A program made the translations under genes and the position numbers. Positions 1 through 64,000 of a stretch of DNA of 64,000 bases are shown piece after piece. Numbering within the stretch: position 1 is the first letter of the stretch; the number at the start of each line of letters is the position of its first letter. This DNA comes from Alphaproteobacteria bacterium. Lineage in GTDB: Bacteria; Pseudomonadota; Alphaproteobacteria; Sphingomonadales; Sphingomonadaceae. The stretch covers positions 6,092 through 70,091 of the forward strand of contig SBHJ01000262.1 of assembly GCA_006226465.1 (NCBI GenBank). The letters are read 5' to 3'. The notes beneath the pieces were generated by a model that was not told the DNA's origin, ran no database searches, and saw only the letters and a list, made by a program, of their open reading frames with translations.

Positions 1-626
1 CTGGTTTCATGAAGGCGCGGCTCCTGACCGGGATCGACGCGCTGGCCAGTCGGGACGCGACCAGCAATCCCGAACCGCTGATCGCTCGGGTTCAGGCTCC
101 CGCCGTGCTTCCCAATGACGTGAAGGCAAACCTCGCCGGCTGCTTCGTTATTGGCAACGCAACCGGCAGTCTCGCCAAGGAACGGGTCGAGATCCAGCTG
201 GTCTCGCTGTCCTGCGTCGATTTTGACGAGCGCTCCGTTGTAGACCAGCCAATTAAGGGCTTCTTCGTCGACGCTGACGGGAAAAAAGGCCTATCCGGCA
301 AAGTCGTGACGCGCGCCGGGGCAGCTCTTGCTCGCGCGTTTATCGCTGGCACCATCACGGGCATCGCCGACACGGTCGAAAACACAGTCGGCAACGTCTC
401 GACCTCGGCGCTGGGCTCGGTGCGCAGCTTCGATGCGGGCGATGCCGCCAAGGCCGGTATCGCCGGCGGTCTCTCCAAGTCCTCTGACAAGCTCACCGAT
501 TTCTATCTCGATCTCGCCCGTCAAGCTGGCCCCATCGTTGAGGTAGGTGCCGCCAAGGACGTCGTTGTCGTGATCCAGGAAGGCGTCACGCTCGAGATCA
601 AGCCTACCGCCGGGAGCAAATTCTGA
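1..626 (+). CDS. traB: F-type conjugative transfer protein TraB (VirB10-like), 5' end outside window
   Basis: TrbI/VirB10-like C-terminal domain (LPNDVKANLAGCFVIG, DGKKGLSGKVV, YLDLARQAGPIVEV). Frame is open to the window edge and precedes traV-traC. Confidence 0.9.
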   Translation, partial: GFMKARLLTGIDALASRDATSNPEPLIARVQAPAVLPNDVKANLAGCFVIGNATGSLAKERVEIQLVSLSCVDFDERSVVDQPIKGFFVDADGKKGLSGKVVTRAGAALARAFIAGTITGIADTVENTVGNVSTSALGSVRSFDAGDAAKAGIAGGLSKSSDKLTDFYLDLARQAGPIVEVGAAKDVVVVIQEGVTLEIKPTAGSKF

Positions 627-661
627 TGCGCCGGCCCTCCATCAAACAGGGAGTTTGCCCC

Positions 662-1237
662 ATGCGGCTACCAACTTGCTCGCGCGGTGCGCGTGTAGCG
701 TCACTCGCCATACCTGTTGCGGCGGCACTCATGCTGAGTGGCTGCGCGACACTCGGCTCGGTCATGTCGCCATATTCCGAGAAATTCTCGTGCAAGAATG
801 ACGATCATGGTCAATGCATTCACCCGGACAAGGCTTATGCCGACGCGGTAGCCGGGGTAGCGTCAAAATCCGATCCCGCCGTCACGCGCGACAAGAAGAT
901 GCTGCGCGGCGACAAGACCGCAGGCCGTGCAGGCAAGGCAGCGCCTGGGGCTTTCACCGGCTACCGCGACAGCGTCTATCGCGAGCTTCAGGGTCTGATC
1001 GACCAGCCCGTCACGCCGATGCTGAAGCCCTCGCGCGCGGTGCGCACGCTGATTCTGCCCTATGCCGACCGTCAGCGGCCCGACCGGCTCTACATGCCGC
1101 GCTATGTTTATTCGGTGCTCGAGCGCCCGCAATGGGTGGTCGGCGACTATCTGGTGGAACCAGTTCCGGCCGCAGCGCGCGCCAGCGTGCTTGAGCAGGT
1201 CAAGGATCGCCAGAACGATGCGGAGCCGCAGCCATGA
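662..1237 (+). CDS. traV: Conjugative transfer lipoprotein TraV
   Basis: Lipobox LMLSGC, paired Cys (FSC...QC), C-terminal R.LILPYAD motif. GGGAG upstream of ATG 662. Confidence 0.85.
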   Translation: MRLPTCSRGARVASLAIPVAAALMLSGCATLGSVMSPYSEKFSCKNDDHGQCIHPDKAYADAVAGVASKSDPAVTRDKKMLRGDKTAGRAGKAAPGAFTGYRDSVYRELQGLIDQPVTPMLKPSRAVRTLILPYADRQRPDRLYMPRYVYSVLERPQWVVGDYLVEPVPAAARASVLEQVKDRQNDAEPQP

Positions 1238-3735
1238 GCGCGCATAAGGGCGGCATGACGCTCGCACGACTGCGGCGCAGCGTCGAGCGGGACAGCTATT
1301 CCGACTATCTGCCGCTCGCGGCCTGGGTCGAGGAAGAACAAGCCTTCCTGACCATAGATGACGGCTGGGGCTATGCCTGGGAGCTGGTCCCATCAGCCTA
1401 TATGTTCGCACACGTCCATGAAGCGCTGCTGGGATTGCTCAATGTGCAATTTCCCGAAGGCACAATTCTGCAAATCCAGAGCTTCGCTGATCCACTGATC
1501 GACAATCAGCTCGACGCCTATCTCGATCTGAAAAGCCGCCCCGATCCTCTGATCCAGGCTTCGGCGCGGCGTACCTTTGACTATCTGCGCGCCGGCACCC
1601 TGGGCCTGAAGGCTCTGCACGGCATCCCGGTCCGCGATTTCCGCACGTTCCTCGCGGTCAAGATGCGTCAGCCCATGGATAGCGATCTCAAGCGCCAGAT
1701 CGAGGAGCAGATGGCCAAGCTGGGCATCCGACCGATGGCGCCCGGCGAGATCGTCTCGCTCTACCGGCGAATTTTCAATGGCGTCCACGTACCTGCGCCC
1801 GGCGTGTTCACCCAGACGGCCGATGTGCCGCTGCGCCGCCAGATCATCGACGCGGGACCGGCGCTGAGCTTCGAGGGACCGGAAGTATTTCTCGGCAACC
1901 AGGTCGCCCGTTGCCTGACGCCCAAATCACCGCCGCGCCGGATTACGGCCGAGCGCGCCAATCGCCTCACCGGCGGTATGCGCGGCAGTTCGGAAGATAG
2001 CGACCAGATCGGTGGGCCGTTTCTCTATACCCTCAATGTCCTGTTCGATCATTCCGCGTTTGAAGTTCACAAGCGTGCGCAGATTCTTTCGGCGCAGAAG
2101 GCCGCGGGCAGCTTCGCCGTCGAGGTCGGAAAACAGATCGAGGAAATCAGCTGGGTATTGGACGAGGTCGGCAACAGCCGTTTCGTCTCGGTGATCCCGA
2201 CGCTCTGGGTGTTCGGGCGCGACCGGCATCAGGCGCGCGAGATGGCCGCCCGCGCCAAACGGCTGTGGGAAAGCGAGCCGCTGCCCTGGATGGTGCAGGA
2301 AGAGTCCTACCTCAATCCTATCCTGCTGGCCGCAAGTCTGCCCTTCGGACTTTATCCCGACCGTCGCACCATCGGCATGCTCCAGCGTGATTTTCGCGTG
2401 CCCGCGCGCGCCGCGGTGCTGATGTCCCCGATCCAGACCGATTTCCGGGGCGGCGGACGCCCTGCCCTGCTCTACACGGGACGCAAGGGCCAACTCATCA
2501 CGCTCGACCTGTTCGATCCGCGGATCAACAACTACAATTTCATTGTCTCGGCGGAATCTGGTGCGGGCAAGAGCTTCCTGCTCAACAACCTGTGCCAACA
2601 ATATTTCGCGCAGAACGCGCTGATCCGCATCATCGACATCGGAGGCAGCTACAAGAAGCTCTGCACGCTCTGTTCTGGCCGCTACATCGACCTTGGCGAA
2701 GAGCATCTCGTTCTCAACCCGTTCGATCTCGGCCTCGCGCTCGATGGCGATGACCGGGAATCCGCTATCTCCATGGCGGTGTCAATCGTCGCGGAGATGG
2801 CCAACGCCGCGACCCGCAAGCCAGTCACCACCTCCGAGTGGAACCTGCTGAAGTCGGCCGTGCAATGGACGATCGACAGCGGTCGTGCCGAAGCGGGCAT
2901 CGACGCGGTGCGCGAATGGCTCGGCGTCTATCCAGCCAACACCGCCTCGGATCTTGACCGGGTGGACCATCTGGTGCCGACAGCTCGCGAGTTGGCGTTC
3001 AACCTGCGCGATTTCGGGTCGGACGGCGCTTACGGGCACTATTTCAACGGCCCCTCCACCTTCGACATTTCTCGCGATGAATTTGTCGTGCTGGAGCTGG
3101 AACGCCTTAAGGCGATGCCCGACCTGTTCAACGTCGTGATCATGGTCGTGATCAACGCGGTCACGCAGGAACTCTACCTGTCAGCCCGCGACCGTCCCCG
3201 GTTCGTGCTGTGCGATGAGGCCGCACAATTCATGACCCGGAACGAGGGTCAGGACCTGTCGCGCCTCGCCGAAGCGATCAGCCAAGGCTATCGCCGGGCG
3301 CGCAAATATCGCGGCAGCTTCGGCATCATTCTCCAGAGCATGAATGATCTGCTGCTGTTTGGCGGCACCGGCCAGGTAATCCTTGAGAATGCCGCTACAC
3401 GTTTCCTGTTGCAGGGTTCGACCTATGACAAGGCGGTCGAGAACAAGATTCTCGATTATTCCGGCTTCGTCCTCGACCTTCTGAAGTCGGTCCGGAACAA
3501 CAAGCCGAACTATTCGGAAGTGTTCATCGACAGCCCGCTGGGCCTGGGCATCGCTCGCCTTGTCGTCGATCCCTTCAGCTACTGGATCAACACCTCCGCG
3601 CCCGAAGAGGTCGCCGCCTTCGAAGCGCTGGTACGCAAGGGTCGCTCGCCGCTCGAGGCGGTCTGCGATCTCGCCGGCGTCGATCCCGCCGAAATCCTCA
3701 CACCCACGCCAGACCTTGGGAGGCCGCAATGCTGA
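1234..3735 (+). CDS. traC: Conjugative transfer ATPase TraC (VirB4 family)
   Basis: 833 aa; Walker A AESGAGKS, IIDIGGSY, Walker B LCDEA, YRRARKY motif. ATGA-coupled to traV. Confidence 0.95.
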   Translation: MSAHKGGMTLARLRRSVERDSYSDYLPLAAWVEEEQAFLTIDDGWGYAWELVPSAYMFAHVHEALLGLLNVQFPEGTILQIQSFADPLIDNQLDAYLDLKSRPDPLIQASARRTFDYLRAGTLGLKALHGIPVRDFRTFLAVKMRQPMDSDLKRQIEEQMAKLGIRPMAPGEIVSLYRRIFNGVHVPAPGVFTQTADVPLRRQIIDAGPALSFEGPEVFLGNQVARCLTPKSPPRRITAERANRLTGGMRGSSEDSDQIGGPFLYTLNVLFDHSAFEVHKRAQILSAQKAAGSFAVEVGKQIEEISWVLDEVGNSRFVSVIPTLWVFGRDRHQAREMAARAKRLWESEPLPWMVQEESYLNPILLAASLPFGLYPDRRTIGMLQRDFRVPARAAVLMSPIQTDFRGGGRPALLYTGRKGQLITLDLFDPRINNYNFIVSAESGAGKSFLLNNLCQQYFAQNALIRIIDIGGSYKKLCTLCSGRYIDLGEEHLVLNPFDLGLALDGDDRESAISMAVSIVAEMANAATRKPVTTSEWNLLKSAVQWTIDSGRAEAGIDAVREWLGVYPANTASDLDRVDHLVPTARELAFNLRDFGSDGAYGHYFNGPSTFDISRDEFVVLELERLKAMPDLFNVVIMVVINAVTQELYLSARDRPRFVLCDEAAQFMTRNEGQDLSRLAEAISQGYRRARKYRGSFGIILQSMNDLLLFGGTGQVILENAATRFLLQGSTYDKAVENKILDYSGFVLDLLKSVRNNKPNYSEVFIDSPLGLGIARLVVDPFSYWINTSAPEEVAAFEALVRKGRSPLEAVCDLAGVDPAEILTPTPDLGRPQC

Positions 3736-4049
3736 CCCGCAAGCCCTATCCCGATCAACTAGCCCTCGAACTCGCGCCCGACGATGAACTGGAAGCAGTC
3801 ATCGAAGCGCGCGTGGCCGAGCGTGCGGAGGCCAATGCGATGCGCTGGCGTTTCCGCCTGATCGTCATCGAATCCGTGATGATGGCATCGCTGATCCTGG
3901 CTGCCGGGTTTATGCTCGAACTGCCAGCGGAAGACGTGCTGCGCGGTGCCGGCATTGTCGGCGCTGGCTGCTTCCTCACCGGCCTGATGCTGATCGGTCT
4001 CACCGGCGCTGCGAGCCGGCTGTTGGCATGGTCCCGGAGGCGGACATGA
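3729..4049 (+). CDS. Hypothetical two-TM membrane protein
   Basis: 106 aa, two hydrophobic segments, basic tail; overlaps traC stop and next start. Confidence 0.75.
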   Translation: MLTRKPYPDQLALELAPDDELEAVIEARVAERAEANAMRWRFRLIVIESVMMASLILAAGFMLELPAEDVLRGAGIVGAGCFLTGLMLIGLTGAASRLLAWSRRRT

Positions 4050-4786
4050 GCCAGCGTATATTCCCTTCTAACGGGCGCTTCGCCCCCAGTGCGCGGCGGC
4101 CGGGCGAAACGCTCCACGACTATCTGGTCCGTACCCAGTGGGAAATGCGCGATCGCATCCACCTCTTGGAGACGGTCCGCGACGGCCAGGAGATGATCTT
4201 CTTCGATGAGCGCGCCCGCTGGCGCCGCCGCATGATCCTCATTGTAAGCGCCGAAGCTGGCTTCGTTGTGGTTGGCTATCTCCTGCTCGCCTGGTCGGGA
4301 CTTTCCCCAGCCGCAGCCGCGCTGTTGCTCGGCCTATGCGCGTTGCTGGGCGCGATCGCCTCCATCGGCTTGCTCGCGGTGCGAGAAAGCCCCAGGTCAG
4401 CACTTCAGGCGGCGCAGCGCCAGGCGTGGCGCGCGGCAGAATGGCTATGGCCAGTCGAGGATAAGCCCACGCACCTACGGCTACCCGCATGGGTCGACGC
4501 AAGCCGCCCGGAGACCATCGACGCCGCCGTCGAGGAAATCATTGCTCATCACCGGGAGTTGGAAGCCTTCTTCTGGCGTGCGCGATGGCTTGCCGTTCAG
4601 AGCGCGATCATCGTCATCGCCTTCGTCTGCGTGCAGATCGCGCGCGGCACACCATGGCTCACCCTGATTGAAGATAGTGTGGCGGTCGCCATGCTTTGCC
4701 TTGTCGGCGGCGGCCTGTTCGTCCTTGCTGCCGACCTGATCAGCACGAACCTTGGACGTCTTGGCCGCTGGTGGAGGCGGCGATGA
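4046..4786 (+). CDS. Hypothetical four-TM membrane protein
   Basis: ATGA overlaps at both ends, GGAGG RBS, two hydrophobic hairpins. Confidence 0.75.
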   Translation: MSQRIFPSNGRFAPSARRPGETLHDYLVRTQWEMRDRIHLLETVRDGQEMIFFDERARWRRRMILIVSAEAGFVVVGYLLLAWSGLSPAAAALLLGLCALLGAIASIGLLAVRESPRSALQAAQRQAWRAAEWLWPVEDKPTHLRLPAWVDASRPETIDAAVEEIIAHHRELEAFFWRARWLAVQSAIIVIAFVCVQIARGTPWLTLIEDSVAVAMLCLVGGGLFVLAADLISTNLGRLGRWWRRR

Positions 4787-5019
4787 ACGGCATCTTCTCT
4801 GCCGCGCCCTGCCAGTCGTCGATCCGCCTGCTGGTCGGAACGCATCTGATCCTCCTCGTCCAGGCATTCCTTCTGATCTGGTCGGGTGCGGACCTCGACG
4901 GCACCCGCCCGCTCATCTGGCTCGCGCTTCTCGTCGGCACGGCGGGCCTCGGCTGCGCCGTCCGGGGCGAGAGCCGCAATCCACCGCCAAGCTGGAGGGA
5001 GCGCCGCCGTGGACGATGA
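4783..5019 (+). CDS. Hypothetical small two-TM membrane protein
   Basis: 78 aa from ATG 4783 (ATGA overlap, GGAGG RBS); hydrophobic hairpin. Confidence 0.6.
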   Translation: MNGIFSAAPCQSSIRLLVGTHLILLVQAFLLIWSGADLDGTRPLIWLALLVGTAGLGCAVRGESRNPPPSWRERRRGR

Positions 5020-5668
5020 AGGTTACCCGCAGGGCTGGCATGTGGTCGCGATCCAGTCGGCGCTGATCGGCGCGATGATCGTCGGCGCGATGATCCTGGC
5101 CGGTTCGGCGCGCGCCGAGACCTCGACAATCGGGCGCACCTGGCCGATCGCCGAACCCGATGCAATGGCCGAGATCGAGGCCGCGGCCGCAAAGCAGCCC
5201 GCCGACATCGCGCCGCGCTTCGGGCCGCGATCGCAGTGGAGCGCGCTCAAAGCGGCCCCTCTGGGCGTCGCCGAGAAGGACCGCGTCCGCAGCGTCGTCC
5301 CGTTCTACACGCTCGACCAGGAAATCCGCCTGCCGGACGGCAAGCTGCTCTACCCCAAGGGCTTCACCTTCAACCCGCTGACCTACGTGTCGCTTCCGCA
5401 GCGCCTGATCATTGTCCATCCGCGCGATCTTGGCTGGGCGCTGAAGACGGCGGCACTCACCGACTGGATCATCCTGACTGCCGACGGCGACGCCAAGGAC
5501 GATGCGCTCTCGCTCGGCGAGAAGCACGGCCGCGCGCTCTTCATTCTCGAAGAGCGGGTGAAGGAGCGGCTCGGTCTCACCGTCGCCCCGGTCATCGTGC
5601 GCCAGTCCGGCCAGAAGTTCGAACTGACCGAGGTTCGCCTCGAACGGAAGGGAGGACGCAAGCCATGA
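5009..5668 (+). CDS. traW: Conjugative transfer protein TraW
   Basis: Signal peptide then IGRTWPIAEPD and LLYPKGFTFNPL motifs; GGAGG before GTG 5009. Confidence 0.88.
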   Translation: MDDEGYPQGWHVVAIQSALIGAMIVGAMILAGSARAETSTIGRTWPIAEPDAMAEIEAAAAKQPADIAPRFGPRSQWSALKAAPLGVAEKDRVRSVVPFYTLDQEIRLPDGKLLYPKGFTFNPLTYVSLPQRLIIVHPRDLGWALKTAALTDWIILTADGDAKDDALSLGEKHGRALFILEERVKERLGLTVAPVIVRQSGQKFELTEVRLERKGGRKP

Positions 5669-6681
5669 CCCGCCTCGCATCAAAATTGCGCGCAGGCGCC
5701 GCCGCGATCCTCGCGAGCTTCCTGGTTCCCGCCGCGCCTGCACACGCATCGAAATGCCCGACGGGCACGGTGTTTAACCCGATCACGAAGGTTCGCTGGA
5801 ACTGCATCTTCCCGATTACCATCGGCGGCGTTCGCGTGGGCAGCTTCGATAAGCTCGACAAGGAACTCGACGCACAATCCGCATCGAAGCCTTTGTGTGC
5901 CTGTCGCAAGGGTGCGACTTTCTGGTTCGGCGTCAAGGTCAGCTTCTGGTCGCCCAACCGGATGATCGATGTTGTGACCGAGCCGGGCTGCATGATGGCG
6001 CTTGGCGTTGATCTCCTGCCGACCGGCGGCAAGCTCCAGGGCAGCCAATCGTCGATCTCGGACGGCACCAACACGACCAAGCTTTTCGCTCAGGCCCACT
6101 ACTATATCTCGCCGGTCTGGAAAATGCTCGACATGTTCACCGACTTACCCTGCATCGAAGATGACGGGTTCGACGTCGCGATGATCACCGAGGTGCTGCC
6201 GACCTGGCAGTCGGGGACATTGGGCGCGATCATCCAGCCCGAGGGCATTTTGTTCGGCAATCCCGCTGCGGGTCTTGCCTGCATGGCGGACAGCGCGGCA
6301 GCGGCAGCCGGCAAGACCATCGACCCGTTGTTCTGGTGCATGGGAAGTTGGGGCGCGACCTATCCGATTGCCGGGGACATTCACATGGGTGATCGGGTTG
6401 AAGCCTGGGCGGGCCTTGCCGCGCGTTCGACTTTCATGATGGGGCGCCTTGGCGCGCTCACCATCCATTCGGAAGACGGCTGCTCGTTCAAGCCGCAGCC
6501 GATCTGGACCAAGAGCCGCTACAAGCTCCAGATCATGGAGCCGGTCAAGGGCGGCAAGTGCGTCAATATCGGGCGGCCCGGCGCGCTCTGGACAAGCGGC
6601 AAGCACGCGCCCGGCAAAGACAACGCACAATTCATGCTCTTCGAAAAGGCGATCTGCTGCGCGGGGGTATCAACCCCATGA
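5665..6681 (+). CDS. traU: Conjugative transfer protein TraU
   Basis: Signal peptide, NPITKVRWNCIFPITIGG, Cys-rich, LFWCMGSWG; ATGA overlap with traW. Confidence 0.93.
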   Translation: MTRLASKLRAGAAAILASFLVPAAPAHASKCPTGTVFNPITKVRWNCIFPITIGGVRVGSFDKLDKELDAQSASKPLCACRKGATFWFGVKVSFWSPNRMIDVVTEPGCMMALGVDLLPTGGKLQGSQSSISDGTNTTKLFAQAHYYISPVWKMLDMFTDLPCIEDDGFDVAMITEVLPTWQSGTLGAIIQPEGILFGNPAAGLACMADSAAAAAGKTIDPLFWCMGSWGATYPIAGDIHMGDRVEAWAGLAARSTFMMGRLGALTIHSEDGCSFKPQPIWTKSRYKLQIMEPVKGGKCVNIGRPGALWTSGKHAPGKDNAQFMLFEKAICCAGVSTP

Positions 6682-7007
6682 ACGGATCGCTCCCCCCAAA
6701 CCGCGCGTCTCGCGCGGGCGGCCGGTCCGCTCGTCACGGATTGCTCCCCACCGTTGGTGGACGCGCGGCTCGAGTGGCGGCGGCTGCCCCTGCCGTCGCC
6801 GCTCCACCCTCGGTCAGCGCGGCCGATAGCCCCCTATCGGGGCCGGCGGCACCCCCTCCCGTCGCGATTCCGGTAGCGGCCGCGCTGACCATTTTTGAGG
6901 GCCAGGCTGTGTTTCAGATACTCTCGCCCGGATCCACCGCGTTCCGGGCGGGAGACGTGTTCCGCTTCGCCTATGGCTCGCGCAGCACGAAGGCGAGGTC
7001 ATCATGA
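6678..7007 (+). CDS. Hypothetical Ala/Pro-rich protein
   Basis: 109 aa filling the traU-traN gap exactly, with ATGA overlaps at both ends; no family recognised. Confidence 0.5.
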   Translation: MNGSLPPNRASRAGGRSARHGLLPTVGGRAARVAAAAPAVAAPPSVSAADSPLSGPAAPPPVAIPVAAALTIFEGQAVFQILSPGSTAFRAGDVFRFAYGSRSTKARSS

Positions 7008-8950
7008 CCGGGCGAGGCCTGCTCCTGCTGACTGCGGCGTTTTTGCTGCCCTTCCCTGCATTCGCGCAGACCGTTGAGGAGCGCGCGCGAGCCGCAGCCG
7101 AGGCTTCGCGTGCTAAGACCTCCGACAGCGACACACTCCAGCAGAATTATGTGACGCCCGGTCTTGCCGGACAAACCATTTCCACAGTCGACAACAGCCA
7201 GACTTTCAATCCGAACATCGCCTGTCAAAAATCGGCGACGTTGATCGAGTTGCTGGCCCAACCGTCACCGACCGGCGACATCGGCACGCTGCGTATATCG
7301 CGCGACAAGGACATTGATGGGACGGTCGATCAGACGCTCACGCTGCCGATGCCGGTTTCCGGCATTTGCGCCAATGGCGTGATCGCTTGCCAGCCCGGCA
7401 CGTGGAATCAGTGCCACACCTATAAGTGGGACGTGTCCGCCGGCGGCGATCTCAAGCTCACGGAAGTAGATCTGACCGATCTCGCAGGCTGCTACTGTGT
7501 CAACAATAGCTGCGGAAGCAATCTTGTTTGGGGCAATATGGCCTCGGCGCTCAAAGACCTGGGCGGCGGCGTCATCGGTGCGCTCACAACCGCCGATCCT
7601 CGGATTGGGGTGGCACAAGCCGTCATCGACGGCCCGGTCATTCGCTATACAGGTGTGCAAAGCACCGCTTGTTCAGCCAGCCCGTCCTTGCCGCAGACCG
7701 GCTACCGCTCCAGTCCGGCGGCGATCCAGGGCGATGCCGCGAGTGTAGCTGCGTCGAACAGCATCTTTCAGGCACTGCAGGGGTCGCCCGCAGGGATTGG
7801 CAAGGCCGAGCAGATCCGCGCCTGCACAATCCGACGTGAGGTGAAGCTTGAGGCGGTTACGCCGGACGACATCATTACGCGCACCGCGGGTGGCTACGCG
7901 ACCTACGCCTATACGCCCGACACACGTTCATTCCTGCTGGGCTCGCCGCGCGACGACAGCCTGAGCGGTGGAAGCTGCCGGATCTACGATTTCAGGATGA
8001 CCCTGAATGTCGGCGATCCCGCTCGCCTCATCTCGGCGCAGCTGTCGCAATATCTGTTCGACGACTGGATTCAAGTCCGCATCGATGGCGCGCTGGTATT
8101 GTCCGATCCGGGAGGCTGGACCGGAACCGGACTTCCGCCTGGCAAATGCGAACGCGGACGGACCTGGTATGGCTATCCCAATCTCGACCTGAAGCCCTAT
8201 CTGACGAAAGGCTCGCACGAGATATGGGTGCGGGTCGCGGTCGGCGGCGAAGGCGAGGTGTCGGCGCGGATCGACGCTACGCTGGATCTGAGCTGCAATC
8301 CTACCGAGAAGCTCGTCGATCTGTGCGCCGGCTATTCCGCCGACGCCAATTGTCAGCTTCACGACGAGAATGTCGATGGCGTCCAGACCTTCCGCAATGG
8401 TGTCGGCACCGGGCTAACCCCGCTGCCGCAAACCCGCCTGTTCGAGAGTGGCGCCTGCAAGATCAGCCTGGCGCGGCCGTGGTTCGAGCGAGATCGTCGC
8501 TATCGCTGTATCGTCGATACAGGATCGCTGCCGGAACCGGACCTGAGCCGCGGCGCCTATATTATCGACCATTCGACCGAGACGCTGTTGGCAGACCGGG
8601 TAAAGGCCGACGACGGCAGCTACTCAACATCTTCCCGCGCCTTCAATCTGCCCGCCCGGGGGACGGTTCCAACCTGTGAGCCAATCTGCAGGACCCGCGC
8701 GCCCAAGGCGAACACTGCCGCCGCCGTGGATGGGTTAATTGGCGCAAAGCAAAATGCGCCGACAGGCTGGGACACATTCTATCACGCCTGCACAACCGAC
8801 AGCTCCGGAGGTAACGTCTGCCCGTTGGGCGACGGTGAAGAGCTTGTTTCAGCCTGTGGGTGCCTCGACGATTTTCCGGAAGCCGTGGTGATGATGCAGA
8901 CCGTACGGCTCGGGGGCGCGGACATGATCTGCACATCGGAGTCCCGCTGA
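7004..8950 (+). CDS. traN: TraN-like mating-pair stabilisation protein, N-terminal/tip-domain part
   Basis: Signal peptide, many Cys, FDDWIQVRIDG tip-domain-like motif; lies directly before the TraN C-terminal gene. Confidence 0.7.
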   Translation: MTGRGLLLLTAAFLLPFPAFAQTVEERARAAAEASRAKTSDSDTLQQNYVTPGLAGQTISTVDNSQTFNPNIACQKSATLIELLAQPSPTGDIGTLRISRDKDIDGTVDQTLTLPMPVSGICANGVIACQPGTWNQCHTYKWDVSAGGDLKLTEVDLTDLAGCYCVNNSCGSNLVWGNMASALKDLGGGVIGALTTADPRIGVAQAVIDGPVIRYTGVQSTACSASPSLPQTGYRSSPAAIQGDAASVAASNSIFQALQGSPAGIGKAEQIRACTIRREVKLEAVTPDDIITRTAGGYATYAYTPDTRSFLLGSPRDDSLSGGSCRIYDFRMTLNVGDPARLISAQLSQYLFDDWIQVRIDGALVLSDPGGWTGTGLPPGKCERGRTWYGYPNLDLKPYLTKGSHEIWVRVAVGGEGEVSARIDATLDLSCNPTEKLVDLCAGYSADANCQLHDENVDGVQTFRNGVGTGLTPLPQTRLFESGACKISLARPWFERDRRYRCIVDTGSLPEPDLSRGAYIIDHSTETLLADRVKADDGSYSTSSRAFNLPARGTVPTCEPICRTRAPKANTAAAVDGLIGAKQNAPTGWDTFYHACTTDSSGGNVCPLGDGEELVSACGCLDDFPEAVVMMQTVRLGGADMICTSESR

Positions 8951-10050
8951 TGCGCCCGTTCATATCCTCGCTATCCCACTTCCTGTTCGCCGCATTGGCG
9001 CTGCTCGCCTTTGCCGCAATCAGCTCTGTCCCAGCCCAAGCTCAGCAGCTTTGCGCAGCCGATCTCGACGGAAACGGTGATGCCGACGGTCCCGGCGAAA
9101 CCGCAGCGTGCGAGATCACTTCGCTCGGCCAGTATCAATGCCCGCTGCAGAAAGTGTCCTGCGTCCAGGAACAGGACGGCGCCTTTAGCTGCCCGCTGGG
9201 CACACAGTTCGCCTGTCTGCCGCAGGATGGCGGTCCGGCTTGCTCGCCCAACGTCTGCACGGATCTTGCCGTCACGCCGATCGAGGACGAACCGCCCCCC
9301 GATGATCCCGGCGTTCCGGCAGACGGCGCGGTCGATGCGGACGGCGCCTGCCTCGGCAATATCGAGATCTTCTCGGGGCGCGCCGCGCGCTGCCGTCCCG
9401 CGGGCCTGCGCACCACTTTCTCCAATTGCTGCAAGGACAAGGGCAAGATCGTCAAGGACGGCATGGGCGGCTCGGTCTCGTCGATCGGCACCAAGATCGC
9501 GGTCGCCAAGGGCGTGTTCACCGGAATGAAGGCCGCCTACGGCGCATTCCGGGCGGGCGCGACCGCCGGCCAGGCTGCGAGCGCGGGCGCCAACGCGATT
9601 ATCGTCGGCATCGATCCGACCTCGATCGCGATCAGCCTCGCCATCAACTTCATGATGGATTTCCTCCTGAGCGGCTGTGACCAGCAGGACATGGAAGTGG
9701 GCATGCTGCGCGGCTCGGGCATGTGCCACGAGGTCGGCAGCTATTGCTCCTCGAAGATCCTTGGCATTTGCGTCCAGAAGGCCCGCGGCCATTGCTGCTT
9801 CAACACCAAGCTCGGCCGCATCATCCAGGAACAGGGCCGCCCGCAGCTCAAGAGCTTCAACGGGCTCGGCTGGGGCACGCCCAAGCAGCCTTATTGCCGC
9901 GGCTTCACCCCGGAAGAGTTCCAGGCGCTGGATTTCTCCAAAATGGACCTTTCGGAATATTATTCCGAAATCGAGGCCCGCGCCCAGGCCGACATTCAAG
10001 TAGACATGAAGGACAAGATCGATGCCTATATGCAGGTTATCGGCAAGTAA
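8950..10050 (+). CDS. traN: TraN mating-pair stabilisation protein, C-terminal conserved domain
   Basis: IFSG..RC, NCC, CHEVGSYC, CCFNTKLGRIIQEQGRPQL, CRGFTPEEFQALDFSKMDLSE. Has its own signal peptide; TGATG coupling. Confidence 0.93.
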   Translation: MRPFISSLSHFLFAALALLAFAAISSVPAQAQQLCAADLDGNGDADGPGETAACEITSLGQYQCPLQKVSCVQEQDGAFSCPLGTQFACLPQDGGPACSPNVCTDLAVTPIEDEPPPDDPGVPADGAVDADGACLGNIEIFSGRAARCRPAGLRTTFSNCCKDKGKIVKDGMGGSVSSIGTKIAVAKGVFTGMKAAYGAFRAGATAGQAASAGANAIIVGIDPTSIAISLAINFMMDFLLSGCDQQDMEVGMLRGSGMCHEVGSYCSSKILGICVQKARGHCCFNTKLGRIIQEQGRPQLKSFNGLGWGTPKQPYCRGFTPEEFQALDFSKMDLSEYYSEIEARAQADIQVDMKDKIDAYMQVIGK

Positions 10051-10903
10051 CGCGCGCGTCTCGCTCGCGTTAGCAACGCTGATGGTCACGTCGACGGCCG
10101 CGCTGGAGCAGGAGAGCCGACCACAGGCAAATGTGCGGGACAGCGTCGCGGCCGAAGGCGATGCTGCACTCGATCGCCTGGAACGAGCAACTGCGGAGCG
10201 TCGACAAGAAGCCGAAACGCGCGGGCCGACCACCCTCCCCACGCCGTCGTCGGAAACCCGCCGCCGCGCATTCGACGGACTTCGTGGCCGGGTTTCTTCG
10301 CCAGCCATGGATAGCCGCGCCCGTGCTGCGCTCGATCAGGGCAAGGAAGCGATGGCAGCCGAGCGCGAGGTCATGGCTCAGCGCCTCAGCCAAGCGCTGG
10401 GTCTCGAAGCGCCTGAGATGTTGGCAGTCGCTGATGTTGCCGCCCCACCGACTGCCAAAGGCTGGGTGCCGGTGCTGTTTGTCTCGTCCTCGATGCCAGT
10501 CACAACGCTGCGGACCTATGCGGCGCAGCTCGAACGTGCTCGCGGTGTGCTTGCCTTTCGGGGAATGCCCGGCGGAATGCGCAAAGTCGAGCCGATGGCG
10601 AAGCTCTCGGCCGAGGTGCTTCGGCTCGACCCAGGTTGCGAAGGCCCCGCCTGCGCAATGCGTGATGTGCAACTGATCGTCGATCCACTGATCTTCCGCC
10701 AGCATGGCGTCAGCCGCGTCCCGGCAATGGCGATGGTGCCCGGCGATCCGGCGCTTCCCTATTGCGAGCGGGAGGATGACAGTCCACGCGCCACGCACGT
10801 CATCTATGGCGATGCTGCGCTTTCCGGCTTGCTCGAAGAATATGCCCGCCTTGGCGGCAAGCAGGAGGTCAGCGATGCTCAGGCTCGCCTTCAGGCTCGC
10901 TAG
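10022..10903 (+). CDS. trbC: F-type pilus assembly protein TrbC
   Basis: LFVSSSMP, AFRGMPGG, IVDPLIFRQHGVSRVPA, IYGDAAL motifs. Start uncertain. Confidence 0.88.
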   Translation: MPICRLSASNARVSLALATLMVTSTAALEQESRPQANVRDSVAAEGDAALDRLERATAERRQEAETRGPTTLPTPSSETRRRAFDGLRGRVSSPAMDSRARAALDQGKEAMAAEREVMAQRLSQALGLEAPEMLAVADVAAPPTAKGWVPVLFVSSSMPVTTLRTYAAQLERARGVLAFRGMPGGMRKVEPMAKLSAEVLRLDPGCEGPACAMRDVQLIVDPLIFRQHGVSRVPAMAMVPGDPALPYCEREDDSPRATHVIYGDAALSGLLEEYARLGGKQEVSDAQARLQAR

Positions 10904-11471
10904 ATCCGGCTGGACCGAACTCAAGGTACTGCCGCTCAAGGCAGCGGTGGCGCTTGGCAGTTCGGGACTTGGCCAACCCCCACGCCCGGAACAGCTTTGG
11001 AAGGCCTTTGGCATCGTCCTGCCGATCGGCCTCATCACATTTTGGGCCTTGCCCCAAGTGACAATCGTTATGAGCCCTTCGGTCGCGGCGTATCTGATCC
11101 GCAAGGCGCCCGGGCCGATAGCACGGGGCGACCTCGTATCGTTCACCCTGTCCCATCCACTCGCGGGGCCAAAGCCGGTCACGGTCACCAAATATGCCCT
11201 GTGCCTGCCCGGCGATCGCATCTCGATGATAGAGAAGCCCTCGATGTCGCCCGGCAAATGGGATGGCTGGTATTATTGCAACGAACGCCTGCTGGGCGTG
11301 AGCAAGCCTTATGGGCACAATGGACAGGCGCTCGAGCATTGGCAGCCCCGCTATGGCGAGGTCCTGCCCGGCACCATCTATGTCGGTTCCTCTCATGCCA
11401 GCGGATTCGATAGCCGCTACTATGGCCCCATCACGATCGAACGCCTTCGTCGCATGGAGAAGTTGCTGTGA
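10875..11471 (+). CDS. trhF: S26-family conjugative signal peptidase (TrhF-like pilin-processing enzyme)
   Basis: One TM, Ser (MSPSV), Lys (TKYALCLPGD), GFDSRYYGPI. GGAGG before ATG 10875. Confidence 0.85.
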   Translation: MLRLAFRLARSGWTELKVLPLKAAVALGSSGLGQPPRPEQLWKAFGIVLPIGLITFWALPQVTIVMSPSVAAYLIRKAPGPIARGDLVSFTLSHPLAGPKPVTVTKYALCLPGDRISMIEKPSMSPGKWDGWYYCNERLLGVSKPYGHNGQALEHWQPRYGEVLPGTIYVGSSHASGFDSRYYGPITIERLRRMEKLL

Positions 11472-12343
11472 GGCGTGCTGGCCTTTTGCTCGCCATGGCG
11501 TTGGTGTCCACCACCCCCGCAACCGCGCAATCAGCAGCCGATCAACGCACCGGCTATTGGTGGTATCAGGCGCCTGCCAAGCCTGAGGAAGATAAGGATG
11601 ATCCCGATGCACTGGTAAAGCCAGCGATCCCGCCAATGGCGGAGCTCGCGACATGGACACCACCCAAAATTCGCAAGCTGATCGAACAACAGCGGGACTA
11701 TGCCGCGACCGTGCTGACGGTCGATGCCGTCGCCGATTTCTGGCGTTTGCAGGACTTTGCGAGGCGAAAGGCCCGCGCCTTCGCCGGCGTCACCCAGATC
11801 GCGATGCTCCAGCACCCGGAACTCAACGCCAAGTCTGCCAATCCCATGGTGGGCGACGCGCGCGACCAGCTTTCCGCACACAAGGATCAGGTGCGCCGTC
11901 AATATCTGCGCTCCCGCGCTAACGAATTCGCGCTGGTCATGTTCTCACGCTCGACCTGTGGCTATTGCCGGGTCCAGTGGCCCATCGTTCAGCGCTTTCA
12001 GGAAGAAATGGGCTGGCAGGTGTCCATGCAGGACATCGATCGCAAGCCGGAACTCGCCCAGCGCTTCGGTGTCGAGGTTACGCCGACCACGATGATCATT
12101 CGGCGAAATAGCCAGCAGCGTATGGTGATCGCTAGCGGAGTTGAGGCGTACCCCAACCTCATTCAGATGGCCTATCAGGCGGTCCGACTGCTTGCGGGCG
12201 ACATCCGCCCAGAGCAGTTCATGACCGGTGCTGGCGAGGAAGACGGGTTCTTCGACGCGCTTGCCAATGGGCCAGTGTCCGCGACCGATCCGCGCGTCCT
12301 CGGCGGTGATCTGGTCGGCGCAAGCATGGACCCCCAACGATGA
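11468..12343 (+). CDS. traF: Conjugative transfer protein TraF (thioredoxin-like)
   Basis: Signal peptide, GYWWY, CGYC, FGVEVTPT. Confidence 0.9.
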   Translation: MRRAGLLLAMALVSTTPATAQSAADQRTGYWWYQAPAKPEEDKDDPDALVKPAIPPMAELATWTPPKIRKLIEQQRDYAATVLTVDAVADFWRLQDFARRKARAFAGVTQIAMLQHPELNAKSANPMVGDARDQLSAHKDQVRRQYLRSRANEFALVMFSRSTCGYCRVQWPIVQRFQEEMGWQVSMQDIDRKPELAQRFGVEVTPTTMIIRRNSQQRMVIASGVEAYPNLIQMAYQAVRLLAGDIRPEQFMTGAGEEDGFFDALANGPVSATDPRVLGGDLVGASMDPQR

Positions 12344-12924
12344 ATGGCCGGGCGACCTTCGCGTTGCTGATCTCGGTTGTGCTGATCCCGGCGGCGTCAG
12401 CGCAACCGGTCACACGCGAACAGGCGATGCGGGCCGCTATCCATCCCGTCACCACAGAGTCCGAGATGCGCGAATGGCTGGCCCGCGTTCCGGTTACGCG
12501 CGACTGGCCGCCCGATTTTGCCGAAACACTCAAAGGTCAGGCACCTGCCTTCGTCGTAGAAATGAGCACTGCACCAGGCTGTGTTCCCTGTGCGGATCTG
12601 TGGGCAAGACTTGGCGCACTCGGACATCGCTATCGCTGGCAGGTTCGCACGATTGGAACGCAAGAGGCGATGGTTCGCTCCGGTCGGCTCGGCCTACCCT
12701 GGGTCGGCCATCCAGTCGCCTGGGTACGGCCAATCGCAGACCCCAATCGCATCATTCCGATCGCCATCGGCACCGACCATGCGCCCAACCTGGCGCGCAA
12801 TCTTTATCTGGCCGCCAAGATGCTGACGGGCGTGAAGCCCGCTGTCGGCGTGCGCGGCATGTCCAAGTTCACCGGGATCGTGGGCGTGCCCATGCGCCCA
12901 TCCTCAAATCGAGAGAGGAACTGA
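12340..12924 (+). CDS. Exported thioredoxin-like protein (TrbB-like)
   Basis: Signal peptide, CVPC motif, GHP cis-Pro-like loop; between traF and traH. Confidence 0.6.
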   Translation: MNGRATFALLISVVLIPAASAQPVTREQAMRAAIHPVTTESEMREWLARVPVTRDWPPDFAETLKGQAPAFVVEMSTAPGCVPCADLWARLGALGHRYRWQVRTIGTQEAMVRSGRLGLPWVGHPVAWVRPIADPNRIIPIAIGTDHAPNLARNLYLAAKMLTGVKPAVGVRGMSKFTGIVGVPMRPSSNRERN

Positions 12925-12969
12925 CATGGGGCGCCGCTTCCTTTCTCCAACCATCGAAAGGTGCCCGCC

Positions 12970-14394
12970 ATGGCCACCCTGCATCGTCGTCTGAGCCTGA
13001 TCACCTTGCCATTTGTTGCTCTTGGCAGCCTTGCCGCGCCAGCCCATGCCCAAGGTTGGGCGGAAAGCTGGTTCGACAATGTGACCTATACCAGCCCTGG
13101 CAGCTTCGAAGACCAGACCCGCGGCTATGTGACGGCGGGCGGCATGTCGGGCAGGGTCGATGTCCACAACGACTATCTGATGAGCGTGACCTTGCCCAAG
13201 GTGAAGGCTGGTTGTGGCGGGATCGACATGTTCCTCGGGGGCATGTCGTTTCTGGATCCGGATTACCTCGTCCAGAAGCTGGAGAGCATCCTTCAGGCAG
13301 CGCCCGCGGTGGCGTTCCAGTACCTGCTCGAAACCCTCGACGAGAAGATGGGCAACATCATCTCCAAGATGGAAGCGGCCACGAATTTCCTGAACAGCAT
13401 TCAGGTCAATGATTGCCGCCTCGCCAATCGCATGGTGCAGATCGCCAAAGGCGACGACAATATGTCAGGCATCATTGAGGAAATGACCGGCTACAAGTCA
13501 GTGAAGGAGGGCTTCTCCAAAAGCTATCAGCACAGCCGCGAGAAGATTCAGGCCAACGCCAACAGCCCGACCGAAGATTTGAAGGACGCGCTGGAGAACT
13601 GTCCTGCGGAGGTCACCGAGATCTTCAAAACCGGGTCGCTGCTCGCCCATGCTTCGGCGCGCGTCGGTGCGTCCGATTGGGCCGGAGTTATGCGGGCCCG
13701 TGTGGGCGACGTCTATATGCGCTGGGATGCGACCGACAAGGTGCCCATATTCTCAGCCATCCCCGCCTGTCCGCGCCAGGACACCGAGAGCGTCGACGAT
13801 TTTCTCACCGGTAAGGTCCAGTCTCGGACACTGGCGATCCCGCCCACGGCCGCCGATTGCTCGGTCGATGGGGCCGGCAAAGGCGCGCTGATCCTCGCCC
13901 GCTCACGGATGGACTCGATCTCCACCAAAATCCGCACCCGCAGCGCGCTTACGGCCGATGAGCGGCAGTTCGTCGCCAACGTGAAAACATTGCCGATCTA
14001 CCGCCTGCTCGAATGGGGCGTGCGGCAGGGTGTCGTCGACAGCGTGATCGGCGATACCGACGAACTCGTTGCGCTGACGCTCGCCTATCAGATGCTCAAC
14101 GATTTGACGCGCAGTATCGATTTCGCCGTGTCGAACGCCGAACGCGGTGTCAGTGTGGCTGGCGCGAGCGACGCAGGCAACGCCAAGGTTTGCCAGACTC
14201 GCATCCTGACCAAGGGGATCGAGCAACTGCGCGATCTGCGTGACGAAGTGCTGCGCCAACGTGCGCAGATGCGGCAGTCCTACATGGCCGCCCTCAACCA
14301 GGCCAATCTCTCGGCCAGTTATGCCGGTGTCGTTCGCCAGCGCGACCGCGATGCCCGCGATGCCGCCGGCGCCGCCGCCAACCGCAACCGCTGA
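12970..14394 (+). CDS. traH: Conjugative transfer protein TraH
   Basis: PGSFEDQTRGYVTAGG and PKVKAGCGGIDMFLGGMSF signatures; C-terminal coiled coil. Confidence 0.95.
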   Translation: MATLHRRLSLITLPFVALGSLAAPAHAQGWAESWFDNVTYTSPGSFEDQTRGYVTAGGMSGRVDVHNDYLMSVTLPKVKAGCGGIDMFLGGMSFLDPDYLVQKLESILQAAPAVAFQYLLETLDEKMGNIISKMEAATNFLNSIQVNDCRLANRMVQIAKGDDNMSGIIEEMTGYKSVKEGFSKSYQHSREKIQANANSPTEDLKDALENCPAEVTEIFKTGSLLAHASARVGASDWAGVMRARVGDVYMRWDATDKVPIFSAIPACPRQDTESVDDFLTGKVQSRTLAIPPTAADCSVDGAGKGALILARSRMDSISTKIRTRSALTADERQFVANVKTLPIYRLLEWGVRQGVVDSVIGDTDELVALTLAYQMLNDLTRSIDFAVSNAERGVSVAGASDAGNAKVCQTRILTKGIEQLRDLRDEVLRQRAQMRQSYMAALNQANLSASYAGVVRQRDRDARDAAGAAANRNR

Positions 14395-14408
14395 TCGGGA
14401 CCTGTCCC

Positions 14409-17400
14409 ATGAACCCTATTCTCCGCGCCCTATCGGTCCTGATCGCCCTGTTCACGATGTCTTTCGCGGCGACACCCGCGCTGGCGATCGACACGAGTTT
14501 TCACACCTATGATGGCTTTGCCGAGACAGTGGACGCATTCCGTCTTGTCTCGATGATCTTCGGCGATCCCAGATATGAGATGCTGGTGCTGATCGTCGCG
14601 GTGGTCGGCATCGCGCTTGGCGCGCTGCTCGCGAGCGTCAAAGGTTCCGGCATGGGAATCGTGGCCTTCGGGTTCCAGATGCTGATCGGCGTCGGGCTTT
14701 TTGTCGGGCTCGTCGCCACCACGGGCACGGTTCATGTCTATGACCGGGTGCGCAATGCCTACCAACCTGTCGGCGACGTCCCGAACCTGATTGTACTCGT
14801 CGCTGGCATGACCAACATGATGGAACGCGCGCTGGCCGAGGTCATCGACGACAACACGACCGATCCCCATGCCAAGCTGGAATTTGGTGCGGGCGGACAT
14901 AGTTTCGACCTGTTCCTGAACGCCGCAAGCCCGCGTGGTCCGATGACCGATGTATTCCTGGATTCAACGATCAAGGACTATGTGCGGCAATGCTATCCGG
15001 TGGCGCGCGTATCGCCCGCCTATGGTGTCGACGACGATCAGCTTTTCAGGACAACAACGGACCTCCCCTCTGCCTTTGCGGCAATGGCGGGTCCAGCGAC
15101 GTTCAGTACCGTATTCACCTCCGCCGATAAGGGGGGAACTACGGTGAGCTGCAATGAGGCCTGGGACCATATTTCGACGCGGCTGTCGGAGCCAGCGCTC
15201 TTTGACAACTATGTCGCGCAGGTATGCACGCGCACGGGCTACGACATCACCAACACTACTCAGCTTCAGCGATGCCGGGCTAATATTGGCGAGCTCGGTG
15301 GGATGATGATGGACAATCCGGCTTCGCTCCAGCAATTCCTGACCAACGTGATGCTTGGCGGCACGATCGGCGACGTTCTGTTCGAGGACAGTCCAGCCAC
15401 GGCCGCCCGCGTCATGGCCAATCGCGCCGTTGTGTCGAGCGGTCTTGCTACAATGTCCACCGCGAACGAGTGGATGCCGACGATCCGCGCCACGGTGTTC
15501 GGGATCATGCTGTTCATGATGCCAATCGCGCTATTGTTCATCCTGACCCCGATCAACCTGCGGGTCGCCAGTTTCGCGCTCGGCCTGTTCGTGTTCGTAG
15601 CGCTCTGGGGCGTGATCGACGCCGGGATCTATCAACTCACACTCGGCCGCGCGACCGATGTGCTGGCCGAGATGCGCGCCAACAACGTGGCGGCCAATGC
15701 CTGGATGCTGGCCCCCTCCTCGGCGATGAAGGCATTGGCGATCTTCGGATCGTTTCGTACGGCCGCCGCAGGGTTGGCCGGGGCATTCGTGTTCACGGTG
15801 TTCCGCTTCTCGGGCAACGTCTTCACCGCGTTCACCAGCGGTGCGCTCGGCGTCCAGGGCCAGGGCACCGCGGCCGCCGCGCCACTCACGACGAGTGAAG
15901 GTTATGCAGGGGCGCTCGAGGCGCAAGCCAATGCAGCCGGTACGATGGCACGGCGCAGCGCAACATCAAGCTTTGGGGATTTTGGGGAACGCTCCAATTT
16001 CGGTGCGAATCGGGCCTTTGGGGCGGCAAGTCGGGTGATAGGTGAACATGGCGGTGGTGCGGCCGGAACGGCGGCATTCGGATTAGGGGGCCTCGATGCC
16101 GCACGCGAGATGGGCGGTCTCTCCCCTGCCCTCACCGGACGCAGCCTTTCCGATCCCGCAACCGTTCGTGCCGTGCGCGACAACGCCACCACCGCCGCCA
16201 TCCACAATTTCGCTGAAAAAGATGCCCTCCGCGCGCTCGGCACGGGCTATTTCGGTGAGGGACAATCGGGTGAGCGGACCTTTGCCGCTTTCGCGCAAAG
16301 GATGGTCCAGTGGCGCGCTTTCGGCGACCAGCGCGCCTATGAGATGATGCACTCAGGCGCCCAGCGTCATTTCGAGCGTGGTGGTTATGACGCGAAGGAT
16401 GCAGCGCTGAAGGCCTCAACCGTCATCAGCCAGGCTTCAGCCGATCCCACTTTCGCCAAGCTGATAGCCAACACCTATGAGCAGGAACAGATGCTGCGCA
16501 ACGACCTCACAGGGGCACAAATCCAGGTTGGCGCGATGGAAGGGCGGCGGGACTTCGCAGGCGACAATGTAGCACCGATCGAGCGGCGGAACGTCGCCAC
16601 CGAGCAAGCTCACCGGACAGGAAGCAATGAGGGGCAGCGCAACGCTGCATCGATGCTTGGTCTCCCCGTTCAGGAAACCTCCCGCCGCATCGCCTTTATC
16701 AACGCCCTCTCAGGCGAAGCCCGCTCCTCCGCCATTTCCCAACTCTCCCGCGCAACTGGCAGAAATGAAGCGCAAGTACTGCGCGCACTGGAAACATATA
16801 ATGCGGCCGTGCAGGTGGGCACCGCCGATGGCGCGACGGCGGAGGCCGCGCGCGAGGGCACGAGTGTCTATGGACGCACGCGTGAAGCGGCGGGGTACGA
16901 CTTCGCCGAGCGATCAGGAAAGCTCGATGCACAACGAGAGGTCGGCCACGACGGCACGCGTTCAGCCGCCCGGATCGGCGAGCAGCGGCGGCAAGCTGAC
17001 AATGCTGGCTATGCCGAGGGCGCGGCCGCTGCGGGCATGTCGGTGCGGCAGGCGGCGCGGCTCGACAGCTTCATTCGCACTTTGAGCCAGGGCGTCGGCA
17101 ACCAGACCGACATGGCCGAGGGCGGCGCGGCGGGGATCGCCGACCGCGCACGTAACGAACGGCTCACCCGGATCGTGGACAATGAACGACTGACGCGTAT
17201 GCAAAACCTGCTGCGCGATCATGGCGTAGATATGTCGAAGCGCGAGATCGCCATGGCACAGAATGGCGACCTCAGCCTCAACCTGACGCCGGAGACAGCG
17301 GCGCAGATGTGGCGTGGCGGCCTCATCAACGAAAGTCAGCTCGGCGCGGTCGCCAATGGTGGACGCGCCCGGTTCAGCTTTGCCGACAACGATGTGCTGG

Positions 17401-18197
17401 TGTCGAGTTCGGTCGGGTTTCAGCAGTCGGCCCGTAACGACACCAGCACGCGCTTCGAGGCTGGCAAGCAAGCCGGCCCCGACACGATCGAACATTTCCT
17501 GGGTGGCGGCGAGCAAGGCCGGGCGATGATGCAGAACTGGCTGCAGGGTGGGTTCGAGATGGATCGTCACGGCAACTGGCGCCTCAAACCCCAGGTGGCC
17601 GATACGCTCACGCGGGATGTGCAGTCGATCATTGGGCAAACCGGTTGGCAGCGGGGCCTGACACGATCCGCGCAGGATCAGGTGACGATGGGAACGAATG
17701 TCGGGCTTGAACTGGGTGGCGGCATTTCCAATTCGGAAACCGAAGCGGAAACGACTGGCGGTAGAGGCAAAGGGCCTCAAAAGGGGCAGAAAGGATCCCA
17801 GGGACCGACAGTTCAGCAGGCGCACACCACCAGCGGTCGTGTCGGTGCAAATGTCGGATTCACGAGCCGAGACGTCGGAATCTCGACCGAGAATGCGCAA
17901 TCGTCTTTGGATATCGTCAATCACGATGTTCGCAACGCTATAGCCGCAGCTGAGCGCGCCGCTGCTCGCTCCAGTCGTCCAGAAGAAGCCTTCTCTCGCG
18001 AATTGTCGGAACGGATTCTGGGGCCGACGGGTATGCGCAATCGCTATTTGCACGATGCGGATGCAGGCCGTGCTACCTTTGACATCACCGGCCCCTTCAC
18101 TTCAATCGAACAAAACTCCGTTTTGAAGAATGGCAGATTTTCGACTGATGTCGATGGGAGCCTCGGTGATGGCGATAGCAGCTTCAAAAAACGTTAA
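14409..18197 (+). CDS. traG: Conjugative transfer protein TraG (TraG_N membrane domain plus long C-terminal region)
   Basis: 1262 aa; multi-TM N-terminal half (V.DVP, YVRQC, FVALW), long Ala/Gly/Arg-rich C-terminus; follows traH. Confidence 0.92.
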   Translation: MNPILRALSVLIALFTMSFAATPALAIDTSFHTYDGFAETVDAFRLVSMIFGDPRYEMLVLIVAVVGIALGALLASVKGSGMGIVAFGFQMLIGVGLFVGLVATTGTVHVYDRVRNAYQPVGDVPNLIVLVAGMTNMMERALAEVIDDNTTDPHAKLEFGAGGHSFDLFLNAASPRGPMTDVFLDSTIKDYVRQCYPVARVSPAYGVDDDQLFRTTTDLPSAFAAMAGPATFSTVFTSADKGGTTVSCNEAWDHISTRLSEPALFDNYVAQVCTRTGYDITNTTQLQRCRANIGELGGMMMDNPASLQQFLTNVMLGGTIGDVLFEDSPATAARVMANRAVVSSGLATMSTANEWMPTIRATVFGIMLFMMPIALLFILTPINLRVASFALGLFVFVALWGVIDAGIYQLTLGRATDVLAEMRANNVAANAWMLAPSSAMKALAIFGSFRTAAAGLAGAFVFTVFRFSGNVFTAFTSGALGVQGQGTAAAAPLTTSEGYAGALEAQANAAGTMARRSATSSFGDFGERSNFGANRAFGAASRVIGEHGGGAAGTAAFGLGGLDAAREMGGLSPALTGRSLSDPATVRAVRDNATTAAIHNFAEKDALRALGTGYFGEGQSGERTFAAFAQRMVQWRAFGDQRAYEMMHSGAQRHFERGGYDAKDAALKASTVISQASADPTFAKLIANTYEQEQMLRNDLTGAQIQVGAMEGRRDFAGDNVAPIERRNVATEQAHRTGSNEGQRNAASMLGLPVQETSRRIAFINALSGEARSSAISQLSRATGRNEAQVLRALETYNAAVQVGTADGATAEAAREGTSVYGRTREAAGYDFAERSGKLDAQREVGHDGTRSAARIGEQRRQADNAGYAEGAAAAGMSVRQAARLDSFIRTLSQGVGNQTDMAEGGAAGIADRARNERLTRIVDNERLTRMQNLLRDHGVDMSKREIAMAQNGDLSLNLTPETAAQMWRGGLINESQLGAVANGGRARFSFADNDVLVSSSVGFQQSARNDTSTRFEAGKQAGPDTIEHFLGGGEQGRAMMQNWLQGGFEMDRHGNWRLKPQVADTLTRDVQSIIGQTGWQRGLTRSAQDQVTMGTNVGLELGGGISNSETEAETTGGRGKGPQKGQKGSQGPTVQQAHTTSGRVGANVGFTSRDVGISTENAQSSLDIVNHDVRNAIAAAERAAARSSRPEEAFSRELSERILGPTGMRNRYLHDADAGRATFDITGPFTSIEQNSVLKNGRFSTDVDGSLGDGDSSFKKR

Positions 18198-18648
18198 TGC
18201 GAGCCCCGTTGTTGGGACTTATCGGATTGCCGATGTAAAGCGCACCCGATCGTGGGTCGTGAATGTCAGTCGATGCATTGAGATCCTCAAATGCCCGGTC
18301 ATGCTCCTCCCAAAAATCGGCGATATTCGATGAAGCATCGTCAGAAAGGGAACCCCTAACCCCTGCGACTGAAGGTCTAGCTAGCAGATGCCGCACATAT
18401 CCCACGCCCAACACCATCAGCGCGGTCAGCGGGGAGAACAGGACATTCAGGAAACCCGCCAATGCGCTGTCGTAGAAAGCGGTCAGTAGCGTGACCTTCG
18501 TCGATACAGCCATGCCCGCCCACCATGCCGGGATTGCCGCCCACCAGAGCTTGGCGTACCACGGACGCCAGAGCCAATCGGACACATGCTTGCGCGATGC
18601 TCGTAAAGCATCGAGAGTTGCGAAAGTGTGATTAGAGTAATTATCCAC
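18184..18648 (-). CDS. Trp-rich membrane protein convergent with traG; entry-exclusion candidate
   Basis: GGAGG before GTG 18648, 154 aa, two hydrophobic segments, 14-bp 3' overlap with traG. Function inferred from position only. Confidence 0.6.
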   Translation of the reverse strand: MDNYSNHTFATLDALRASRKHVSDWLWRPWYAKLWWAAIPAWWAGMAVSTKVTLLTAFYDSALAGFLNVLFSPLTALMVLGVGYVRHLLARPSVAGVRGSLSDDASSNIADFWEEHDRAFEDLNASTDIHDPRSGALYIGNPISPNNGARINVF

Positions 18649-18704
18649 GACAGAAATCCTCCGTTGGAGGATATCACGCCTATCTGAACAAGAGAAGTTG
18701 AAAA

Positions 18705-18730
18705 TGCGATATTTCCGCAAAAATATCGCA
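18705..18730. promoter_or_regulatory. Perfect 10-bp inverted repeat TGCGATATTT-N6-AAATATCGCA
   Basis: Seen directly between the RES stop and the eex-candidate start; operator or terminator. Confidence 0.45.
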
Positions 18731-18760
18731 CACGTGTGCAACGTGCATACCGCACTCAAA

Positions 18761-19234
18761 CTACAGTCTATGGTCGTAGATCCATTTGCGTATCTTCGTG
18801 GCGGTTATACGCGTGGTATCCGGATGGGCTGGGTTGATGAGAACGTTCGGTTCCTCGGGGACGATCGTTGACGGGACAAAGAGAAGCGCTGTTCTCTGAC
18901 TGATCACCCACTCCGTGCCGTAAGCCGTACTCTCGATGCCTGCGGGGTGGGCGTCCCACCCAACTGGAGCAGTACGATGATCAAGACGCTCAGCCCCACC
19001 CCAGATGTCGTCGGGGACAACCACCTCCACCAAATACCGGTTGAGCGGAAGTTCGTCAGCGGCGAGGTGGACGACCGTTTCAAGGCAAGCCAGCGACCGG
19101 GTGCTGGCGGTATACACCACCGCGACACCTTCATCGTTCCAGCGTCCTCCACTGAGTTTTGCCCCAGTGCCTGAGAGATCGCTCGCAGAATAGCTTCGCG
19201 TATCCGTGCCAATCCGCCAAAGGGATTGGCTCAC
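18761..19234 (-). CDS. RES-domain toxin (NAD+-degrading, MbcT/ParT-like)
   Basis: LWRI, GGRWN, YTAS..SLACLE, VPS, NVLINPAHPD. GTG start overlaps the antitoxin TGA. Confidence 0.92.
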   Translation of the reverse strand: MSQSLWRIGTDTRSYSASDLSGTGAKLSGGRWNDEGVAVVYTASTRSLACLETVVHLAADELPLNRYLVEVVVPDDIWGGAERLDHRTAPVGWDAHPAGIESTAYGTEWVISQRTALLFVPSTIVPEEPNVLINPAHPDTTRITATKIRKWIYDHRL

Positions 19235-19713
19235 GCAAAAGCTCCGGTCTGCATCTGCTGAAGGAGCTTTGATACGAGCATCTGCCCTTTCATGGTGTCG
19301 AGATATTCCAGGGGCTTCGCACCGCCTAAGGCCGGAACAGGCCGTCGCAGCCAATTGGCGAGCCAGGTACGAGCGTCGAAACCTTCGGGATTGCCGGACT
19401 CCTCGACCATCGCTTCGACCTGCCCAAGCAACTCGGCCAAGCCGATGACGCGTTCACTTTCATCGGCACTGAGTACCTGATTTTTCGTCGCCTTCCGATT
19501 GATCGTCGCCGTCTTCAGACTCAGGGCATCGAGCATAACCTTCTGGTCGAGGTTGAATCCCCTGATGAGATATTTGGCCGTTCGTGCGGGCACCCCCTTC
19601 TTGATGAAGGCGATTTTTTCGGCCGCTCCGGCACGGAAGAGGTCAATTGGCACAAGATTCCCAGTGGGGGCTTCGACCTTCGTCGTGATGGCGGTTCCAG
19701 CGCGTGTCATCAT
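19231..19713 (-). CDS. Xre/MbcA/ParS-family antitoxin
   Basis: N-terminal HTH (IKKGVP...LSADESER) and C-terminal WLRRPVPALGGAKPLEYLDT; upstream of the RES toxin. Confidence 0.92.
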   Translation of the reverse strand: MMTRAGTAITTKVEAPTGNLVPIDLFRAGAAEKIAFIKKGVPARTAKYLIRGFNLDQKVMLDALSLKTATINRKATKNQVLSADESERVIGLAELLGQVEAMVEESGNPEGFDARTWLANWLRRPVPALGGAKPLEYLDTMKGQMLVSKLLQQMQTGAFA

Positions 19714-19731
19714 TTGCTCCTTTGAGCAAAT
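19712..19731. promoter_or_regulatory. Inverted repeat ATTTGCTC-N4-GAGCAAAT over the antitoxin RBS/start; probable autoregulatory operator
   Basis: Perfect 8-bp arms at the start of the Xre-RES operon. Confidence 0.55.
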
Positions 19732-19845
19732 AAATAGCTCATACTAGCAGCAACATCAAGGATGAGTGATATGGATGGGCTGGCCGGCAAACACGTTCAG
19801 CAAGTCCGGTTCTCTCCTGGCTTTCCTGCGACACTTGAAGCGGCG

Positions 19846-20072
19846 GCCCTCTTTGCGCCTATGAGCCTGCCTTGGCGCAAGGGCATTTTCCGAGCCTCTC
19901 CACCACAAGCCTCCCCTTCCCTCCTCGCACTACACTCACTGCCCAACCCCACCCCCCCCCCGCGCTGCGAACACTCAGTGCGGTATGCAACCTGCTCAAT
20001 CTGGCGCGTTCTAGCCGTTGCCTGACCTCGTTTGTCGCCACGATGAGGTTATTCGCCGTCGTTCATTTCGTT
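19846..20072. repeat. Degenerate direct repeat, copy A (~225 bp)
   Basis: Colinear blocks shared with 23517-23739: GCCCTCTTT..GCAAGG; 19911-19950 vs 23581-23620 (33/40 identical); CCGCGCTGCG..CACTC; 20041-20072 vs 23708-23739 (28/32). Confidence 0.8.
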
Positions 20073-20255
20073 ATTGTCGTCTCCGGGGTCGCCCCCCTCT
20101 CCCTAGAAAAATCCGCCCCGACTAGGCTGAGGCAACTTTCTGCTTGCCGTCTTATCGTCGCGCGCTCGCTGCTTCCTGTTCCGCCTCGACTGCACACCTT
20201 GCGTATCGGGGCATTGTGCCTTGCAAACATTCCTCCTGGGTGGGAAATTACGGCT

Positions 20256-20561
20256 ATGAGTGAGCTAGGTATCGTCGTTTATACACCCCATGACGGGTTT
20301 GTGGTCGTGCAGCACGATAGCGGCTTTGCAGTCGTTGAATTGCTGGACGATGAGACCGGCATCGGGTGCGGCGATACCCTCCATACTCGATCTTGGGAGA
20401 CACTTGGCACTGACACGCTCTATCGCGGCGATGTTGCTTACGAAGCCGGGTTTTGGAGCTCCTATGATCGGTTGCAGGACGCCCAGGAAAAGGCGCTGCG
20501 CTTCGTGTGCCATCTACTTGGGATCGCCATGACAACGACATCGGCAGAATTGGCGAACTGA
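20256..20561 (+). CDS. Hypothetical protein (~101 aa, beta-rich N-terminus)
   Basis: Protein-like sequence from ATG 20256; the upstream extension overlaps the repeat and looks non-coding. Confidence 0.55.
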   Translation: MSELGIVVYTPHDGFVVVQHDSGFAVVELLDDETGIGCGDTLHTRSWETLGTDTLYRGDVAYEAGFWSSYDRLQDAQEKALRFVCHLLGIAMTTTSAELAN

Positions 20562-20891
20562 ACGACGATCCTGGTGCGGAATTTTATGATCCGTCCGTTG
20601 CTTTCTGTTCGGCCGCGAACGCACGCTTGGTATCAGGCCGAGGGATGGATTTGTGTCTGGGGGACCGTGAGCGCCATCGCTCTCGGTGCGATCCTGCGGT
20701 GGTTCGGCATCGACAAGGGCGACTGTCCGGGAAATTTCCCGGACTTTGGCGGCGGCTAGGCGCGCGGGCCTGAGACAAGACGGACGTGCGTAGAGCCTAG
20801 CGTTGAGACCGGGACAGGCCTGTCTAGCCAAATTCTGATACGGCTAGCCGCAAGCGCCCCGGTGCGCTATATTGCCCGCAGGAGAATCGCC

Positions 20892-21155
20892 ATGTCCCGT
20901 ACCGAACATATCCAGCTCAATGTCCGCTCCGCGTTCGCGCGCGCCCGCGCGCAGGAACTAGCGCGCCTGACCGGTATGACCGCGACGCAGGTGGTCGAGG
21001 ACGCCCTGCGCGGTTATGTTCCGCCAGGCACGGCGGCGAAGGTCGGAAAGCTCGTCAAGCGCGGGCCGATCCTGGTGCGCCCGTCCGGCGGCGCCAGGGT
21101 CAGTCTCGAGGAGGCCAATGCCGCGCTTGAGGCCGCCCGGGAGCGTGACGATTGA
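20892..21155 (+). CDS. vapB: VapB-type antitoxin (Rv0623-like)
   Basis: QLNVRS...ARAQELARLTGMTATQVVEDALR; GGAG RBS; overlaps the PIN gene. Confidence 0.8.
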   Translation: MSRTEHIQLNVRSAFARARAQELARLTGMTATQVVEDALRGYVPPGTAAKVGKLVKRGPILVRPSGGARVSLEEANAALEAARERDD

Positions 21156-21616
21156 AGGCCGAGGCGCTGCTCGACAGCAATGTGATCATCGCAATGCTGG
21201 CCGAAGCCCATGAACACCACAAGCAGTCGCTCGCGCTGGTCGCGGGAGAACCGCGCCGCAGATTTGCTGTAGCGGCCCATAGCTATGCGGAAGCCTACAG
21301 CACGCTGACGCGCCGGGGCGAGCGGTCGCCGTTCCGGTTCGCCGCGGAGGAAGCCTGGGCGGCGCTCGAAAGCGTTCGCGCCGTCACGGATCTGGTCGGG
21401 CTGACACCCGCGCAATCCTTCGATGCTATCAGGGGCTTTGCACAAAGTGGCGGAGTTGGTGCGCGGCTTTACGACCTGCTGATCGGTGAGGCTGCGGTGG
21501 TCCATGATATTCCGGTCATTGTGACATGGAACGTCGGCCATATGCGCGATCTGTTCCCGGACCTGACGGTCGCGACCCCCAAGGAATTCGGGAGCAGCGC
21601 CGACACGAACCATTGA
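21152..21616 (+). CDS. vapC: PIN-domain VapC toxin
   Basis: LLDSNVII, AEAYSTLTR, YDLLIG, IVTWN acidic PIN motifs. Confidence 0.9.
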   Translation: MKAEALLDSNVIIAMLAEAHEHHKQSLALVAGEPRRRFAVAAHSYAEAYSTLTRRGERSPFRFAAEEAWAALESVRAVTDLVGLTPAQSFDAIRGFAQSGGVGARLYDLLIGEAAVVHDIPVIVTWNVGHMRDLFPDLTVATPKEFGSSADTNH

Positions 21617-21671
21617 GGATAGCACAGCTATTATCAACGCTTGGGCATGCGTCTATTCAACGTGAGGCAGA

Positions 21672-21971
21672 GTGATGACGACCAATCAAATTACTGTGCA
21701 TGCTAACGAAAAAGATGTGCGCGAGGTGCTTGCATCCGTACTCGCTCCCGAAGAATTGTCCATGTTCGACATCAAGGAACAGGAACAACCGCAGGATCCG
21801 TTCGAAGCCGATCAGCGCGGCGAAACGATCTCATTCATGACGATCCTTGTCTGGCTTTCTCAAGCCGCCGCCAGCGGCATGGCCTACGACATCATGCGCA
21901 AGGCATCCAGCGCTCTCGTGGAACGGTTCGGAAAGGATCGTGTCGTTGTCAGACCGCCTTCTGAAGACTGA
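21672..21971 (+). CDS. Small protein with a C-terminal hydrophobic/amphipathic hairpin
   Basis: 99 aa; acidic linker then RG-ETISFMTILVWLSQAAASGMAYDIMRK; overlaps the next gene. Confidence 0.7.
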   Translation: MMTTNQITVHANEKDVREVLASVLAPEELSMFDIKEQEQPQDPFEADQRGETISFMTILVWLSQAAASGMAYDIMRKASSALVERFGKDRVVVRPPSED

Positions 21972-23502
21972 TCCCTTCGAACCCGGTTCCCGGCATGAGG
22001 AGGTTCAAGGCGCTCGCTTTTGGCCGGATACTCTGTTCGTCGACCTGTCAGCCTATCCCGACGAGGTGCAAAGCTACGATCATCGCGAGCTGACATTTTG
22101 GGACGATTGCGATCTGGGTATTCTGGTCGCCATGGCGGCCAGGATGCACGAGCAGCTGCATTGGTTGCAAACAATCGGCACAACGTTCGGCCGGTTTCTG
22201 GCGACCAATCGTGTCACGACCGGGGATCTCGCGGACGCAATATTGACCACCGCCACTCCCCGAGAGCTGGACATGCTCATCGACGCAAGGCGGCGCTCGA
22301 TCCCACCTGCCTTGCGTGATAGCACCGGCAGGCTCTCCCACGAGATGGGGTACTCCCCAACGTTACAATCCTTGTTTGATCACTGGTGGTCGACTGTTGC
22401 CCTAGAGCATTATCTGGTGGATTCTGGGGCCGAACTGCTCGGTCCTATCGATCCCCGCTTTATGGTTGGTTTGAGCCTTCGTTATGCGGTTGCCGGCAAT
22501 AGACCGATCGATGTCTTCAATGCCCCGGATGAAGGGTTCATGGAGACGACCCGAGCCTTTGGCCCGCGTGATTCAAGCCCGGCCTTCAGGACCACTTCGG
22601 GATTGACCGTCCGCAATATCGAGGAAACCGCGGCCCTCGTGCTGCAACTCATCACAAAGGCGAGCCTGGCGGAAATGCTTAGCGATGAGCGGCAGGCCAA
22701 ATATGCCGAGCAGACCTCGCTGTGGTCACTCGAGCGCTTCCTTGATGATCGACAGTCTCTCTACACCAAAGCACTGATGTTCTACGCGAAGCAGGCGTCC
22801 CTATCCGATCCCCATCGCTTTTTCGAACTACTGCTGTTGCTATGCGACATTGCCCTCAATCCGAGAATTCCGGACGATGGCTCGCCTCTGGGCGCGGAAT
22901 GGAACGATTTCCATCCTGTATGCCGTTTCGAGCGACTCGTCGCTGCGCTGGAGGGGTTCACGCCTGATGTTCGCAAGATCGATGGGCGTCCTCCGCTGAA
23001 ATGGTGGGAGGAAGAACGCTATCGGCTCGTCGAACGTGCGGGTATCAGCGATGGTGCTAAAGATCGCGCTTTCTGCTCCATCCCCCAAACCGCGCAAGAT
23101 GCCCTGGAGGCACCCTCAGACCACATTCGCGCTTTCCTGGCCAAAGCTGGAGTGAACCTTGGCATCCTTCGGGATCACTATCCGTCTGTCGTGGCGAGCC
23201 CGATTCACACCCTGCTGCACGACACGGAAGGCATGGTTGCTCTTACCGACACGTTCGAGGGACCGAACTTCGATCCGCCGCTCAACATCCGCAGCTTTGG
23301 GGATGGGGAACCTTCACCATCAATCGACACACGGACCTATGTGCATACACTTGTCGCGTTGACATCGCGTCGGGCAACGCACTCTTGGCTTGTTCGGGCC
23401 GGACCATTGAATTTTCTTGGCTTGCCGACCGATACAATTGGCTTGAGGGCGCAACAGGTAGCCATTGAGCGATTGTCAGGTCTATATGATATCGAGGCCT
23501 GA
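21946..23502 (+). CDS. Putative HExxH zinc metallopeptidase-like protein
   Basis: Long ORF (open from 21847; AAGGA before TTG 21946), MHEQLHWLQ motif and a later IEE candidate third ligand. Start uncertain. Confidence 0.7.
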   Translation: MSDRLLKTDPFEPGSRHEEVQGARFWPDTLFVDLSAYPDEVQSYDHRELTFWDDCDLGILVAMAARMHEQLHWLQTIGTTFGRFLATNRVTTGDLADAILTTATPRELDMLIDARRRSIPPALRDSTGRLSHEMGYSPTLQSLFDHWWSTVALEHYLVDSGAELLGPIDPRFMVGLSLRYAVAGNRPIDVFNAPDEGFMETTRAFGPRDSSPAFRTTSGLTVRNIEETAALVLQLITKASLAEMLSDERQAKYAEQTSLWSLERFLDDRQSLYTKALMFYAKQASLSDPHRFFELLLLLCDIALNPRIPDDGSPLGAEWNDFHPVCRFERLVAALEGFTPDVRKIDGRPPLKWWEEERYRLVERAGISDGAKDRAFCSIPQTAQDALEAPSDHIRAFLAKAGVNLGILRDHYPSVVASPIHTLLHDTEGMVALTDTFEGPNFDPPLNIRSFGDGEPSPSIDTRTYVHTLVALTSRRATHSWLVRAGPLNFLGLPTDTIGLRAQQVAIERLSGLYDIEA

Positions 23503-23516
23503 CAGGACCTAGCCCC

Positions 23517-23739
23517 GCCCTCTTTCTCCACGGAAGATGGCTTCGAGCAAGGAAATTTATCAGGTCTATCGAGCTTAACCCTCCCCCTCCTACCTCGCAC
23601 TACCCTCGCCGCTCAACCCCGACCCTCCGCGCTGCGGTCACTCGATGATTGAATTTACCCGGTTATTGTCTCGTGGGTCGTGGCGTTTCTCATCTCGTTT
23701 CAGATCGCGATGAGATCATTCTCCGTCGTTCACTTCGTT
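23517..23739. repeat. Degenerate direct repeat, copy B (overlaps luxR 3' end)
   Basis: See copy A. The last block encodes the LuxR C-terminus NEVNDGE* on the minus strand. Confidence 0.8.
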
Positions 23740-24531
23740 CAATATTTGCCCGTCCAATAAGGCTCGGGCGACGAGAGCCGAACGTTTGTAAACGCCGTAA
23801 CGCTGCATAGCGACCGATATGAAGTATTTGACCGTTGCTCCACCAAGGCCGAGGATCTTTCCGATTTCCCAATCAGTTTTGCCGAGTGCGACCAGTGTCG
23901 TGCATTCAGCCTCTCGTCGCGTGAGCTTAGGCCCGGCGACCCGCCGCTTGGGTTGATAAAGGCGTAGAGCCATATTGAACCCATAAGAAGCGATGACATG
24001 CAACGCGGCCAATAGGTCGGGTGTCGCCTCGACAACCCGCGAAGCCGCAAAGGTACAGGAGGCGCGTGGTTCTCCCGGAATGTGCAAGGGGATCGTCACA
24101 CCATGCGAAATGCCATGTAAACGCGCTGCGCCGAACAACGCCAGCTGGGGTTCACGAAGCGGAACAAGTCCAGGTATTTCGTCCCACGTAAAGGGACGGT
24201 CCAACAATTCGCTGACCTCATAAACGGGGTCGAGCACATAGTGATGATTCTCGATATAGGATTTTATGAATTCTGTCGGGTAGTTCGTCACCACCAGCGC
24301 GTGCTCGGCCAAACGGGGTAAACTGCCATGCTGGACCAGGGCGACGTGGTCGAAGCCCATTTCTCTAGCAGCGTGGGCCAGGCCTTCGCATAGCGTATCG
24401 AAGGAAGTCGCTTTCAGAAGCTGAGAGAGAACGTCGCGCAGGTGAGGTCCAAGAAACACAGGATTCCTCCTTGCTGGAACGAGACTCCGCAATCCTGTCG
24501 GTAGCGTCGACCTGGCGACGGCATGGCCCAC
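23716..24531 (-). CDS. LuxR-family regulator (autoinducer-binding domain plus HTH); no luxI in window
   Basis: NYP..F...Y......LDPV, PFTW, HGISHGVTIPLH, LTRREAEC..LVALGKTDWEIG. Start uncertain. Confidence 0.9.
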   Translation of the reverse strand: MGHAVARSTLPTGLRSLVPARRNPVFLGPHLRDVLSQLLKATSFDTLCEGLAHAAREMGFDHVALVQHGSLPRLAEHALVVTNYPTEFIKSYIENHHYVLDPVYEVSELLDRPFTWDEIPGLVPLREPQLALFGAARLHGISHGVTIPLHIPGEPRASCTFAASRVVEATPDLLAALHVIASYGFNMALRLYQPKRRVAGPKLTRREAECTTLVALGKTDWEIGKILGLGGATVKYFISVAMQRYGVYKRSALVARALLDGQILNEVNDGE

Positions 24532-25054
24532 TCACGGTCAACGCCATCGTGCGTTCTAGGAGTGGACGCGAAGCACGCAGCGGCATGGGCGTGCCTGCGG
24601 GCAGGATGGGAGTCACATTTTTGCAATCAAACGATGTCATCATATATCGTTAGACACTTTGAGCCGGTGATTCTGGCAATGACCGGGCAATTTTTTTGCT
24701 GACGATCTCATCCGTTCTTGCGGATTCGTTCGGCTCGAACCCGATAGTCACAGCAGCTTTCACGGAAAATCACGGTGCTTGAACGGAAGAGCGATCGCTC
24801 TTGCCGGGCTTTTTGTTCCCAAAATCGGCATTGATGCGGATACCGATCAGGATGGCGACTACCTAGGCTTCGAGGCCGATCCAGGTTCCAACATCAGGCC
24901 GACAGCGACAGCGTCGATGCATCGTGCCGCAACGTCCTGAGGCGCTGCACCACTCAAGAATCATCAGCGGCGCAAAACTGCGGAAAGCCGTAATTACTGG
25001 CTGCAAGTCTGCGGGATAGGCGTTTCAGGCAGTGTTGCCGAAGGAACAGCATCC

Positions 25055-26059
25055 ATGTCCGATTGCCCCCCCTTCCCAAGCTTGGCCTATTCCGCAGGCC
25101 CAGAGAGGCTTGTGGCGATGGGACGAAGCGTCATTGCAACGGAAGCGGAAGCACTCTGGGCATTGGGAAACGAGCTCGATCTATCCTTTGGCCATGCCAT
25201 CGCGACGCTCCAGCAGACAAAGGGGCGCATCTGTGTCTGCGGCCTGGGCAAATCCGGGCATATTGCGCGAAAGATCGCCTCGACGCTTTCCGCCACCGGC
25301 TCCCCGGCTCTGTTTCTTCATGCAAGCGAGGCCGTCCATGGCGATATCGGCACATTGCACGAATCCGATACACTTCTCATCCTTTCCAATTCGGGCAGCA
25401 CCCGCGAACTGGGCACGATCCTTCTTCGGGCAGATCATATGAATATTCCGATTGTCGCGATCACCTCGGCGCGAGGTTCGCGGCTGGCTGATGCGGCCGA
25501 GACCTGCCTGTTTCTTCCTAACCGTCCCGAGGCATGTCCCCACAACAGTTCTCCGTCAACATCGACAGCGATGATGCTCGCCTTGGGGGATGCTCTCGCG
25601 ATCACCTTGATGCGAGTGAAAGGAATTACGGCTGAGACGTTGCATTTCTTCCACCCCGGCGGACGCCTGGGTCTGGATCTCGTGACGATCGAGAGTTTCA
25701 TGCACAGGGGAGAGGAATTGCCACTCGTTCCACTTGGCGCTTCAATGGAGACTGTCGTCGCCACAATGAGCGAAGGTGGCTTTGGCATCGCCGCGGTTGT
25801 CGATGACCAAGGCTCGCTTGAGGGCGTGATCACCGATGGCGACCTCAGGCGGCACGCGCATTCATTTCGCGACGGGCTGGCGAGTGAAATAATGACGCGC
25901 AAACCGCATGTTCTTTGTGGGGATATGCTCGCTCGCGATGCCCTGGAAATGCTCTCTCGAGCGCGCATCACGTCATTGCTCGTGGTGAATAGCGAATACG
26001 ATCGCCGGGTCGTTGGCCTCGTTCACATCCACGATCTGCTCCGTCTCGAGATCGGTTGA
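25055..26059 (+). CDS. kpsF: Arabinose-5-phosphate isomerase KpsF/KdsD (SIS plus CBS)
   Basis: GLGKSGHIARKIASTLSATGSPA, EAVHGDIG, HPGGRLG, ITDGDLRR. Confidence 0.95.
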   Translation: MSDCPPFPSLAYSAGPERLVAMGRSVIATEAEALWALGNELDLSFGHAIATLQQTKGRICVCGLGKSGHIARKIASTLSATGSPALFLHASEAVHGDIGTLHESDTLLILSNSGSTRELGTILLRADHMNIPIVAITSARGSRLADAAETCLFLPNRPEACPHNSSPSTSTAMMLALGDALAITLMRVKGITAETLHFFHPGGRLGLDLVTIESFMHRGEELPLVPLGASMETVVATMSEGGFGIAAVVDDQGSLEGVITDGDLRRHAHSFRDGLASEIMTRKPHVLCGDMLARDALEMLSRARITSLLVVNSEYDRRVVGLVHIHDLLRLEIG

Positions 26060-26060
26060 T

Positions 26061-26849
26061 ATGCGCATTACGATCGTCATTCCGGCGCGATACGAATCCA
26101 CCCGATTTCCTGGAAAGCCGTTCGCTCGGCTCAGGGGAGCCGGCGGGTCTGAGAGGTCGCTGCTGGCTCGTACCGTAGATGCGGCCATGGCTGTGGGCCC
26201 TTCGATCGATGTTGTGGTGGCAACCGACGATGCACGGATTGCCGACGCCGCGCGTGCTGCCGGAGCGCGCTCAACCATTACGTCGAGCTTGTGCTTGAAT
26301 GGAACCGAGCGTTGCGCTGCGGCGATTGAAGATGGCGCTGTTGATGCGGACGTCATTATCAATTTGCAGGGAGACGCCCCGCTCACGCCATCAAGCGCTA
26401 TCTCTGCGTTGATCTCCGAGATCAGCACTGACCCCGCCGTACTGGTCGCCACTGCAATGACACGGTGTGGTCCCGACACGGTTGCGAGGCTGCGCGTGGA
26501 TGAGGCGGCTGGCCGTATTGGGGGCACCACTGTCGTAGCGGACGGGGCTGGCGATGCCCTATATTTCTCGAAACGAATACTGCCTTATGGCGGAGGCAGC
26601 GCGGATTGCCCGATTTTCCTCCATCTAGGCCTTTACGCTTATCGACGCCGTGCCCTGTTGCACTATGCGGCCCTTCCCCCCGCCCCGCTCGAAGCCGCCG
26701 AGGGACTGGAGCAACTGCGTTTTCTGGATGAACGCATTCCGGTGCGTATGGTGGAAATCAGCGAGCCTCCCGGTGGTCTCTGGGAGGTAAACAACCCGGG
26801 CGACATTCCCATTGTTGAGCAAGCACTCGAATTGCGGGGTATCGCGTGA
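26061..26849 (+). CDS. kdsB: CMP-Kdo synthetase KdsB/KpsU
   Basis: IPARYESTRFPGKP, VATDD, GTER, NLQGD, LYFSK, LEQLRFL. Confidence 0.95.
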   Translation: MRITIVIPARYESTRFPGKPFARLRGAGGSERSLLARTVDAAMAVGPSIDVVVATDDARIADAARAAGARSTITSSLCLNGTERCAAAIEDGAVDADVIINLQGDAPLTPSSAISALISEISTDPAVLVATAMTRCGPDTVARLRVDEAAGRIGGTTVVADGAGDALYFSKRILPYGGGSADCPIFLHLGLYAYRRRALLHYAALPPAPLEAAEGLEQLRFLDERIPVRMVEISEPPGGLWEVNNPGDIPIVEQALELRGIA

Positions 26850-26871
26850 TGGGATTGGGTGGAGGTCGGCT

Positions 26872-27726
26872 ATGATCGTTCGCGATACCGCGATTGGTCA
26901 GGACAAACCCCTGTTTCTGATCGCTGGCCCCTGCGTGTTGGAGTCGCTGGAACTGTCACTGCGCGTCGCGGATTACTTATCGCAAATCGCGCACAGGCAT
27001 CATATCCTGGTTGTTTTCAAGGGTTCGTTCGACAAAGCCAATCGAACGTCACTTACATCCTATCGAGGTCCCGGACTTCACGACGGGTTGGAAATTCTTC
27101 GTGCAGTTTCCGAGAAGACCGGATTGCCTGTTTTGACGGATGTTCACGAGCCCGATCAGGTCATGACGGTTGCCGAGGTAGCCGATGTCCTACAAACGCC
27201 CGCCCTTCTCGCACGCCAGAGCGACTTGATCGTCGCAGCCGCCCGATCAGGCCGAACCGTCAATATCAAGAAGGGGCAGTTCATGGCGCCGTGGGATATG
27301 ACGCAGGTGCTTGAAAAAGCGCGATCTGCGGCGGTAGCGGCCGGCAATGACCCAAATTCGTTCTTCCTTTGCGAACGGGGGACGAGCTTTGGCTACAATA
27401 ATCTGGTCACCGACCTTCGTAGCCTTTCAGTAATGGCTGAAACAGGAGCTCCGGTTGTTTTCGACGCAAGCCACAGCGTGCAAGAACCCGGGAGCCTTGG
27501 AAACTGTTCGGGAGGCGATCGTCGTCATATCCCGTTGTTGTGTCGTGGAGCAGTTGCTGCGGGAATTGCAGGACTGTTCATCGAGACACACCCCGATCCG
27601 TCCAGAGCGCTTTCCGACGGTCCCAACTCATGGCCGCTCGATCTTCTCGATCCGTTGATAGAGCAGCTCGTTGGGCTCGATCGCTCCATCAAAGCCAGTC
27701 TGGCTGCCTATCCGTCGGCGCAGTGA
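26872..27726 (+). CDS. kdsA: Kdo-8-phosphate synthase KdsA
   Basis: IAGPCVLE, SFDKANRTS, NIKKGQF, CERG, FDASHSVQ, ETHPDP..ALSDG. Confidence 0.96.
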   Translation: MIVRDTAIGQDKPLFLIAGPCVLESLELSLRVADYLSQIAHRHHILVVFKGSFDKANRTSLTSYRGPGLHDGLEILRAVSEKTGLPVLTDVHEPDQVMTVAEVADVLQTPALLARQSDLIVAAARSGRTVNIKKGQFMAPWDMTQVLEKARSAAVAAGNDPNSFFLCERGTSFGYNNLVTDLRSLSVMAETGAPVVFDASHSVQEPGSLGNCSGGDRRHIPLLCRGAVAAGIAGLFIETHPDPSRALSDGPNSWPLDLLDPLIEQLVGLDRSIKASLAAYPSAQ

Positions 27727-27801
27727 AAGGGTGGAATGCTCTATGCTGCGGCAGAATTTGATTGAAAACCGGTATCCCTCCGACATGGCAGCGGACAGAT
27801 A

Positions 27802-28872
27802 ATGGAAATAGTTCCTGTCATTCTATCGGGCGGCGCCGGGACACGCCTCTGGCCGCTGTCGACAAGCCAGACTCCGAAGCAGTTCCTTCCCCTGCTGGGT
27901 TCGCATAGCTTGTTGCAGCAGACCATAATTCGCATGCGTCGCGCAGATATCGTCAATGATCCGATCCTGGTCACGAACGTCATCCATGGCGATCAGCTTG
28001 ATGATCAGCTGAAGGAAGTAGGTTGCGCGCCTTTCCGGCTTATACGCGAGCCGGCAGGGCGCAACACGGCCCCAGCTATCGCATTGGCGGCGCTTGAGGC
28101 GCCGACGTCGGAGACTTTGCTGCTGGTGCTGCCAAGTGACCATGTCATCAAGGATGCAACTGCCTTTGGCGAGGCGATACGACAAGCCGTACCGCATGCC
28201 GAGAAAGGGTGGCTGGTCACATTCGGGGTTCGACCGGAGTATCCGGAGACTGGATATGGCTACATCCGCGCTGGAGCGGACATCTCCGCCGGCGTGCAAG
28301 AGGTCGAGGCTTTTGTCGAAAAGCCGGATGCCGTCGATGCCGCGATAATGATCGCCGAAGGGGGGCATTTCTGGAATGCTGGCATTTTTCTGTTTCGGGC
28401 TGATGCGCTGCTTGGAGCGATGCGCACACATGCGTCCGACATTCTGGAAGCGACCGTGAAGGCGCGCGCCCTGGGACATCGCCATGGCTTTATAGTAGAA
28501 CCTGAGCCAATCGCCTTTTCCGACGTCCCTGCGAAATCGATCGACTATGCTGTGATGGAAAAAGCCGCCAAGGTAGCGGTTGTCCCAGTCAGCATGGGTT
28601 GGTCGGATCTCGGTAGCTGGGACATGGTTCATGCCGTTGGTGAACGCGATGCGGCGGAGAATGTGGTCGATGGCGATGTAACCGCGATCGACAGCCGTAA
28701 TTGTCTATTAAGGACCACCGGCACCCGTATCGCAACAATTGGGGTGTCCGACCTCATTGTCATCGTCACCGCAGATGCGGTGTTGATCGCTCCTCGCGGA
28801 CAATCGCAGGACGTACGTCGGCTTGCCGAGCAGGCGGGAACCACGCCCAAAGCCGTCGAGAACGACCGGTAA
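27802..28872 (+). CDS. manC: Mannose-1-phosphate guanylyltransferase (no C-terminal PMI domain)
   Basis: ILSGGAGTRLWPLS, PKQF, EPAGRNTAPA, PETGYGYI, SIDYAVMEK, WSDLGSW. Confidence 0.95.
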   Translation: MEIVPVILSGGAGTRLWPLSTSQTPKQFLPLLGSHSLLQQTIIRMRRADIVNDPILVTNVIHGDQLDDQLKEVGCAPFRLIREPAGRNTAPAIALAALEAPTSETLLLVLPSDHVIKDATAFGEAIRQAVPHAEKGWLVTFGVRPEYPETGYGYIRAGADISAGVQEVEAFVEKPDAVDAAIMIAEGGHFWNAGIFLFRADALLGAMRTHASDILEATVKARALGHRHGFIVEPEPIAFSDVPAKSIDYAVMEKAAKVAVVPVSMGWSDLGSWDMVHAVGERDAAENVVDGDVTAIDSRNCLLRTTGTRIATIGVSDLIVIVTADAVLIAPRGQSQDVRRLAEQAGTTPKAVENDR

Positions 28873-28904
28873 ACCCGTTGCATGATCAGTGGGAGCCAAG
28901 ACCG

Positions 28905-29723
28905 ATGCTGAGGGAAATGTGTGTCGAGAGCGGCGAGATCAGAGCTGCCTCGATCGCGAGGCGCGGCTCGGCCGAATTGCTGACTCCACGCTATGTTCCC
29001 AAACCCTGGGGACGTAGAACCTCTTCACACGGTATGTCCGATGACGCATGGCCTCTGGGAGAAATTGTCCACGAGGCGCCTGATCTCGGCCTCACGATCA
29101 AATGGCTGCAAACGAGCGAGCCACTGTCCGTGCAGGTGCATCCGCAAGGCAAGGATGGCAAGGACGAGTGGTGGTATGTCGTCGAGGCTCAGGACGGGGC
29201 CTATATTGATATTGGTCTGAAGGCGCCGGCGACGCGCTCCAAGCTTTTCGAGGCGGCTCATGACGGAAGCTTGCCGTCGCTGCTCAATCGCATCGCCCCG
29301 AAACCCGGCGACTCATATTTTATTCGGGCCGGCACGATTCACGCGCTTGGCCCGGGGCTGATCGTCTTGGAAGTGCAGGAAGCAAGCGACGTTACCTATC
29401 GCCTGTTCGATTACGGACGTGATCGCGAACTACATCTCAACCAGGGTCTGTTCGAGGCAAGAACTGGTGGGGCGGTCGAGTGTCTGCCATCCGACGATAG
29501 CTCGTTCACCGTTTCACAAATCGATATCGAAAGCGATGCCCGTATCGTTATGGCCCCTGAACGGGCATGTTTGGTCGTGCTGTCCGGCGAAGGGGAGATT
29601 GACGGCCAATCGTTCGCTGCAAATCAATGCTGGTGCACGCATGGTCCGATAACGCTTTGCGCCAAGAAGCGGACTCACCTAGTTGTGGTGGAATCTAGAG
29701 TGACAATCGAAAATAAGGGTTGA
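28905..29723 (+). CDS. manA: Class I mannose-6-phosphate isomerase
   Basis: PKPWG, LSVQVHP, GKDEWWYV, AGTIHA, EVQEASDVTYRLFDYGR. Start uncertain. Confidence 0.9.
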   Translation: MLREMCVESGEIRAASIARRGSAELLTPRYVPKPWGRRTSSHGMSDDAWPLGEIVHEAPDLGLTIKWLQTSEPLSVQVHPQGKDGKDEWWYVVEAQDGAYIDIGLKAPATRSKLFEAAHDGSLPSLLNRIAPKPGDSYFIRAGTIHALGPGLIVLEVQEASDVTYRLFDYGRDRELHLNQGLFEARTGGAVECLPSDDSSFTVSQIDIESDARIVMAPERACLVVLSGEGEIDGQSFAANQCWCTHGPITLCAKKRTHLVVVESRVTIENKG

Positions 29724-29972
29724 GCTAATGCAATTGACGCTTACGTTCAGCGCCTAAATGGGAATGTCTGATCACTTCTATTCCCACCCATAGTTGCGTT
29801 CGTACACGCGCAAAAGAGCGTTGCACACTATCCCGTGTGGCCCTAGCTGTTTAGCAAGTGCTTCGGGGCCGGCGTTTTCAGCATCCAGTTTCAACAGGGC
29901 GTTAGTTCTTGGAACTAGAATTGGGAAAACATCTTCACCTCTCAACCTAGCGGTAGTTCTGACGTGCTTCGC

Positions 29973-30830
29973 TTAAGGCCTCGTGGCTAACACGTAGACC
30001 ATTTTGTCTCCGATTGCCTCCACCAACTCTTCGGGACCGCATGGCGGCAACAGGCCGGTCGGGGGCAACATCTGCAAATGGAAATCGTGCCCAGAGAGTT
30101 GATTGAGAAGTGCGGTTGGTGAGATTGAGCGCGAGATAGACGGCGCATAATATTCAAAAATTATCGTTTGAAGACGACGGTCGGACAGGATGCGATGGGC
30201 GCCTTCGAATACGAGGGGTTCCGATCCTTCAACATCAACCTTCAGCACATTTGGAGAAGTCTGCAAAGAGAGCAGGCTGTCCAGCGAAGCACATCCAACG
30301 GTGATTTTATTATGGGTTTCAGAAGAGTCCGGCCCAGCTTCCAGAATCGTTCCGCCACCGCTGAATTTGTTGTCATATGTGAGCGTGGCCTGCTCCATCC
30401 CACCTGATACGGCCAATGGTGACAGTTCCACGATCTCATGCAGTCCGTTCACGAGGACCGAGCGGTTCAGCAGGTCAAAAAGGCGTGGATTGCATTCGAA
30501 CGCGAAAACCCTCCCTCTGGCTCCGACTGCGCTGGCCCCTATCAAGGTATAGTAACCGAAGTTCGCGCCTATATCGCAGAATGTCATTCCAGGCTTTAAC
30601 GCTTTTACCAGGACACGCTCGACCCAAGGCTCCCAGCGCCCGTCCATCATCAAATGAGAAGCGATGCCTATATCGCGGGTATCTACGTATATTTTATGGC
30701 CTGTATGCAAACGCGTGAGCGCGATATAGTCGCCCAGGTAGGCCGTTGATTGTGACCAGGCAGAATGTCGGCGACGGCTCCGCTGGATGCCAGCTACTGC
30801 GGATCTGAAAGTGCGTAGCCACTGGCTCAT
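29973..30830 (-). CDS. FkbM-family SAM methyltransferase
   Basis: DIGANFGYY, VFAFECNP, LKVDVEGSE. Confidence 0.9.
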   Translation of the reverse strand: MSQWLRTFRSAVAGIQRSRRRHSAWSQSTAYLGDYIALTRLHTGHKIYVDTRDIGIASHLMMDGRWEPWVERVLVKALKPGMTFCDIGANFGYYTLIGASAVGARGRVFAFECNPRLFDLLNRSVLVNGLHEIVELSPLAVSGGMEQATLTYDNKFSGGGTILEAGPDSSETHNKITVGCASLDSLLSLQTSPNVLKVDVEGSEPLVFEGAHRILSDRRLQTIIFEYYAPSISRSISPTALLNQLSGHDFHLQMLPPTGLLPPCGPEELVEAIGDKMVYVLATRP

Positions 30831-30909
30831 AGGTAAGCGAAGCCCTCAGGGCTGGCAATTACCAGCGCAGATCTAATGGATGAAAATCCCCACTGGCTAC
30901 AAAGGCCCA

Positions 30910-31350
30910 CTAGTGAGCAAGCCATGCGACCGCAGCTCCTAGAGGGATCGTCCACCAGGTCCAGATAAACCCTTGGAAAAGACCTTTCTGCATAGGTCCA
31001 AAGCGGAGATTGGGATCTATTTTCCCCGGTTTTTCCGACACTCGACGCAACGGGGGGATTAACCAGATAACAGTGTTCAGCATTATTCCGCCCATCGCCA
31101 TGAAAGGAATGATGCTCGGGAACACCAGCAGCACCCAGAATTCTTTGATCGGCCCTCTTAAGACGATACGCGCCTCCTCAGGGTGGGAGAGTTGATTATG
31201 CCAATTAAGCAAAGCGACGAGATAGTAAAATTCTAGAACCAATCCTATCGCGCCCATTGTAAGCCCGCAGATCATCCCCCACCAACCGCGCAATGCTGCA
31301 CGCTTTTGTGCAACCGCAACATAGGGCGCATGGCGTTTCCGGCTTGTCAT
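30910..31350 (-). CDS. Hypothetical membrane protein (about three TM)
   Basis: 146 aa with hydrophobic segments; co-oriented downstream of ompH. Confidence 0.6.
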   Translation of the reverse strand: MTSRKRHAPYVAVAQKRAALRGWWGMICGLTMGAIGLVLEFYYLVALLNWHNQLSHPEEARIVLRGPIKEFWVLLVFPSIIPFMAMGGIMLNTVIWLIPPLRRVSEKPGKIDPNLRFGPMQKGLFQGFIWTWWTIPLGAAVAWLAH

Positions 31351-31415
31351 GGCCTTACGTTCCCCTGCCCTTTGTCACGGCCGAGTAGCTGTGCCGACGC
31401 AAGGATGGGCACATT

Positions 31416-31997
31416 TTATGGTTGCTGCTCCGGCAGTCGCTCGCGCTCGAACGTGATCGTCTGAATCTTGGCGTCGAGCCCTTTGAGGACATCCGCAGTC
31501 AAATCGTTGGCGAAATTACCGCCAAGCGTCACGCTCCGGTCGAGGAGAAGTCCGCATTTCTTGTTCGTATACGCCTGGGAGATTACGGGCTGCACCTCAG
31601 TCAAAATCCGCTCCATGGCCTTGGCACGGGTTGCTTCAATTTCACGACTGTTGTGAGCAGCCTTGCGCTGAAGCGCCGTCCAACGGGTGGCAAGTGCGTC
31701 GCGCTTCTGTTTGGTCTGCGCGTTGTCTGGCTGGCCTTCCAGCGATTTGACCTCTGTTTCCAAAGGCGTTCGTTGCTGGTCGATTTCCGACTGCGCTGTC
31801 CTCGCCAGTTCGGCAAGGCGTGTGGTGGCTGCCTTCGCGACAGCTGCGTTCGCAAAAATCGCTTCCCGCGACAACAGGCAAACACCTGGGATTACCGGCC
31901 CGCCAAGTCCTGGCGCCGGCGAAGCCGTCTGTGCTGCGAGTGATACGGGAGCCGCACCAGCAGCAAGAATGGCGAGAAAAATGGAAAAGCGTGACAT
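31416..31997 (-). CDS. OmpH/Skp-family periplasmic chaperone
   Basis: Signal peptide, long coiled coil, CGLLLDRS...DLTADVLKGLD C-terminus. Confidence 0.82.
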   Translation of the reverse strand: MSRFSIFLAILAAGAAPVSLAAQTASPAPGLGGPVIPGVCLLSREAIFANAAVAKAATTRLAELARTAQSEIDQQRTPLETEVKSLEGQPDNAQTKQKRDALATRWTALQRKAAHNSREIEATRAKAMERILTEVQPVISQAYTNKKCGLLLDRSVTLGGNFANDLTADVLKGLDAKIQTITFERERLPEQQP

Positions 31998-31999
31998 TA

Positions 32000-32785
32000 T
32001 CAGTCCTTCTCATGCAATGGAGGTTCATCGCCAACAGTCGGCGGAACCGCCTCTTTTGGTTCTGTAAACCTGCGCGACAACAGCTCTGGAAACAGGTCGA
32101 TCGAGTTTAGGTGCTGCGTGATAAGTCCCAGCCACCCGCGGGGATGCCACTCCGCCACTGTTGGTCCGTCGAGGGCCATAAAACGCTCAGGGTCGACAAC
32201 TTTGAAGCCGTCGCGCGCAATATTGCGTCCATCGGGCAGAGCGTATTCGATACGCCGCTCGACGAGCAGATCACGACCTTCGAGCGCTCGCATGAAAGCG
32301 ATGGTGGCTTCGGCTTCACCGCGAAAAGCCTCGCAGAAGGCCAGTGCGCGCTCCGTGACCATCGTGGGACGGCCATGCTCGAATAGAGGCTGACCGTCTT
32401 CTTCGCCGAGGCCGTCACATTCAGAGTCGATGCAGAGAATGTAGCGATCGCTGTCTTCGATACGAAGGAACCCGAATGGATATCGCCGGGCGTAGGCCGG
32501 TATGTAAATCCCTTTCGCCCAGTCCCCTGCTTCGAGGAATACATTGCGTCCTTCGATGCCCAGGATTGCGTGCGGGGTAGAATCGGAGCTGGCGAAAACT
32601 ATGGGATAGTGCCGCGAGGCTCGAGCAAATTCGCTCACCACGATGGGAATCGACGATGTTTCGGCGGTGAAGGAATAGTCGCATTCTTTGAGTCGCAGCG
32701 TCGAATGGAGAGCCGCGTCAAGCGGCCGCAGAGACCGGTAGAACAGCGGCAGGGTTGGCGGGGTACTCGTTTCGGATACGGCCAT
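32000..32785 (-). CDS. sapC: SapC-family protein
   Basis: PLDAALH, SEFARASRHYPIVF, YIPAYARRYPF, LFEHG.PT, GFKVVD, HLNS. Confidence 0.88.
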   Translation of the reverse strand: MAVSETSTPPTLPLFYRSLRPLDAALHSTLRLKECDYSFTAETSSIPIVVSEFARASRHYPIVFASSDSTPHAILGIEGRNVFLEAGDWAKGIYIPAYARRYPFGFLRIEDSDRYILCIDSECDGLGEEDGQPLFEHGRPTMVTERALAFCEAFRGEAEATIAFMRALEGRDLLVERRIEYALPDGRNIARDGFKVVDPERFMALDGPTVAEWHPRGWLGLITQHLNSIDLFPELLSRRFTEPKEAVPPTVGDEPPLHEKD

Positions 32786-33039
32786 GGCTGGTCTCTCGAT
32801 TCGCTCTGCGCAGGCAGCGAAAATTCACTGCCCGTTGGTCCCGTTTCTATTGCCTCGATCAATCGCTAACGATTACGGATTCCCGCAATTTTATCGGCGA
32901 CGCATTTTGGCGACACTCTGCCCTGCACATATGGACGTGCGCATCAAACAGGGTGGGCGGAGCAATTCTGGGCAGTGAGAGCATTGCGGGTTTCGGACGA
33001 TACCGAAGATGGCGCGGCCCTGGGTTGGGTTGTCGGCCA

Positions 33040-34572
33040 GTGCTGCGCATGCCCCCCTTCCCTGCTTCCAAGCCCATCGGACAGCCCCTGTTGCGGAAGT
33101 CTGTAGGCTTGATCCCGCCGAATTTGCAGGCGATTGATATCGAAGAAATCGCCGAGCAAATTACGAGATCGCGCATAGGAGGGCATTTTTGGAAGCTCCC
33201 GCGAACGCCGCAAATGAGATCGGGTCCATTTGTTGTATCCGCGCAGGCTTCCGTCGCGTTTGACCCTTGGCCAACGATTGAAGCAAATCCGTCGATTGTA
33301 GCGCACTGTGACGATGAGATCGCATTGCTTGCGGCTGCGGCCGGACGTTCGGTTCTCCGCTCTGGTGACCACCATTTATATTCACGCGCCGATCTCTTGC
33401 GCAGGCTCAGCGCTCACATTTCCGCGTTCGACTATTTCGATCCGTGGAATGGGCAGCCCATATCCATACCGGACTGGATTGATATTCTCGCGGACTGGCG
33501 GCGTACTATCGATCGAAATCGCGAAATCTCGGTCGTCTGTGGTATTGCAGCGTGGAAGCGCTCTGCTCTCGCGAAGCATCTCTGGTGCGGTGAGGCTCCG
33601 AAATTCTCAAAAAGACCTCCTGAAAGCCCCTCCCCATCCGGAAAGGCGGTCGCCGTCTGGCCTTCTCGTGTGTCACGAGCGGATCGCAAGCGGGTCCGTG
33701 TGCAAGATGGTCGGCTCGTCCAGATCGAAGACGGTTTCATCCGGTCGGCCGGACTTGGAGCGCGACTGGTTCCACCGTGCTCCATCGTGGTCGACTGGTC
33801 GGGCATCTACTATGATCCGCGCGAACCAAGCGATCTTGAACGTCTTCTTGCAGACGCCGAGTTCGGCCCGGATCTATGCCGACGGGCCGCAAACCTGATC
33901 CGCTTCGTCACGCGGCACGGCATTACAAAATATGGCGGTGAGCGTGGCACTTTGCTCGGCTTGATGGGTGCCAGGCGCAAGGTACTCGTTGCTGGACAGG
34001 TGGCCGATGACCGGAGTGTCCGGCTCGGACATGCGGATGTCGCCAACCCACTCGACCTTTTGCGCCGCGTTCGTGAGATCGAACCGGATGCCTACATCAT
34101 CTTCAAGCCACATCCAGATGTGGTCGCCGGGTTGAGACCTGGGGACGTTCCCATGATCGAGGCCGGGCGCTATGTCGATCTGGTTCTGCCGGATACGCCC
34201 ATCGATGCACTGCTTAACGATGTGGACGCAGTTCATGTCCTGACATCATTGACAGGGTTCGAGGCTCTGCTTCGGGGCCGAGAAGTGATCACCCACGGGC
34301 AGCCATTTTACGCCGGCTGGGGCCTGACACGCGATCTTGCCGCGCCTATTGCTCGTCGTAATCGGCTGCTCACGCTCGAACAACTCGTTGCCGCGACTCT
34401 GATACTCTACCCACGCTACGTCGATCCGGTGACTCGGCTCCCCTGCCCGCCCGAAGTTCTTACGCAACGCCTTTCGGTGGGCATGATGCCCAAGTCCGGC
34501 TTCCTTCAGACGCTTCGTTCGATGCAGGGGCAATTCAACCTCGTTCGTCGGCAACGGGCCAAAGCCCTATGA
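33040..34572 (+). CDS. kpsC: Capsule beta-Kdo transferase KpsC (first domain degenerate)
   Basis: EDGFIRSAGLGA, GIYYDP, GQVADD.S, KPHPDV, TSLTGFEALLRG, PFYAGWGLT. Start uncertain (33025-33049). Confidence 0.9.
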   Translation: MLRMPPFPASKPIGQPLLRKSVGLIPPNLQAIDIEEIAEQITRSRIGGHFWKLPRTPQMRSGPFVVSAQASVAFDPWPTIEANPSIVAHCDDEIALLAAAAGRSVLRSGDHHLYSRADLLRRLSAHISAFDYFDPWNGQPISIPDWIDILADWRRTIDRNREISVVCGIAAWKRSALAKHLWCGEAPKFSKRPPESPSPSGKAVAVWPSRVSRADRKRVRVQDGRLVQIEDGFIRSAGLGARLVPPCSIVVDWSGIYYDPREPSDLERLLADAEFGPDLCRRAANLIRFVTRHGITKYGGERGTLLGLMGARRKVLVAGQVADDRSVRLGHADVANPLDLLRRVREIEPDAYIIFKPHPDVVAGLRPGDVPMIEAGRYVDLVLPDTPIDALLNDVDAVHVLTSLTGFEALLRGREVITHGQPFYAGWGLTRDLAAPIARRNRLLTLEQLVAATLILYPRYVDPVTRLPCPPEVLTQRLSVGMMPKSGFLQTLRSMQGQFNLVRRQRAKAL

Positions 34573-35807
34573 TGCCACGATCCTTTCTCTTCCTGCAGGG
34601 TCCGCCTGGTCCCTTCTTCAAGCAGCTTGCCACTGGCCTGCGCGCACGTGGGCATCGTTGCCACCGCATCAATTTGAACGGTGGAGACTGGTATGATTGG
34701 CGAGGGTCATCCGACAATTTCAGTGGCACGCTCGATAGTTGGCCGGGTTACCTTCACGAGGTGATTGCGCACCATGAGGTGACCGACATCGTCCTGTTTG
34801 GCGACTGTCGCCACTATCATCTCAGCGCACGGGTGTGTGCAATCCGCCGAGGGATCCTCGTTCATGTCTTTGAGGAAGGATATATCCGCCCGGACTGGGT
34901 TACACTTGAGCGAGACGGTGTGAATGGCAATTCAAATCTGCCACGCGATCCGGAAGCCTATGTCGGCCTGGCAAAGCAGTTGCCGCCTGTTCCCAGTCAT
35001 AAACCGGTTCCCCCCAATTTTCGGCAACGTGCGACTGAAGCCGTAGCCTATTTCCTCGCCAGCCTGCTGTTGGCGCCACGCTACCCCAATTATCGGTCGC
35101 ACCGGCCTTACCCGGTTCTCTCGGAACTGCGCGGCTGGATCGCTCGCATGATGGCGCGGCCAGTAGCCTGTTGGCGGTCGAGAAAGGCTTTAGCCAACCT
35201 CGGATCGCGCCCCTACTTCCTCGTGCCTCTTCAACTGGACTCCGACCACCAGATCCGCATTCATTCCCCGTTTTCTGGGATGAAGGCTGCACTTGGGTCC
35301 ATCTTGCAGTCCTTCGCAGCGCACGCACCTGGGGACGTTATTCTTCTCGTGAAAGAGCATCCCCTCGACAATGGCCTTCAGGCTTGGCGTCGGATCGTGG
35401 CGGACTTGGCACGGGAACATGGAGTCGCCGATCGGATATTGTTTATTGCTGAGGGCGATCTTTACACGATTGTCGATCAGGCCGCCGGTGTGGTGACCGT
35501 GAACAGCACGACTGGAACACTGGCCCTTAGCTCCGGTATACCGGTCATTGTGCTGGGCAAGGCCATCTATGATCTGCCCGGTGTTACCCACCAGCAGTCG
35601 CTCGATGACTTTTGGACGGGACCAACAGCCCCCTCCAGGAACGTCTACGATGCCTTTTGCCGTGTCATTGTCGCGCGCTGCCTACTTCATGGCGGTTTCA
35701 GCAACGCAAAAGCACGTTCACTGCTGCTTCCCGAAGCGATTGCGCGCCTTGGCGGAGAGCACGAGGCGCATCTGGCCGTCACACCTTGCAAAAAGGTGGC
35801 GGCATGA
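34569..35807 (+). CDS. kpsS: Capsule beta-Kdo transferase KpsS
   Basis: FLFLQGP.GPFF, FGDCR, EEGYIRP, PLQLDSD.QI, KEHP, VNSTTG. Confidence 0.92.
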   Translation: MMPRSFLFLQGPPGPFFKQLATGLRARGHRCHRINLNGGDWYDWRGSSDNFSGTLDSWPGYLHEVIAHHEVTDIVLFGDCRHYHLSARVCAIRRGILVHVFEEGYIRPDWVTLERDGVNGNSNLPRDPEAYVGLAKQLPPVPSHKPVPPNFRQRATEAVAYFLASLLLAPRYPNYRSHRPYPVLSELRGWIARMMARPVACWRSRKALANLGSRPYFLVPLQLDSDHQIRIHSPFSGMKAALGSILQSFAAHAPGDVILLVKEHPLDNGLQAWRRIVADLAREHGVADRILFIAEGDLYTIVDQAAGVVTVNSTTGTLALSSGIPVIVLGKAIYDLPGVTHQQSLDDFWTGPTAPSRNVYDAFCRVIVARCLLHGGFSNAKARSLLLPEAIARLGGEHEAHLAVTPCKKVAA

Positions 35808-37075
35808 AGATGATCGACGAAACCTTGGATGGCGGTGGCGGGCGCTTTGTCCAAAATATCGGTTTGCGGAAAATCCGCCCCGAACTCGTTCTCGACCTAT
35901 CACGGCTGATATCCCGTATTCTGCATCCCGCTCCAACGGGCGTGGATCGAGTCGAAATGGCCTATGCGCGCGGACTGCTCGACCGGGCCGGCCACCGAAC
36001 GGCTTTTGCGGCTGTTCATCCGAGCGGCGTCTATGGCCGGCTTTGCGGCGAAAAGGTCCGCGCGTTCATCGATCACACCGTTCAGCGTTGGGAACGCTAT
36101 GGCACCTATGAGAATCCGGTCGAGTGCTATCACCAAGCGTTGCGGTGGCTGTGGCACCTGAGGCCAGGGGCGGTTCCAGGCAGAACTGGAAATCGAGTTC
36201 TGATTCAGCCCTCGCCCAACCACCTCGATCGCCCACGCCGGATGGCAGCAAAAATCCGGCGTGAGCAGTCCCGCTTCATATGCCTCGTCCATGATGTGAT
36301 ACCCGTCAGTCATCCCGAATATGCGAGGCCAGGTGGTGGCGATTGTCATCAGCGTCGACTGAACACGATTGTAGCCCAAGCAGACGGTGTTCTGGTCAAC
36401 TCGCAGGCGACGTTTCATGCGTTCATGCAACGTAGCGGCATGGCGTTTGCAGGTAAGCCGGTTCGCGTCGCGCCGCTCGGCGTGGAGCCTGTGCCTCGCG
36501 TGCCGGCTCCCATGCCCTCTGCGCGTCCATATTTCGTAATCCTTGGCACGATCGAACCAAGAAAGAACCATCTGCTGCTGCTCTGGATCTGGCGCGACTT
36601 ATGCGAGCGCCTAGGGCCGGCGGGCGTCCCGCAGCTTCTGATCATTGGGCGTCGCGGCTGGGAAAACGAGAATGTGATCGATATGCTTGATCGCTGTGCG
36701 GTCCTGCATGGTGTGGTGCGAGAGCTTGACCGTCTTCCCGACCAGGAACTGCGAGCAATTCTTGCCGGAGCTCAAGCACTCCTGATGCCATCCTTTGCAG
36801 AGGGCTTCGGGCTTCCTATCGCAGAGGCGCTAGCTGCCGGCATTCCGGTGATCGCAAGCGATCTTGCCGTTCATCGCGAGACTGGCGGTGACGTTCCGGA
36901 CTATATCGATCCCCTCGATGGTCCGGCTTGGAAGCAGGCGGTGTTGGCCTATGCTGACCCCGGCCACGCTCGCCGGCGTGCGCAGATCGATCGGATGGCG
37001 GCCTGGTCACCGACGCCATGGGACTCCCACATCGATGCTGTCCTGAATCTCGCCGATGAGGTGGTCGCATGCTGA
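35804..37075 (+). CDS. GT4 glycosyltransferase
   Basis: PTGVDRVE, HDVIP, GTIEPRKNH, PSFAEGFGLPIAEA. Confidence 0.92.
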   Translation: MKMIDETLDGGGGRFVQNIGLRKIRPELVLDLSRLISRILHPAPTGVDRVEMAYARGLLDRAGHRTAFAAVHPSGVYGRLCGEKVRAFIDHTVQRWERYGTYENPVECYHQALRWLWHLRPGAVPGRTGNRVLIQPSPNHLDRPRRMAAKIRREQSRFICLVHDVIPVSHPEYARPGGGDCHQRRLNTIVAQADGVLVNSQATFHAFMQRSGMAFAGKPVRVAPLGVEPVPRVPAPMPSARPYFVILGTIEPRKNHLLLLWIWRDLCERLGPAGVPQLLIIGRRGWENENVIDMLDRCAVLHGVVRELDRLPDQELRAILAGAQALLMPSFAEGFGLPIAEALAAGIPVIASDLAVHRETGGDVPDYIDPLDGPAWKQAVLAYADPGHARRRAQIDRMAAWSPTPWDSHIDAVLNLADEVVAC

Positions 37076-37884
37076 ACACAAGACCGACGCGGCGCTTTCG
37101 CTCCAGCACGCTGGATGGATTTGACGTGCAGCGTCACGTGATCGGGGCGCTACTCATTCGAGAGCTTCACACACGTTATGGACGTGACAACATTGGCTCA
37201 ATGTGGATGTTTCTTGAACCGCTTCTGCTCGCCGTAGCAGTCGCGTTTCTACATGCAAATGGCGGAAATGGGCATCCTGGCTCGGACATCCGCATCATTC
37301 CCTTCGCACTTACCGGTTACACGGTTTTCATGATCTTCCGCTCGATCGTAACACGGGCGGAATCCGCGCTCGAAGCCAACAGGCCTTTGCTCTTCCATCA
37401 CATGGTCACAATTTTCGACCTGCTTTTTTCCCGTGCCTTGCTTGAACTGATCGCAACGGCAGGGGCGCTAGCATTGCTGTTCAGTCTCGCCGTCGCGACT
37501 GGATTAGCAGAACCGCCGGGACGTCCGCTCAGACTGATGTCAGCCATTGTGCTGCTTGCCTGGTTCGCTTTCGCACTCTCAATGGGTATCGCGACGGGCG
37601 TTCATTTCAGCAAAGCGTTCAGCAAGTTCGTCCATCCGGCGACATATATCGCCATGCCTCTTTCAGGCGCTTTTTTTCTTCTGGAGTGGATACCTCAACC
37701 GTATCGGACATGGTTGAGTTGGTCACCGCTCAATCAGATTTTCGAGATGGTGCATAGCGGCGTCTTCAAGAGCTACGACAGCCCCTATTTCGATCCGCTT
37801 TACATCATTGGCTGGTGCATGGTCCTGACCGTGCTCGGCTTCCTTCTTCTGCGCGTTCTTCGCCGTCACCTCCACTTGAGCTGA
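37069..37884 (+). CDS. kpsM: Capsule ABC transporter permease KpsM
   Basis: ALLIRELHTRYGRDNIG..W.FLEP, six TM, SGAFF. Confidence 0.92.
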   Translation: MLNTRPTRRFRSSTLDGFDVQRHVIGALLIRELHTRYGRDNIGSMWMFLEPLLLAVAVAFLHANGGNGHPGSDIRIIPFALTGYTVFMIFRSIVTRAESALEANRPLLFHHMVTIFDLLFSRALLELIATAGALALLFSLAVATGLAEPPGRPLRLMSAIVLLAWFAFALSMGIATGVHFSKAFSKFVHPATYIAMPLSGAFFLLEWIPQPYRTWLSWSPLNQIFEMVHSGVFKSYDSPYFDPLYIIGWCMVLTVLGFLLLRVLRRHLHLS

Positions 37885-39167
37885 TGCTTATGAAAAACCA
37901 ATCATCCCCTGAACCAATCGCGCCATCTCCCAACCAGGAGCAAGAGGATGCGACCGAGGCTCGTGTTCAAAGCTTGAGACCTCTATTACTCTCACCCTTT
38001 CCGGGAGTTGACGACCGAAGCGAACGTTTCGTCGAGGCTGACGATGAGGATGACTTCGCGAGTAATGAGCCGTCACCGCGGGTTGGCTGGCGATGGTTCT
38101 TGCACCCCTTCATACTGGTCGTCGTCCTGCCCACGCTTCTGATTGCGGGCTTCGAGTATCTGATCGCAGCAGATCAATATGAATCCAGCGCGCAGTTCAT
38201 CGTACGCACACCTCAGCAGAATAATTCCGTGAACAGTCTCGGACAGATGCTGGGTATCGGCGCGGGGAGCGCACCAGCGGATGTACATAGCGTCGATGCC
38301 TATCTTCTATCGCATGAGGCGGTGAGCGCACTCGGCCATGAACGACTGGTCTCGATGTTCCGTCGAGAAAACGCCGATCCGGTCACACGGCTCTGGTATG
38401 CTGATCCCCAGCCTGAGACGCTGCTCAAATACTATCGCAGCAAAGTGCACGTCACGACATCATCCGAAACAGGTATCACGCTGCTCTCCGTGCGAGGTTT
38501 CGAGCGGAGCGATGCAAAGGCGCTTGCGGATGATTTGCTCAAGCTCGGGGAGCAGCGCGTCAATCTGCTCAATCAGCGAATGTTCGAGGACGGGTTAGCG
38601 GCGGCAAGTCGTCAAGTCCAAGAAGCCGAAGCGGCGATCGACAATGCCGACCGTCAGATGACGCAATTCCGCCAGGCCCGCAGGGATGCCGACCCAGAGC
38701 GGACCAGCAGTGCCGAAATCCAACTTGCCACGTCGCTTCAGGAGCGTGCAGCCCAAGCCAGGGCGCAGCTCGACGCGATGGCCGCGGTGCTTCCACCGAG
38801 CGCGCCGCAATATTCCGCAACGGTGCGAAAGGTCGCAGCACTGGAACGGCAGGTTGCAGCGGTAAGAGGCCGCCTCGCCGGCTCGGAGGGTTCAGTCGCC
38901 GCGGGACTAGGTGAGTATGAGCAACTCCAAGTCCGCCAACAACTCGCGGCAAAGCGATTTGAGGCGGCGCAAGCGAGCTTTCAATCGGCGCGGGAGCAGC
39001 TGGTCAAGCAGCAGCTCTTCATCATTTCAGTCGTCGAGCCGAATCTGCCGGGCAAGTCCCTCTATCCCGAACGGCTCATGGTCATTGCAACCGCGTTTTT
39101 TGGGCTTCTGTTCGCCTACGCGATTGGATGGCTGATCCTCTCCGGTTTCCGCGAACATGCTGAGTAA
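37884..39167 (+). CDS. kpsE: Capsule export periplasmic adaptor KpsE
   Basis: Two TM flanking a coiled coil; YESSAQFIVR, PNLPGKSLYPER, REH C-terminus. Confidence 0.9.
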   Translation: MLMKNQSSPEPIAPSPNQEQEDATEARVQSLRPLLLSPFPGVDDRSERFVEADDEDDFASNEPSPRVGWRWFLHPFILVVVLPTLLIAGFEYLIAADQYESSAQFIVRTPQQNNSVNSLGQMLGIGAGSAPADVHSVDAYLLSHEAVSALGHERLVSMFRRENADPVTRLWYADPQPETLLKYYRSKVHVTTSSETGITLLSVRGFERSDAKALADDLLKLGEQRVNLLNQRMFEDGLAAASRQVQEAEAAIDNADRQMTQFRQARRDADPERTSSAEIQLATSLQERAAQARAQLDAMAAVLPPSAPQYSATVRKVAALERQVAAVRGRLAGSEGSVAAGLGEYEQLQVRQQLAAKRFEAAQASFQSAREQLVKQQLFIISVVEPNLPGKSLYPERLMVIATAFFGLLFAYAIGWLILSGFREHAE

Positions 39168-39179
39168 CGAGTATCCTTC

Positions 39180-41657
39180 ATGCTGACGCATCTCCTCAAA
39201 TATCGAAAATCAGCCGGGGTCGCGGTAACGCCGCGCGTCCATAAAGTGCTGCTTGCAGCCAACAGCGCGAGAGATTCTCGCGATTTTTCCCGAGCCGCGA
39301 TATTGTTCCGTGAAGCGCTCGATCGGGATCCGTCCCTGGCGCATGTCTGGGTACAATATGGGCACATGCTGCGCGAAACCGACGAATTCGCCACGGCTGA
39401 AAGCGCCTACAAGGAAGCGCTCAAACGGGGTTCAACCAGCGATCCCCATCTGCATCTCGGGCACCTCTACAAGGTCCGGGGTCAGTTCAGCAAAGCGGCA
39501 CAGAGCTACCTTGCCGCAGCTCGTGCTGATCCAACGAATGGCGATGCCCTTGCCGAACTTCACCGGCTCATGGCCTGCGGCATCGAAATCACCCCAGAGG
39601 ACATCATGGCAATCACCGACAACACGACGGACGAAATCTTCGAAACCGGTGATCCAATCGCGCCCGCCGCCGCCCGGGCACGTTCGGCGATCGACACTCT
39701 GGCAACGGTGCTGCGCGAAAACGGGGCCGAGGAGGACGCTGTCCGTTTCGAGGACACCCGCGAATTGATTGAAAACTTACGGTCACAGGTCGATGTCGTG
39801 ACCGAAGGCGGGCATGGGAATGACACGGCGGCGGCGATCGTTTTTGACGTTTCTGATCTCATTTCCTATTTCGATAACGCCCGATTGCCGACCGGCATTC
39901 AGCGCGTGCAAATCGAGGTGATATCGGCCGCGCTCCGTCAAGAGAGGCGGACGGTAAAGATTTGCGCCTTTCTCGAACATCGTGACGAGTGGGTAGAAAT
40001 CACACCTGCCATGTTCCAAATGGGATGCCGCCTCAGTCTCATGAGCGGCGATCTCAAGGCACCAGAATGGGTTGCCTTCCTTACGAAGCTGCGCCTGGCG
40101 ATGACCATTTCAGACGCAATGGCGTTTCCCCGTGGCGCCTTCCTGGTTAACCTCGGCACATCCTGGTGGTTGCAGAACTATTTCCTCTATGTGCGCCAGG
40201 CAAAGGCTGCATATGGCATACGATATGTGCCCTTCGTCCACGACCTTATCCCGGTCATGGCAAGCGAGCATTGCACACGCGAGTTGACGCAGGATTTCAT
40301 CAGTTGGGCGCTTGGCGCATTCGACCATGCCGATTTCTTTCTGGTGAACTCCGAAGCGACGAAACGCGACCTTTTGCGCGTGGCGGCGCTGCTCGAACAT
40401 GCCGTTGATGAACGAGCTATCATCGTCGTTCGCCTGGATGCCGACTTCCGCAAGCCGGCCACCATACCCTTGCCTGAGCGCGACCTGTCGAAATGGGGAT
40501 TGGGACGGTCGGAATTCGTTCTGTTTGTATCGACAATAGAATCCCGAAAAAATCATATCGGTGCGTTTGATGCCTGGATCAGTCTTCTGCGCAATCACAG
40601 ACCGCGGTCAGTTCCCAAGCTCGTATGTGTCGGTAACAAGGGCTGGCTGAACGACACCGTCTATGCGCGTCTCGCGTCACACGAAGGGCTGCGTGATAAA
40701 GTCGTCATGTTATCGGGCTTGTCGGATGCCGAGCTCGACCTTCTATACCGTTCTTGCCTCTTCACCCTTTATCCAAGCAACTACGAAGGCTGGGGCCTGC
40801 CGGTCACAGAATCCCTGTGCCACGGAAAGGTACCGCTCCTTTCCGATGCTTCCTCTCTTCCGGAGGCAGGTGGGGCCTTCGCCCACTATTTCGAGGCAGG
40901 GTCGACCCCTCGCCTTACAAAAGCGCTGGAGCAGCTGATCTTCGACGGCAGCTTTCGGGCTGACAAAGAAGCGGCAATCCGCAAGGACTTCTTGCCCCGG
41001 AAATGGGGGGACATTGCCGCGGACATCGCAGGCGCCACCGCTGAACGGGCTATTACCTCGCCCCTAGTGGACAACGGGGGATATTGTGCACCAATCGCAA
41101 CACTCGGCGCTCATCATCCGATGGTACGCAACTTCGAGACGAGAATCTGGCCGGGCATGCGCTCTGCCGAGATATTCCGATCGGGTTCCGGTTGGTGGGG
41201 ACCTGACAACTGGGGTTGCTGGACGAAAGCGCAGGGCGGCGCATTGAGCATAGGAGTCCCGGAGAACGTCAACGGCCCTCTCCGCCTCTATCTGAGACTA
41301 CACGGCTTACCCACTGGCAGTTGCGCGTGGCAAGCCTCGGTGACGGGCGGGACAGTGGAGCATGGCGTCATCGACCCAGGCTCGTTCAAATGGGTATCGT
41401 TGACGATCGACGCTCCTCCGCTCGATCGTTGTCTCCATGTCATGGTTGAAGGTGAGGGGACGTTGGATCTCACAACGGTCACTGGCGGGCTGGATCCAAG
41501 GATCGTGTCGGTTGGCGTGGCTGGCTTTTTTCTATGCCGTGCGGAAGATGCAGAGGCCCGTTCACAATTTCTGGAAGCCCTCGCGCTCGGTAATCTCGAC
41601 GAGCTTGCCTTCAATCGTGAGCGGCTTGTCGAAGCGGGTGCGCCGTGCGAGGCGTGA
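39180..41657 (+). CDS. TPR plus GT4 glycosyltransferase with a C-terminal beta-sandwich
   Basis: TPR-like N-terminus (WVQYGHML, LHLGHLYK), PTGIQRV, STIESRKNH, YEGWGLPVTES, GWWGPDNWGCWT. Confidence 0.88.
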   Translation: MLTHLLKYRKSAGVAVTPRVHKVLLAANSARDSRDFSRAAILFREALDRDPSLAHVWVQYGHMLRETDEFATAESAYKEALKRGSTSDPHLHLGHLYKVRGQFSKAAQSYLAAARADPTNGDALAELHRLMACGIEITPEDIMAITDNTTDEIFETGDPIAPAAARARSAIDTLATVLRENGAEEDAVRFEDTRELIENLRSQVDVVTEGGHGNDTAAAIVFDVSDLISYFDNARLPTGIQRVQIEVISAALRQERRTVKICAFLEHRDEWVEITPAMFQMGCRLSLMSGDLKAPEWVAFLTKLRLAMTISDAMAFPRGAFLVNLGTSWWLQNYFLYVRQAKAAYGIRYVPFVHDLIPVMASEHCTRELTQDFISWALGAFDHADFFLVNSEATKRDLLRVAALLEHAVDERAIIVVRLDADFRKPATIPLPERDLSKWGLGRSEFVLFVSTIESRKNHIGAFDAWISLLRNHRPRSVPKLVCVGNKGWLNDTVYARLASHEGLRDKVVMLSGLSDAELDLLYRSCLFTLYPSNYEGWGLPVTESLCHGKVPLLSDASSLPEAGGAFAHYFEAGSTPRLTKALEQLIFDGSFRADKEAAIRKDFLPRKWGDIAADIAGATAERAITSPLVDNGGYCAPIATLGAHHPMVRNFETRIWPGMRSAEIFRSGSGWWGPDNWGCWTKAQGGALSIGVPENVNGPLRLYLRLHGLPTGSCAWQASVTGGTVEHGVIDPGSFKWVSLTIDAPPLDRCLHVMVEGEGTLDLTTVTGGLDPRIVSVGVAGFFLCRAEDAEARSQFLEALALGNLDELAFNRERLVEAGAPCEA

Positions 41658-42811
41658 CCCGCAAACTGCCGATGGGCAGTGGAGAGGGTTCAGATCGGCA
41701 GCATAGCGACGCTCCACAGGACCAAGCCGCGCCTGATCTCAGCCTCGAATCACTGAATGAGGCCGGATTGAAAAGCCTGACCGATGACGAAGACCGTATG
41801 CTTCGTCTGGTTAAAATATGGCGTGAAACCGCTGCCGACGGCGCCGGCGAGATTGACCCGACGACGCCTGCGACGCTCGCTGATATATGGAACTGCTATC
41901 GGCTTCTCCTGAATAGGGTCCCTGATCCAATCGGCACACCGCATCATCTCGATGCGATCCGGGATGGCATTTCGATCCATCAACTTGTCGAGCGTTTCGT
42001 GCTCGGCCATGAGTTTCTGGCCCTTTATCGCCTACCTGACCCACCAGGGCCACTGCAGATGGCCATCAATGGGATCGAACTGCACCTTCCCGCACCGCGG
42101 ACCATTGCGGATTTCACCATGCGGGCGACAGGCTATCACAAGCCACATCTGGCTGGCGTCATCTCCAGCATCCTGGAGCCAGCAATGTACGTTTTGGACG
42201 TTGGTGCCGGCGCAGGCCAGTTTGCCGTTCGTGCTGCACAGAAGGTTGGCCCTTCCGGACGCGTCGTGGCCCTTGAGCCACATCCCGGCTCTTTGCGTTC
42301 GCTTCTCGCGAACATTTTGATGCACGCTCCCAACAACGTCGATGCGGTACCGTTTGGCGCGGCCGACGGAGATGGGTTCATCACGCTCATCGACGAGGAT
42401 GGCGTCGCAACGGCTCGTGATGTTGCGCAAAGCGATCTGACATCCAGCGATGACGCCACGGTTGTATATGCGCGCACGATCGATTCGCTCATTCCCATCG
42501 ACAAGCGTGTTGATGTTTTCAAGATCGACTTGGACGGGTTCGACAACCGCGCTCTTCAAGGTGCGTCGAAGACGCTGTCCCGGTGGCGACCACATCTTCT
42601 GGCCGTCTATGCACCGAAACTGCTCACGAAATATTCGAGCATTGCCGCACCCGACTATCTGCGGGGACTACGCCAGCTCGGATATTCAAACTTCGTTGCG
42701 ATCCCTGACCATCAACCGCCGATAGGGTGCGGCCAGGACATCGCTATGCTCGCAAGCCTGCCGGACAAGCTTCAGGTCGAGAAGGTCGATTTCTATGCTT
42801 GGACCGAATGA
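41654..42811 (+). CDS. FkbM-family methyltransferase with an N-terminal DUF4214-like segment
   Basis: LDVGAGAG, VVALEP, FKIDLDG; CYRLLLNRVPDP.G motif. GTGA overlap. Confidence 0.8.
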   Translation: MTRKLPMGSGEGSDRQHSDAPQDQAAPDLSLESLNEAGLKSLTDDEDRMLRLVKIWRETAADGAGEIDPTTPATLADIWNCYRLLLNRVPDPIGTPHHLDAIRDGISIHQLVERFVLGHEFLALYRLPDPPGPLQMAINGIELHLPAPRTIADFTMRATGYHKPHLAGVISSILEPAMYVLDVGAGAGQFAVRAAQKVGPSGRVVALEPHPGSLRSLLANILMHAPNNVDAVPFGAADGDGFITLIDEDGVATARDVAQSDLTSSDDATVVYARTIDSLIPIDKRVDVFKIDLDGFDNRALQGASKTLSRWRPHLLAVYAPKLLTKYSSIAAPDYLRGLRQLGYSNFVAIPDHQPPIGCGQDIAMLASLPDKLQVEKVDFYAWTE

Positions 42812-42913
42812 AGCATTTTTGGATGGTGCTGGCCATCCGTCGCACCGTGCCGCTCAAGCTCCTCTACTGGCTGGAACTCGATGCAGCACAATATCCCTGC
42901 CGGAGAGAAAGAC

Positions 42914-43627
42914 ATGAAGGATACCGACTCAGATTGGGCAGAAATTGCGGCAACTGAGCCCTATTTCGGCGTGCTCACCGATCCGGCCTATTTGCGCGGC
43001 AACATCAATGACGAAGCCTTGGAACGCTTCTGGGAAAGTGGCCGCCGAGATATTGAATGGCAGCTCGAAATCCTCGAATCGCAATATGGCGCCTTCAAAC
43101 CCAGGAGCGCGATCGATTTCGGCTGCGGAGTTGGCCGCCTCACCCGCATGATGGCGACGGTCGCGGAGAAGGTCTACGGCATCGATGTTGCGCCGGGAAT
43201 GCTGGAGATCGCACGGAAGAACGCTCCCCAGAATACCATCTACACGGACCAGGTGCCGGACGTCGAAGTCGACTGGATCAACTCACTAATCGTGTTTCAG
43301 CACATTCATCCAAGCCGGGGCACGAAGATCATCGCGGATCTCGTCGCAAAGCTATGCAGCGGTGGCGCCATCACCTTGCACGTCACGATTGGCCGCGAAA
43401 TGGGCATCTGCCGGCCGCAGGACGATGGCGCTGAGGTAATCCGATGGGATGGGGAGCACTACCGCCCCCTCATATTCAACGCGCCGGCCGGCGGCATGAC
43501 GATGTACGACTACGATCTCGGTCAGCTCATGGTCATTCTGAACAAGGCTGGTATCCACCGTTTGACGGTTCAGCACACCAATCATGGTGGCCATTACGGC
43601 GTCATCCTGATCGGCAAAAAAGCATGA
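42914..43627 (+). CDS. Class I SAM-dependent methyltransferase
   Basis: IDFGCGVGRL, GIDVAPGML, VFQHI. GGAG RBS before ATG 42914. Confidence 0.9.
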   Translation: MKDTDSDWAEIAATEPYFGVLTDPAYLRGNINDEALERFWESGRRDIEWQLEILESQYGAFKPRSAIDFGCGVGRLTRMMATVAEKVYGIDVAPGMLEIARKNAPQNTIYTDQVPDVEVDWINSLIVFQHIHPSRGTKIIADLVAKLCSGGAITLHVTIGREMGICRPQDDGAEVIRWDGEHYRPLIFNAPAGGMTMYDYDLGQLMVILNKAGIHRLTVQHTNHGGHYGVILIGKKA

Positions 43628-44670
43628 ACGCCATGGGTGAAGCAGCGCCAGCGGTTCGGGTCCCAATGCAAAACCGAGAGGGACCATTGTGGGTCGGCTT
43701 TCCAGATAGCGACCCGTTGGGCCGCCCATCGCTCGCCCTCTTCTCGAATCTGGATGGATTGCTGGGCGACCGCCTCCTGATTGCGGAGGAATGGCTCTCC
43801 TCTGAACTGCCAACGGTGCGTGCCCGCCTTATCGAGCGAGTCCGCAATCGGCACCGCATAATCTGCTTCGGTATCGGTGCAGGTGCGAGGGCAGCGCTGC
43901 TTTTCGGCAGCGTGTTGCGCGCTGAACGTGTGATAACATGGGCGCCCTCGGCGGCACCTGGTGCTGGAAAACTGGATGCCGAAGCGGTTGCATTAACATA
44001 CGACACCACCGCTTCCCCACCGCCCTCTCCCCACTTACCCTCACCCTCCGCGCCTGCTGTCCACATCACGAGCTGTTCCGACACGGTGGATACCGACATC
44101 GCAGTTGCACGGAGCTTGCGGCCCGCAGTCGGGATCAGGCTGGAGAGGATTGAGGAAGTCCCATACTCTGCACTGGAGCAAGCACTGGCGCAGACCAATT
44201 ATCTCTCAAGGATGATCACGGCGATTGACCATGGTCGTTCGCTTCCCAAGCCTCATCATCTGCAGCGGTCATGGCAGTCAGCATTCGCACATCAAATTGT
44301 TCTCGAGCCGGGGCTCTCACCTTCCAATGATGGCGGTTTTGCGTTGCATGGGACGCTTCGCAATAGCTCGCCGAAAGCATTCTCAATCGGACAGTTCGAG
44401 CGAGACTTGATTCGGATCGGCGCAAGGATCATCTCGCCCGGTGACGATCCCACACAGCCGGGCAGTGCTCGCTTCTATTTCGGTAGCGGTGCCCTTGAGG
44501 CTGGCGCGACCCTGCCCTTCCGGTTGGAACTGCCCCGAGAAGCGATTGCCCGCGGTTTTGAAGCCCGCGTGGCGCTCGTTTGCGAAGGTCGCTTCTGGTT
44601 CGATGACCAGCAGTTTCCGAACGCTATCCTGGGCGTTCCGGCGGACGCGCTTAAACATCAGGGTGCATAA
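43624..44670 (+). CDS. Hypothetical protein: alpha/beta-hydrolase-like N-terminus plus Ig-like C-terminus
   Basis: IICFGIGAGARAALLFG..ITWAP; C-terminal LVCEGRFWF. Coupled to both neighbours. Confidence 0.65.
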   Translation: MNAMGEAAPAVRVPMQNREGPLWVGFPDSDPLGRPSLALFSNLDGLLGDRLLIAEEWLSSELPTVRARLIERVRNRHRIICFGIGAGARAALLFGSVLRAERVITWAPSAAPGAGKLDAEAVALTYDTTASPPPSPHLPSPSAPAVHITSCSDTVDTDIAVARSLRPAVGIRLERIEEVPYSALEQALAQTNYLSRMITAIDHGRSLPKPHHLQRSWQSAFAHQIVLEPGLSPSNDGGFALHGTLRNSSPKAFSIGQFERDLIRIGARIISPGDDPTQPGSARFYFGSGALEAGATLPFRLELPREAIARGFEARVALVCEGRFWFDDQQFPNAILGVPADALKHQGA

Positions 44671-45557
44671 TGAGTTCACAACCGCATCTCTTTGAGATCG
44701 AGCAAGCCAGCGAAGCGTGGCACCTGCTTAATGTCCCCGCATCGAGTCAGCAGATCAAGGAAGCACGCTTTCGACTTCCGACCTGGTACAGGGACGATCT
44801 GGATCCGCTCGATACACCATATAGGGATCAGCAGCTTGCCCTTTGGCGAGCGATCACTGGGCGGTCGGAATATCAACCCGACCGCGATGAAGAGACCCCA
44901 GAGATCGCGTCGCTCGATCCGTTACGGCGTCCGGGTCTCTATTCGGCAAATGATGCCGCAGTTGCCGGTGACCATCTCATGGCAATGGGGCATATTCTCA
45001 AGATTAGCGGCCTCACGGCACGTCAGCGCCCTCGTATTCTGGAATATGGTGCTGGCTTTGGGCAGATTGCACTCACGTTCGCTCGAATCGGCTTTTGCGT
45101 CGAGACTGTCGATATCAGCGCAAACTACTGCAATGCAGTGGCGGCCTCATCAGAACATTATAAGGTCGATCTCACTCCGCATATTGGGGCATTCGGCTAC
45201 AATCCCGCTGGTCAACCGCATGCCTATGATCTCGTTTTCTTCTACGAGAGTTTCCACCATTGTCTCGATTTCCAATTGTTGGTTCATCGTCTTGTGGAAC
45301 TTCTAAAGCCTGGCGGTAAGGTTCTGCTCGCCGGCGAACCAATCGTCACCAACGCGCCTGATATCATGCCGTATCCGTGGGGTATCCGCCTCGATGGGGA
45401 AAATGTCGCGGTGACCCATGCCCGTGGCTGGATGGAACTCGGCTTCCAGGAGGACTTTCTGGTGCGCTTGTTTGAAGCTGCTGGTTTTCGCTTCAGGAAA
45501 CACCCGTGCGCCAATTCGCACTATGCGACCGTCTATGAGTTCTCGCTATCCGACTGA
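44670..45557 (+). CDS. Class I SAM-dependent methyltransferase
   Basis: ILEYGAGFG, TVDIS, YDLVFFYESFHH, LKPGG. Confidence 0.9.
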   Translation: MSSQPHLFEIEQASEAWHLLNVPASSQQIKEARFRLPTWYRDDLDPLDTPYRDQQLALWRAITGRSEYQPDRDEETPEIASLDPLRRPGLYSANDAAVAGDHLMAMGHILKISGLTARQRPRILEYGAGFGQIALTFARIGFCVETVDISANYCNAVAASSEHYKVDLTPHIGAFGYNPAGQPHAYDLVFFYESFHHCLDFQLLVHRLVELLKPGGKVLLAGEPIVTNAPDIMPYPWGIRLDGENVAVTHARGWMELGFQEDFLVRLFEAAGFRFRKHPCANSHYATVYEFSLSD

Positions 45558-45665
45558 GAACCTGACAGCCGAGCTTTTCGTTATCAGCGTTTGGCGCGTG
45601 GCCTCGGCGTTTCAACGACCCGTCCCAATGGCCAATGGCCTTGGGCGGACACTCACCCCAAATGA

Positions 45666-46355
45666 CTACTGGTTCGGCGCTGGCGACGCTGTGACCGGCA
45701 AATAGGGTGTATCATCCTCAACTGAGGGATCGTGAAGTGGCGTCCCTTCGGGAATGCGAGTCATGACAATCTCACGAAGCATTTGAAAGTCTCGATCATC
45801 ACCGAAATGGATGCCAATCAGATCGGTATGTGGCACGTATCGAAACAGCTCAAAGGCTTCCTCGTCTACAACCTTCTGAAGGTTAGATTCCCCGGGTCCG
45901 AGAACATCCAGAATCAGCAGGCTGTGATCCCCATATTGCTCCAGTGCCTTCTGTATAGATCGATAAACCGATATATCGGCGGGCCAGACAGTAACAAGTA
46001 CGAACAACTTTTTGACATTTCGCGGCATACTACGGAATTGTTCGACAACGTCCCGAAGATATTTTCTATCACTGGCATCACCGACGACGTCATGGTGATT
46101 GAACACCGCACTTGGCACACCCATACGTCTATAAAATGGGTGATCTGATAGACCGAAGTTCGGATTTGGCCGGCGCTCTATGGGTACCGTCACTTGCTGG
46201 CTCGGATCCATCAAAAGATTGAAATTATCGCTCAAGACATGAGTCACCATTGCCGGGCAAGAGAACAACCAGTCAAACGGCGATTTCACTCTCTGGAACG
46301 GCAACGACTTGAACAGGTGAGCCGTAAAGCAGTGCGTGCCCAGACTAGCTATCAT
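45666..46355 (-). CDS. DUF1796-like putative papain-fold protein
   Basis: SLGTHC...R..SPFDW and FNHHD motifs; visibly more AT-rich than neighbours. Confidence 0.75.
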   Translation of the reverse strand: MIASLGTHCFTAHLFKSLPFQRVKSPFDWLFSCPAMVTHVLSDNFNLLMDPSQQVTVPIERRPNPNFGLSDHPFYRRMGVPSAVFNHHDVVGDASDRKYLRDVVEQFRSMPRNVKKLFVLVTVWPADISVYRSIQKALEQYGDHSLLILDVLGPGESNLQKVVDEEAFELFRYVPHTDLIGIHFGDDRDFQMLREIVMTRIPEGTPLHDPSVEDDTPYLPVTASPAPNQ

Positions 46356-46682
46356 GTGTCACATATCCTCTTTCGTATCCGAGGCGTTGCGCCTCCACTG
46401 GCAGCGACGAACATGGTCAGACACTTGGGATTTATGATCCCTTCATCAAACGCAATGCTTCGGACCTATATTGGAACAGCCTCTCGCACCGGCACGGGCG
46501 GCAACAAGGCTGCGTAGTGGTTTGGTGCGAGTTCCGCGCAATCCGGGTAATGAATAGGCAACCTGCTCCGGAATTCCGTTGGCCCCGCCGCATCCGGGGG
46601 CGGCAGGCTGCTGGGGTTGGATTCCGGAGCATGATTGTCAATACGCCCTTCGGCCGGCATCAACGCGAAGCGATGTTGGGAT

Positions 46683-48428
46683 TCAGACGCGTGCGTGAAA
46701 AACCATCCGATTGGGATAATAGTGGCGGTTGACAACCTCGACTTCGGAAAAGCCCACTTCCCTGCACATAGCGATCACCGCTGCTTCGTTCGGCCCGAAG
46801 TAGTTGGACGCATCGTTGTTGAGGGTGGCGCCGGGGTAGAAGATCATCGCTGGACGTTCGATCTCAAGCCCGTCGACCCAGGTTTCGATGACGGTCACCT
46901 CGCGGCACAATGACCGCATTTTTGCAAGATAACCGAGGGGATCACGCGCATGATATAGTACCCCAAGAAACAACACATAATCGAACGTGCCATGGATGGC
47001 TGGATCCAGTTGCTCCACGCTGACATTCAGACGCTCGACTTGCGAATTAAGCGCCGCATGAGCCATGCGGAAACCGCCGCCATCCTGGATTCCGTCTCCA
47101 TCCCAGCAATAGGAATCGCTGGCAACAACGCGACTGGCGCGACGTCTCTCGCATTCGAAGGAAAAGAAGCCGTCCCACGCGCCAACATCGAGCACGGTTT
47201 TCCCCGACAGGTCACTTGGCAGGGCGATCGCAGATAGCTTGTGGGGCGTATCATCGGATCCCGGTGTGCTCACGCCGTTTCCCAGATCGATGCGATGAAA
47301 CCAGGGCCGCGACTGAACCATTTGTTCGAGTCCATTGTCCGTCAAAGTCTGTTCCACGTCGTTGTCCTTCTTGATTGGAAGTTTCACGGGCACCGATCCC
47401 GTGGATTGCTGCACGTCATGACCAATGATCTTCCGCGCGTAGTAGAGGTAGGAGAGACCATGAATGCCAATGCTGGCATCTGGTATCACCTCGAGCAGCC
47501 GCATTCCCTCGTCGTCCAGCAGGTTCAGAACTGCATGTTGCGGTACGGCGTGCAGTTCGCCGCTGAGAGCTTGGCCCTTCCCTGCAAGATACTCGGCCGC
47601 GCTGAAGCTGTACTCATGCAGGAAACTCGGAACCTGAAAGACCGCCATGCCCCCAGACTTGAGGCGATTGATACCGTTCCGCAGGATATCGATCGCGATC
47701 GGCGGCGGTGCATATTGGAGCCCACCGACCGAGTAGAACAGATCGGCCGTGTCCGTATGATCGCGAAAGTCCGCAACCGGGTGGAAACTGGGTGAGGAAA
47801 GGCCCTCGGCAAGCTGAGTTTGACCTGCACCTGCCAGGTCGTTCGCGAGCATTTCGAAGCCGATCAATCTCGCCCCGATATCCGACGCCCCGTACAACAA
47901 CCGAAAGCTTTCCGGGCCCATTGTCATGATGACGGAACCTGGCGCGGTTTCCCAGCCAAAGCGGAAGAGAGCCGTAGCCAGCTGCTGCAATTCAGACCGC
48001 CCCGCCTCCAAGATGTGAGCGCGGTTCCACCGTCCGCTTCTGTCCGAAAATCTGGCCGTGTTGCGCCGGAACTCGTCCCTGTAAGATCCAAGCCCGCGTA
48101 AACGCCACGCTTCAAACGTGATCTGGTAAAGTCGGTCGAGTTGTTCGGGAGAGACGTCAAGGTTGACGATATCGGCCTCTTGATAACGTCGGGCCGTTTG
48201 CATCGCATCCGCCAAGCGGCGGTTCTGGGCTTCCTGGCATTGCCAGATCGTTTCGATCAGGTCCCAAAGGTCGGGCGAATTGGAGATATGGAAACCCGCA
48301 ATAGCCGTGCCTTCGAGTTCGCGCCCAAGGAACATTCTATAACCCCTTGCGACGTCAAGGAGTGTCGGCCGCCGCTGGTTCTGAAGCGGCGTTTGGACAG
48401 CTTCGGCCGTTCCATGCTCCTGGCTCAT
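46683..48428 (-). CDS. Multidomain methyltransferase (DUF4214-like, degenerate MTase, CmoB/DUF1698-like MTase)
   Basis: C-terminal WFHRIDLG, VLDVGAWDGFFS, LFLGVLYH; central DLFYS..LQY, LKSGG. Confidence 0.8.
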   Translation of the reverse strand: MSQEHGTAEAVQTPLQNQRRPTLLDVARGYRMFLGRELEGTAIAGFHISNSPDLWDLIETIWQCQEAQNRRLADAMQTARRYQEADIVNLDVSPEQLDRLYQITFEAWRLRGLGSYRDEFRRNTARFSDRSGRWNRAHILEAGRSELQQLATALFRFGWETAPGSVIMTMGPESFRLLYGASDIGARLIGFEMLANDLAGAGQTQLAEGLSSPSFHPVADFRDHTDTADLFYSVGGLQYAPPPIAIDILRNGINRLKSGGMAVFQVPSFLHEYSFSAAEYLAGKGQALSGELHAVPQHAVLNLLDDEGMRLLEVIPDASIGIHGLSYLYYARKIIGHDVQQSTGSVPVKLPIKKDNDVEQTLTDNGLEQMVQSRPWFHRIDLGNGVSTPGSDDTPHKLSAIALPSDLSGKTVLDVGAWDGFFSFECERRRASRVVASDSYCWDGDGIQDGGGFRMAHAALNSQVERLNVSVEQLDPAIHGTFDYVLFLGVLYHARDPLGYLAKMRSLCREVTVIETWVDGLEIERPAMIFYPGATLNNDASNYFGPNEAAVIAMCREVGFSEVEVVNRHYYPNRMVFHARV

Positions 48429-49567
48429 TGGGTCACGACCTTTGCGGTATAGAAAGGCGAGAAAAACAAGTTGAGAATCTGCATTGCCTTTGTGGGGATG
48501 TTGGCTGCAGCATTGCCGACATAGACGACATCGCGCGGGCGCATCTCGAAGCGCTGGGCCAGAAAATAGGCCATGGGATCGCGCATGTTTACCCGGTAGG
48601 CGACTGGCACGGCTCCTTCGGCGGGAGAGCCGTCGAGATTGGCGGGTTCATAGCGAAACACGAACACGGCGCGCGGGTCGGCCTGATTGTCATTGGGGCC
48701 CGCACCACGGCCTAAGGCCTCGGCAAGCGAGACACGAAGATTCTGGAACGGCACTTCGGCCGGCTTTCCTGCCGCGCCTAGCAGCGTGTAGGTGCGAGGA
48801 CGAAATGTGATGGACAACCGGTCCTGCGGAAGAAGTTCGAGGTCGTCGGCCGACCCAGGTTCAATCGCGCTCAGCGGCCCTTCCGCGCTACGGTCGCCAC
48901 GGCTGACGTTAACCAGGGAGTCCGCTGTGGGATTGGCAAGACCTCCGGCGATCGCGATCGCGTCCAGAACGCGTTCGCGGGCAAGTGTGAGAGGAAGACG
49001 TCCGGGCTTCTTCACATCGCCTTGGACCACAACCGTGTTGTTCACATTCTCTCTGATGGCGACCATCACCTGGGGGTTTTCCGAGTTTGCGCGATAGCGC
49101 CCGGTAAGAACCATACCGAGTTCGTCCGGGGTCGATCCCATCGCCTGGATTCGACCGACCCATGGAAGCGTGATCATCCCGTCGCGACCGACGATTACGG
49201 GTGGCAGGGTTTCCCCTGAACCGGTTGCCGGGGCCGCAGGGTCGAGCGTGGCACTCCGGGCACCGAACAATGCGGCGCCGACCTCAAAAATCGATATCTG
49301 AAGGATATCACCGGGACCGATCCTGTCGACGTCGCCGGATTGAGCTAGGACCGCCAATCGCCCTCTCCCGCTCGACGGCGACGCTTCCAACTCGGTGACG
49401 ACGGCCTCATCGAGTTCGACAATTTCGAATTGTCCAAGGTCGCGCTGTGCCCTCGTAATCTCGTGGGCCGTTGGTCCGCTTGAGGAAAGCGAAGCGCAGC
49501 CTGCCAGCAACACAGGAAGGAGAATGATCGCCAGTTGGCCTGTCATACGCTTGACGGGTAAATTCAC
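48425..49567 (-). CDS. Outer-membrane polysaccharide export lipoprotein (Wza/CtrA/KpsD class)
   Basis: Lipobox LAGC, SGP, IGPGD.L.ISIFE, DGMITLPWVG, SLBB repeats, DVVYV.NA. Confidence 0.92.
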   Translation of the reverse strand: MNLPVKRMTGQLAIILLPVLLAGCASLSSSGPTAHEITRAQRDLGQFEIVELDEAVVTELEASPSSGRGRLAVLAQSGDVDRIGPGDILQISIFEVGAALFGARSATLDPAAPATGSGETLPPVIVGRDGMITLPWVGRIQAMGSTPDELGMVLTGRYRANSENPQVMVAIRENVNNTVVVQGDVKKPGRLPLTLARERVLDAIAIAGGLANPTADSLVNVSRGDRSAEGPLSAIEPGSADDLELLPQDRLSITFRPRTYTLLGAAGKPAEVPFQNLRVSLAEALGRGAGPNDNQADPRAVFVFRYEPANLDGSPAEGAVPVAYRVNMRDPMAYFLAQRFEMRPRDVVYVGNAAANIPTKAMQILNLFFSPFYTAKVVTQ

Positions 49568-50931
49568 TGACTGGCTCCCGTTGAGACTGAAGAACGATTC
49601 TTTGTGGGCATCTGCATCAGTTCGGCATGGAACCGCGCGAGGGCCTTCTGATATGGTTCGAGAGCGAAGGCTGCGGCTCGACGCCGGCCCTTCGATATGA
49701 GCTCTGCGCGCAAATCGGGATCGACGTCGATGCGGGTCATGGCCTCGCCAATGGCGGTTGGATCATAGGGATCGACGAGCAGCCCGGCGTCACCAAGAAT
49801 TTCAGGAAGTGCTCCGGCGTCGCCGGCGATCACGGGGACGCCCGCTTGCATCGCCTCGACAGGCGGAAGGCCGAAGCCCTCATAGATCGACGGAAATACG
49901 AGACCTCGAGCGCCTCTCAACAGGATGCCAAGATGCTCTCGAGTTAGATAGTCGACCCGGCGTACACGCTCAGAGCGTGTAAGGGTTGTGCCGTTTCCGC
50001 GCCCAAGCAGGCGCAGCTCACCTTCCGCTAGCCATGCCGTCGGCCCGGCAATCACCAATGGCGTGTCGATCGAGGCACCAAAATAGCCTTCGATAAGCCG
50101 TCCAACATTTTTCTTCGGCTCAGTAGCTCCATAGAAAAGAAAATAGCCCTGCGGTTCGAGATCAAACAGCGCGCGCAATCGCCGCCTATCGGCTTCCTCT
50201 ACAGCGGCAAGGCCCGGAAGACCTGTTACGGCTTGGTGGATTGTCGTGACCTTTTCGGCCGGCACTTCCAGATAGGTCAATATATCCGACCGAGAGCTTT
50301 CCGACACAGTGAGAACGTGATCGCCGGAGGAAATACAAGCTCGCAGAAGACGTTCGTGGTAGCTCTTGTCCTCAAGGCTCAGATACGGAAGTCGCAGCGG
50401 TACGAGATCATGGATCGTGTAGACGTTACGGGCGCCGAGGAGCCGAACGGGAACTGGATAAGTCCAATGCATGATCGCCGGCGGCTCAGCCATACGAACC
50501 GGCATCAGCCGTCCATAACGCTGCAGATAGCGGCGACCGACATAGAACAAGCGGCTGAACGTGAACAACCGGTCACAATCCGGCACTCGTGTGGCGACAC
50601 CGCGCCGCACCACGCGACCAGAAAGCGGTATCTCGATAAGATCACGTGGCGCCGGGTTCAGAAAGTTGCGACGCAAGCGCCCCCAGGGCGTGACTCGTTC
50701 GGGTGCCTCGCCCCCCGAATGACCTTCGGCGAGTGCGGCGTAGAAAAGGGTTTCCCGCTGGTTCGGCGTGCTATTGGGATTGACGGTCAAGCCATAAACC
50801 AGATCGATACGCCGTCCGAGCCCGCGCATCGCTTCGGCAAGCGTCCGCGCATATGTCGCGACGCCAGTGCCATGCGGAAGCGCCAGATTGAAGCCGTCTA
50901 TTCCGACGCGAAGGTTTGGCGGAACGGTCAT
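49564..50931 (-). CDS. GT4 glycosyltransferase
   Basis: GTGVATY, HWTYPVP, IHDLVP, EPKKN, PSIYEGFGLPPVEA. ATGA overlap at 50931. Confidence 0.92.
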   Translation of the reverse strand: MTVPPNLRVGIDGFNLALPHGTGVATYARTLAEAMRGLGRRIDLVYGLTVNPNSTPNQRETLFYAALAEGHSGGEAPERVTPWGRLRRNFLNPAPRDLIEIPLSGRVVRRGVATRVPDCDRLFTFSRLFYVGRRYLQRYGRLMPVRMAEPPAIMHWTYPVPVRLLGARNVYTIHDLVPLRLPYLSLEDKSYHERLLRACISSGDHVLTVSESSRSDILTYLEVPAEKVTTIHQAVTGLPGLAAVEEADRRRLRALFDLEPQGYFLFYGATEPKKNVGRLIEGYFGASIDTPLVIAGPTAWLAEGELRLLGRGNGTTLTRSERVRRVDYLTREHLGILLRGARGLVFPSIYEGFGLPPVEAMQAGVPVIAGDAGALPEILGDAGLLVDPYDPTAIGEAMTRIDVDPDLRAELISKGRRRAAAFALEPYQKALARFHAELMQMPTKNRSSVSTGASQ

Positions 50932-52175
50932 TGCACCAATGTGCTTTCGTCGCTTTGTGTGAGCGCTCGCGCATAAAGGGCACGCAATCTTCGGGCATAG
51001 CGCTCCGGCGTGAAGTTGCGTGCTCGCGCAAAGCCTTCCGTCCGGAGGCGCGCGCATAGTGCATCATCCTGCTCGAGCCTGGCGACAGCCGTTGCAATTG
51101 CAGGCACTCGGTCGGGTTCTACGAGCAGGGCGGCACCGCCAGCGACTTCGGCCGTTGCACCGCGTGCGCTGGTCAAAACCGGACAACCCAGTGTCATCGC
51201 TTCTGCGATCGGGAGGCCGAACCCTTCTGCGAGTGTGGGGAATAGCAATGCTCTGGCCCGGCGGATCAGACCAAGCAAATCAGGGCGTGGCAGATAATCG
51301 AGCCGGCGAACCCTGGGATACGTCCCTAGCATCTCCTCAAGCGCCTCCTCGCCGGGAACGCGAGGCCCGACCACGACCAGAGGCAATGTTCCGTTGCTAA
51401 GCGCATGAGCCTCGGCAAGGGCTATCAAATTCTTCCGGCTCTCGACCCTTCCACAAAAAAGAAAATAGCGCCCACTTCGGATACCTGGGGGCAAAGGTGG
51501 ATCGGCTTGGAGCGGGGTATCGACCGCTTGCCAGGTACTGACGACACGATCCGAAGAGACACCGAGATGGTCGATTATCTCCGCCCGCATCGCTTCCGTC
51601 ACCGTGACAAGCAGATCCGCCTGCTCAAGGATCGCCTTAAGGATACGTGCGTGTCGGTCCTGTGGGATAGGCGTCAAATCAGGGTGGGTGAGCGGGATAA
51701 GATCGTGGATTGTGTAAAGGTTTCGCGCCCCCATGACGTGAAGTGGCACCGGATAGGTCCAGTGCATCACGACCGGGGGCTCCTTGAAGGCCACCGGCAG
51801 CGTGCGACCATGCAGATTGAAGAAGACCTGCGCTTCCCGAAAGAGGTCTGGGACCGCGGGTATATTGGGTGCGTTGACGGGCGCTTGTGCAAGTCGTGGC
51901 GCTCGCCGTGTTGCCGCGAGCCAGCGAAGTGCGCGCGAGCGTGGCCGATCGCTGTCGCCATCACCCAGAATCAAGGGTTCTGCGCCCGCTTCGCTCAAGC
52001 ACTGGCTAAGAGTCCGCGCATAATTGCTGACACCTGTTCCCTGGCCATCCTTGAGCATTCTGCCCTCGATACAGACCTGGACCGGCGCGCCCCCGTTGAG
52101 TGTCTCGACGCGATGAACATAGGTCGGGTCATATAGACGAGAGAGTCGTTCGATATTGCTGAGATCTTGTGTCAA
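50928..52175 (-). CDS. GT4 glycosyltransferase (paralog of the neighbour)
   Basis: GTGVSNY, HWTYPVP, IHDLIP, ESRKN, EGFGLPIAEA. Start uncertain. Confidence 0.9.
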   Translation of the reverse strand: MTQDLSNIERLSRLYDPTYVHRVETLNGGAPVQVCIEGRMLKDGQGTGVSNYARTLSQCLSEAGAEPLILGDGDSDRPRSRALRWLAATRRAPRLAQAPVNAPNIPAVPDLFREAQVFFNLHGRTLPVAFKEPPVVMHWTYPVPLHVMGARNLYTIHDLIPLTHPDLTPIPQDRHARILKAILEQADLLVTVTEAMRAEIIDHLGVSSDRVVSTWQAVDTPLQADPPLPPGIRSGRYFLFCGRVESRKNLIALAEAHALSNGTLPLVVVGPRVPGEEALEEMLGTYPRVRRLDYLPRPDLLGLIRRARALLFPTLAEGFGLPIAEAMTLGCPVLTSARGATAEVAGGAALLVEPDRVPAIATAVARLEQDDALCARLRTEGFARARNFTPERYARRLRALYARALTQSDESTLVQ

Positions 52176-52291
52176 TTCACCTCTCCGGTGAATTTATACT
52201 TACCATACAATCCAAATCGGTAATTTTTTTGTTGTAGCATCAACCCGGATCGGGCAAGAGAGCCCAGTTTATTCTGCAAGGGGCCGGTGCA

Positions 52292-52954
52292 ATGATCCGC
52301 TTCTCGAACGTCGGCATGACCTATCACGCACGGAAATTGCGAAAAACGGTCCTGCGCGACGCCAATTTTTCGATCCGACGCGGCGAATCGATCGGCATTT
52401 GCGGAGCCAATGGCGCCGGCAAGTCGACGCTCCTGAGATTGATTGCGGGCGTCGAATATCCGACCGCAGGCAAGATTCGCAGGCAGATGAGCGTTTCCTG
52501 GCCGATCGGATACACCAGCGCCTTCCAGTCGAGCCTTACCGGTGCTGACAATGCGCGGTTCATCGCGCGCATCTATCGCCGTCCTACAGCCCCCCTGCTC
52601 GCTGATGTGGAGGAATTCGCGCAGCTCGGCGCCTATCTGCATCAGCCAGTAAAGAGCTACTCCAGCGGCATGCAGGCTCGACTTGCCTTTGCAATCAGCC
52701 TTGCCATCCGCTTCGACTGCTACCTCGTCGACGAGGTAACCGCTGCCGGAGATGAACGTTTCCGCCAGCGATCGCAGGAGGCATTGGCGAGCCGCGGACG
52801 CGAGGGGACGCTTATCATGGCCTCCCACGCGCCCGAAACGCTGCGCGAATATTGCCAGCGCGGTGCTGTCCTCGCTGACAGCAAGCTGTCCTTCTACGAG
52901 ACTATTGACGAAGCACTGGCGGTCCACGCCTGGAATCAGCGAAGAACGCGCTGA
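52292..52954 (+). CDS. kpsT: Capsule ABC transporter ATPase KpsT
   Basis: GANGAGKST, VSWPIG, YSSGMQARL, LVDEV; 220 aa with no C-terminal CBM. Confidence 0.94.
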   Translation: MIRFSNVGMTYHARKLRKTVLRDANFSIRRGESIGICGANGAGKSTLLRLIAGVEYPTAGKIRRQMSVSWPIGYTSAFQSSLTGADNARFIARIYRRPTAPLLADVEEFAQLGAYLHQPVKSYSSGMQARLAFAISLAIRFDCYLVDEVTAAGDERFRQRSQEALASRGREGTLIMASHAPETLREYCQRGAVLADSKLSFYETIDEALAVHAWNQRRTR

Positions 52955-53716
52955 CGCGGCACGTCTTTGCCAAGAAAGTTCCATATGTCGCGTTACATCT
53001 CGCACGACGCCCCCTGCTCGCCTGTCCAGATCCGGCGGCGACAGACGCACGCCTAACTGGGATCTGTTGAAGCAGGTTCTTGTCAGCTTTCCATTTGCGG
53101 GTTCCCGCAATCCGATAATAATTCGGCGGGAAAACTGACCTGCCTTTCTCTATGAGGCGGTGCTTCAAAGCCTCGGAGAGCCGTTCGGCAGCGCGCGAGA
53201 CGGCGAAATCCGACTACATTGGAGATGGCCCGGCCACTTGGCCGGTCGCGATCGCTCCAAGTCATCCATGCGACACACCAGCCCACTAGAGATTTTCCGC
53301 TAGGGATTCTCCTAGGGGGATTTTGCATCGTAAACCGGTGGAGGTGCGGGATGTAAGCAGCGCGCTCGAGCTTCGAGATGCCACAGCGACACGGTCGGGT
53401 TTCCGGTGTACCCCCGCGAGACAGTTGTGAGACGCCGTCTTCTTGCAATCACTCGTGGTTTTGCCTACCGACCTTGCTGCTCGTGGAGACGCGAGCGGAG
53501 GCGTGGAAACCTCCTCATGACTCAGAGCCGGCCAGCTTTGGCTACCGGGCAGCGGACGCGTATGTCCAAGGCCCCGGCCTAAAGGCGTTCGCGCCTGAAC
53601 TGAGTCTCAGGTTTCCAATGCCCGGTTTCGCGGGGCTATAGCACTTCCAATTTCGGAACGTGCTTCCGGCTGCCCAATCGAGACGGACGAACGTGTTTAC
53701 TTGAAGTCATGCAGGA

Positions 53717-54274
53717 TTGATCATGGAGAAGTCGCCTGAATCTGGGCCCCCGGCCGAAGACAATGAGGAAAACGACGAATTCCTCTGTGCGGTTGCCGCT
53801 GAGTCCGTAAACGACGCGATCCTGCTCCTGCGGGAGGTGCGCGCGGGAACGTCGATCGCAATGCCCCATCTCGAACGCGCGCTGACCTTGCTGGTCAATG
53901 ATGGGCATATCTGCGTTGATCGCGCGGAAGCGACAGGAGCGCCGGGAACAAAAGACACCATCGTCGGGGCCGGTCTTTCGCCGATGGCGATCGATCTGAT
54001 CGTGGAGCGCCGCCTGCGCGAACTCGACACGGATATAAAGAATCTCGATCGGAAAAAGCAGCGCCTTCAGCGCGACCCGCAATCGGAGATGTCCGCCCAA
54101 ACCCGCCAGCAGGCCATCGCCTTGATGATCGAGGCTCTCGGCCTGCTCGACAGTGTCCATGATGACGAGGCGACCGCCCATCTGCAACTGGCCATTGACC
54201 GGACGCTCGGCCAACAACCGGATATTACGGCGAGAGGGCGTTCCGGCGAGCATGGCAGGCAAAAGCCCCATTGA
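53717..54274 (+). CDS. Hypothetical all-helical protein with an internal repeat
   Basis: 185-aa ORF with two similar helix-pair motifs. Confidence 0.6.
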   Translation: MIMEKSPESGPPAEDNEENDEFLCAVAAESVNDAILLLREVRAGTSIAMPHLERALTLLVNDGHICVDRAEATGAPGTKDTIVGAGLSPMAIDLIVERRLRELDTDIKNLDRKKQRLQRDPQSEMSAQTRQQAIALMIEALGLLDSVHDDEATAHLQLAIDRTLGQQPDITARGRSGEHGRQKPH

Positions 54275-54283
54275 ACCTTCCAG

Positions 54284-54379
54284 CTAGTTCAGTTTGATCA
54301 TTTCCTCGATACGAAGCGCTCCGGCTCTGAGTTTTCTGCGCCACCTCCCCGGCGTAATGCCAATCAGGCGCCGGAATGC
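54284..54379 (-). pseudogene. 3' remnant of the IS66-interrupted AraC regulator
   Basis: Reads AFRRLIGITPGRWRRKLRAG...LN*, completing the second HTH of the fragment at 56891-57291. Confidence 0.85.
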
Positions 54380-54465
54380 GTAAGCGAAGCCTGAGCCCCA
54401 CCTTGCGGGCGTGAGGCGCATGGCCGAGTTTCACCGCCTTTGATCAGGCGGAGGTCGTTAGTGCT

Positions 54466-54921
54466 ATGACGATGTCATGTGACGATGCTGGCACTAGCGA
54501 GGTTCAGCGGTTCGAGGTCTTCACCGGCGCGGGGAAGCGTCGGGACTGGCCACCCGAGGTCAAGGTCTCGATCGTCGCGGAGAGCTATTCCGGCCAAGAG
54601 TCCGTCAGCGCCGTTGCTCGGCGGCACGGCATGATCCCCTCGCAGCTTTTCACCTGGCGCCGCGAACTGCGCAAGCAGATGGAAGCCCAAGGTTTCGCGC
54701 TTCCTGTTGCCCCGGCGCCCGCATCTCTCTTCGTTCCCGCTGTGATAGAACCGTCGCCGCCAAGCGAGGTGCCTGCCGTTGCCAAGCGTCCGCGGCGTCA
54801 GCGCCGATCGCCTTCGAGCGCGGTGGAGCTGGAGATAGATGGTGTAGCGGTGAGGATTGCCCGCGGTACCGATAAAGGGCTGATCGCCGCAGTGATCGAA
54901 GCGCTCAAGGCTACGCGATGA
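54466..54921 (+). CDS. tnpA: IS66 accessory protein TnpA
   Basis: RRDW..E.K..IVAES, VARRHG..PSQLFTWRR. Confidence 0.93.
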   Translation: MTMSCDDAGTSEVQRFEVFTGAGKRRDWPPEVKVSIVAESYSGQESVSAVARRHGMIPSQLFTWRRELRKQMEAQGFALPVAPAPASLFVPAVIEPSPPSEVPAVAKRPRRQRRSPSSAVELEIDGVAVRIARGTDKGLIAAVIEALKATR

Positions 54922-55274
54922 TCGGACCTGGTGTTGGCGCGCGCGTCATGATCGCAACGCGGCCAGTGGATTTTCGCAAAGGGCCGGATGCTCTGGCTGC
55001 ACTCGTCGGAGCCGAGTACGGCGGCGATCCCTTTTCCGGGGTCATCTACGTCTTCCGGGCGAAGCGAAGCGACCGGATCAAGCTGATCTGGTGGGACGGC
55101 ACTGGTCTGTGCCTGATGGCGAAGAAGCTCGAGCAGGGCGGCTTTCGTTGGCCTGGGATACAGGACGGCGTGATGCGTGTGACGGCGGCCCAACTCGGCG
55201 CTTTGCTGGAAGGTTTGGACTGGCGCCGCGTACATGGTGGGCGCCGGCCACAGGCGCCGCAGATTGCCGGTTGA
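54918..55274 (+). CDS. tnpB: IS66 accessory protein TnpB
   Basis: PVDFRKG, DPFSG..YVFR, KLIWWDGTG, KKLEQG.F.WP. Confidence 0.95.
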   Translation: MIGPGVGARVMIATRPVDFRKGPDALAALVGAEYGGDPFSGVIYVFRAKRSDRIKLIWWDGTGLCLMAKKLEQGGFRWPGIQDGVMRVTAAQLGALLEGLDWRRVHGGRRPQAPQIAG

Positions 55275-55305
55275 CGGGGCTCTCGCGTACTGATTCACTG
55301 CCTTC

Positions 55306-56877
55306 ATGCTCACCGAAGCGGACCTACCCGAGGACGTTGCCACGCTACGTGCGTTGGTCCTCGAGCAGTCCCGGATGCTTGCCGAGGTGCAGGTCGCCAA
55401 GGAGGCCCAGGTCGCTGAGCTGACCCTTGCCAAAGGTGAGGCCGATGCCGAGATCGAGCGGCTACAGGCGATTATCGACGCCTTCATGCGCCACCGGTTC
55501 GGCCCCCGTTCCGAGCAGCTCGATCCTGACCAGCTCCAGCTTGGCCTGGAGGATGTCGAGACGGCGCTAGGTCAAGCACGCGCGATCCGCGATGCGGTCT
55601 CGCAGCTCGCTCAAAGCCATGAGTCGCGCAAGACCAACCGCGGCTCGCTTCCCGTCCACCTCGAGCGGATCGAGCAGGTGGTCGATGTAGAGGACAAGGC
55701 CTGCCCCTGCTGTGGCGGCGCGCTGCATGTGATCGGCGAGGACGTCTCCGAACGCCTCGACGTCGTGCCAACCACATTCCGCGTCCTTGTGACGCGTCGT
55801 CCACGCTACGGCTGCCGTTCTTGCGAAGGGGCGGTCGTCCAGGCGCCGGCACCGGCCAGGATAGTCGAGGGCGGCATTCCGACTGAGGCGCTGATAGCTC
55901 AGGTTCTGGTATCGAAGTACGCCGACCATGTTCCTCTGTACCGGCAGGCGCAGATCTACGCCCGCCAAGACATCAAGCTCGACCGTTCCACCTTGGCGGA
56001 CTGGGTCGGCCGAGCAGCCTGGTACCTGAGACCCCTGCGGGATTGCACGCTCGAAGAACTACGAAGATCGCAGCGCCTCTTTGCCGACGAGACGACGGCG
56101 CCGGTGCTAGAACCCGGACGTGGGCGCACCAAGACCGGCCAGATCTGGGCCTATGCCCGCGATGATCGACCATGGGGTGGCAGCGATCCGCCGATGGTCG
56201 CCTACGTCTACGCCCCTGACCGCAAGGCCGAACGGCCCGACGCCCATCTCGGAGACTTCGCAGGCATCCTGCAGGTGGATGGCTATGGCGGGTATACGGC
56301 GCTTGCCAAGCGCCGCCAGCAGGTCCGCCTCGCTTTCTGTTGGTCGCACGTCCGGCGTAAATTCTTTGAGCTCGCGGCTAAATCGCCGGTTGCGACCGAA
56401 GTTCTGCGTCGCATCGCCATGCTCTATGCCGTCGAGGATGAGGTCCGGGGCACGTCGGCCGAGCAGCGCCGCGCCATGCGTGCTGAACATAGCCGTGTGG
56501 CGGTGGATGATCTGAAGCTCTATCTGGAAGCGCGGCTCCGGCAGGTGAGCGCCAAGAGCAAACTGGCCGATGCGATCCGCTATGCACTAAGCCGCTGGGA
56601 CGGGCTCTCTCGCTTCCTCGACGACGGCCGCGTCGATCTCGACACGAACATCGTCGAGCGGTCGATTAGGCCTCTTGCCCTAAATCGCAAGAACGCCCTC
56701 TTCGCCGGTTCAGACGAAGGCGGCGACAACTGGGCGGTAATCGCCACGCTCATCGAAAACTGCAAGCTGTCCGGCATCAACCCGCACGAATGGCTGACCC
56801 GAACTCTCGTCGCTCTAGCTAAGGGTCACCCGGCTAACCGCCTATCCGAGCTCATGCCCTGGACAGCCGTGCTCTGA
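55306..56877 (+). CDS. tnpC: IS66 DDE transposase TnpC
   Basis: FGPRSEQ, CPCCGG zinc finger, ADET, LQVDGY, CWSHVRRKF, DTNIVERSIR. Confidence 0.97.
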   Translation: MLTEADLPEDVATLRALVLEQSRMLAEVQVAKEAQVAELTLAKGEADAEIERLQAIIDAFMRHRFGPRSEQLDPDQLQLGLEDVETALGQARAIRDAVSQLAQSHESRKTNRGSLPVHLERIEQVVDVEDKACPCCGGALHVIGEDVSERLDVVPTTFRVLVTRRPRYGCRSCEGAVVQAPAPARIVEGGIPTEALIAQVLVSKYADHVPLYRQAQIYARQDIKLDRSTLADWVGRAAWYLRPLRDCTLEELRRSQRLFADETTAPVLEPGRGRTKTGQIWAYARDDRPWGGSDPPMVAYVYAPDRKAERPDAHLGDFAGILQVDGYGGYTALAKRRQQVRLAFCWSHVRRKFFELAAKSPVATEVLRRIAMLYAVEDEVRGTSAEQRRAMRAEHSRVAVDDLKLYLEARLRQVSAKSKLADAIRYALSRWDGLSRFLDDGRVDLDTNIVERSIRPLALNRKNALFAGSDEGGDNWAVIATLIENCKLSGINPHEWLTRTLVALAKGHPANRLSELMPWTAVL

Positions 56878-56890
56878 GAACATCGCTTAC

Positions 56891-57291
56891 CGGAATGCCT
56901 TCGTGTAATGACTTTGATCGGAGAAGCCGCATTCGGTGGCGATCTGTGCCAACGTCAGCTTTTGATCATGCAGAAGGGAGGCAGAGCGGGTGATACGCTG
57001 GCGCAGATGCCAGCCATAGGGAGGAATACCGACAGTATTCTTGAATGCCTTCGTAAAATACGCTGTCGACATTCCCAACCCCTGAGCGATTTGCGCAACC
57101 TCAAGAACACTGGCCACCTGTTCAAACATCAGTTCCTGCGCCCGTTTCAGCTGCCAGGGAGCTAGCTTCATCCCCTTGTGGCTTCGACGGCTTTGAACCG
57201 CATGGCTCGATGCCGGAGCCGCTGGTTGGCAATCAGCATTGTCGGTCAAATCTCTATCGCCTGTCGGCAAAGCGCCATGGACCATCAGCAT
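56891..57291 (-). pseudogene. 5' part of an AraC-family regulator truncated by IS66
   Basis: LAPWQLKRAQE, FTKAFKNTVGIPP, IATECGFSDQSHYTKAF; ends at the target duplication. Confidence 0.88.
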
Positions 57292-57711
57292 CTCCTGTGA
57301 AAAAGGATGGACGGGAATTCGGCAACTCGATCAGCGCCCGGAGCGCGATATCCCCTCCTTGCCAGCAGCAACCGTCACGGCGATTCCGCGCAACCCGTGC
57401 GCCGGCCTCTATTCAATAGACACGTTGAAGGGCCAAACTTGGCAAAGCGAATTTCGGCTTTGCGATCGTCTGAAGGATCCGATGCACATAACGATCCGAC
57501 GGCGTGAATATTTGCCGCGCGCAGGGTCGGTAAACTGACTGATTGATGACGCCTGGCACTATCCATTCCGCTGTTGCGGGTGCCGCGGCAGCAGCGGACA
57601 CCCCAGGTCACCGCCCGGATCATTGCCAACCACCTTGCGCTGTCACCTTGCAGGTATGATCTGGAATAGCGCCCATGGCGGGCCATTCGACTGAAGTGGG
57701 CCTCAGGTTGC

Positions 57712-58188
57712 TTACATCTCCGGGATGGTAAGGATCGGCACGCCGATGAGCGGCCCAGTGGCGTTTTCGCGACGCCGGCGGCGCCACTGTGTCGGTGTTG
57801 TCCCCATAGCGTTCGAAAAGGACGTGGTGAAATGGCTTTGGCAGGAATAGCCGCACGCGGTCGCAATCTCCGCCATAGAGGTGCGGGTTTCGGCAAGTAG
57901 ATGGAGGGCATGAGCAAGCCTGGCGTTCATGAACCAACGATAGGGCGCGATGCCGACGGAGTTCCGGAAGCCCTTGGAAAAATGCGTCACGGAAATATCG
58001 AGGTTCGCCGCAATGTCGGCGATGCGCAATCCGGTAGCGAGCTGCCGCGCCATGCCCTTCTTGGCAAGTTTGACCTGCCAAGGCGCGAGACGCGCGGCGC
58101 TGCTGGGGATCGCCGCCGCGACATTGGAAGCCGAAAGCGCATCGAGGTCGATGCCTATCTCGTCCATCGTCATCTCCTTTAGATGCAA
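57712..58188 (-). CDS. AraC-family regulator, DNA-binding domain only
   Basis: LAPWQVKLAK, HFSKGFRNSVGIAPY, IATACGYSCQSHFT..F..AMGTTP.QWRR. Confidence 0.9.
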   Translation of the reverse strand: MHLKEMTMDEIGIDLDALSASNVAAAIPSSAARLAPWQVKLAKKGMARQLATGLRIADIAANLDISVTHFSKGFRNSVGIAPYRWFMNARLAHALHLLAETRTSMAEIATACGYSCQSHFTTSFSNAMGTTPTQWRRRRRENATGPLIGVPILTIPEM

Positions 58189-58621
58189 TGGGCGGCCGCT
58201 CTCCAGTACAGGCCCGCGCGGTCGGTCAAACCCGACTTCTTCGTCAAATCCGGCGGGCGCAGACCTTTGGAGGCTTCATTCCGCACATGCTTCTAATTTA
58301 GAGACACTTCAGCGCGGCGAACTGGCAATCTTAGAATCGGATTTTATAATTATCCTGATATTTTAGCAGGTTGCGACGCACTCCCGCCAACCCGCTGGAA
58401 TCGCCGCTTCTAGGGGAATCGCGCAACGGTTTCGACAATGGTGCACGATGAGGGATGAAAAAATCCGCAATCCTCAGTGATTGTTGAAAAGCGGACATGG
58501 CCTCGCCCCCGTGATACTCCCGGCATGCCCAGATGTAACTGAGCGCCGATGCATCGGACACGCCCTGCTTAGAGCAAGGTGTATCAGATGCATGGTTAGC
58601 AAAGCTGATCGGGCTTCAAAT

Positions 58622-59269
58622 CTATGATGCCTGAGGGACCAGCGCCTGTTTCCCGAGTTTGACGCTGCAACGACCATAATAGAGATTCTTGAGATCGAAG
58701 GTGACCGCGTCGTTGGCGCTCGTCAGAAACATGGTCGCCGAGGACTGGCTTGGATCGACGCCATCGATGATGACCAGCTTCACCGCGATATTGCTGATGG
58801 GCTTGGTCATTTCGACACGCTGCGGCCAGAAATCGACGACACGATCAAAGGCGTGAGCCTCTGCATCACGCGCGATTCCGTCAGGATCGGCGACGATCCT
58901 GGTCTGAGGATTAACCGGTTCTGGCCGCTCGGTCGCCTCAGGCGGCGGTGTGGTGCGAACCGGCGTTTCGGGCAGGAAAAGGCTGAACTTGTGGCGGCTG
59001 GAATAGGTATATTCCGATGGATCCTGCTCTCGCTGTGTGTCGAAATTCGAAATCCGTCCGAGCGTGCAGTCGAGCAAACGCGCCGGGATTATCTTGGCAC
59101 CTTGGGAGGCGGTTCCCGCCGATGCAGCGCCCTGCGCTTCAACGGGTCGGGCATCAGGTGCCGACTGAAATGCGTATAGGGACAGCCCGAGAGCCGACAC
59201 CGCCGCGATCGCGCCCAACTTGAAGATCATTTTTCTGCTCCCAGGATCAGTCATGACGGAATGGGCCAC
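58622..59269 (-). CDS. Hypothetical exported protein
   Basis: N-terminal hydrophobic segment; Cys near each end of the globular part (LDC...GRC). Confidence 0.65.
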   Translation of the reverse strand: MAHSVMTDPGSRKMIFKLGAIAAVSALGLSLYAFQSAPDARPVEAQGAASAGTASQGAKIIPARLLDCTLGRISNFDTQREQDPSEYTYSSRHKFSLFLPETPVRTTPPPEATERPEPVNPQTRIVADPDGIARDAEAHAFDRVVDFWPQRVEMTKPISNIAVKLVIIDGVDPSQSSATMFLTSANDAVTFDLKNLYYGRCSVKLGKQALVPQAS

Positions 59270-59551
59270 CGCAAGCAGCCATAATGGAGATAATTTTATG
59301 CCAGGATTCTACAAATTTCATCATTCTGTCGTCGATTACATCACGATTCCATGAAATAGTGGTCGAGACATATCGCAATTCACTCTTTCAATTAGATGAC
59401 AGATTCAAAATAAACTGCATTTTTTGTAACTATTACTATATAAATTGCCGCAAATGGCAATGTATATTATAAATACATCTACAGAAAATCGAATCACAAA
59501 ATCTCGAATAGACGCGGACTTCTTTGAGGAGGCGTGTTGCACTAGGGTTGA

Positions 59552-60307
59552 TTGACTATGCAGGATGGATATGCCGTACCCCGCGAAACCATCCGGATCG
59601 CCCTTCCCAGTTTCCGAGCGGCTGGTGGTCGGCATCGAGTTTCGAGCGCAATCGCAAAGTCGAGCAGAACCATCGGCGCTTTCGCTGCCGGGGTCGCGCT
59701 TGCCAGCACTATTCCAGCCCATGCCCAGCTTCCCGTTCCGCCAGCCATGGAGGACTATCCGCGGGCATTGGAATGCCTGACGCTCGCTGTTGCCTATGAA
59801 GCCGGCTATGAGAGCCTGGAAGGGAAGCAGGCCGTCGCGGAGGTTGTGCTCAACCGGCTGAGAAGCGGATCGTTCCAGGGCACCGTCTGCGACGTGGTTT
59901 TCGAGGGATCAACCCGGCGCACGGGCTGCCAGTTCAGCTTTACATGCGACGGCTCGCTCAGGCGCAGGCTGCCGGAGCGCGTGATGATTGAAGCCAGAAT
60001 GGTCGCAGAGGACGCGCTTGCAAACCGCATTCCCGCGCGCGCTCCAGGCGCGACACATTATCATGCGAACTATGTCAGTCCCTATTGGGCGCCGAGCCTC
60101 ACCCGCATAACTCAGATCGGGGCGCACATCTTCTACCATACACCTGGAAAACCCGCCCCCTACGGTCCGGTCAATTTTGCGGGCACGCCCATTTCGGCGA
60201 GCTCCTATCGCAGTTCGTCCACAAACACACAGACATTGAAGGCGGCGCCCGCCAATTTCGCTCCGTGGGGACTCGGTCTGGATGCAATGGCAGCCCAGGA
60301 GCCGTAA
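59552..60307 (+). CDS. SleB-like cell wall hydrolase (Hydrolase_2)
   Basis: ECLTLAVAYEA..E, AVAEVVLNR, CQFSFTCDG, ATHYHA.YV.P.W, IGAHIFY. Start uncertain. Confidence 0.92.
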   Translation: MTMQDGYAVPRETIRIALPSFRAAGGRHRVSSAIAKSSRTIGAFAAGVALASTIPAHAQLPVPPAMEDYPRALECLTLAVAYEAGYESLEGKQAVAEVVLNRLRSGSFQGTVCDVVFEGSTRRTGCQFSFTCDGSLRRRLPERVMIEARMVAEDALANRIPARAPGATHYHANYVSPYWAPSLTRITQIGAHIFYHTPGKPAPYGPVNFAGTPISASSYRSSSTNTQTLKAAPANFAPWGLGLDAMAAQEP

Positions 60308-60480
60308 ATCAGCGATCAGGCAGGAAGCAGGACAAGCTCGGTGTGAATAGTTTCGATAATCGGCGCGTTTCAAACCGAGACCAAAATTCCACGAGCGCCG
60401 CGATCTCGGCATGTACATCGTTGGCAAGTTCGACTGCCGCAGATGTCGGACTGATTTGCGATTTCCGAACCTGAACCTCG

Positions 60481-61014
60481 CTAGCTGGCGGGTCCTGATC
60501 GCAATGCGCCTACCGCCTTGCGCGCGACTTTCATCGGCAAGGAGAGTCGAGTCGTTCCTTGCCCAAGCGGCGTGAACCCATAACGGTCGTAGAAGGCCCC
60601 GGCATTCTTGTCGATCGGGTCGACGACAATCATGCGCGCAGCTGCCTCAATCGAACAGAGACGCGTCAGCGCGTCGATCAGCAACAGTTCGCCCAACCCC
60701 TTGCCCTTCATCGTGACGTCACGCGCGAGCCGGCCTATGAGAAAGGCCGGAATCCGATCATAACCCGGCAAGCCTTTCTTCTGTTCAGGCAATAGTTCGT
60801 TTTCCAGCACCGCATGTGCCGAGATGGTATAATAGCCTACAACTTTGGCGGAATCCGGCGCTACCGCCACGAAGCAGGCAGCAATGTCACCGCGCTCGTT
60901 CTGGCCAGCGAATTTCAACAGATAGTCGGTGAGCGATGGTTGTTCACAGACGAACCCGCTTCGGTCATGCGCCGCAGACAACCGTTCGAACCGGACCTCA
61001 ATCTCACCCTTCAC
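60481..61014 (-). CDS. GNAT acetyltransferase toxin (TacT/AtaT-like)
   Basis: HDRSGFVC, VVGYYTIS, IPAFLIGRLA, GKGLGELLL.DA, FYDRYGF. Confidence 0.9.
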   Translation of the reverse strand: MKGEIEVRFERLSAAHDRSGFVCEQPSLTDYLLKFAGQNERGDIAACFVAVAPDSAKVVGYYTISAHAVLENELLPEQKKGLPGYDRIPAFLIGRLARDVTMKGKGLGELLLIDALTRLCSIEAAARMIVVDPIDKNAGAFYDRYGFTPLGQGTTRLSLPMKVARKAVGALRSGPAS

Positions 61015-61301
61015 ACATGACCTGTAATTGCGCGATGCCGCGTTGCGGCAGCCTTCAGTGCCTGGTTGGGTTCCGCCTCGGTATCGAGCGCGCGTATCAG
61101 CGCCGCGAAATCATCTCGATTGAGTCGTGTCACCTCGGCGTCGTCGATCGCACGCTGCGCGGCATCCTGCACCGCAGCGGTGACGAACGCTGCCAGGGTT
61201 TGCCCGCGCAACGCTGCCGCATGGCTTACCCGGCTGTGCAGCGAGGGCGGCACTCGCACCTCAAGTCTTTCCGAACGGCGCTCCTGAACCCCGGCGACCA
61301 T
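61011..61301 (-). CDS. DUF1778 RHH antitoxin (TacA/AtaR-like)
   Basis: RSERLEVRV, AAALRGQTLAAFV, PNQALKAA; overlaps the GNAT start. Confidence 0.9.
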   Translation of the reverse strand: MVAGVQERRSERLEVRVPPSLHSRVSHAAALRGQTLAAFVTAAVQDAAQRAIDDAEVTRLNRDDFAALIRALDTEAEPNQALKAAATRHRAITGHV

Positions 61302-61323
61302 AACAATACTCCTTCGCCACCCA

Positions 61324-61343
61324 TGTACGGCAATATACCGACA
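61324..61343. promoter_or_regulatory. Probable RHH operator TGTACGG-N7-CCG-ACA upstream of the antitoxin
   Basis: Imperfect inverted repeat about 20 bp upstream of the DUF1778 start, resembling GNAT-TA operators. Confidence 0.55.
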
Positions 61344-61466
61344 AATTCAAGACCCACACCGGTGTCTTATCGGAACCTGCTGTCAGTGTTGGAGGTTCCC
61401 GAGCTGTTGGGAGTCTTGAGTGTTATACCGAGCCCCATGAGCCGCAGTTCATCGGCATAACTCCTG

Positions 61467-61712
61467 TCATTGCAGCGATATGGCTTCGGCCTTCATTGCT
61501 TCCAAAGCATTAGTGATCGTCTGCGACGGCAGAATGAATTTCAGCGACGTTCCGTCCAGCAATGGCATTGCGCCGAAACGCCCATACCAGCGGGCGGCGG
61601 CGGTTTCCCTTGCGTCGATCACCAGGGCGAGGCCACCAATCTGCGCTGTAATCGTGACTATCAAAGGAGTGGGCAACAGCAAAACGTCCAAGGCGAAAGA
61701 CTGGAACCTCAT
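61467..61712 (-). pseudogene. C-terminal fragment of a second GNAT toxin
   Basis: IGGLALVIDARETAAARWYGRFGAMPL..L.FILP..TI only; N-terminal two-thirds missing. Confidence 0.65.
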
Positions 61713-61932
61713 AGCGCCCCAGCTTGCGGGTTAGCGCAGCGGGAACGCAAGCGAATTCCCAAGACGCGGGGCTCCGGTGCAGACGTAGAAACGGGTACGA
61801 AAGTCTTGGAACTGGGAGTTTCTGTTGCGGTCGGTATAACCTATTCCGACATTTGCTAAGCCAAACTTAGCCTTATCGAGAATGCGTAAACCAGCGCAGA
61901 CCGTGTCGAGGGTGTCTCTACGTGCCTTTCGT

Positions 61933-62778
61933 TCAGTTCGATGCCCTGATCAAATATGGCCGTTCAGGTCGGTCTGTTATCTCCACGACGACCCTGCGCA
62001 CAGCCCGCGCACCATCTGGCAATCTCGCTTCGACAATGATCGTGAGCGGCCTGCCGATAACATCGGTGGCGTCGGTAAACGCCAGAGCGGTGCGCTGCCC
62101 GGCGCGCTCGCGGGCACGATCGATGGCGACGGGGCTCCCCACCTGCCCTCCTGCCTCCATGACGGCGATCGCGCGCGGATCGGCAAATTTTGTATCGAAC
62201 GCCGCCCTCGCGGTGTAGGCGGTCGCTATCGGGCGGATGAGTTCCACGAGCCGGGTATCGAAACCGCGGATGCTGCCGAGCTCTTCGATCGATGCAAGGA
62301 ACCCGTTCGCGGGACGAATTCCCGCCCGTTCATAATAGGCGCTCTCCGCGCCGAACGGGCGAACCTCATCGTCGCCGTCGGTCCAGTCGAGCAGCGAATC
62401 TCGCGCGATCAGCAGCCTGTCTCCTTCAAGACCGACCTCTTCCAGGAGGCGCGTCGCCATCGCCTCGTCAAGCTGGCCGATAGGCACCTTTCCGCGCTCG
62501 TCTTCGATTCTTACCCGAATGCGGGCGTCGTTGAAGGTGAATCGTTGCTCACGACCGTCAATGGGCCAGCGCTGCGTAATATCAGTGGCCATGAGACTGC
62601 TGAGCGCGCGCGCCACGCCGGCGTCCGCCGCGGCACCAGCCTGAAGCTGATCATGTTCGGCAGCAACTTCATCGATCCCCATCCGTGTCGCCGTCAGAAC
62701 AGTCAACGCCATGGCTGCAAAAACAGCGATGCTGGCGACTGCTGCGACCAGCGCATAGCCTTCCTCCCCCTTGTTCAC
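61933..62778 (-). CDS. gspK: Type II secretion minor pseudopilin GspK
   Basis: Prepilin site EEG/YALVAAV, DERGK, LLDWTDGDD, GAE..YY, SIEELG.IRG. Confidence 0.88.
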   Translation of the reverse strand: MNKGEEGYALVAAVASIAVFAAMALTVLTATRMGIDEVAAEHDQLQAGAAADAGVARALSSLMATDITQRWPIDGREQRFTFNDARIRVRIEDERGKVPIGQLDEAMATRLLEEVGLEGDRLLIARDSLLDWTDGDDEVRPFGAESAYYERAGIRPANGFLASIEELGSIRGFDTRLVELIRPIATAYTARAAFDTKFADPRAIAVMEAGGQVGSPVAIDRARERAGQRTALAFTDATDVIGRPLTIIVEARLPDGARAVRRVVVEITDRPERPYLIRASN

Positions 62779-64000
62779 GGGATGGTGCCATGAGTCCGGA
62801 AGGGTTCCAGTGTCCGAAGCTTCATGCGCAGTTCCTCGGTGACCGCACGCCCGTCGTCCGGCGTCCGAATGACCTGGGGCTTCAGCAGCACGATAAGCTC
62901 CGTCCGGTTCTGGCGGTTGTCATGGCTGCCGAACAGACCACCTATGACAGGAATCCGCGAAAGGATCGGGATGCCGTTTTTGCCCGATGTCTGCGAATCC
63001 CGAAAGAGGCCACCGAGTGCGATGACCTGCCCGTCTTGCACCGCGACGGTGGTCGATATCCGCCGAGTGGAGATCGTCGGCGTCGCGATCGCGGCACCAG
63101 CACTCGCCACCGCACTGCTGACATTGACGTCGCTCACCTCCTGCGAGACGTCGAGAAGCACCGTGCCGCTCCCGTTGACCCGAGGCGTTACGCGCAGGAT
63201 GACGCCGGTATCGCGGTACTCGATCGCGTTGACGATGGGCGCGTCTGGATTGGTGACGCTGACAGCATTGCCCGAAGAGACGGGAACCTGATCGCCAACC
63301 TGAAGCGCCGCCGTCTGGTTGTTGAGCGTGACAAGCTTGGGCGCTGACACGACCCGAACATTGGTGCGTTGCTCGAGTGCGTTGAGCGCGGCGTTTATGC
63401 TGGTTCCGGCAAGATAGTAGCTGAAGCCGGACTGGGTGGGACCGGTGGGCATCTCCGCGCCATCGGTGACGCGGAAGTTGCTGTCGCCGGTCAGCCAGTT
63501 CCACTGCACACCGTAGCGCAAGGTGTCGGTCAAGGAGACCTCGGTGATCGCCGCTTCGATCATGACCTGCAGCGGCGCGATGTCGAGCTTGCGCAAGGCA
63601 TCTTCGATTATCGCATATTCGCGCGGCGTCCCATGCACGACGATTGCATTGTTGATCTCGTCGGCTGTGATTTTCCCGCCGCTGCCGTTCGACGAAGATT
63701 GTTGGCGCTCCGCGTCCGATACACCGTCGCGGGATCCGCTCCGATTGCCGGACGAACCCTCGGTGCCAGCGGGGCGAGGCGTCTGCGAGGACGAACTGCC
63801 CGAGGAGCGCGCTCGTCCGTCATCGGTTCCACCAAATGGCTCGGAGAGATCGTCGCTATCTCCGCTGCTGTTGCCATAGGCCTGGTTGAGGGTGCGCGCG
63901 AGATCGCGAGCACGGCCATTCTGGACATGATAGACGAAGATGCGTTTCTCGGCATTCTCGCCTTCGCGATCCAGGATTTCGACCCAGCGGCGGACGTCTT
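62775..64000 (-). CDS. gspD: Type II secretion secretin GspD (5' end outside window)
   Basis: Frame open to the edge; FVYHVQNG.A.DLA, LDIAPLQVMIEAAI.EV, SAPKL.TLNNQTA.LQVG, IPILSRIPVIG.LF, RTELIV. Confidence 0.94.
   Translation of the reverse strand, partial: DVRRWVEILDREGENAEKRIFVYHVQNGRARDLARTLNQAYGNSSGDSDDLSEPFGGTDDGRARSSGSSSSQTPRPAGTEGSSGNRSGSRDGVSDAERQQSSSNGSGGKITADEINNAIVVHGTPREYAIIEDALRKLDIAPLQVMIEAAITEVSLTDTLRYGVQWNWLTGDSNFRVTDGAEMPTGPTQSGFSYYLAGTSINAALNALEQRTNVRVVSAPKLVTLNNQTAALQVGDQVPVSSGNAVSVTNPDAPIVNAIEYRDTGVILRVTPRVNGSGTVLLDVSQEVSDVNVSSAVASAGAAIATPTISTRRISTTVAVQDGQVIALGGLFRDSQTSGKNGIPILSRIPVIGGLFGSHDNRQNRTELIVLLKPQVIRTPDDGRAVTEELRMKLRTLEPFRTHGTIP

Follow-up and report, generated by a model that had tools for sequence, protein, structure and literature searches.

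Introduction

Death effectors that are licensed by a protease are described more and more often in bacterial immunity. Among the closest described systems are those built on EACC1, which in the passages of Kaur et al. (2020, PMC7159879) drawn on here is defined by one hydrophobic segment with a patch of small residues, and for which a caspase or a cNMP cyclase is named as partner. In the available text of Evans et al. (2025, 10.1101/2025.11.14.688446), EACC1 is a caspase-activated pore-former: the caspase cuts it near Asp49, only the C-terminal fragment is toxic, the N-terminal part being inhibitory, and cleaved EACC1 makes liposomes leak. The modules surveyed in that text use trypsin-like, subtilisin-like, caspase-like or CRISPR-associated proteases, stress roles are raised there for some EACC1 modules, and the EACC1 proteases known so far carry fused sensor domains that vary (same excerpts of 10.1101/2025.11.14.688446 and PMC7159879). 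An enzyme is also laid out beside a small protein in zincin-like peptide-processing pairs (excerpts of PMC7159879), and protealysin-emfourin is a documented metalloprotease-inhibitor operon (excerpts of PMC9505478).

Here we describe a two-gene locus found in the window, that is, in the whole stretch of 64,000 nucleotides that was analysed. With moderate confidence, we propose that it is a gluzincin-gated, EACC1-like death module, in which the peptidase would cut the linker of its small partner and the freed C-terminal half would damage the membrane of its own cell, likely as a suicide defence. What is new here is that, at the level of sequence, the N terminus of the predicted peptidase repeats the linker motif of its partner, DPFxxxxRxE.

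The gene pair and its surroundings

Open reading frames, alignments and models together delimit a small gene (21675..21971, plus strand), encoding an EACC1-like 98-aa protein that is predicted to be a latent membrane effector, and a large gene (21940..23502, plus strand), encoding a predicted cytoplasmic gluzincin-type metallopeptidase of 520 aa from an unnamed family. The two genes overlap by 32 nt; an earlier sequence-only reading had described two overlapping genes, and both frames were found on the plus strand where it had placed them. The 99 aa that it gave for the small protein hold for the frame opened by GTG 21672, and the recorded form, present on 47 contigs, is the 98-aa one that starts at ATG 21675. 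The longest frame of the large gene starts at TTG 21847 and encodes 551 aa; homologues align from about GTG 21940, which gives 520 aa, as in the recorded form. Near-identical proteins are recorded from Sphingobium sp. CFD-2, and positions 18000-25000 lie in a single contig in three of four public DNA runs, in which the two genes carry no listed variant; the source sample may be among these runs. The two genes are both under purifying selection, with dN/dS of 0.32 for the small and 0.09 for the large one, as calculated from L003 versus L004, the sole unsaturated pair of loci. The RNA libraries gave only short, scattered contigs at the locus, which do not show transcription, and no sigma-70 promoter or terminator at the locus scored above shuffled sequences.

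The pair belongs to a cargo block bounded by two diverged direct repeats, a left copy at 19868..20072 and a right copy at 23538..23739 (both plus strand; 68% identity over 209 nt, E 7e-10), which are the only two copies in the 68%-complete source genome, have no Rfam match and are context, outside the conserved system. The repeats are about 200 nt long with a C-rich first half, and in one public run contigs break within the right copy. Upstream of the block, traF, traH and traG end at 18197, and a RES toxin and Xre/MbcA antitoxin pair (18761-19713, minus strand) lies between traG and the block. Immediately upstream of the pair, a vapB-like (Rv0623-like) gene and a PIN gene make up a vapBC-type pair (20892..21616, plus strand; Pfam PF07704 and PF01850), also context only. 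The earlier picture of a pair directly behind vapBC, in a repeat-bounded cassette next to a tra region, is therefore accurate. Downstream there is a LuxR-type regulator gene (23716-24531, minus strand), which adjoins a Kdo/capsule-export cluster with an FkbM methyltransferase (25055-34572).

Just 3' of traG, a stretch at about 18400-18580 has matches in many unrelated contigs from three of four metagenome runs, with loose ends on both sides; it may be an element that recurs in the conjugative regions of sphingomonads. Two open reading frames near the cassette, of 82 aa (20265-20513, minus strand) and 191 aa (18184-18759, minus strand), have no Pfam or PADLOC match.

Conservation and neighbours of the pair

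The small gene was found directly 5' of the peptidase gene in 8 of 8 core-family loci, of which seven are distinct, down to about 25% identity. These comprise L001-L006, where L005 repeats L003, together with L008 and L009, two loci on plasmids with 23-26% identity; L007, a 19-residue match, stands outside the count, and gene context covers a minority of the 44 aligned peptidases. In a quick tree, the loci with a partner fall in three subclades of one 29-row clade (SH-aLRT 97). At the family level, a profile of the small protein matched 2 of 381 genomes; these two are also the ones, out of 401, with the full-length peptidase, and one of them (G117) is the genome of L001. The top small-protein match adjoins the peptidase in five of five records tested. 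The co-conservation that the sequence-only reading had made its pair depend on is thus observed. The pair was absent from 100 sampled congeners, the full-length peptidase from 400 class-level genomes and any relative from the viral contigs scanned; plasmid searches with P0063, P0046 and P0068 gave no matches. Copies of the pair occur on conjugative plasmids. We conclude that this is a conserved, mobile pair with a patchy spread.

Two of these loci show damage to the frames. L009 (7665-9815), on an Aminobacter plasmid, has neither gene intact: the small one is frameshifted just after the motif described below, and the peptidase runs into an apparent transposase fragment, presumably of Tn3 type. 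In L006 (435-2070), a metagenome contig, the coding sequence of the peptidase falls into two frames, and a near-identical full-length protein, P0011, is recorded, so the split may be an assembly error.

No match to the partner lies near any of three remote relatives of the peptidase: L040, L041 and L042, the last of them broken. L040 aligns with the peptidase family with an hhalign probability of 97.8 at 16% identity; L040 (2132-4440, G1291) and L042 (2527-3409, G092) form a remote peptidase subfamily of HETIHWWQH type. The L040 peptidase gene overlaps an upstream gene for a 208-aa protein that has no Pfam or PADLOC match and whose GWGSL motif is reminiscent of gamma-glutamylcyclotransferase-like proteins; this couple is possibly a different two-gene system. 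L041 (2936-4231, minus strand, G1415) is a solo remote relative with a C-terminal cysteine cluster; it lies in a mobile region, beside genes for ArdC and a Toprim protein.

The link to vapBC that the earlier reading implied does not extend beyond the window, given that tblastn found no vapBC beside the pair in any of the seven other loci. By raw count, defence-like genes are neighbours in five of these seven: PDC-S06 in L001, PDC-S67 and a NucS-like gene in L003, an Mrr-type nuclease in L004, AbiEii in L008, and a restriction endonuclease with an ATPase/endonuclease pair in L009. No defence neighbour was seen in L002 or in L006, the latter on a short contig. In L002, LuxR/LuxI genes lie nearby, with LuxR directly 3' of the peptidase, next to a cluster that we take to be lasso-peptide-like. 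LuxR, vapBC and the other neighbours are not conserved across loci, and no tailoring or export genes are conserved near the pair. As the earlier reading had expected, the pair matches no catalogued defence system: PADLOC v2.0.0 (2023) gave no model match for the window proteins, 13 peptidase homologues or 4 partner homologues.

The large protein is a predicted zinc metallopeptidase

A word-based search retrieved 22 relatives of the large protein (38-97% identity) and a full phmmer scan 46 matches, of which 8 fragments were left out; the window protein, the remaining 38 and 5 near relatives make up a 44-row alignment with a mean column identity of 23%. In spite of this divergence, H70, E71, H74, G84, E229, P326, R329 and F330 are invariant in 44 of 44 rows. 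The HEQLH noted earlier near the N terminus lies at residues 70-74 (HExxH at 22147..22161, plus strand), and the IEE then singled out as a candidate third ligand lies at 227-229; both picks are upheld by the invariance of HExxH and Glu229. Glu229 (22624..22626, plus strand) is the predicted third zinc ligand and forms an ExxA pattern with A232, which is retained in 42 of 44. In an AlphaFold2 model (pLDDT 86, pTM 0.90) assigned by DSSP, HExxH falls in helix 59-80 and E229 in helix 224-245. The protein has no obvious signal peptide by eye, and its length is near-constant across the family, with no recognised sensor domain.

None of the 44 peptidases matches any Pfam family at E up to 0.01, and neither window protein has a convincing match in Pfam, NCBIfam or PADLOC, the sole NCBIfam row (E 0.1) being far under the cut-off. 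An exhaustive structural search with the model gave weak matches (Z 3.0-4.4, rmsd 4-5 A); metallopeptidases (DPP III, thermolysin, LasB, M1 and M32), identified by title in all but two cases, account for 11 of the best 50 rows, interleaved with unrelated helical, GPCR-like bundles. They match mostly over model residues 23-345, beyond which the protein has about 175 further C-terminal residues. The comparison with thermolysin-like folds is weak (Z 3.1-4.3, rmsd 4.0-5.2, 133-168 residues aligned) and for thermolysin starts at model residue 23 and thermolysin residue 111, about which the substrate-binding edge strand presumably lies. The family carries A-x-(Y/F)-W at 25-28, a predicted strand. 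For the zincin fold supposed earlier, these weak gluzincin-like matches are what was gained; Foldseek returned nothing at E <= 0.001 in PDB or BFVD, a further Foldseek look gave mostly GPCR-like bundles, and a profile search of PDB sequences gave no match. Taken together, the HExxH and Glu motif, the weak thermolysin alignment and the edge strand argue that the large protein is a gluzincin by motif and, on the model, probably by fold; by sequence it belongs to no named peptidase family. Among the weak genome matches, L014 was discarded as spurious, and L013 and L015 look to us like ArdC-type peptidases.

The small protein

A single-sequence search with the small protein found 2 relatives and a 7-row profile 14; 13 of these 14, the window protein and that of L006, which nearly duplicates P0070, form a 15-row alignment. 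V15, L23, F43, E50, W60, D72, F85, G86 and V90 are invariant in it, and P42, R48 and G49 are each at least 90% conserved. The layout is an acidic N-terminal beta-alpha-alpha-beta part, a linker, a glycine-rich hydrophobic segment (52-70), an amphipathic helix (68-85) and a last strand (90-93). All 16 proteins have an acidic N-terminal half. The hydrophobic 19-mer after the loop scores 1.25-2.07 in 16 proteins and at least 1.6 in 11 of them, that of the window protein being moderately hydrophobic (1.41); it is rich in Gly and Ala, with a patch of small residues. The AlphaFold2 model (pLDDT 76) has a ferredoxin-like fold, with a strand, two helices, a strand, a low-confidence loop, strand 54-60, a glycine-rich loop, helix 68-85 and strand 90-93. 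The sequence-only reading had seen a hydrophobic hairpin in the second half of the protein, an expectation that gives way here to a strand, loop, helix and strand rather than a preformed helical hairpin.

The best structural matches of the small protein are generic ferredoxin-like folds (Z up to 7.9); Foldseek gave no match at E <= 0.001, and a profile search of PDB sequences gave two chance matches. No EACC1 or Pepco structure came up in the fold lists, an absence that excludes nothing. In the ESM Atlas, two unnamed clusters came first and a cluster of which 19% carry EACC1 came third (score 0.92, 180 shared features), which is a lead only. The Pfam EACC1 profile (PF19953) matched 0 of 15 small proteins at E up to 1 and nothing in the source genome, in a search without a positive-control match. 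The earlier analogy with EACC1 thus keeps the Atlas lead, the topology and the hydrophobic segment, and loses family membership by Pfam.

A motif shared by the two proteins

The linker of the small protein contains DPFEADQRGE (residues 41-50; 21795..21824, plus strand), a predicted docking or cleavage loop, and residues 11-20 of the peptidase read DPFEPGSRHE (21970..21999, plus strand). Of 15 partners, 12 carry the strict pattern (D/N)PFx4RxE, and so do 17 of 21 near peptidases, the latter always at residues 7-16. In 18 of the 21 near peptidases, a matrix built from the partners alone scores best somewhere in residues 1-25 (11.4-26.3 bits; maximum on shuffled sequences 13.7, n=1050), and two of the three that it missed start downstream of the motif. 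The rows are kin, so that these counts do not come from independent sequences. In distant peptidases the best match falls in the first 25 residues in 11 of 36, mostly at chance-level scores, and the three remote relatives without a partner also lack the motif; the motif is therefore strong only in the near clade and fades in distant clades. Co-variation of the motif between cognate pairs looked plausible by eye and was set aside, given that a score matrix does not favour cognate over non-cognate pairs.

In seven of eight loci (the window, L001-L004, L006 and L009) the TGA of the small gene overlaps the Asp codon of the peptidase DPF motif (21969-21972 in the window). This Asp is therefore partly fixed by the overlapping stop codon; the Pro, Phe, Arg and Glu of the motif lie outside the gene overlap. 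The overlap may reflect descent or translational coupling, and it is constant despite a varying tail length of the small protein. In the peptidase, only a few residues separate the end of the motif copy from the edge strand (25-28) that likely binds the substrate, and Arg18 of the copy forms an isolated beta-bridge in the model. This position, beside the predicted substrate-binding strand, suggests that the N-terminal motif copy could be a built-in pseudo-substrate.

Proposed mechanism and alternatives

Given an EACC1-like layout, size and loop position combined with a different protease class, we infer cleavage in loop 41-52 and a membrane-active C-terminal half. At rest, the acidic N-terminal half would cover the hydrophobic strand in a closed four-stranded alpha/beta partner, as in the predicted fold, and the motif copy of the peptidase would sit in the enzyme's own cleft or in its docking pocket. 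This copy would be displaced by a trigger, for which the helical remainder of the peptidase is the probable sensor, since no separate sensor domain was found; the matching loop of the partner (41-50) could then dock and be cut, and the C-terminal fragment of about 50 residues would oligomerise in the membrane, as reported for EACC1. The likely target is phage or other invaders, through suicide of the infected cell. A cut after RG, as first suggested, may be only one candidate bond; with a thermolysin-like P1' preference, which we assume, a cut before the invariant Phe43 would be equally possible. More tentatively, we offer a fuller version, in which the EACC1-like pore-former is licensed by a zinc enzyme from an unnamed metallopeptidase family, and this enzyme is gated by the copy of the substrate loop at its own N terminus; sensor, lock and protease would then reside in one sensor-less polypeptide.

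The shared motif is also what would be expected of a small protein that mimics the pro-segment of an enzyme. The pair could accordingly be a toxic peptidase with a dedicated inhibitor, following a toxin-antitoxin or immunity logic like that of protealysin-emfourin: the peptidase would cut host proteins, the small protein would plug its cleft with the mimicking loop, and loss or titration of the inhibitor would unleash toxicity. Many toxin-antitoxin operons have the small gene first and overlapping, as here, and two other toxin-antitoxin pairs lie within 3 kb. A metalloprotease-inhibitor operon is on record (excerpts of PMC9505478), and remote peptidase relatives exist without this partner. We nevertheless consider this explanation unlikely, though it is the strongest of the alternatives, because it leaves unexplained the conserved glycine-rich hydrophobic segment, the invariant Trp60, the amphipathic helix and the EACC1-like features, and because the peptidase, having no Pfam match, is not an M4 enzyme by that test.

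Cleavage could also take place for another purpose than defence, such as stress-triggered death, addiction of the mobile element or the liberation of a regulatory peptide that acts on membranes. In line with this, no sensor fusion is seen, the pairs of the window and L002 sit beside LuxR-type genes in the cargo of conjugative elements rather than in classical defence clusters, and stress roles are raised for some EACC1 modules in the text of Evans et al. (10.1101/2025.11.14.688446) available to us. We regard these purposes as rather improbable, given that LuxR, vapBC and the other neighbours are not conserved and that five of seven loci have defence-like neighbours. Peptide-modification systems with HExxH enzymes exist. 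That the HExxH protein is a metal-dependent modifying enzyme rather than a hydrolase, with the small protein as its precursor substrate, is very improbable: the layout is common to zincin-like peptide-processing pairs (excerpts of PMC7159879) and the peptidase fold match is weak, but the third conserved ligand is a Glu in an ExxA helix, as in gluzincins, the partner is a predicted folded, conserved domain and not a variable leader-core peptide, and no conserved tailoring or export genes lie nearby.

If the gluzincin-gated death module is real, it extends the logic of protease-licensed death to metallopeptidases, a new catalytic class for gasdermin-like death, and brings with it a family of peptidases not described before. 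The shared motif singles out the loop that would be cut, and from it follows the prediction that an enzyme lacking its first 20 residues is switched on, whatever its trigger. If the small protein is instead an inhibitor, the pair represents a new protease-inhibitor type of toxin-antitoxin system.

Comparison with known systems

In Pepco (Trypco1/2) and bacterial gasdermin modules, as proposed here, a latent pore-former is licensed by a neighbouring protease; unlike Pepco/Trypco, the present pair has no Pfam match and no serine or cysteine protease partner. With the gluzincins (thermolysin M4, DPP III M49, M32 carboxypeptidases and M1 aminopeptidases), the large protein shares an HExxH helix, a downstream Glu helix, where the likeness of the third ligand comes from sequence and secondary structure and not from coordinates, and a short strand before the active-site helix, besides the weak structural matches over residues 23-345. 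It differs from them in having no Pfam (0/44) or PDB sequence match, about 175 extra C-terminal residues and no obvious signal peptide. In protealysin-emfourin, too, a metalloprotease gene goes with a small one, and the small protein could bind to the active site (excerpts of PMC9505478), but the peptidase described here does not score as M4 (0/44 in Pfam) and its partner has a conserved hydrophobic, glycine-rich segment. The system of the Tiamat preprint was considered and dismissed as unrelated, its metalloprotease-like fold being inactive.

A true EACC1 for comparison was sought in 301 phylum genomes, with none over the cut-off, in plasmids (0/3 and 0/4, in searches without a positive-control match) and in two supplements of PMC7159879, which contained none; one Embleya caspase had no small gene evident upstream. 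The literature searched, which comprised few subscription papers, the available text of Evans et al., and passages of PMC8195603, 10.64898/2026.10.19.760177 and 10.64898/2026.09.30.754977, yielded no metallopeptidase-coupled EACC1-like module.

The likeness to EACC1, judged from published descriptions of that protein, begins with gene order, since as in the EACC1-caspase modules of the excerpts cited a small 5' gene encoding about 100 aa precedes a peptidase gene (in the window and in 8 of 8 core loci). It extends to a single hydrophobic segment, with its patch of small residues, that lies between alpha/beta parts, to a candidate cut near residue 49 and, in the model, to a predicted N-terminal part that would share a sheet with two C-terminal strands as in the EACC1 monomer, a match of element order only. 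Unlike EACC1, the small protein has no PF19953 score; its partner is an HExxH/Glu metallopeptidase and not the caspase or cNMP cyclase of those excerpts, no variable C-terminal sensor fusion of the kind described in them is seen in the family, the peptidase copies the loop of its partner, and the pair was found in Alphaproteobacteria. By the tests run, therefore, the pair is not a member of the EACC1 systems, and it probably works like an EACC1 module.
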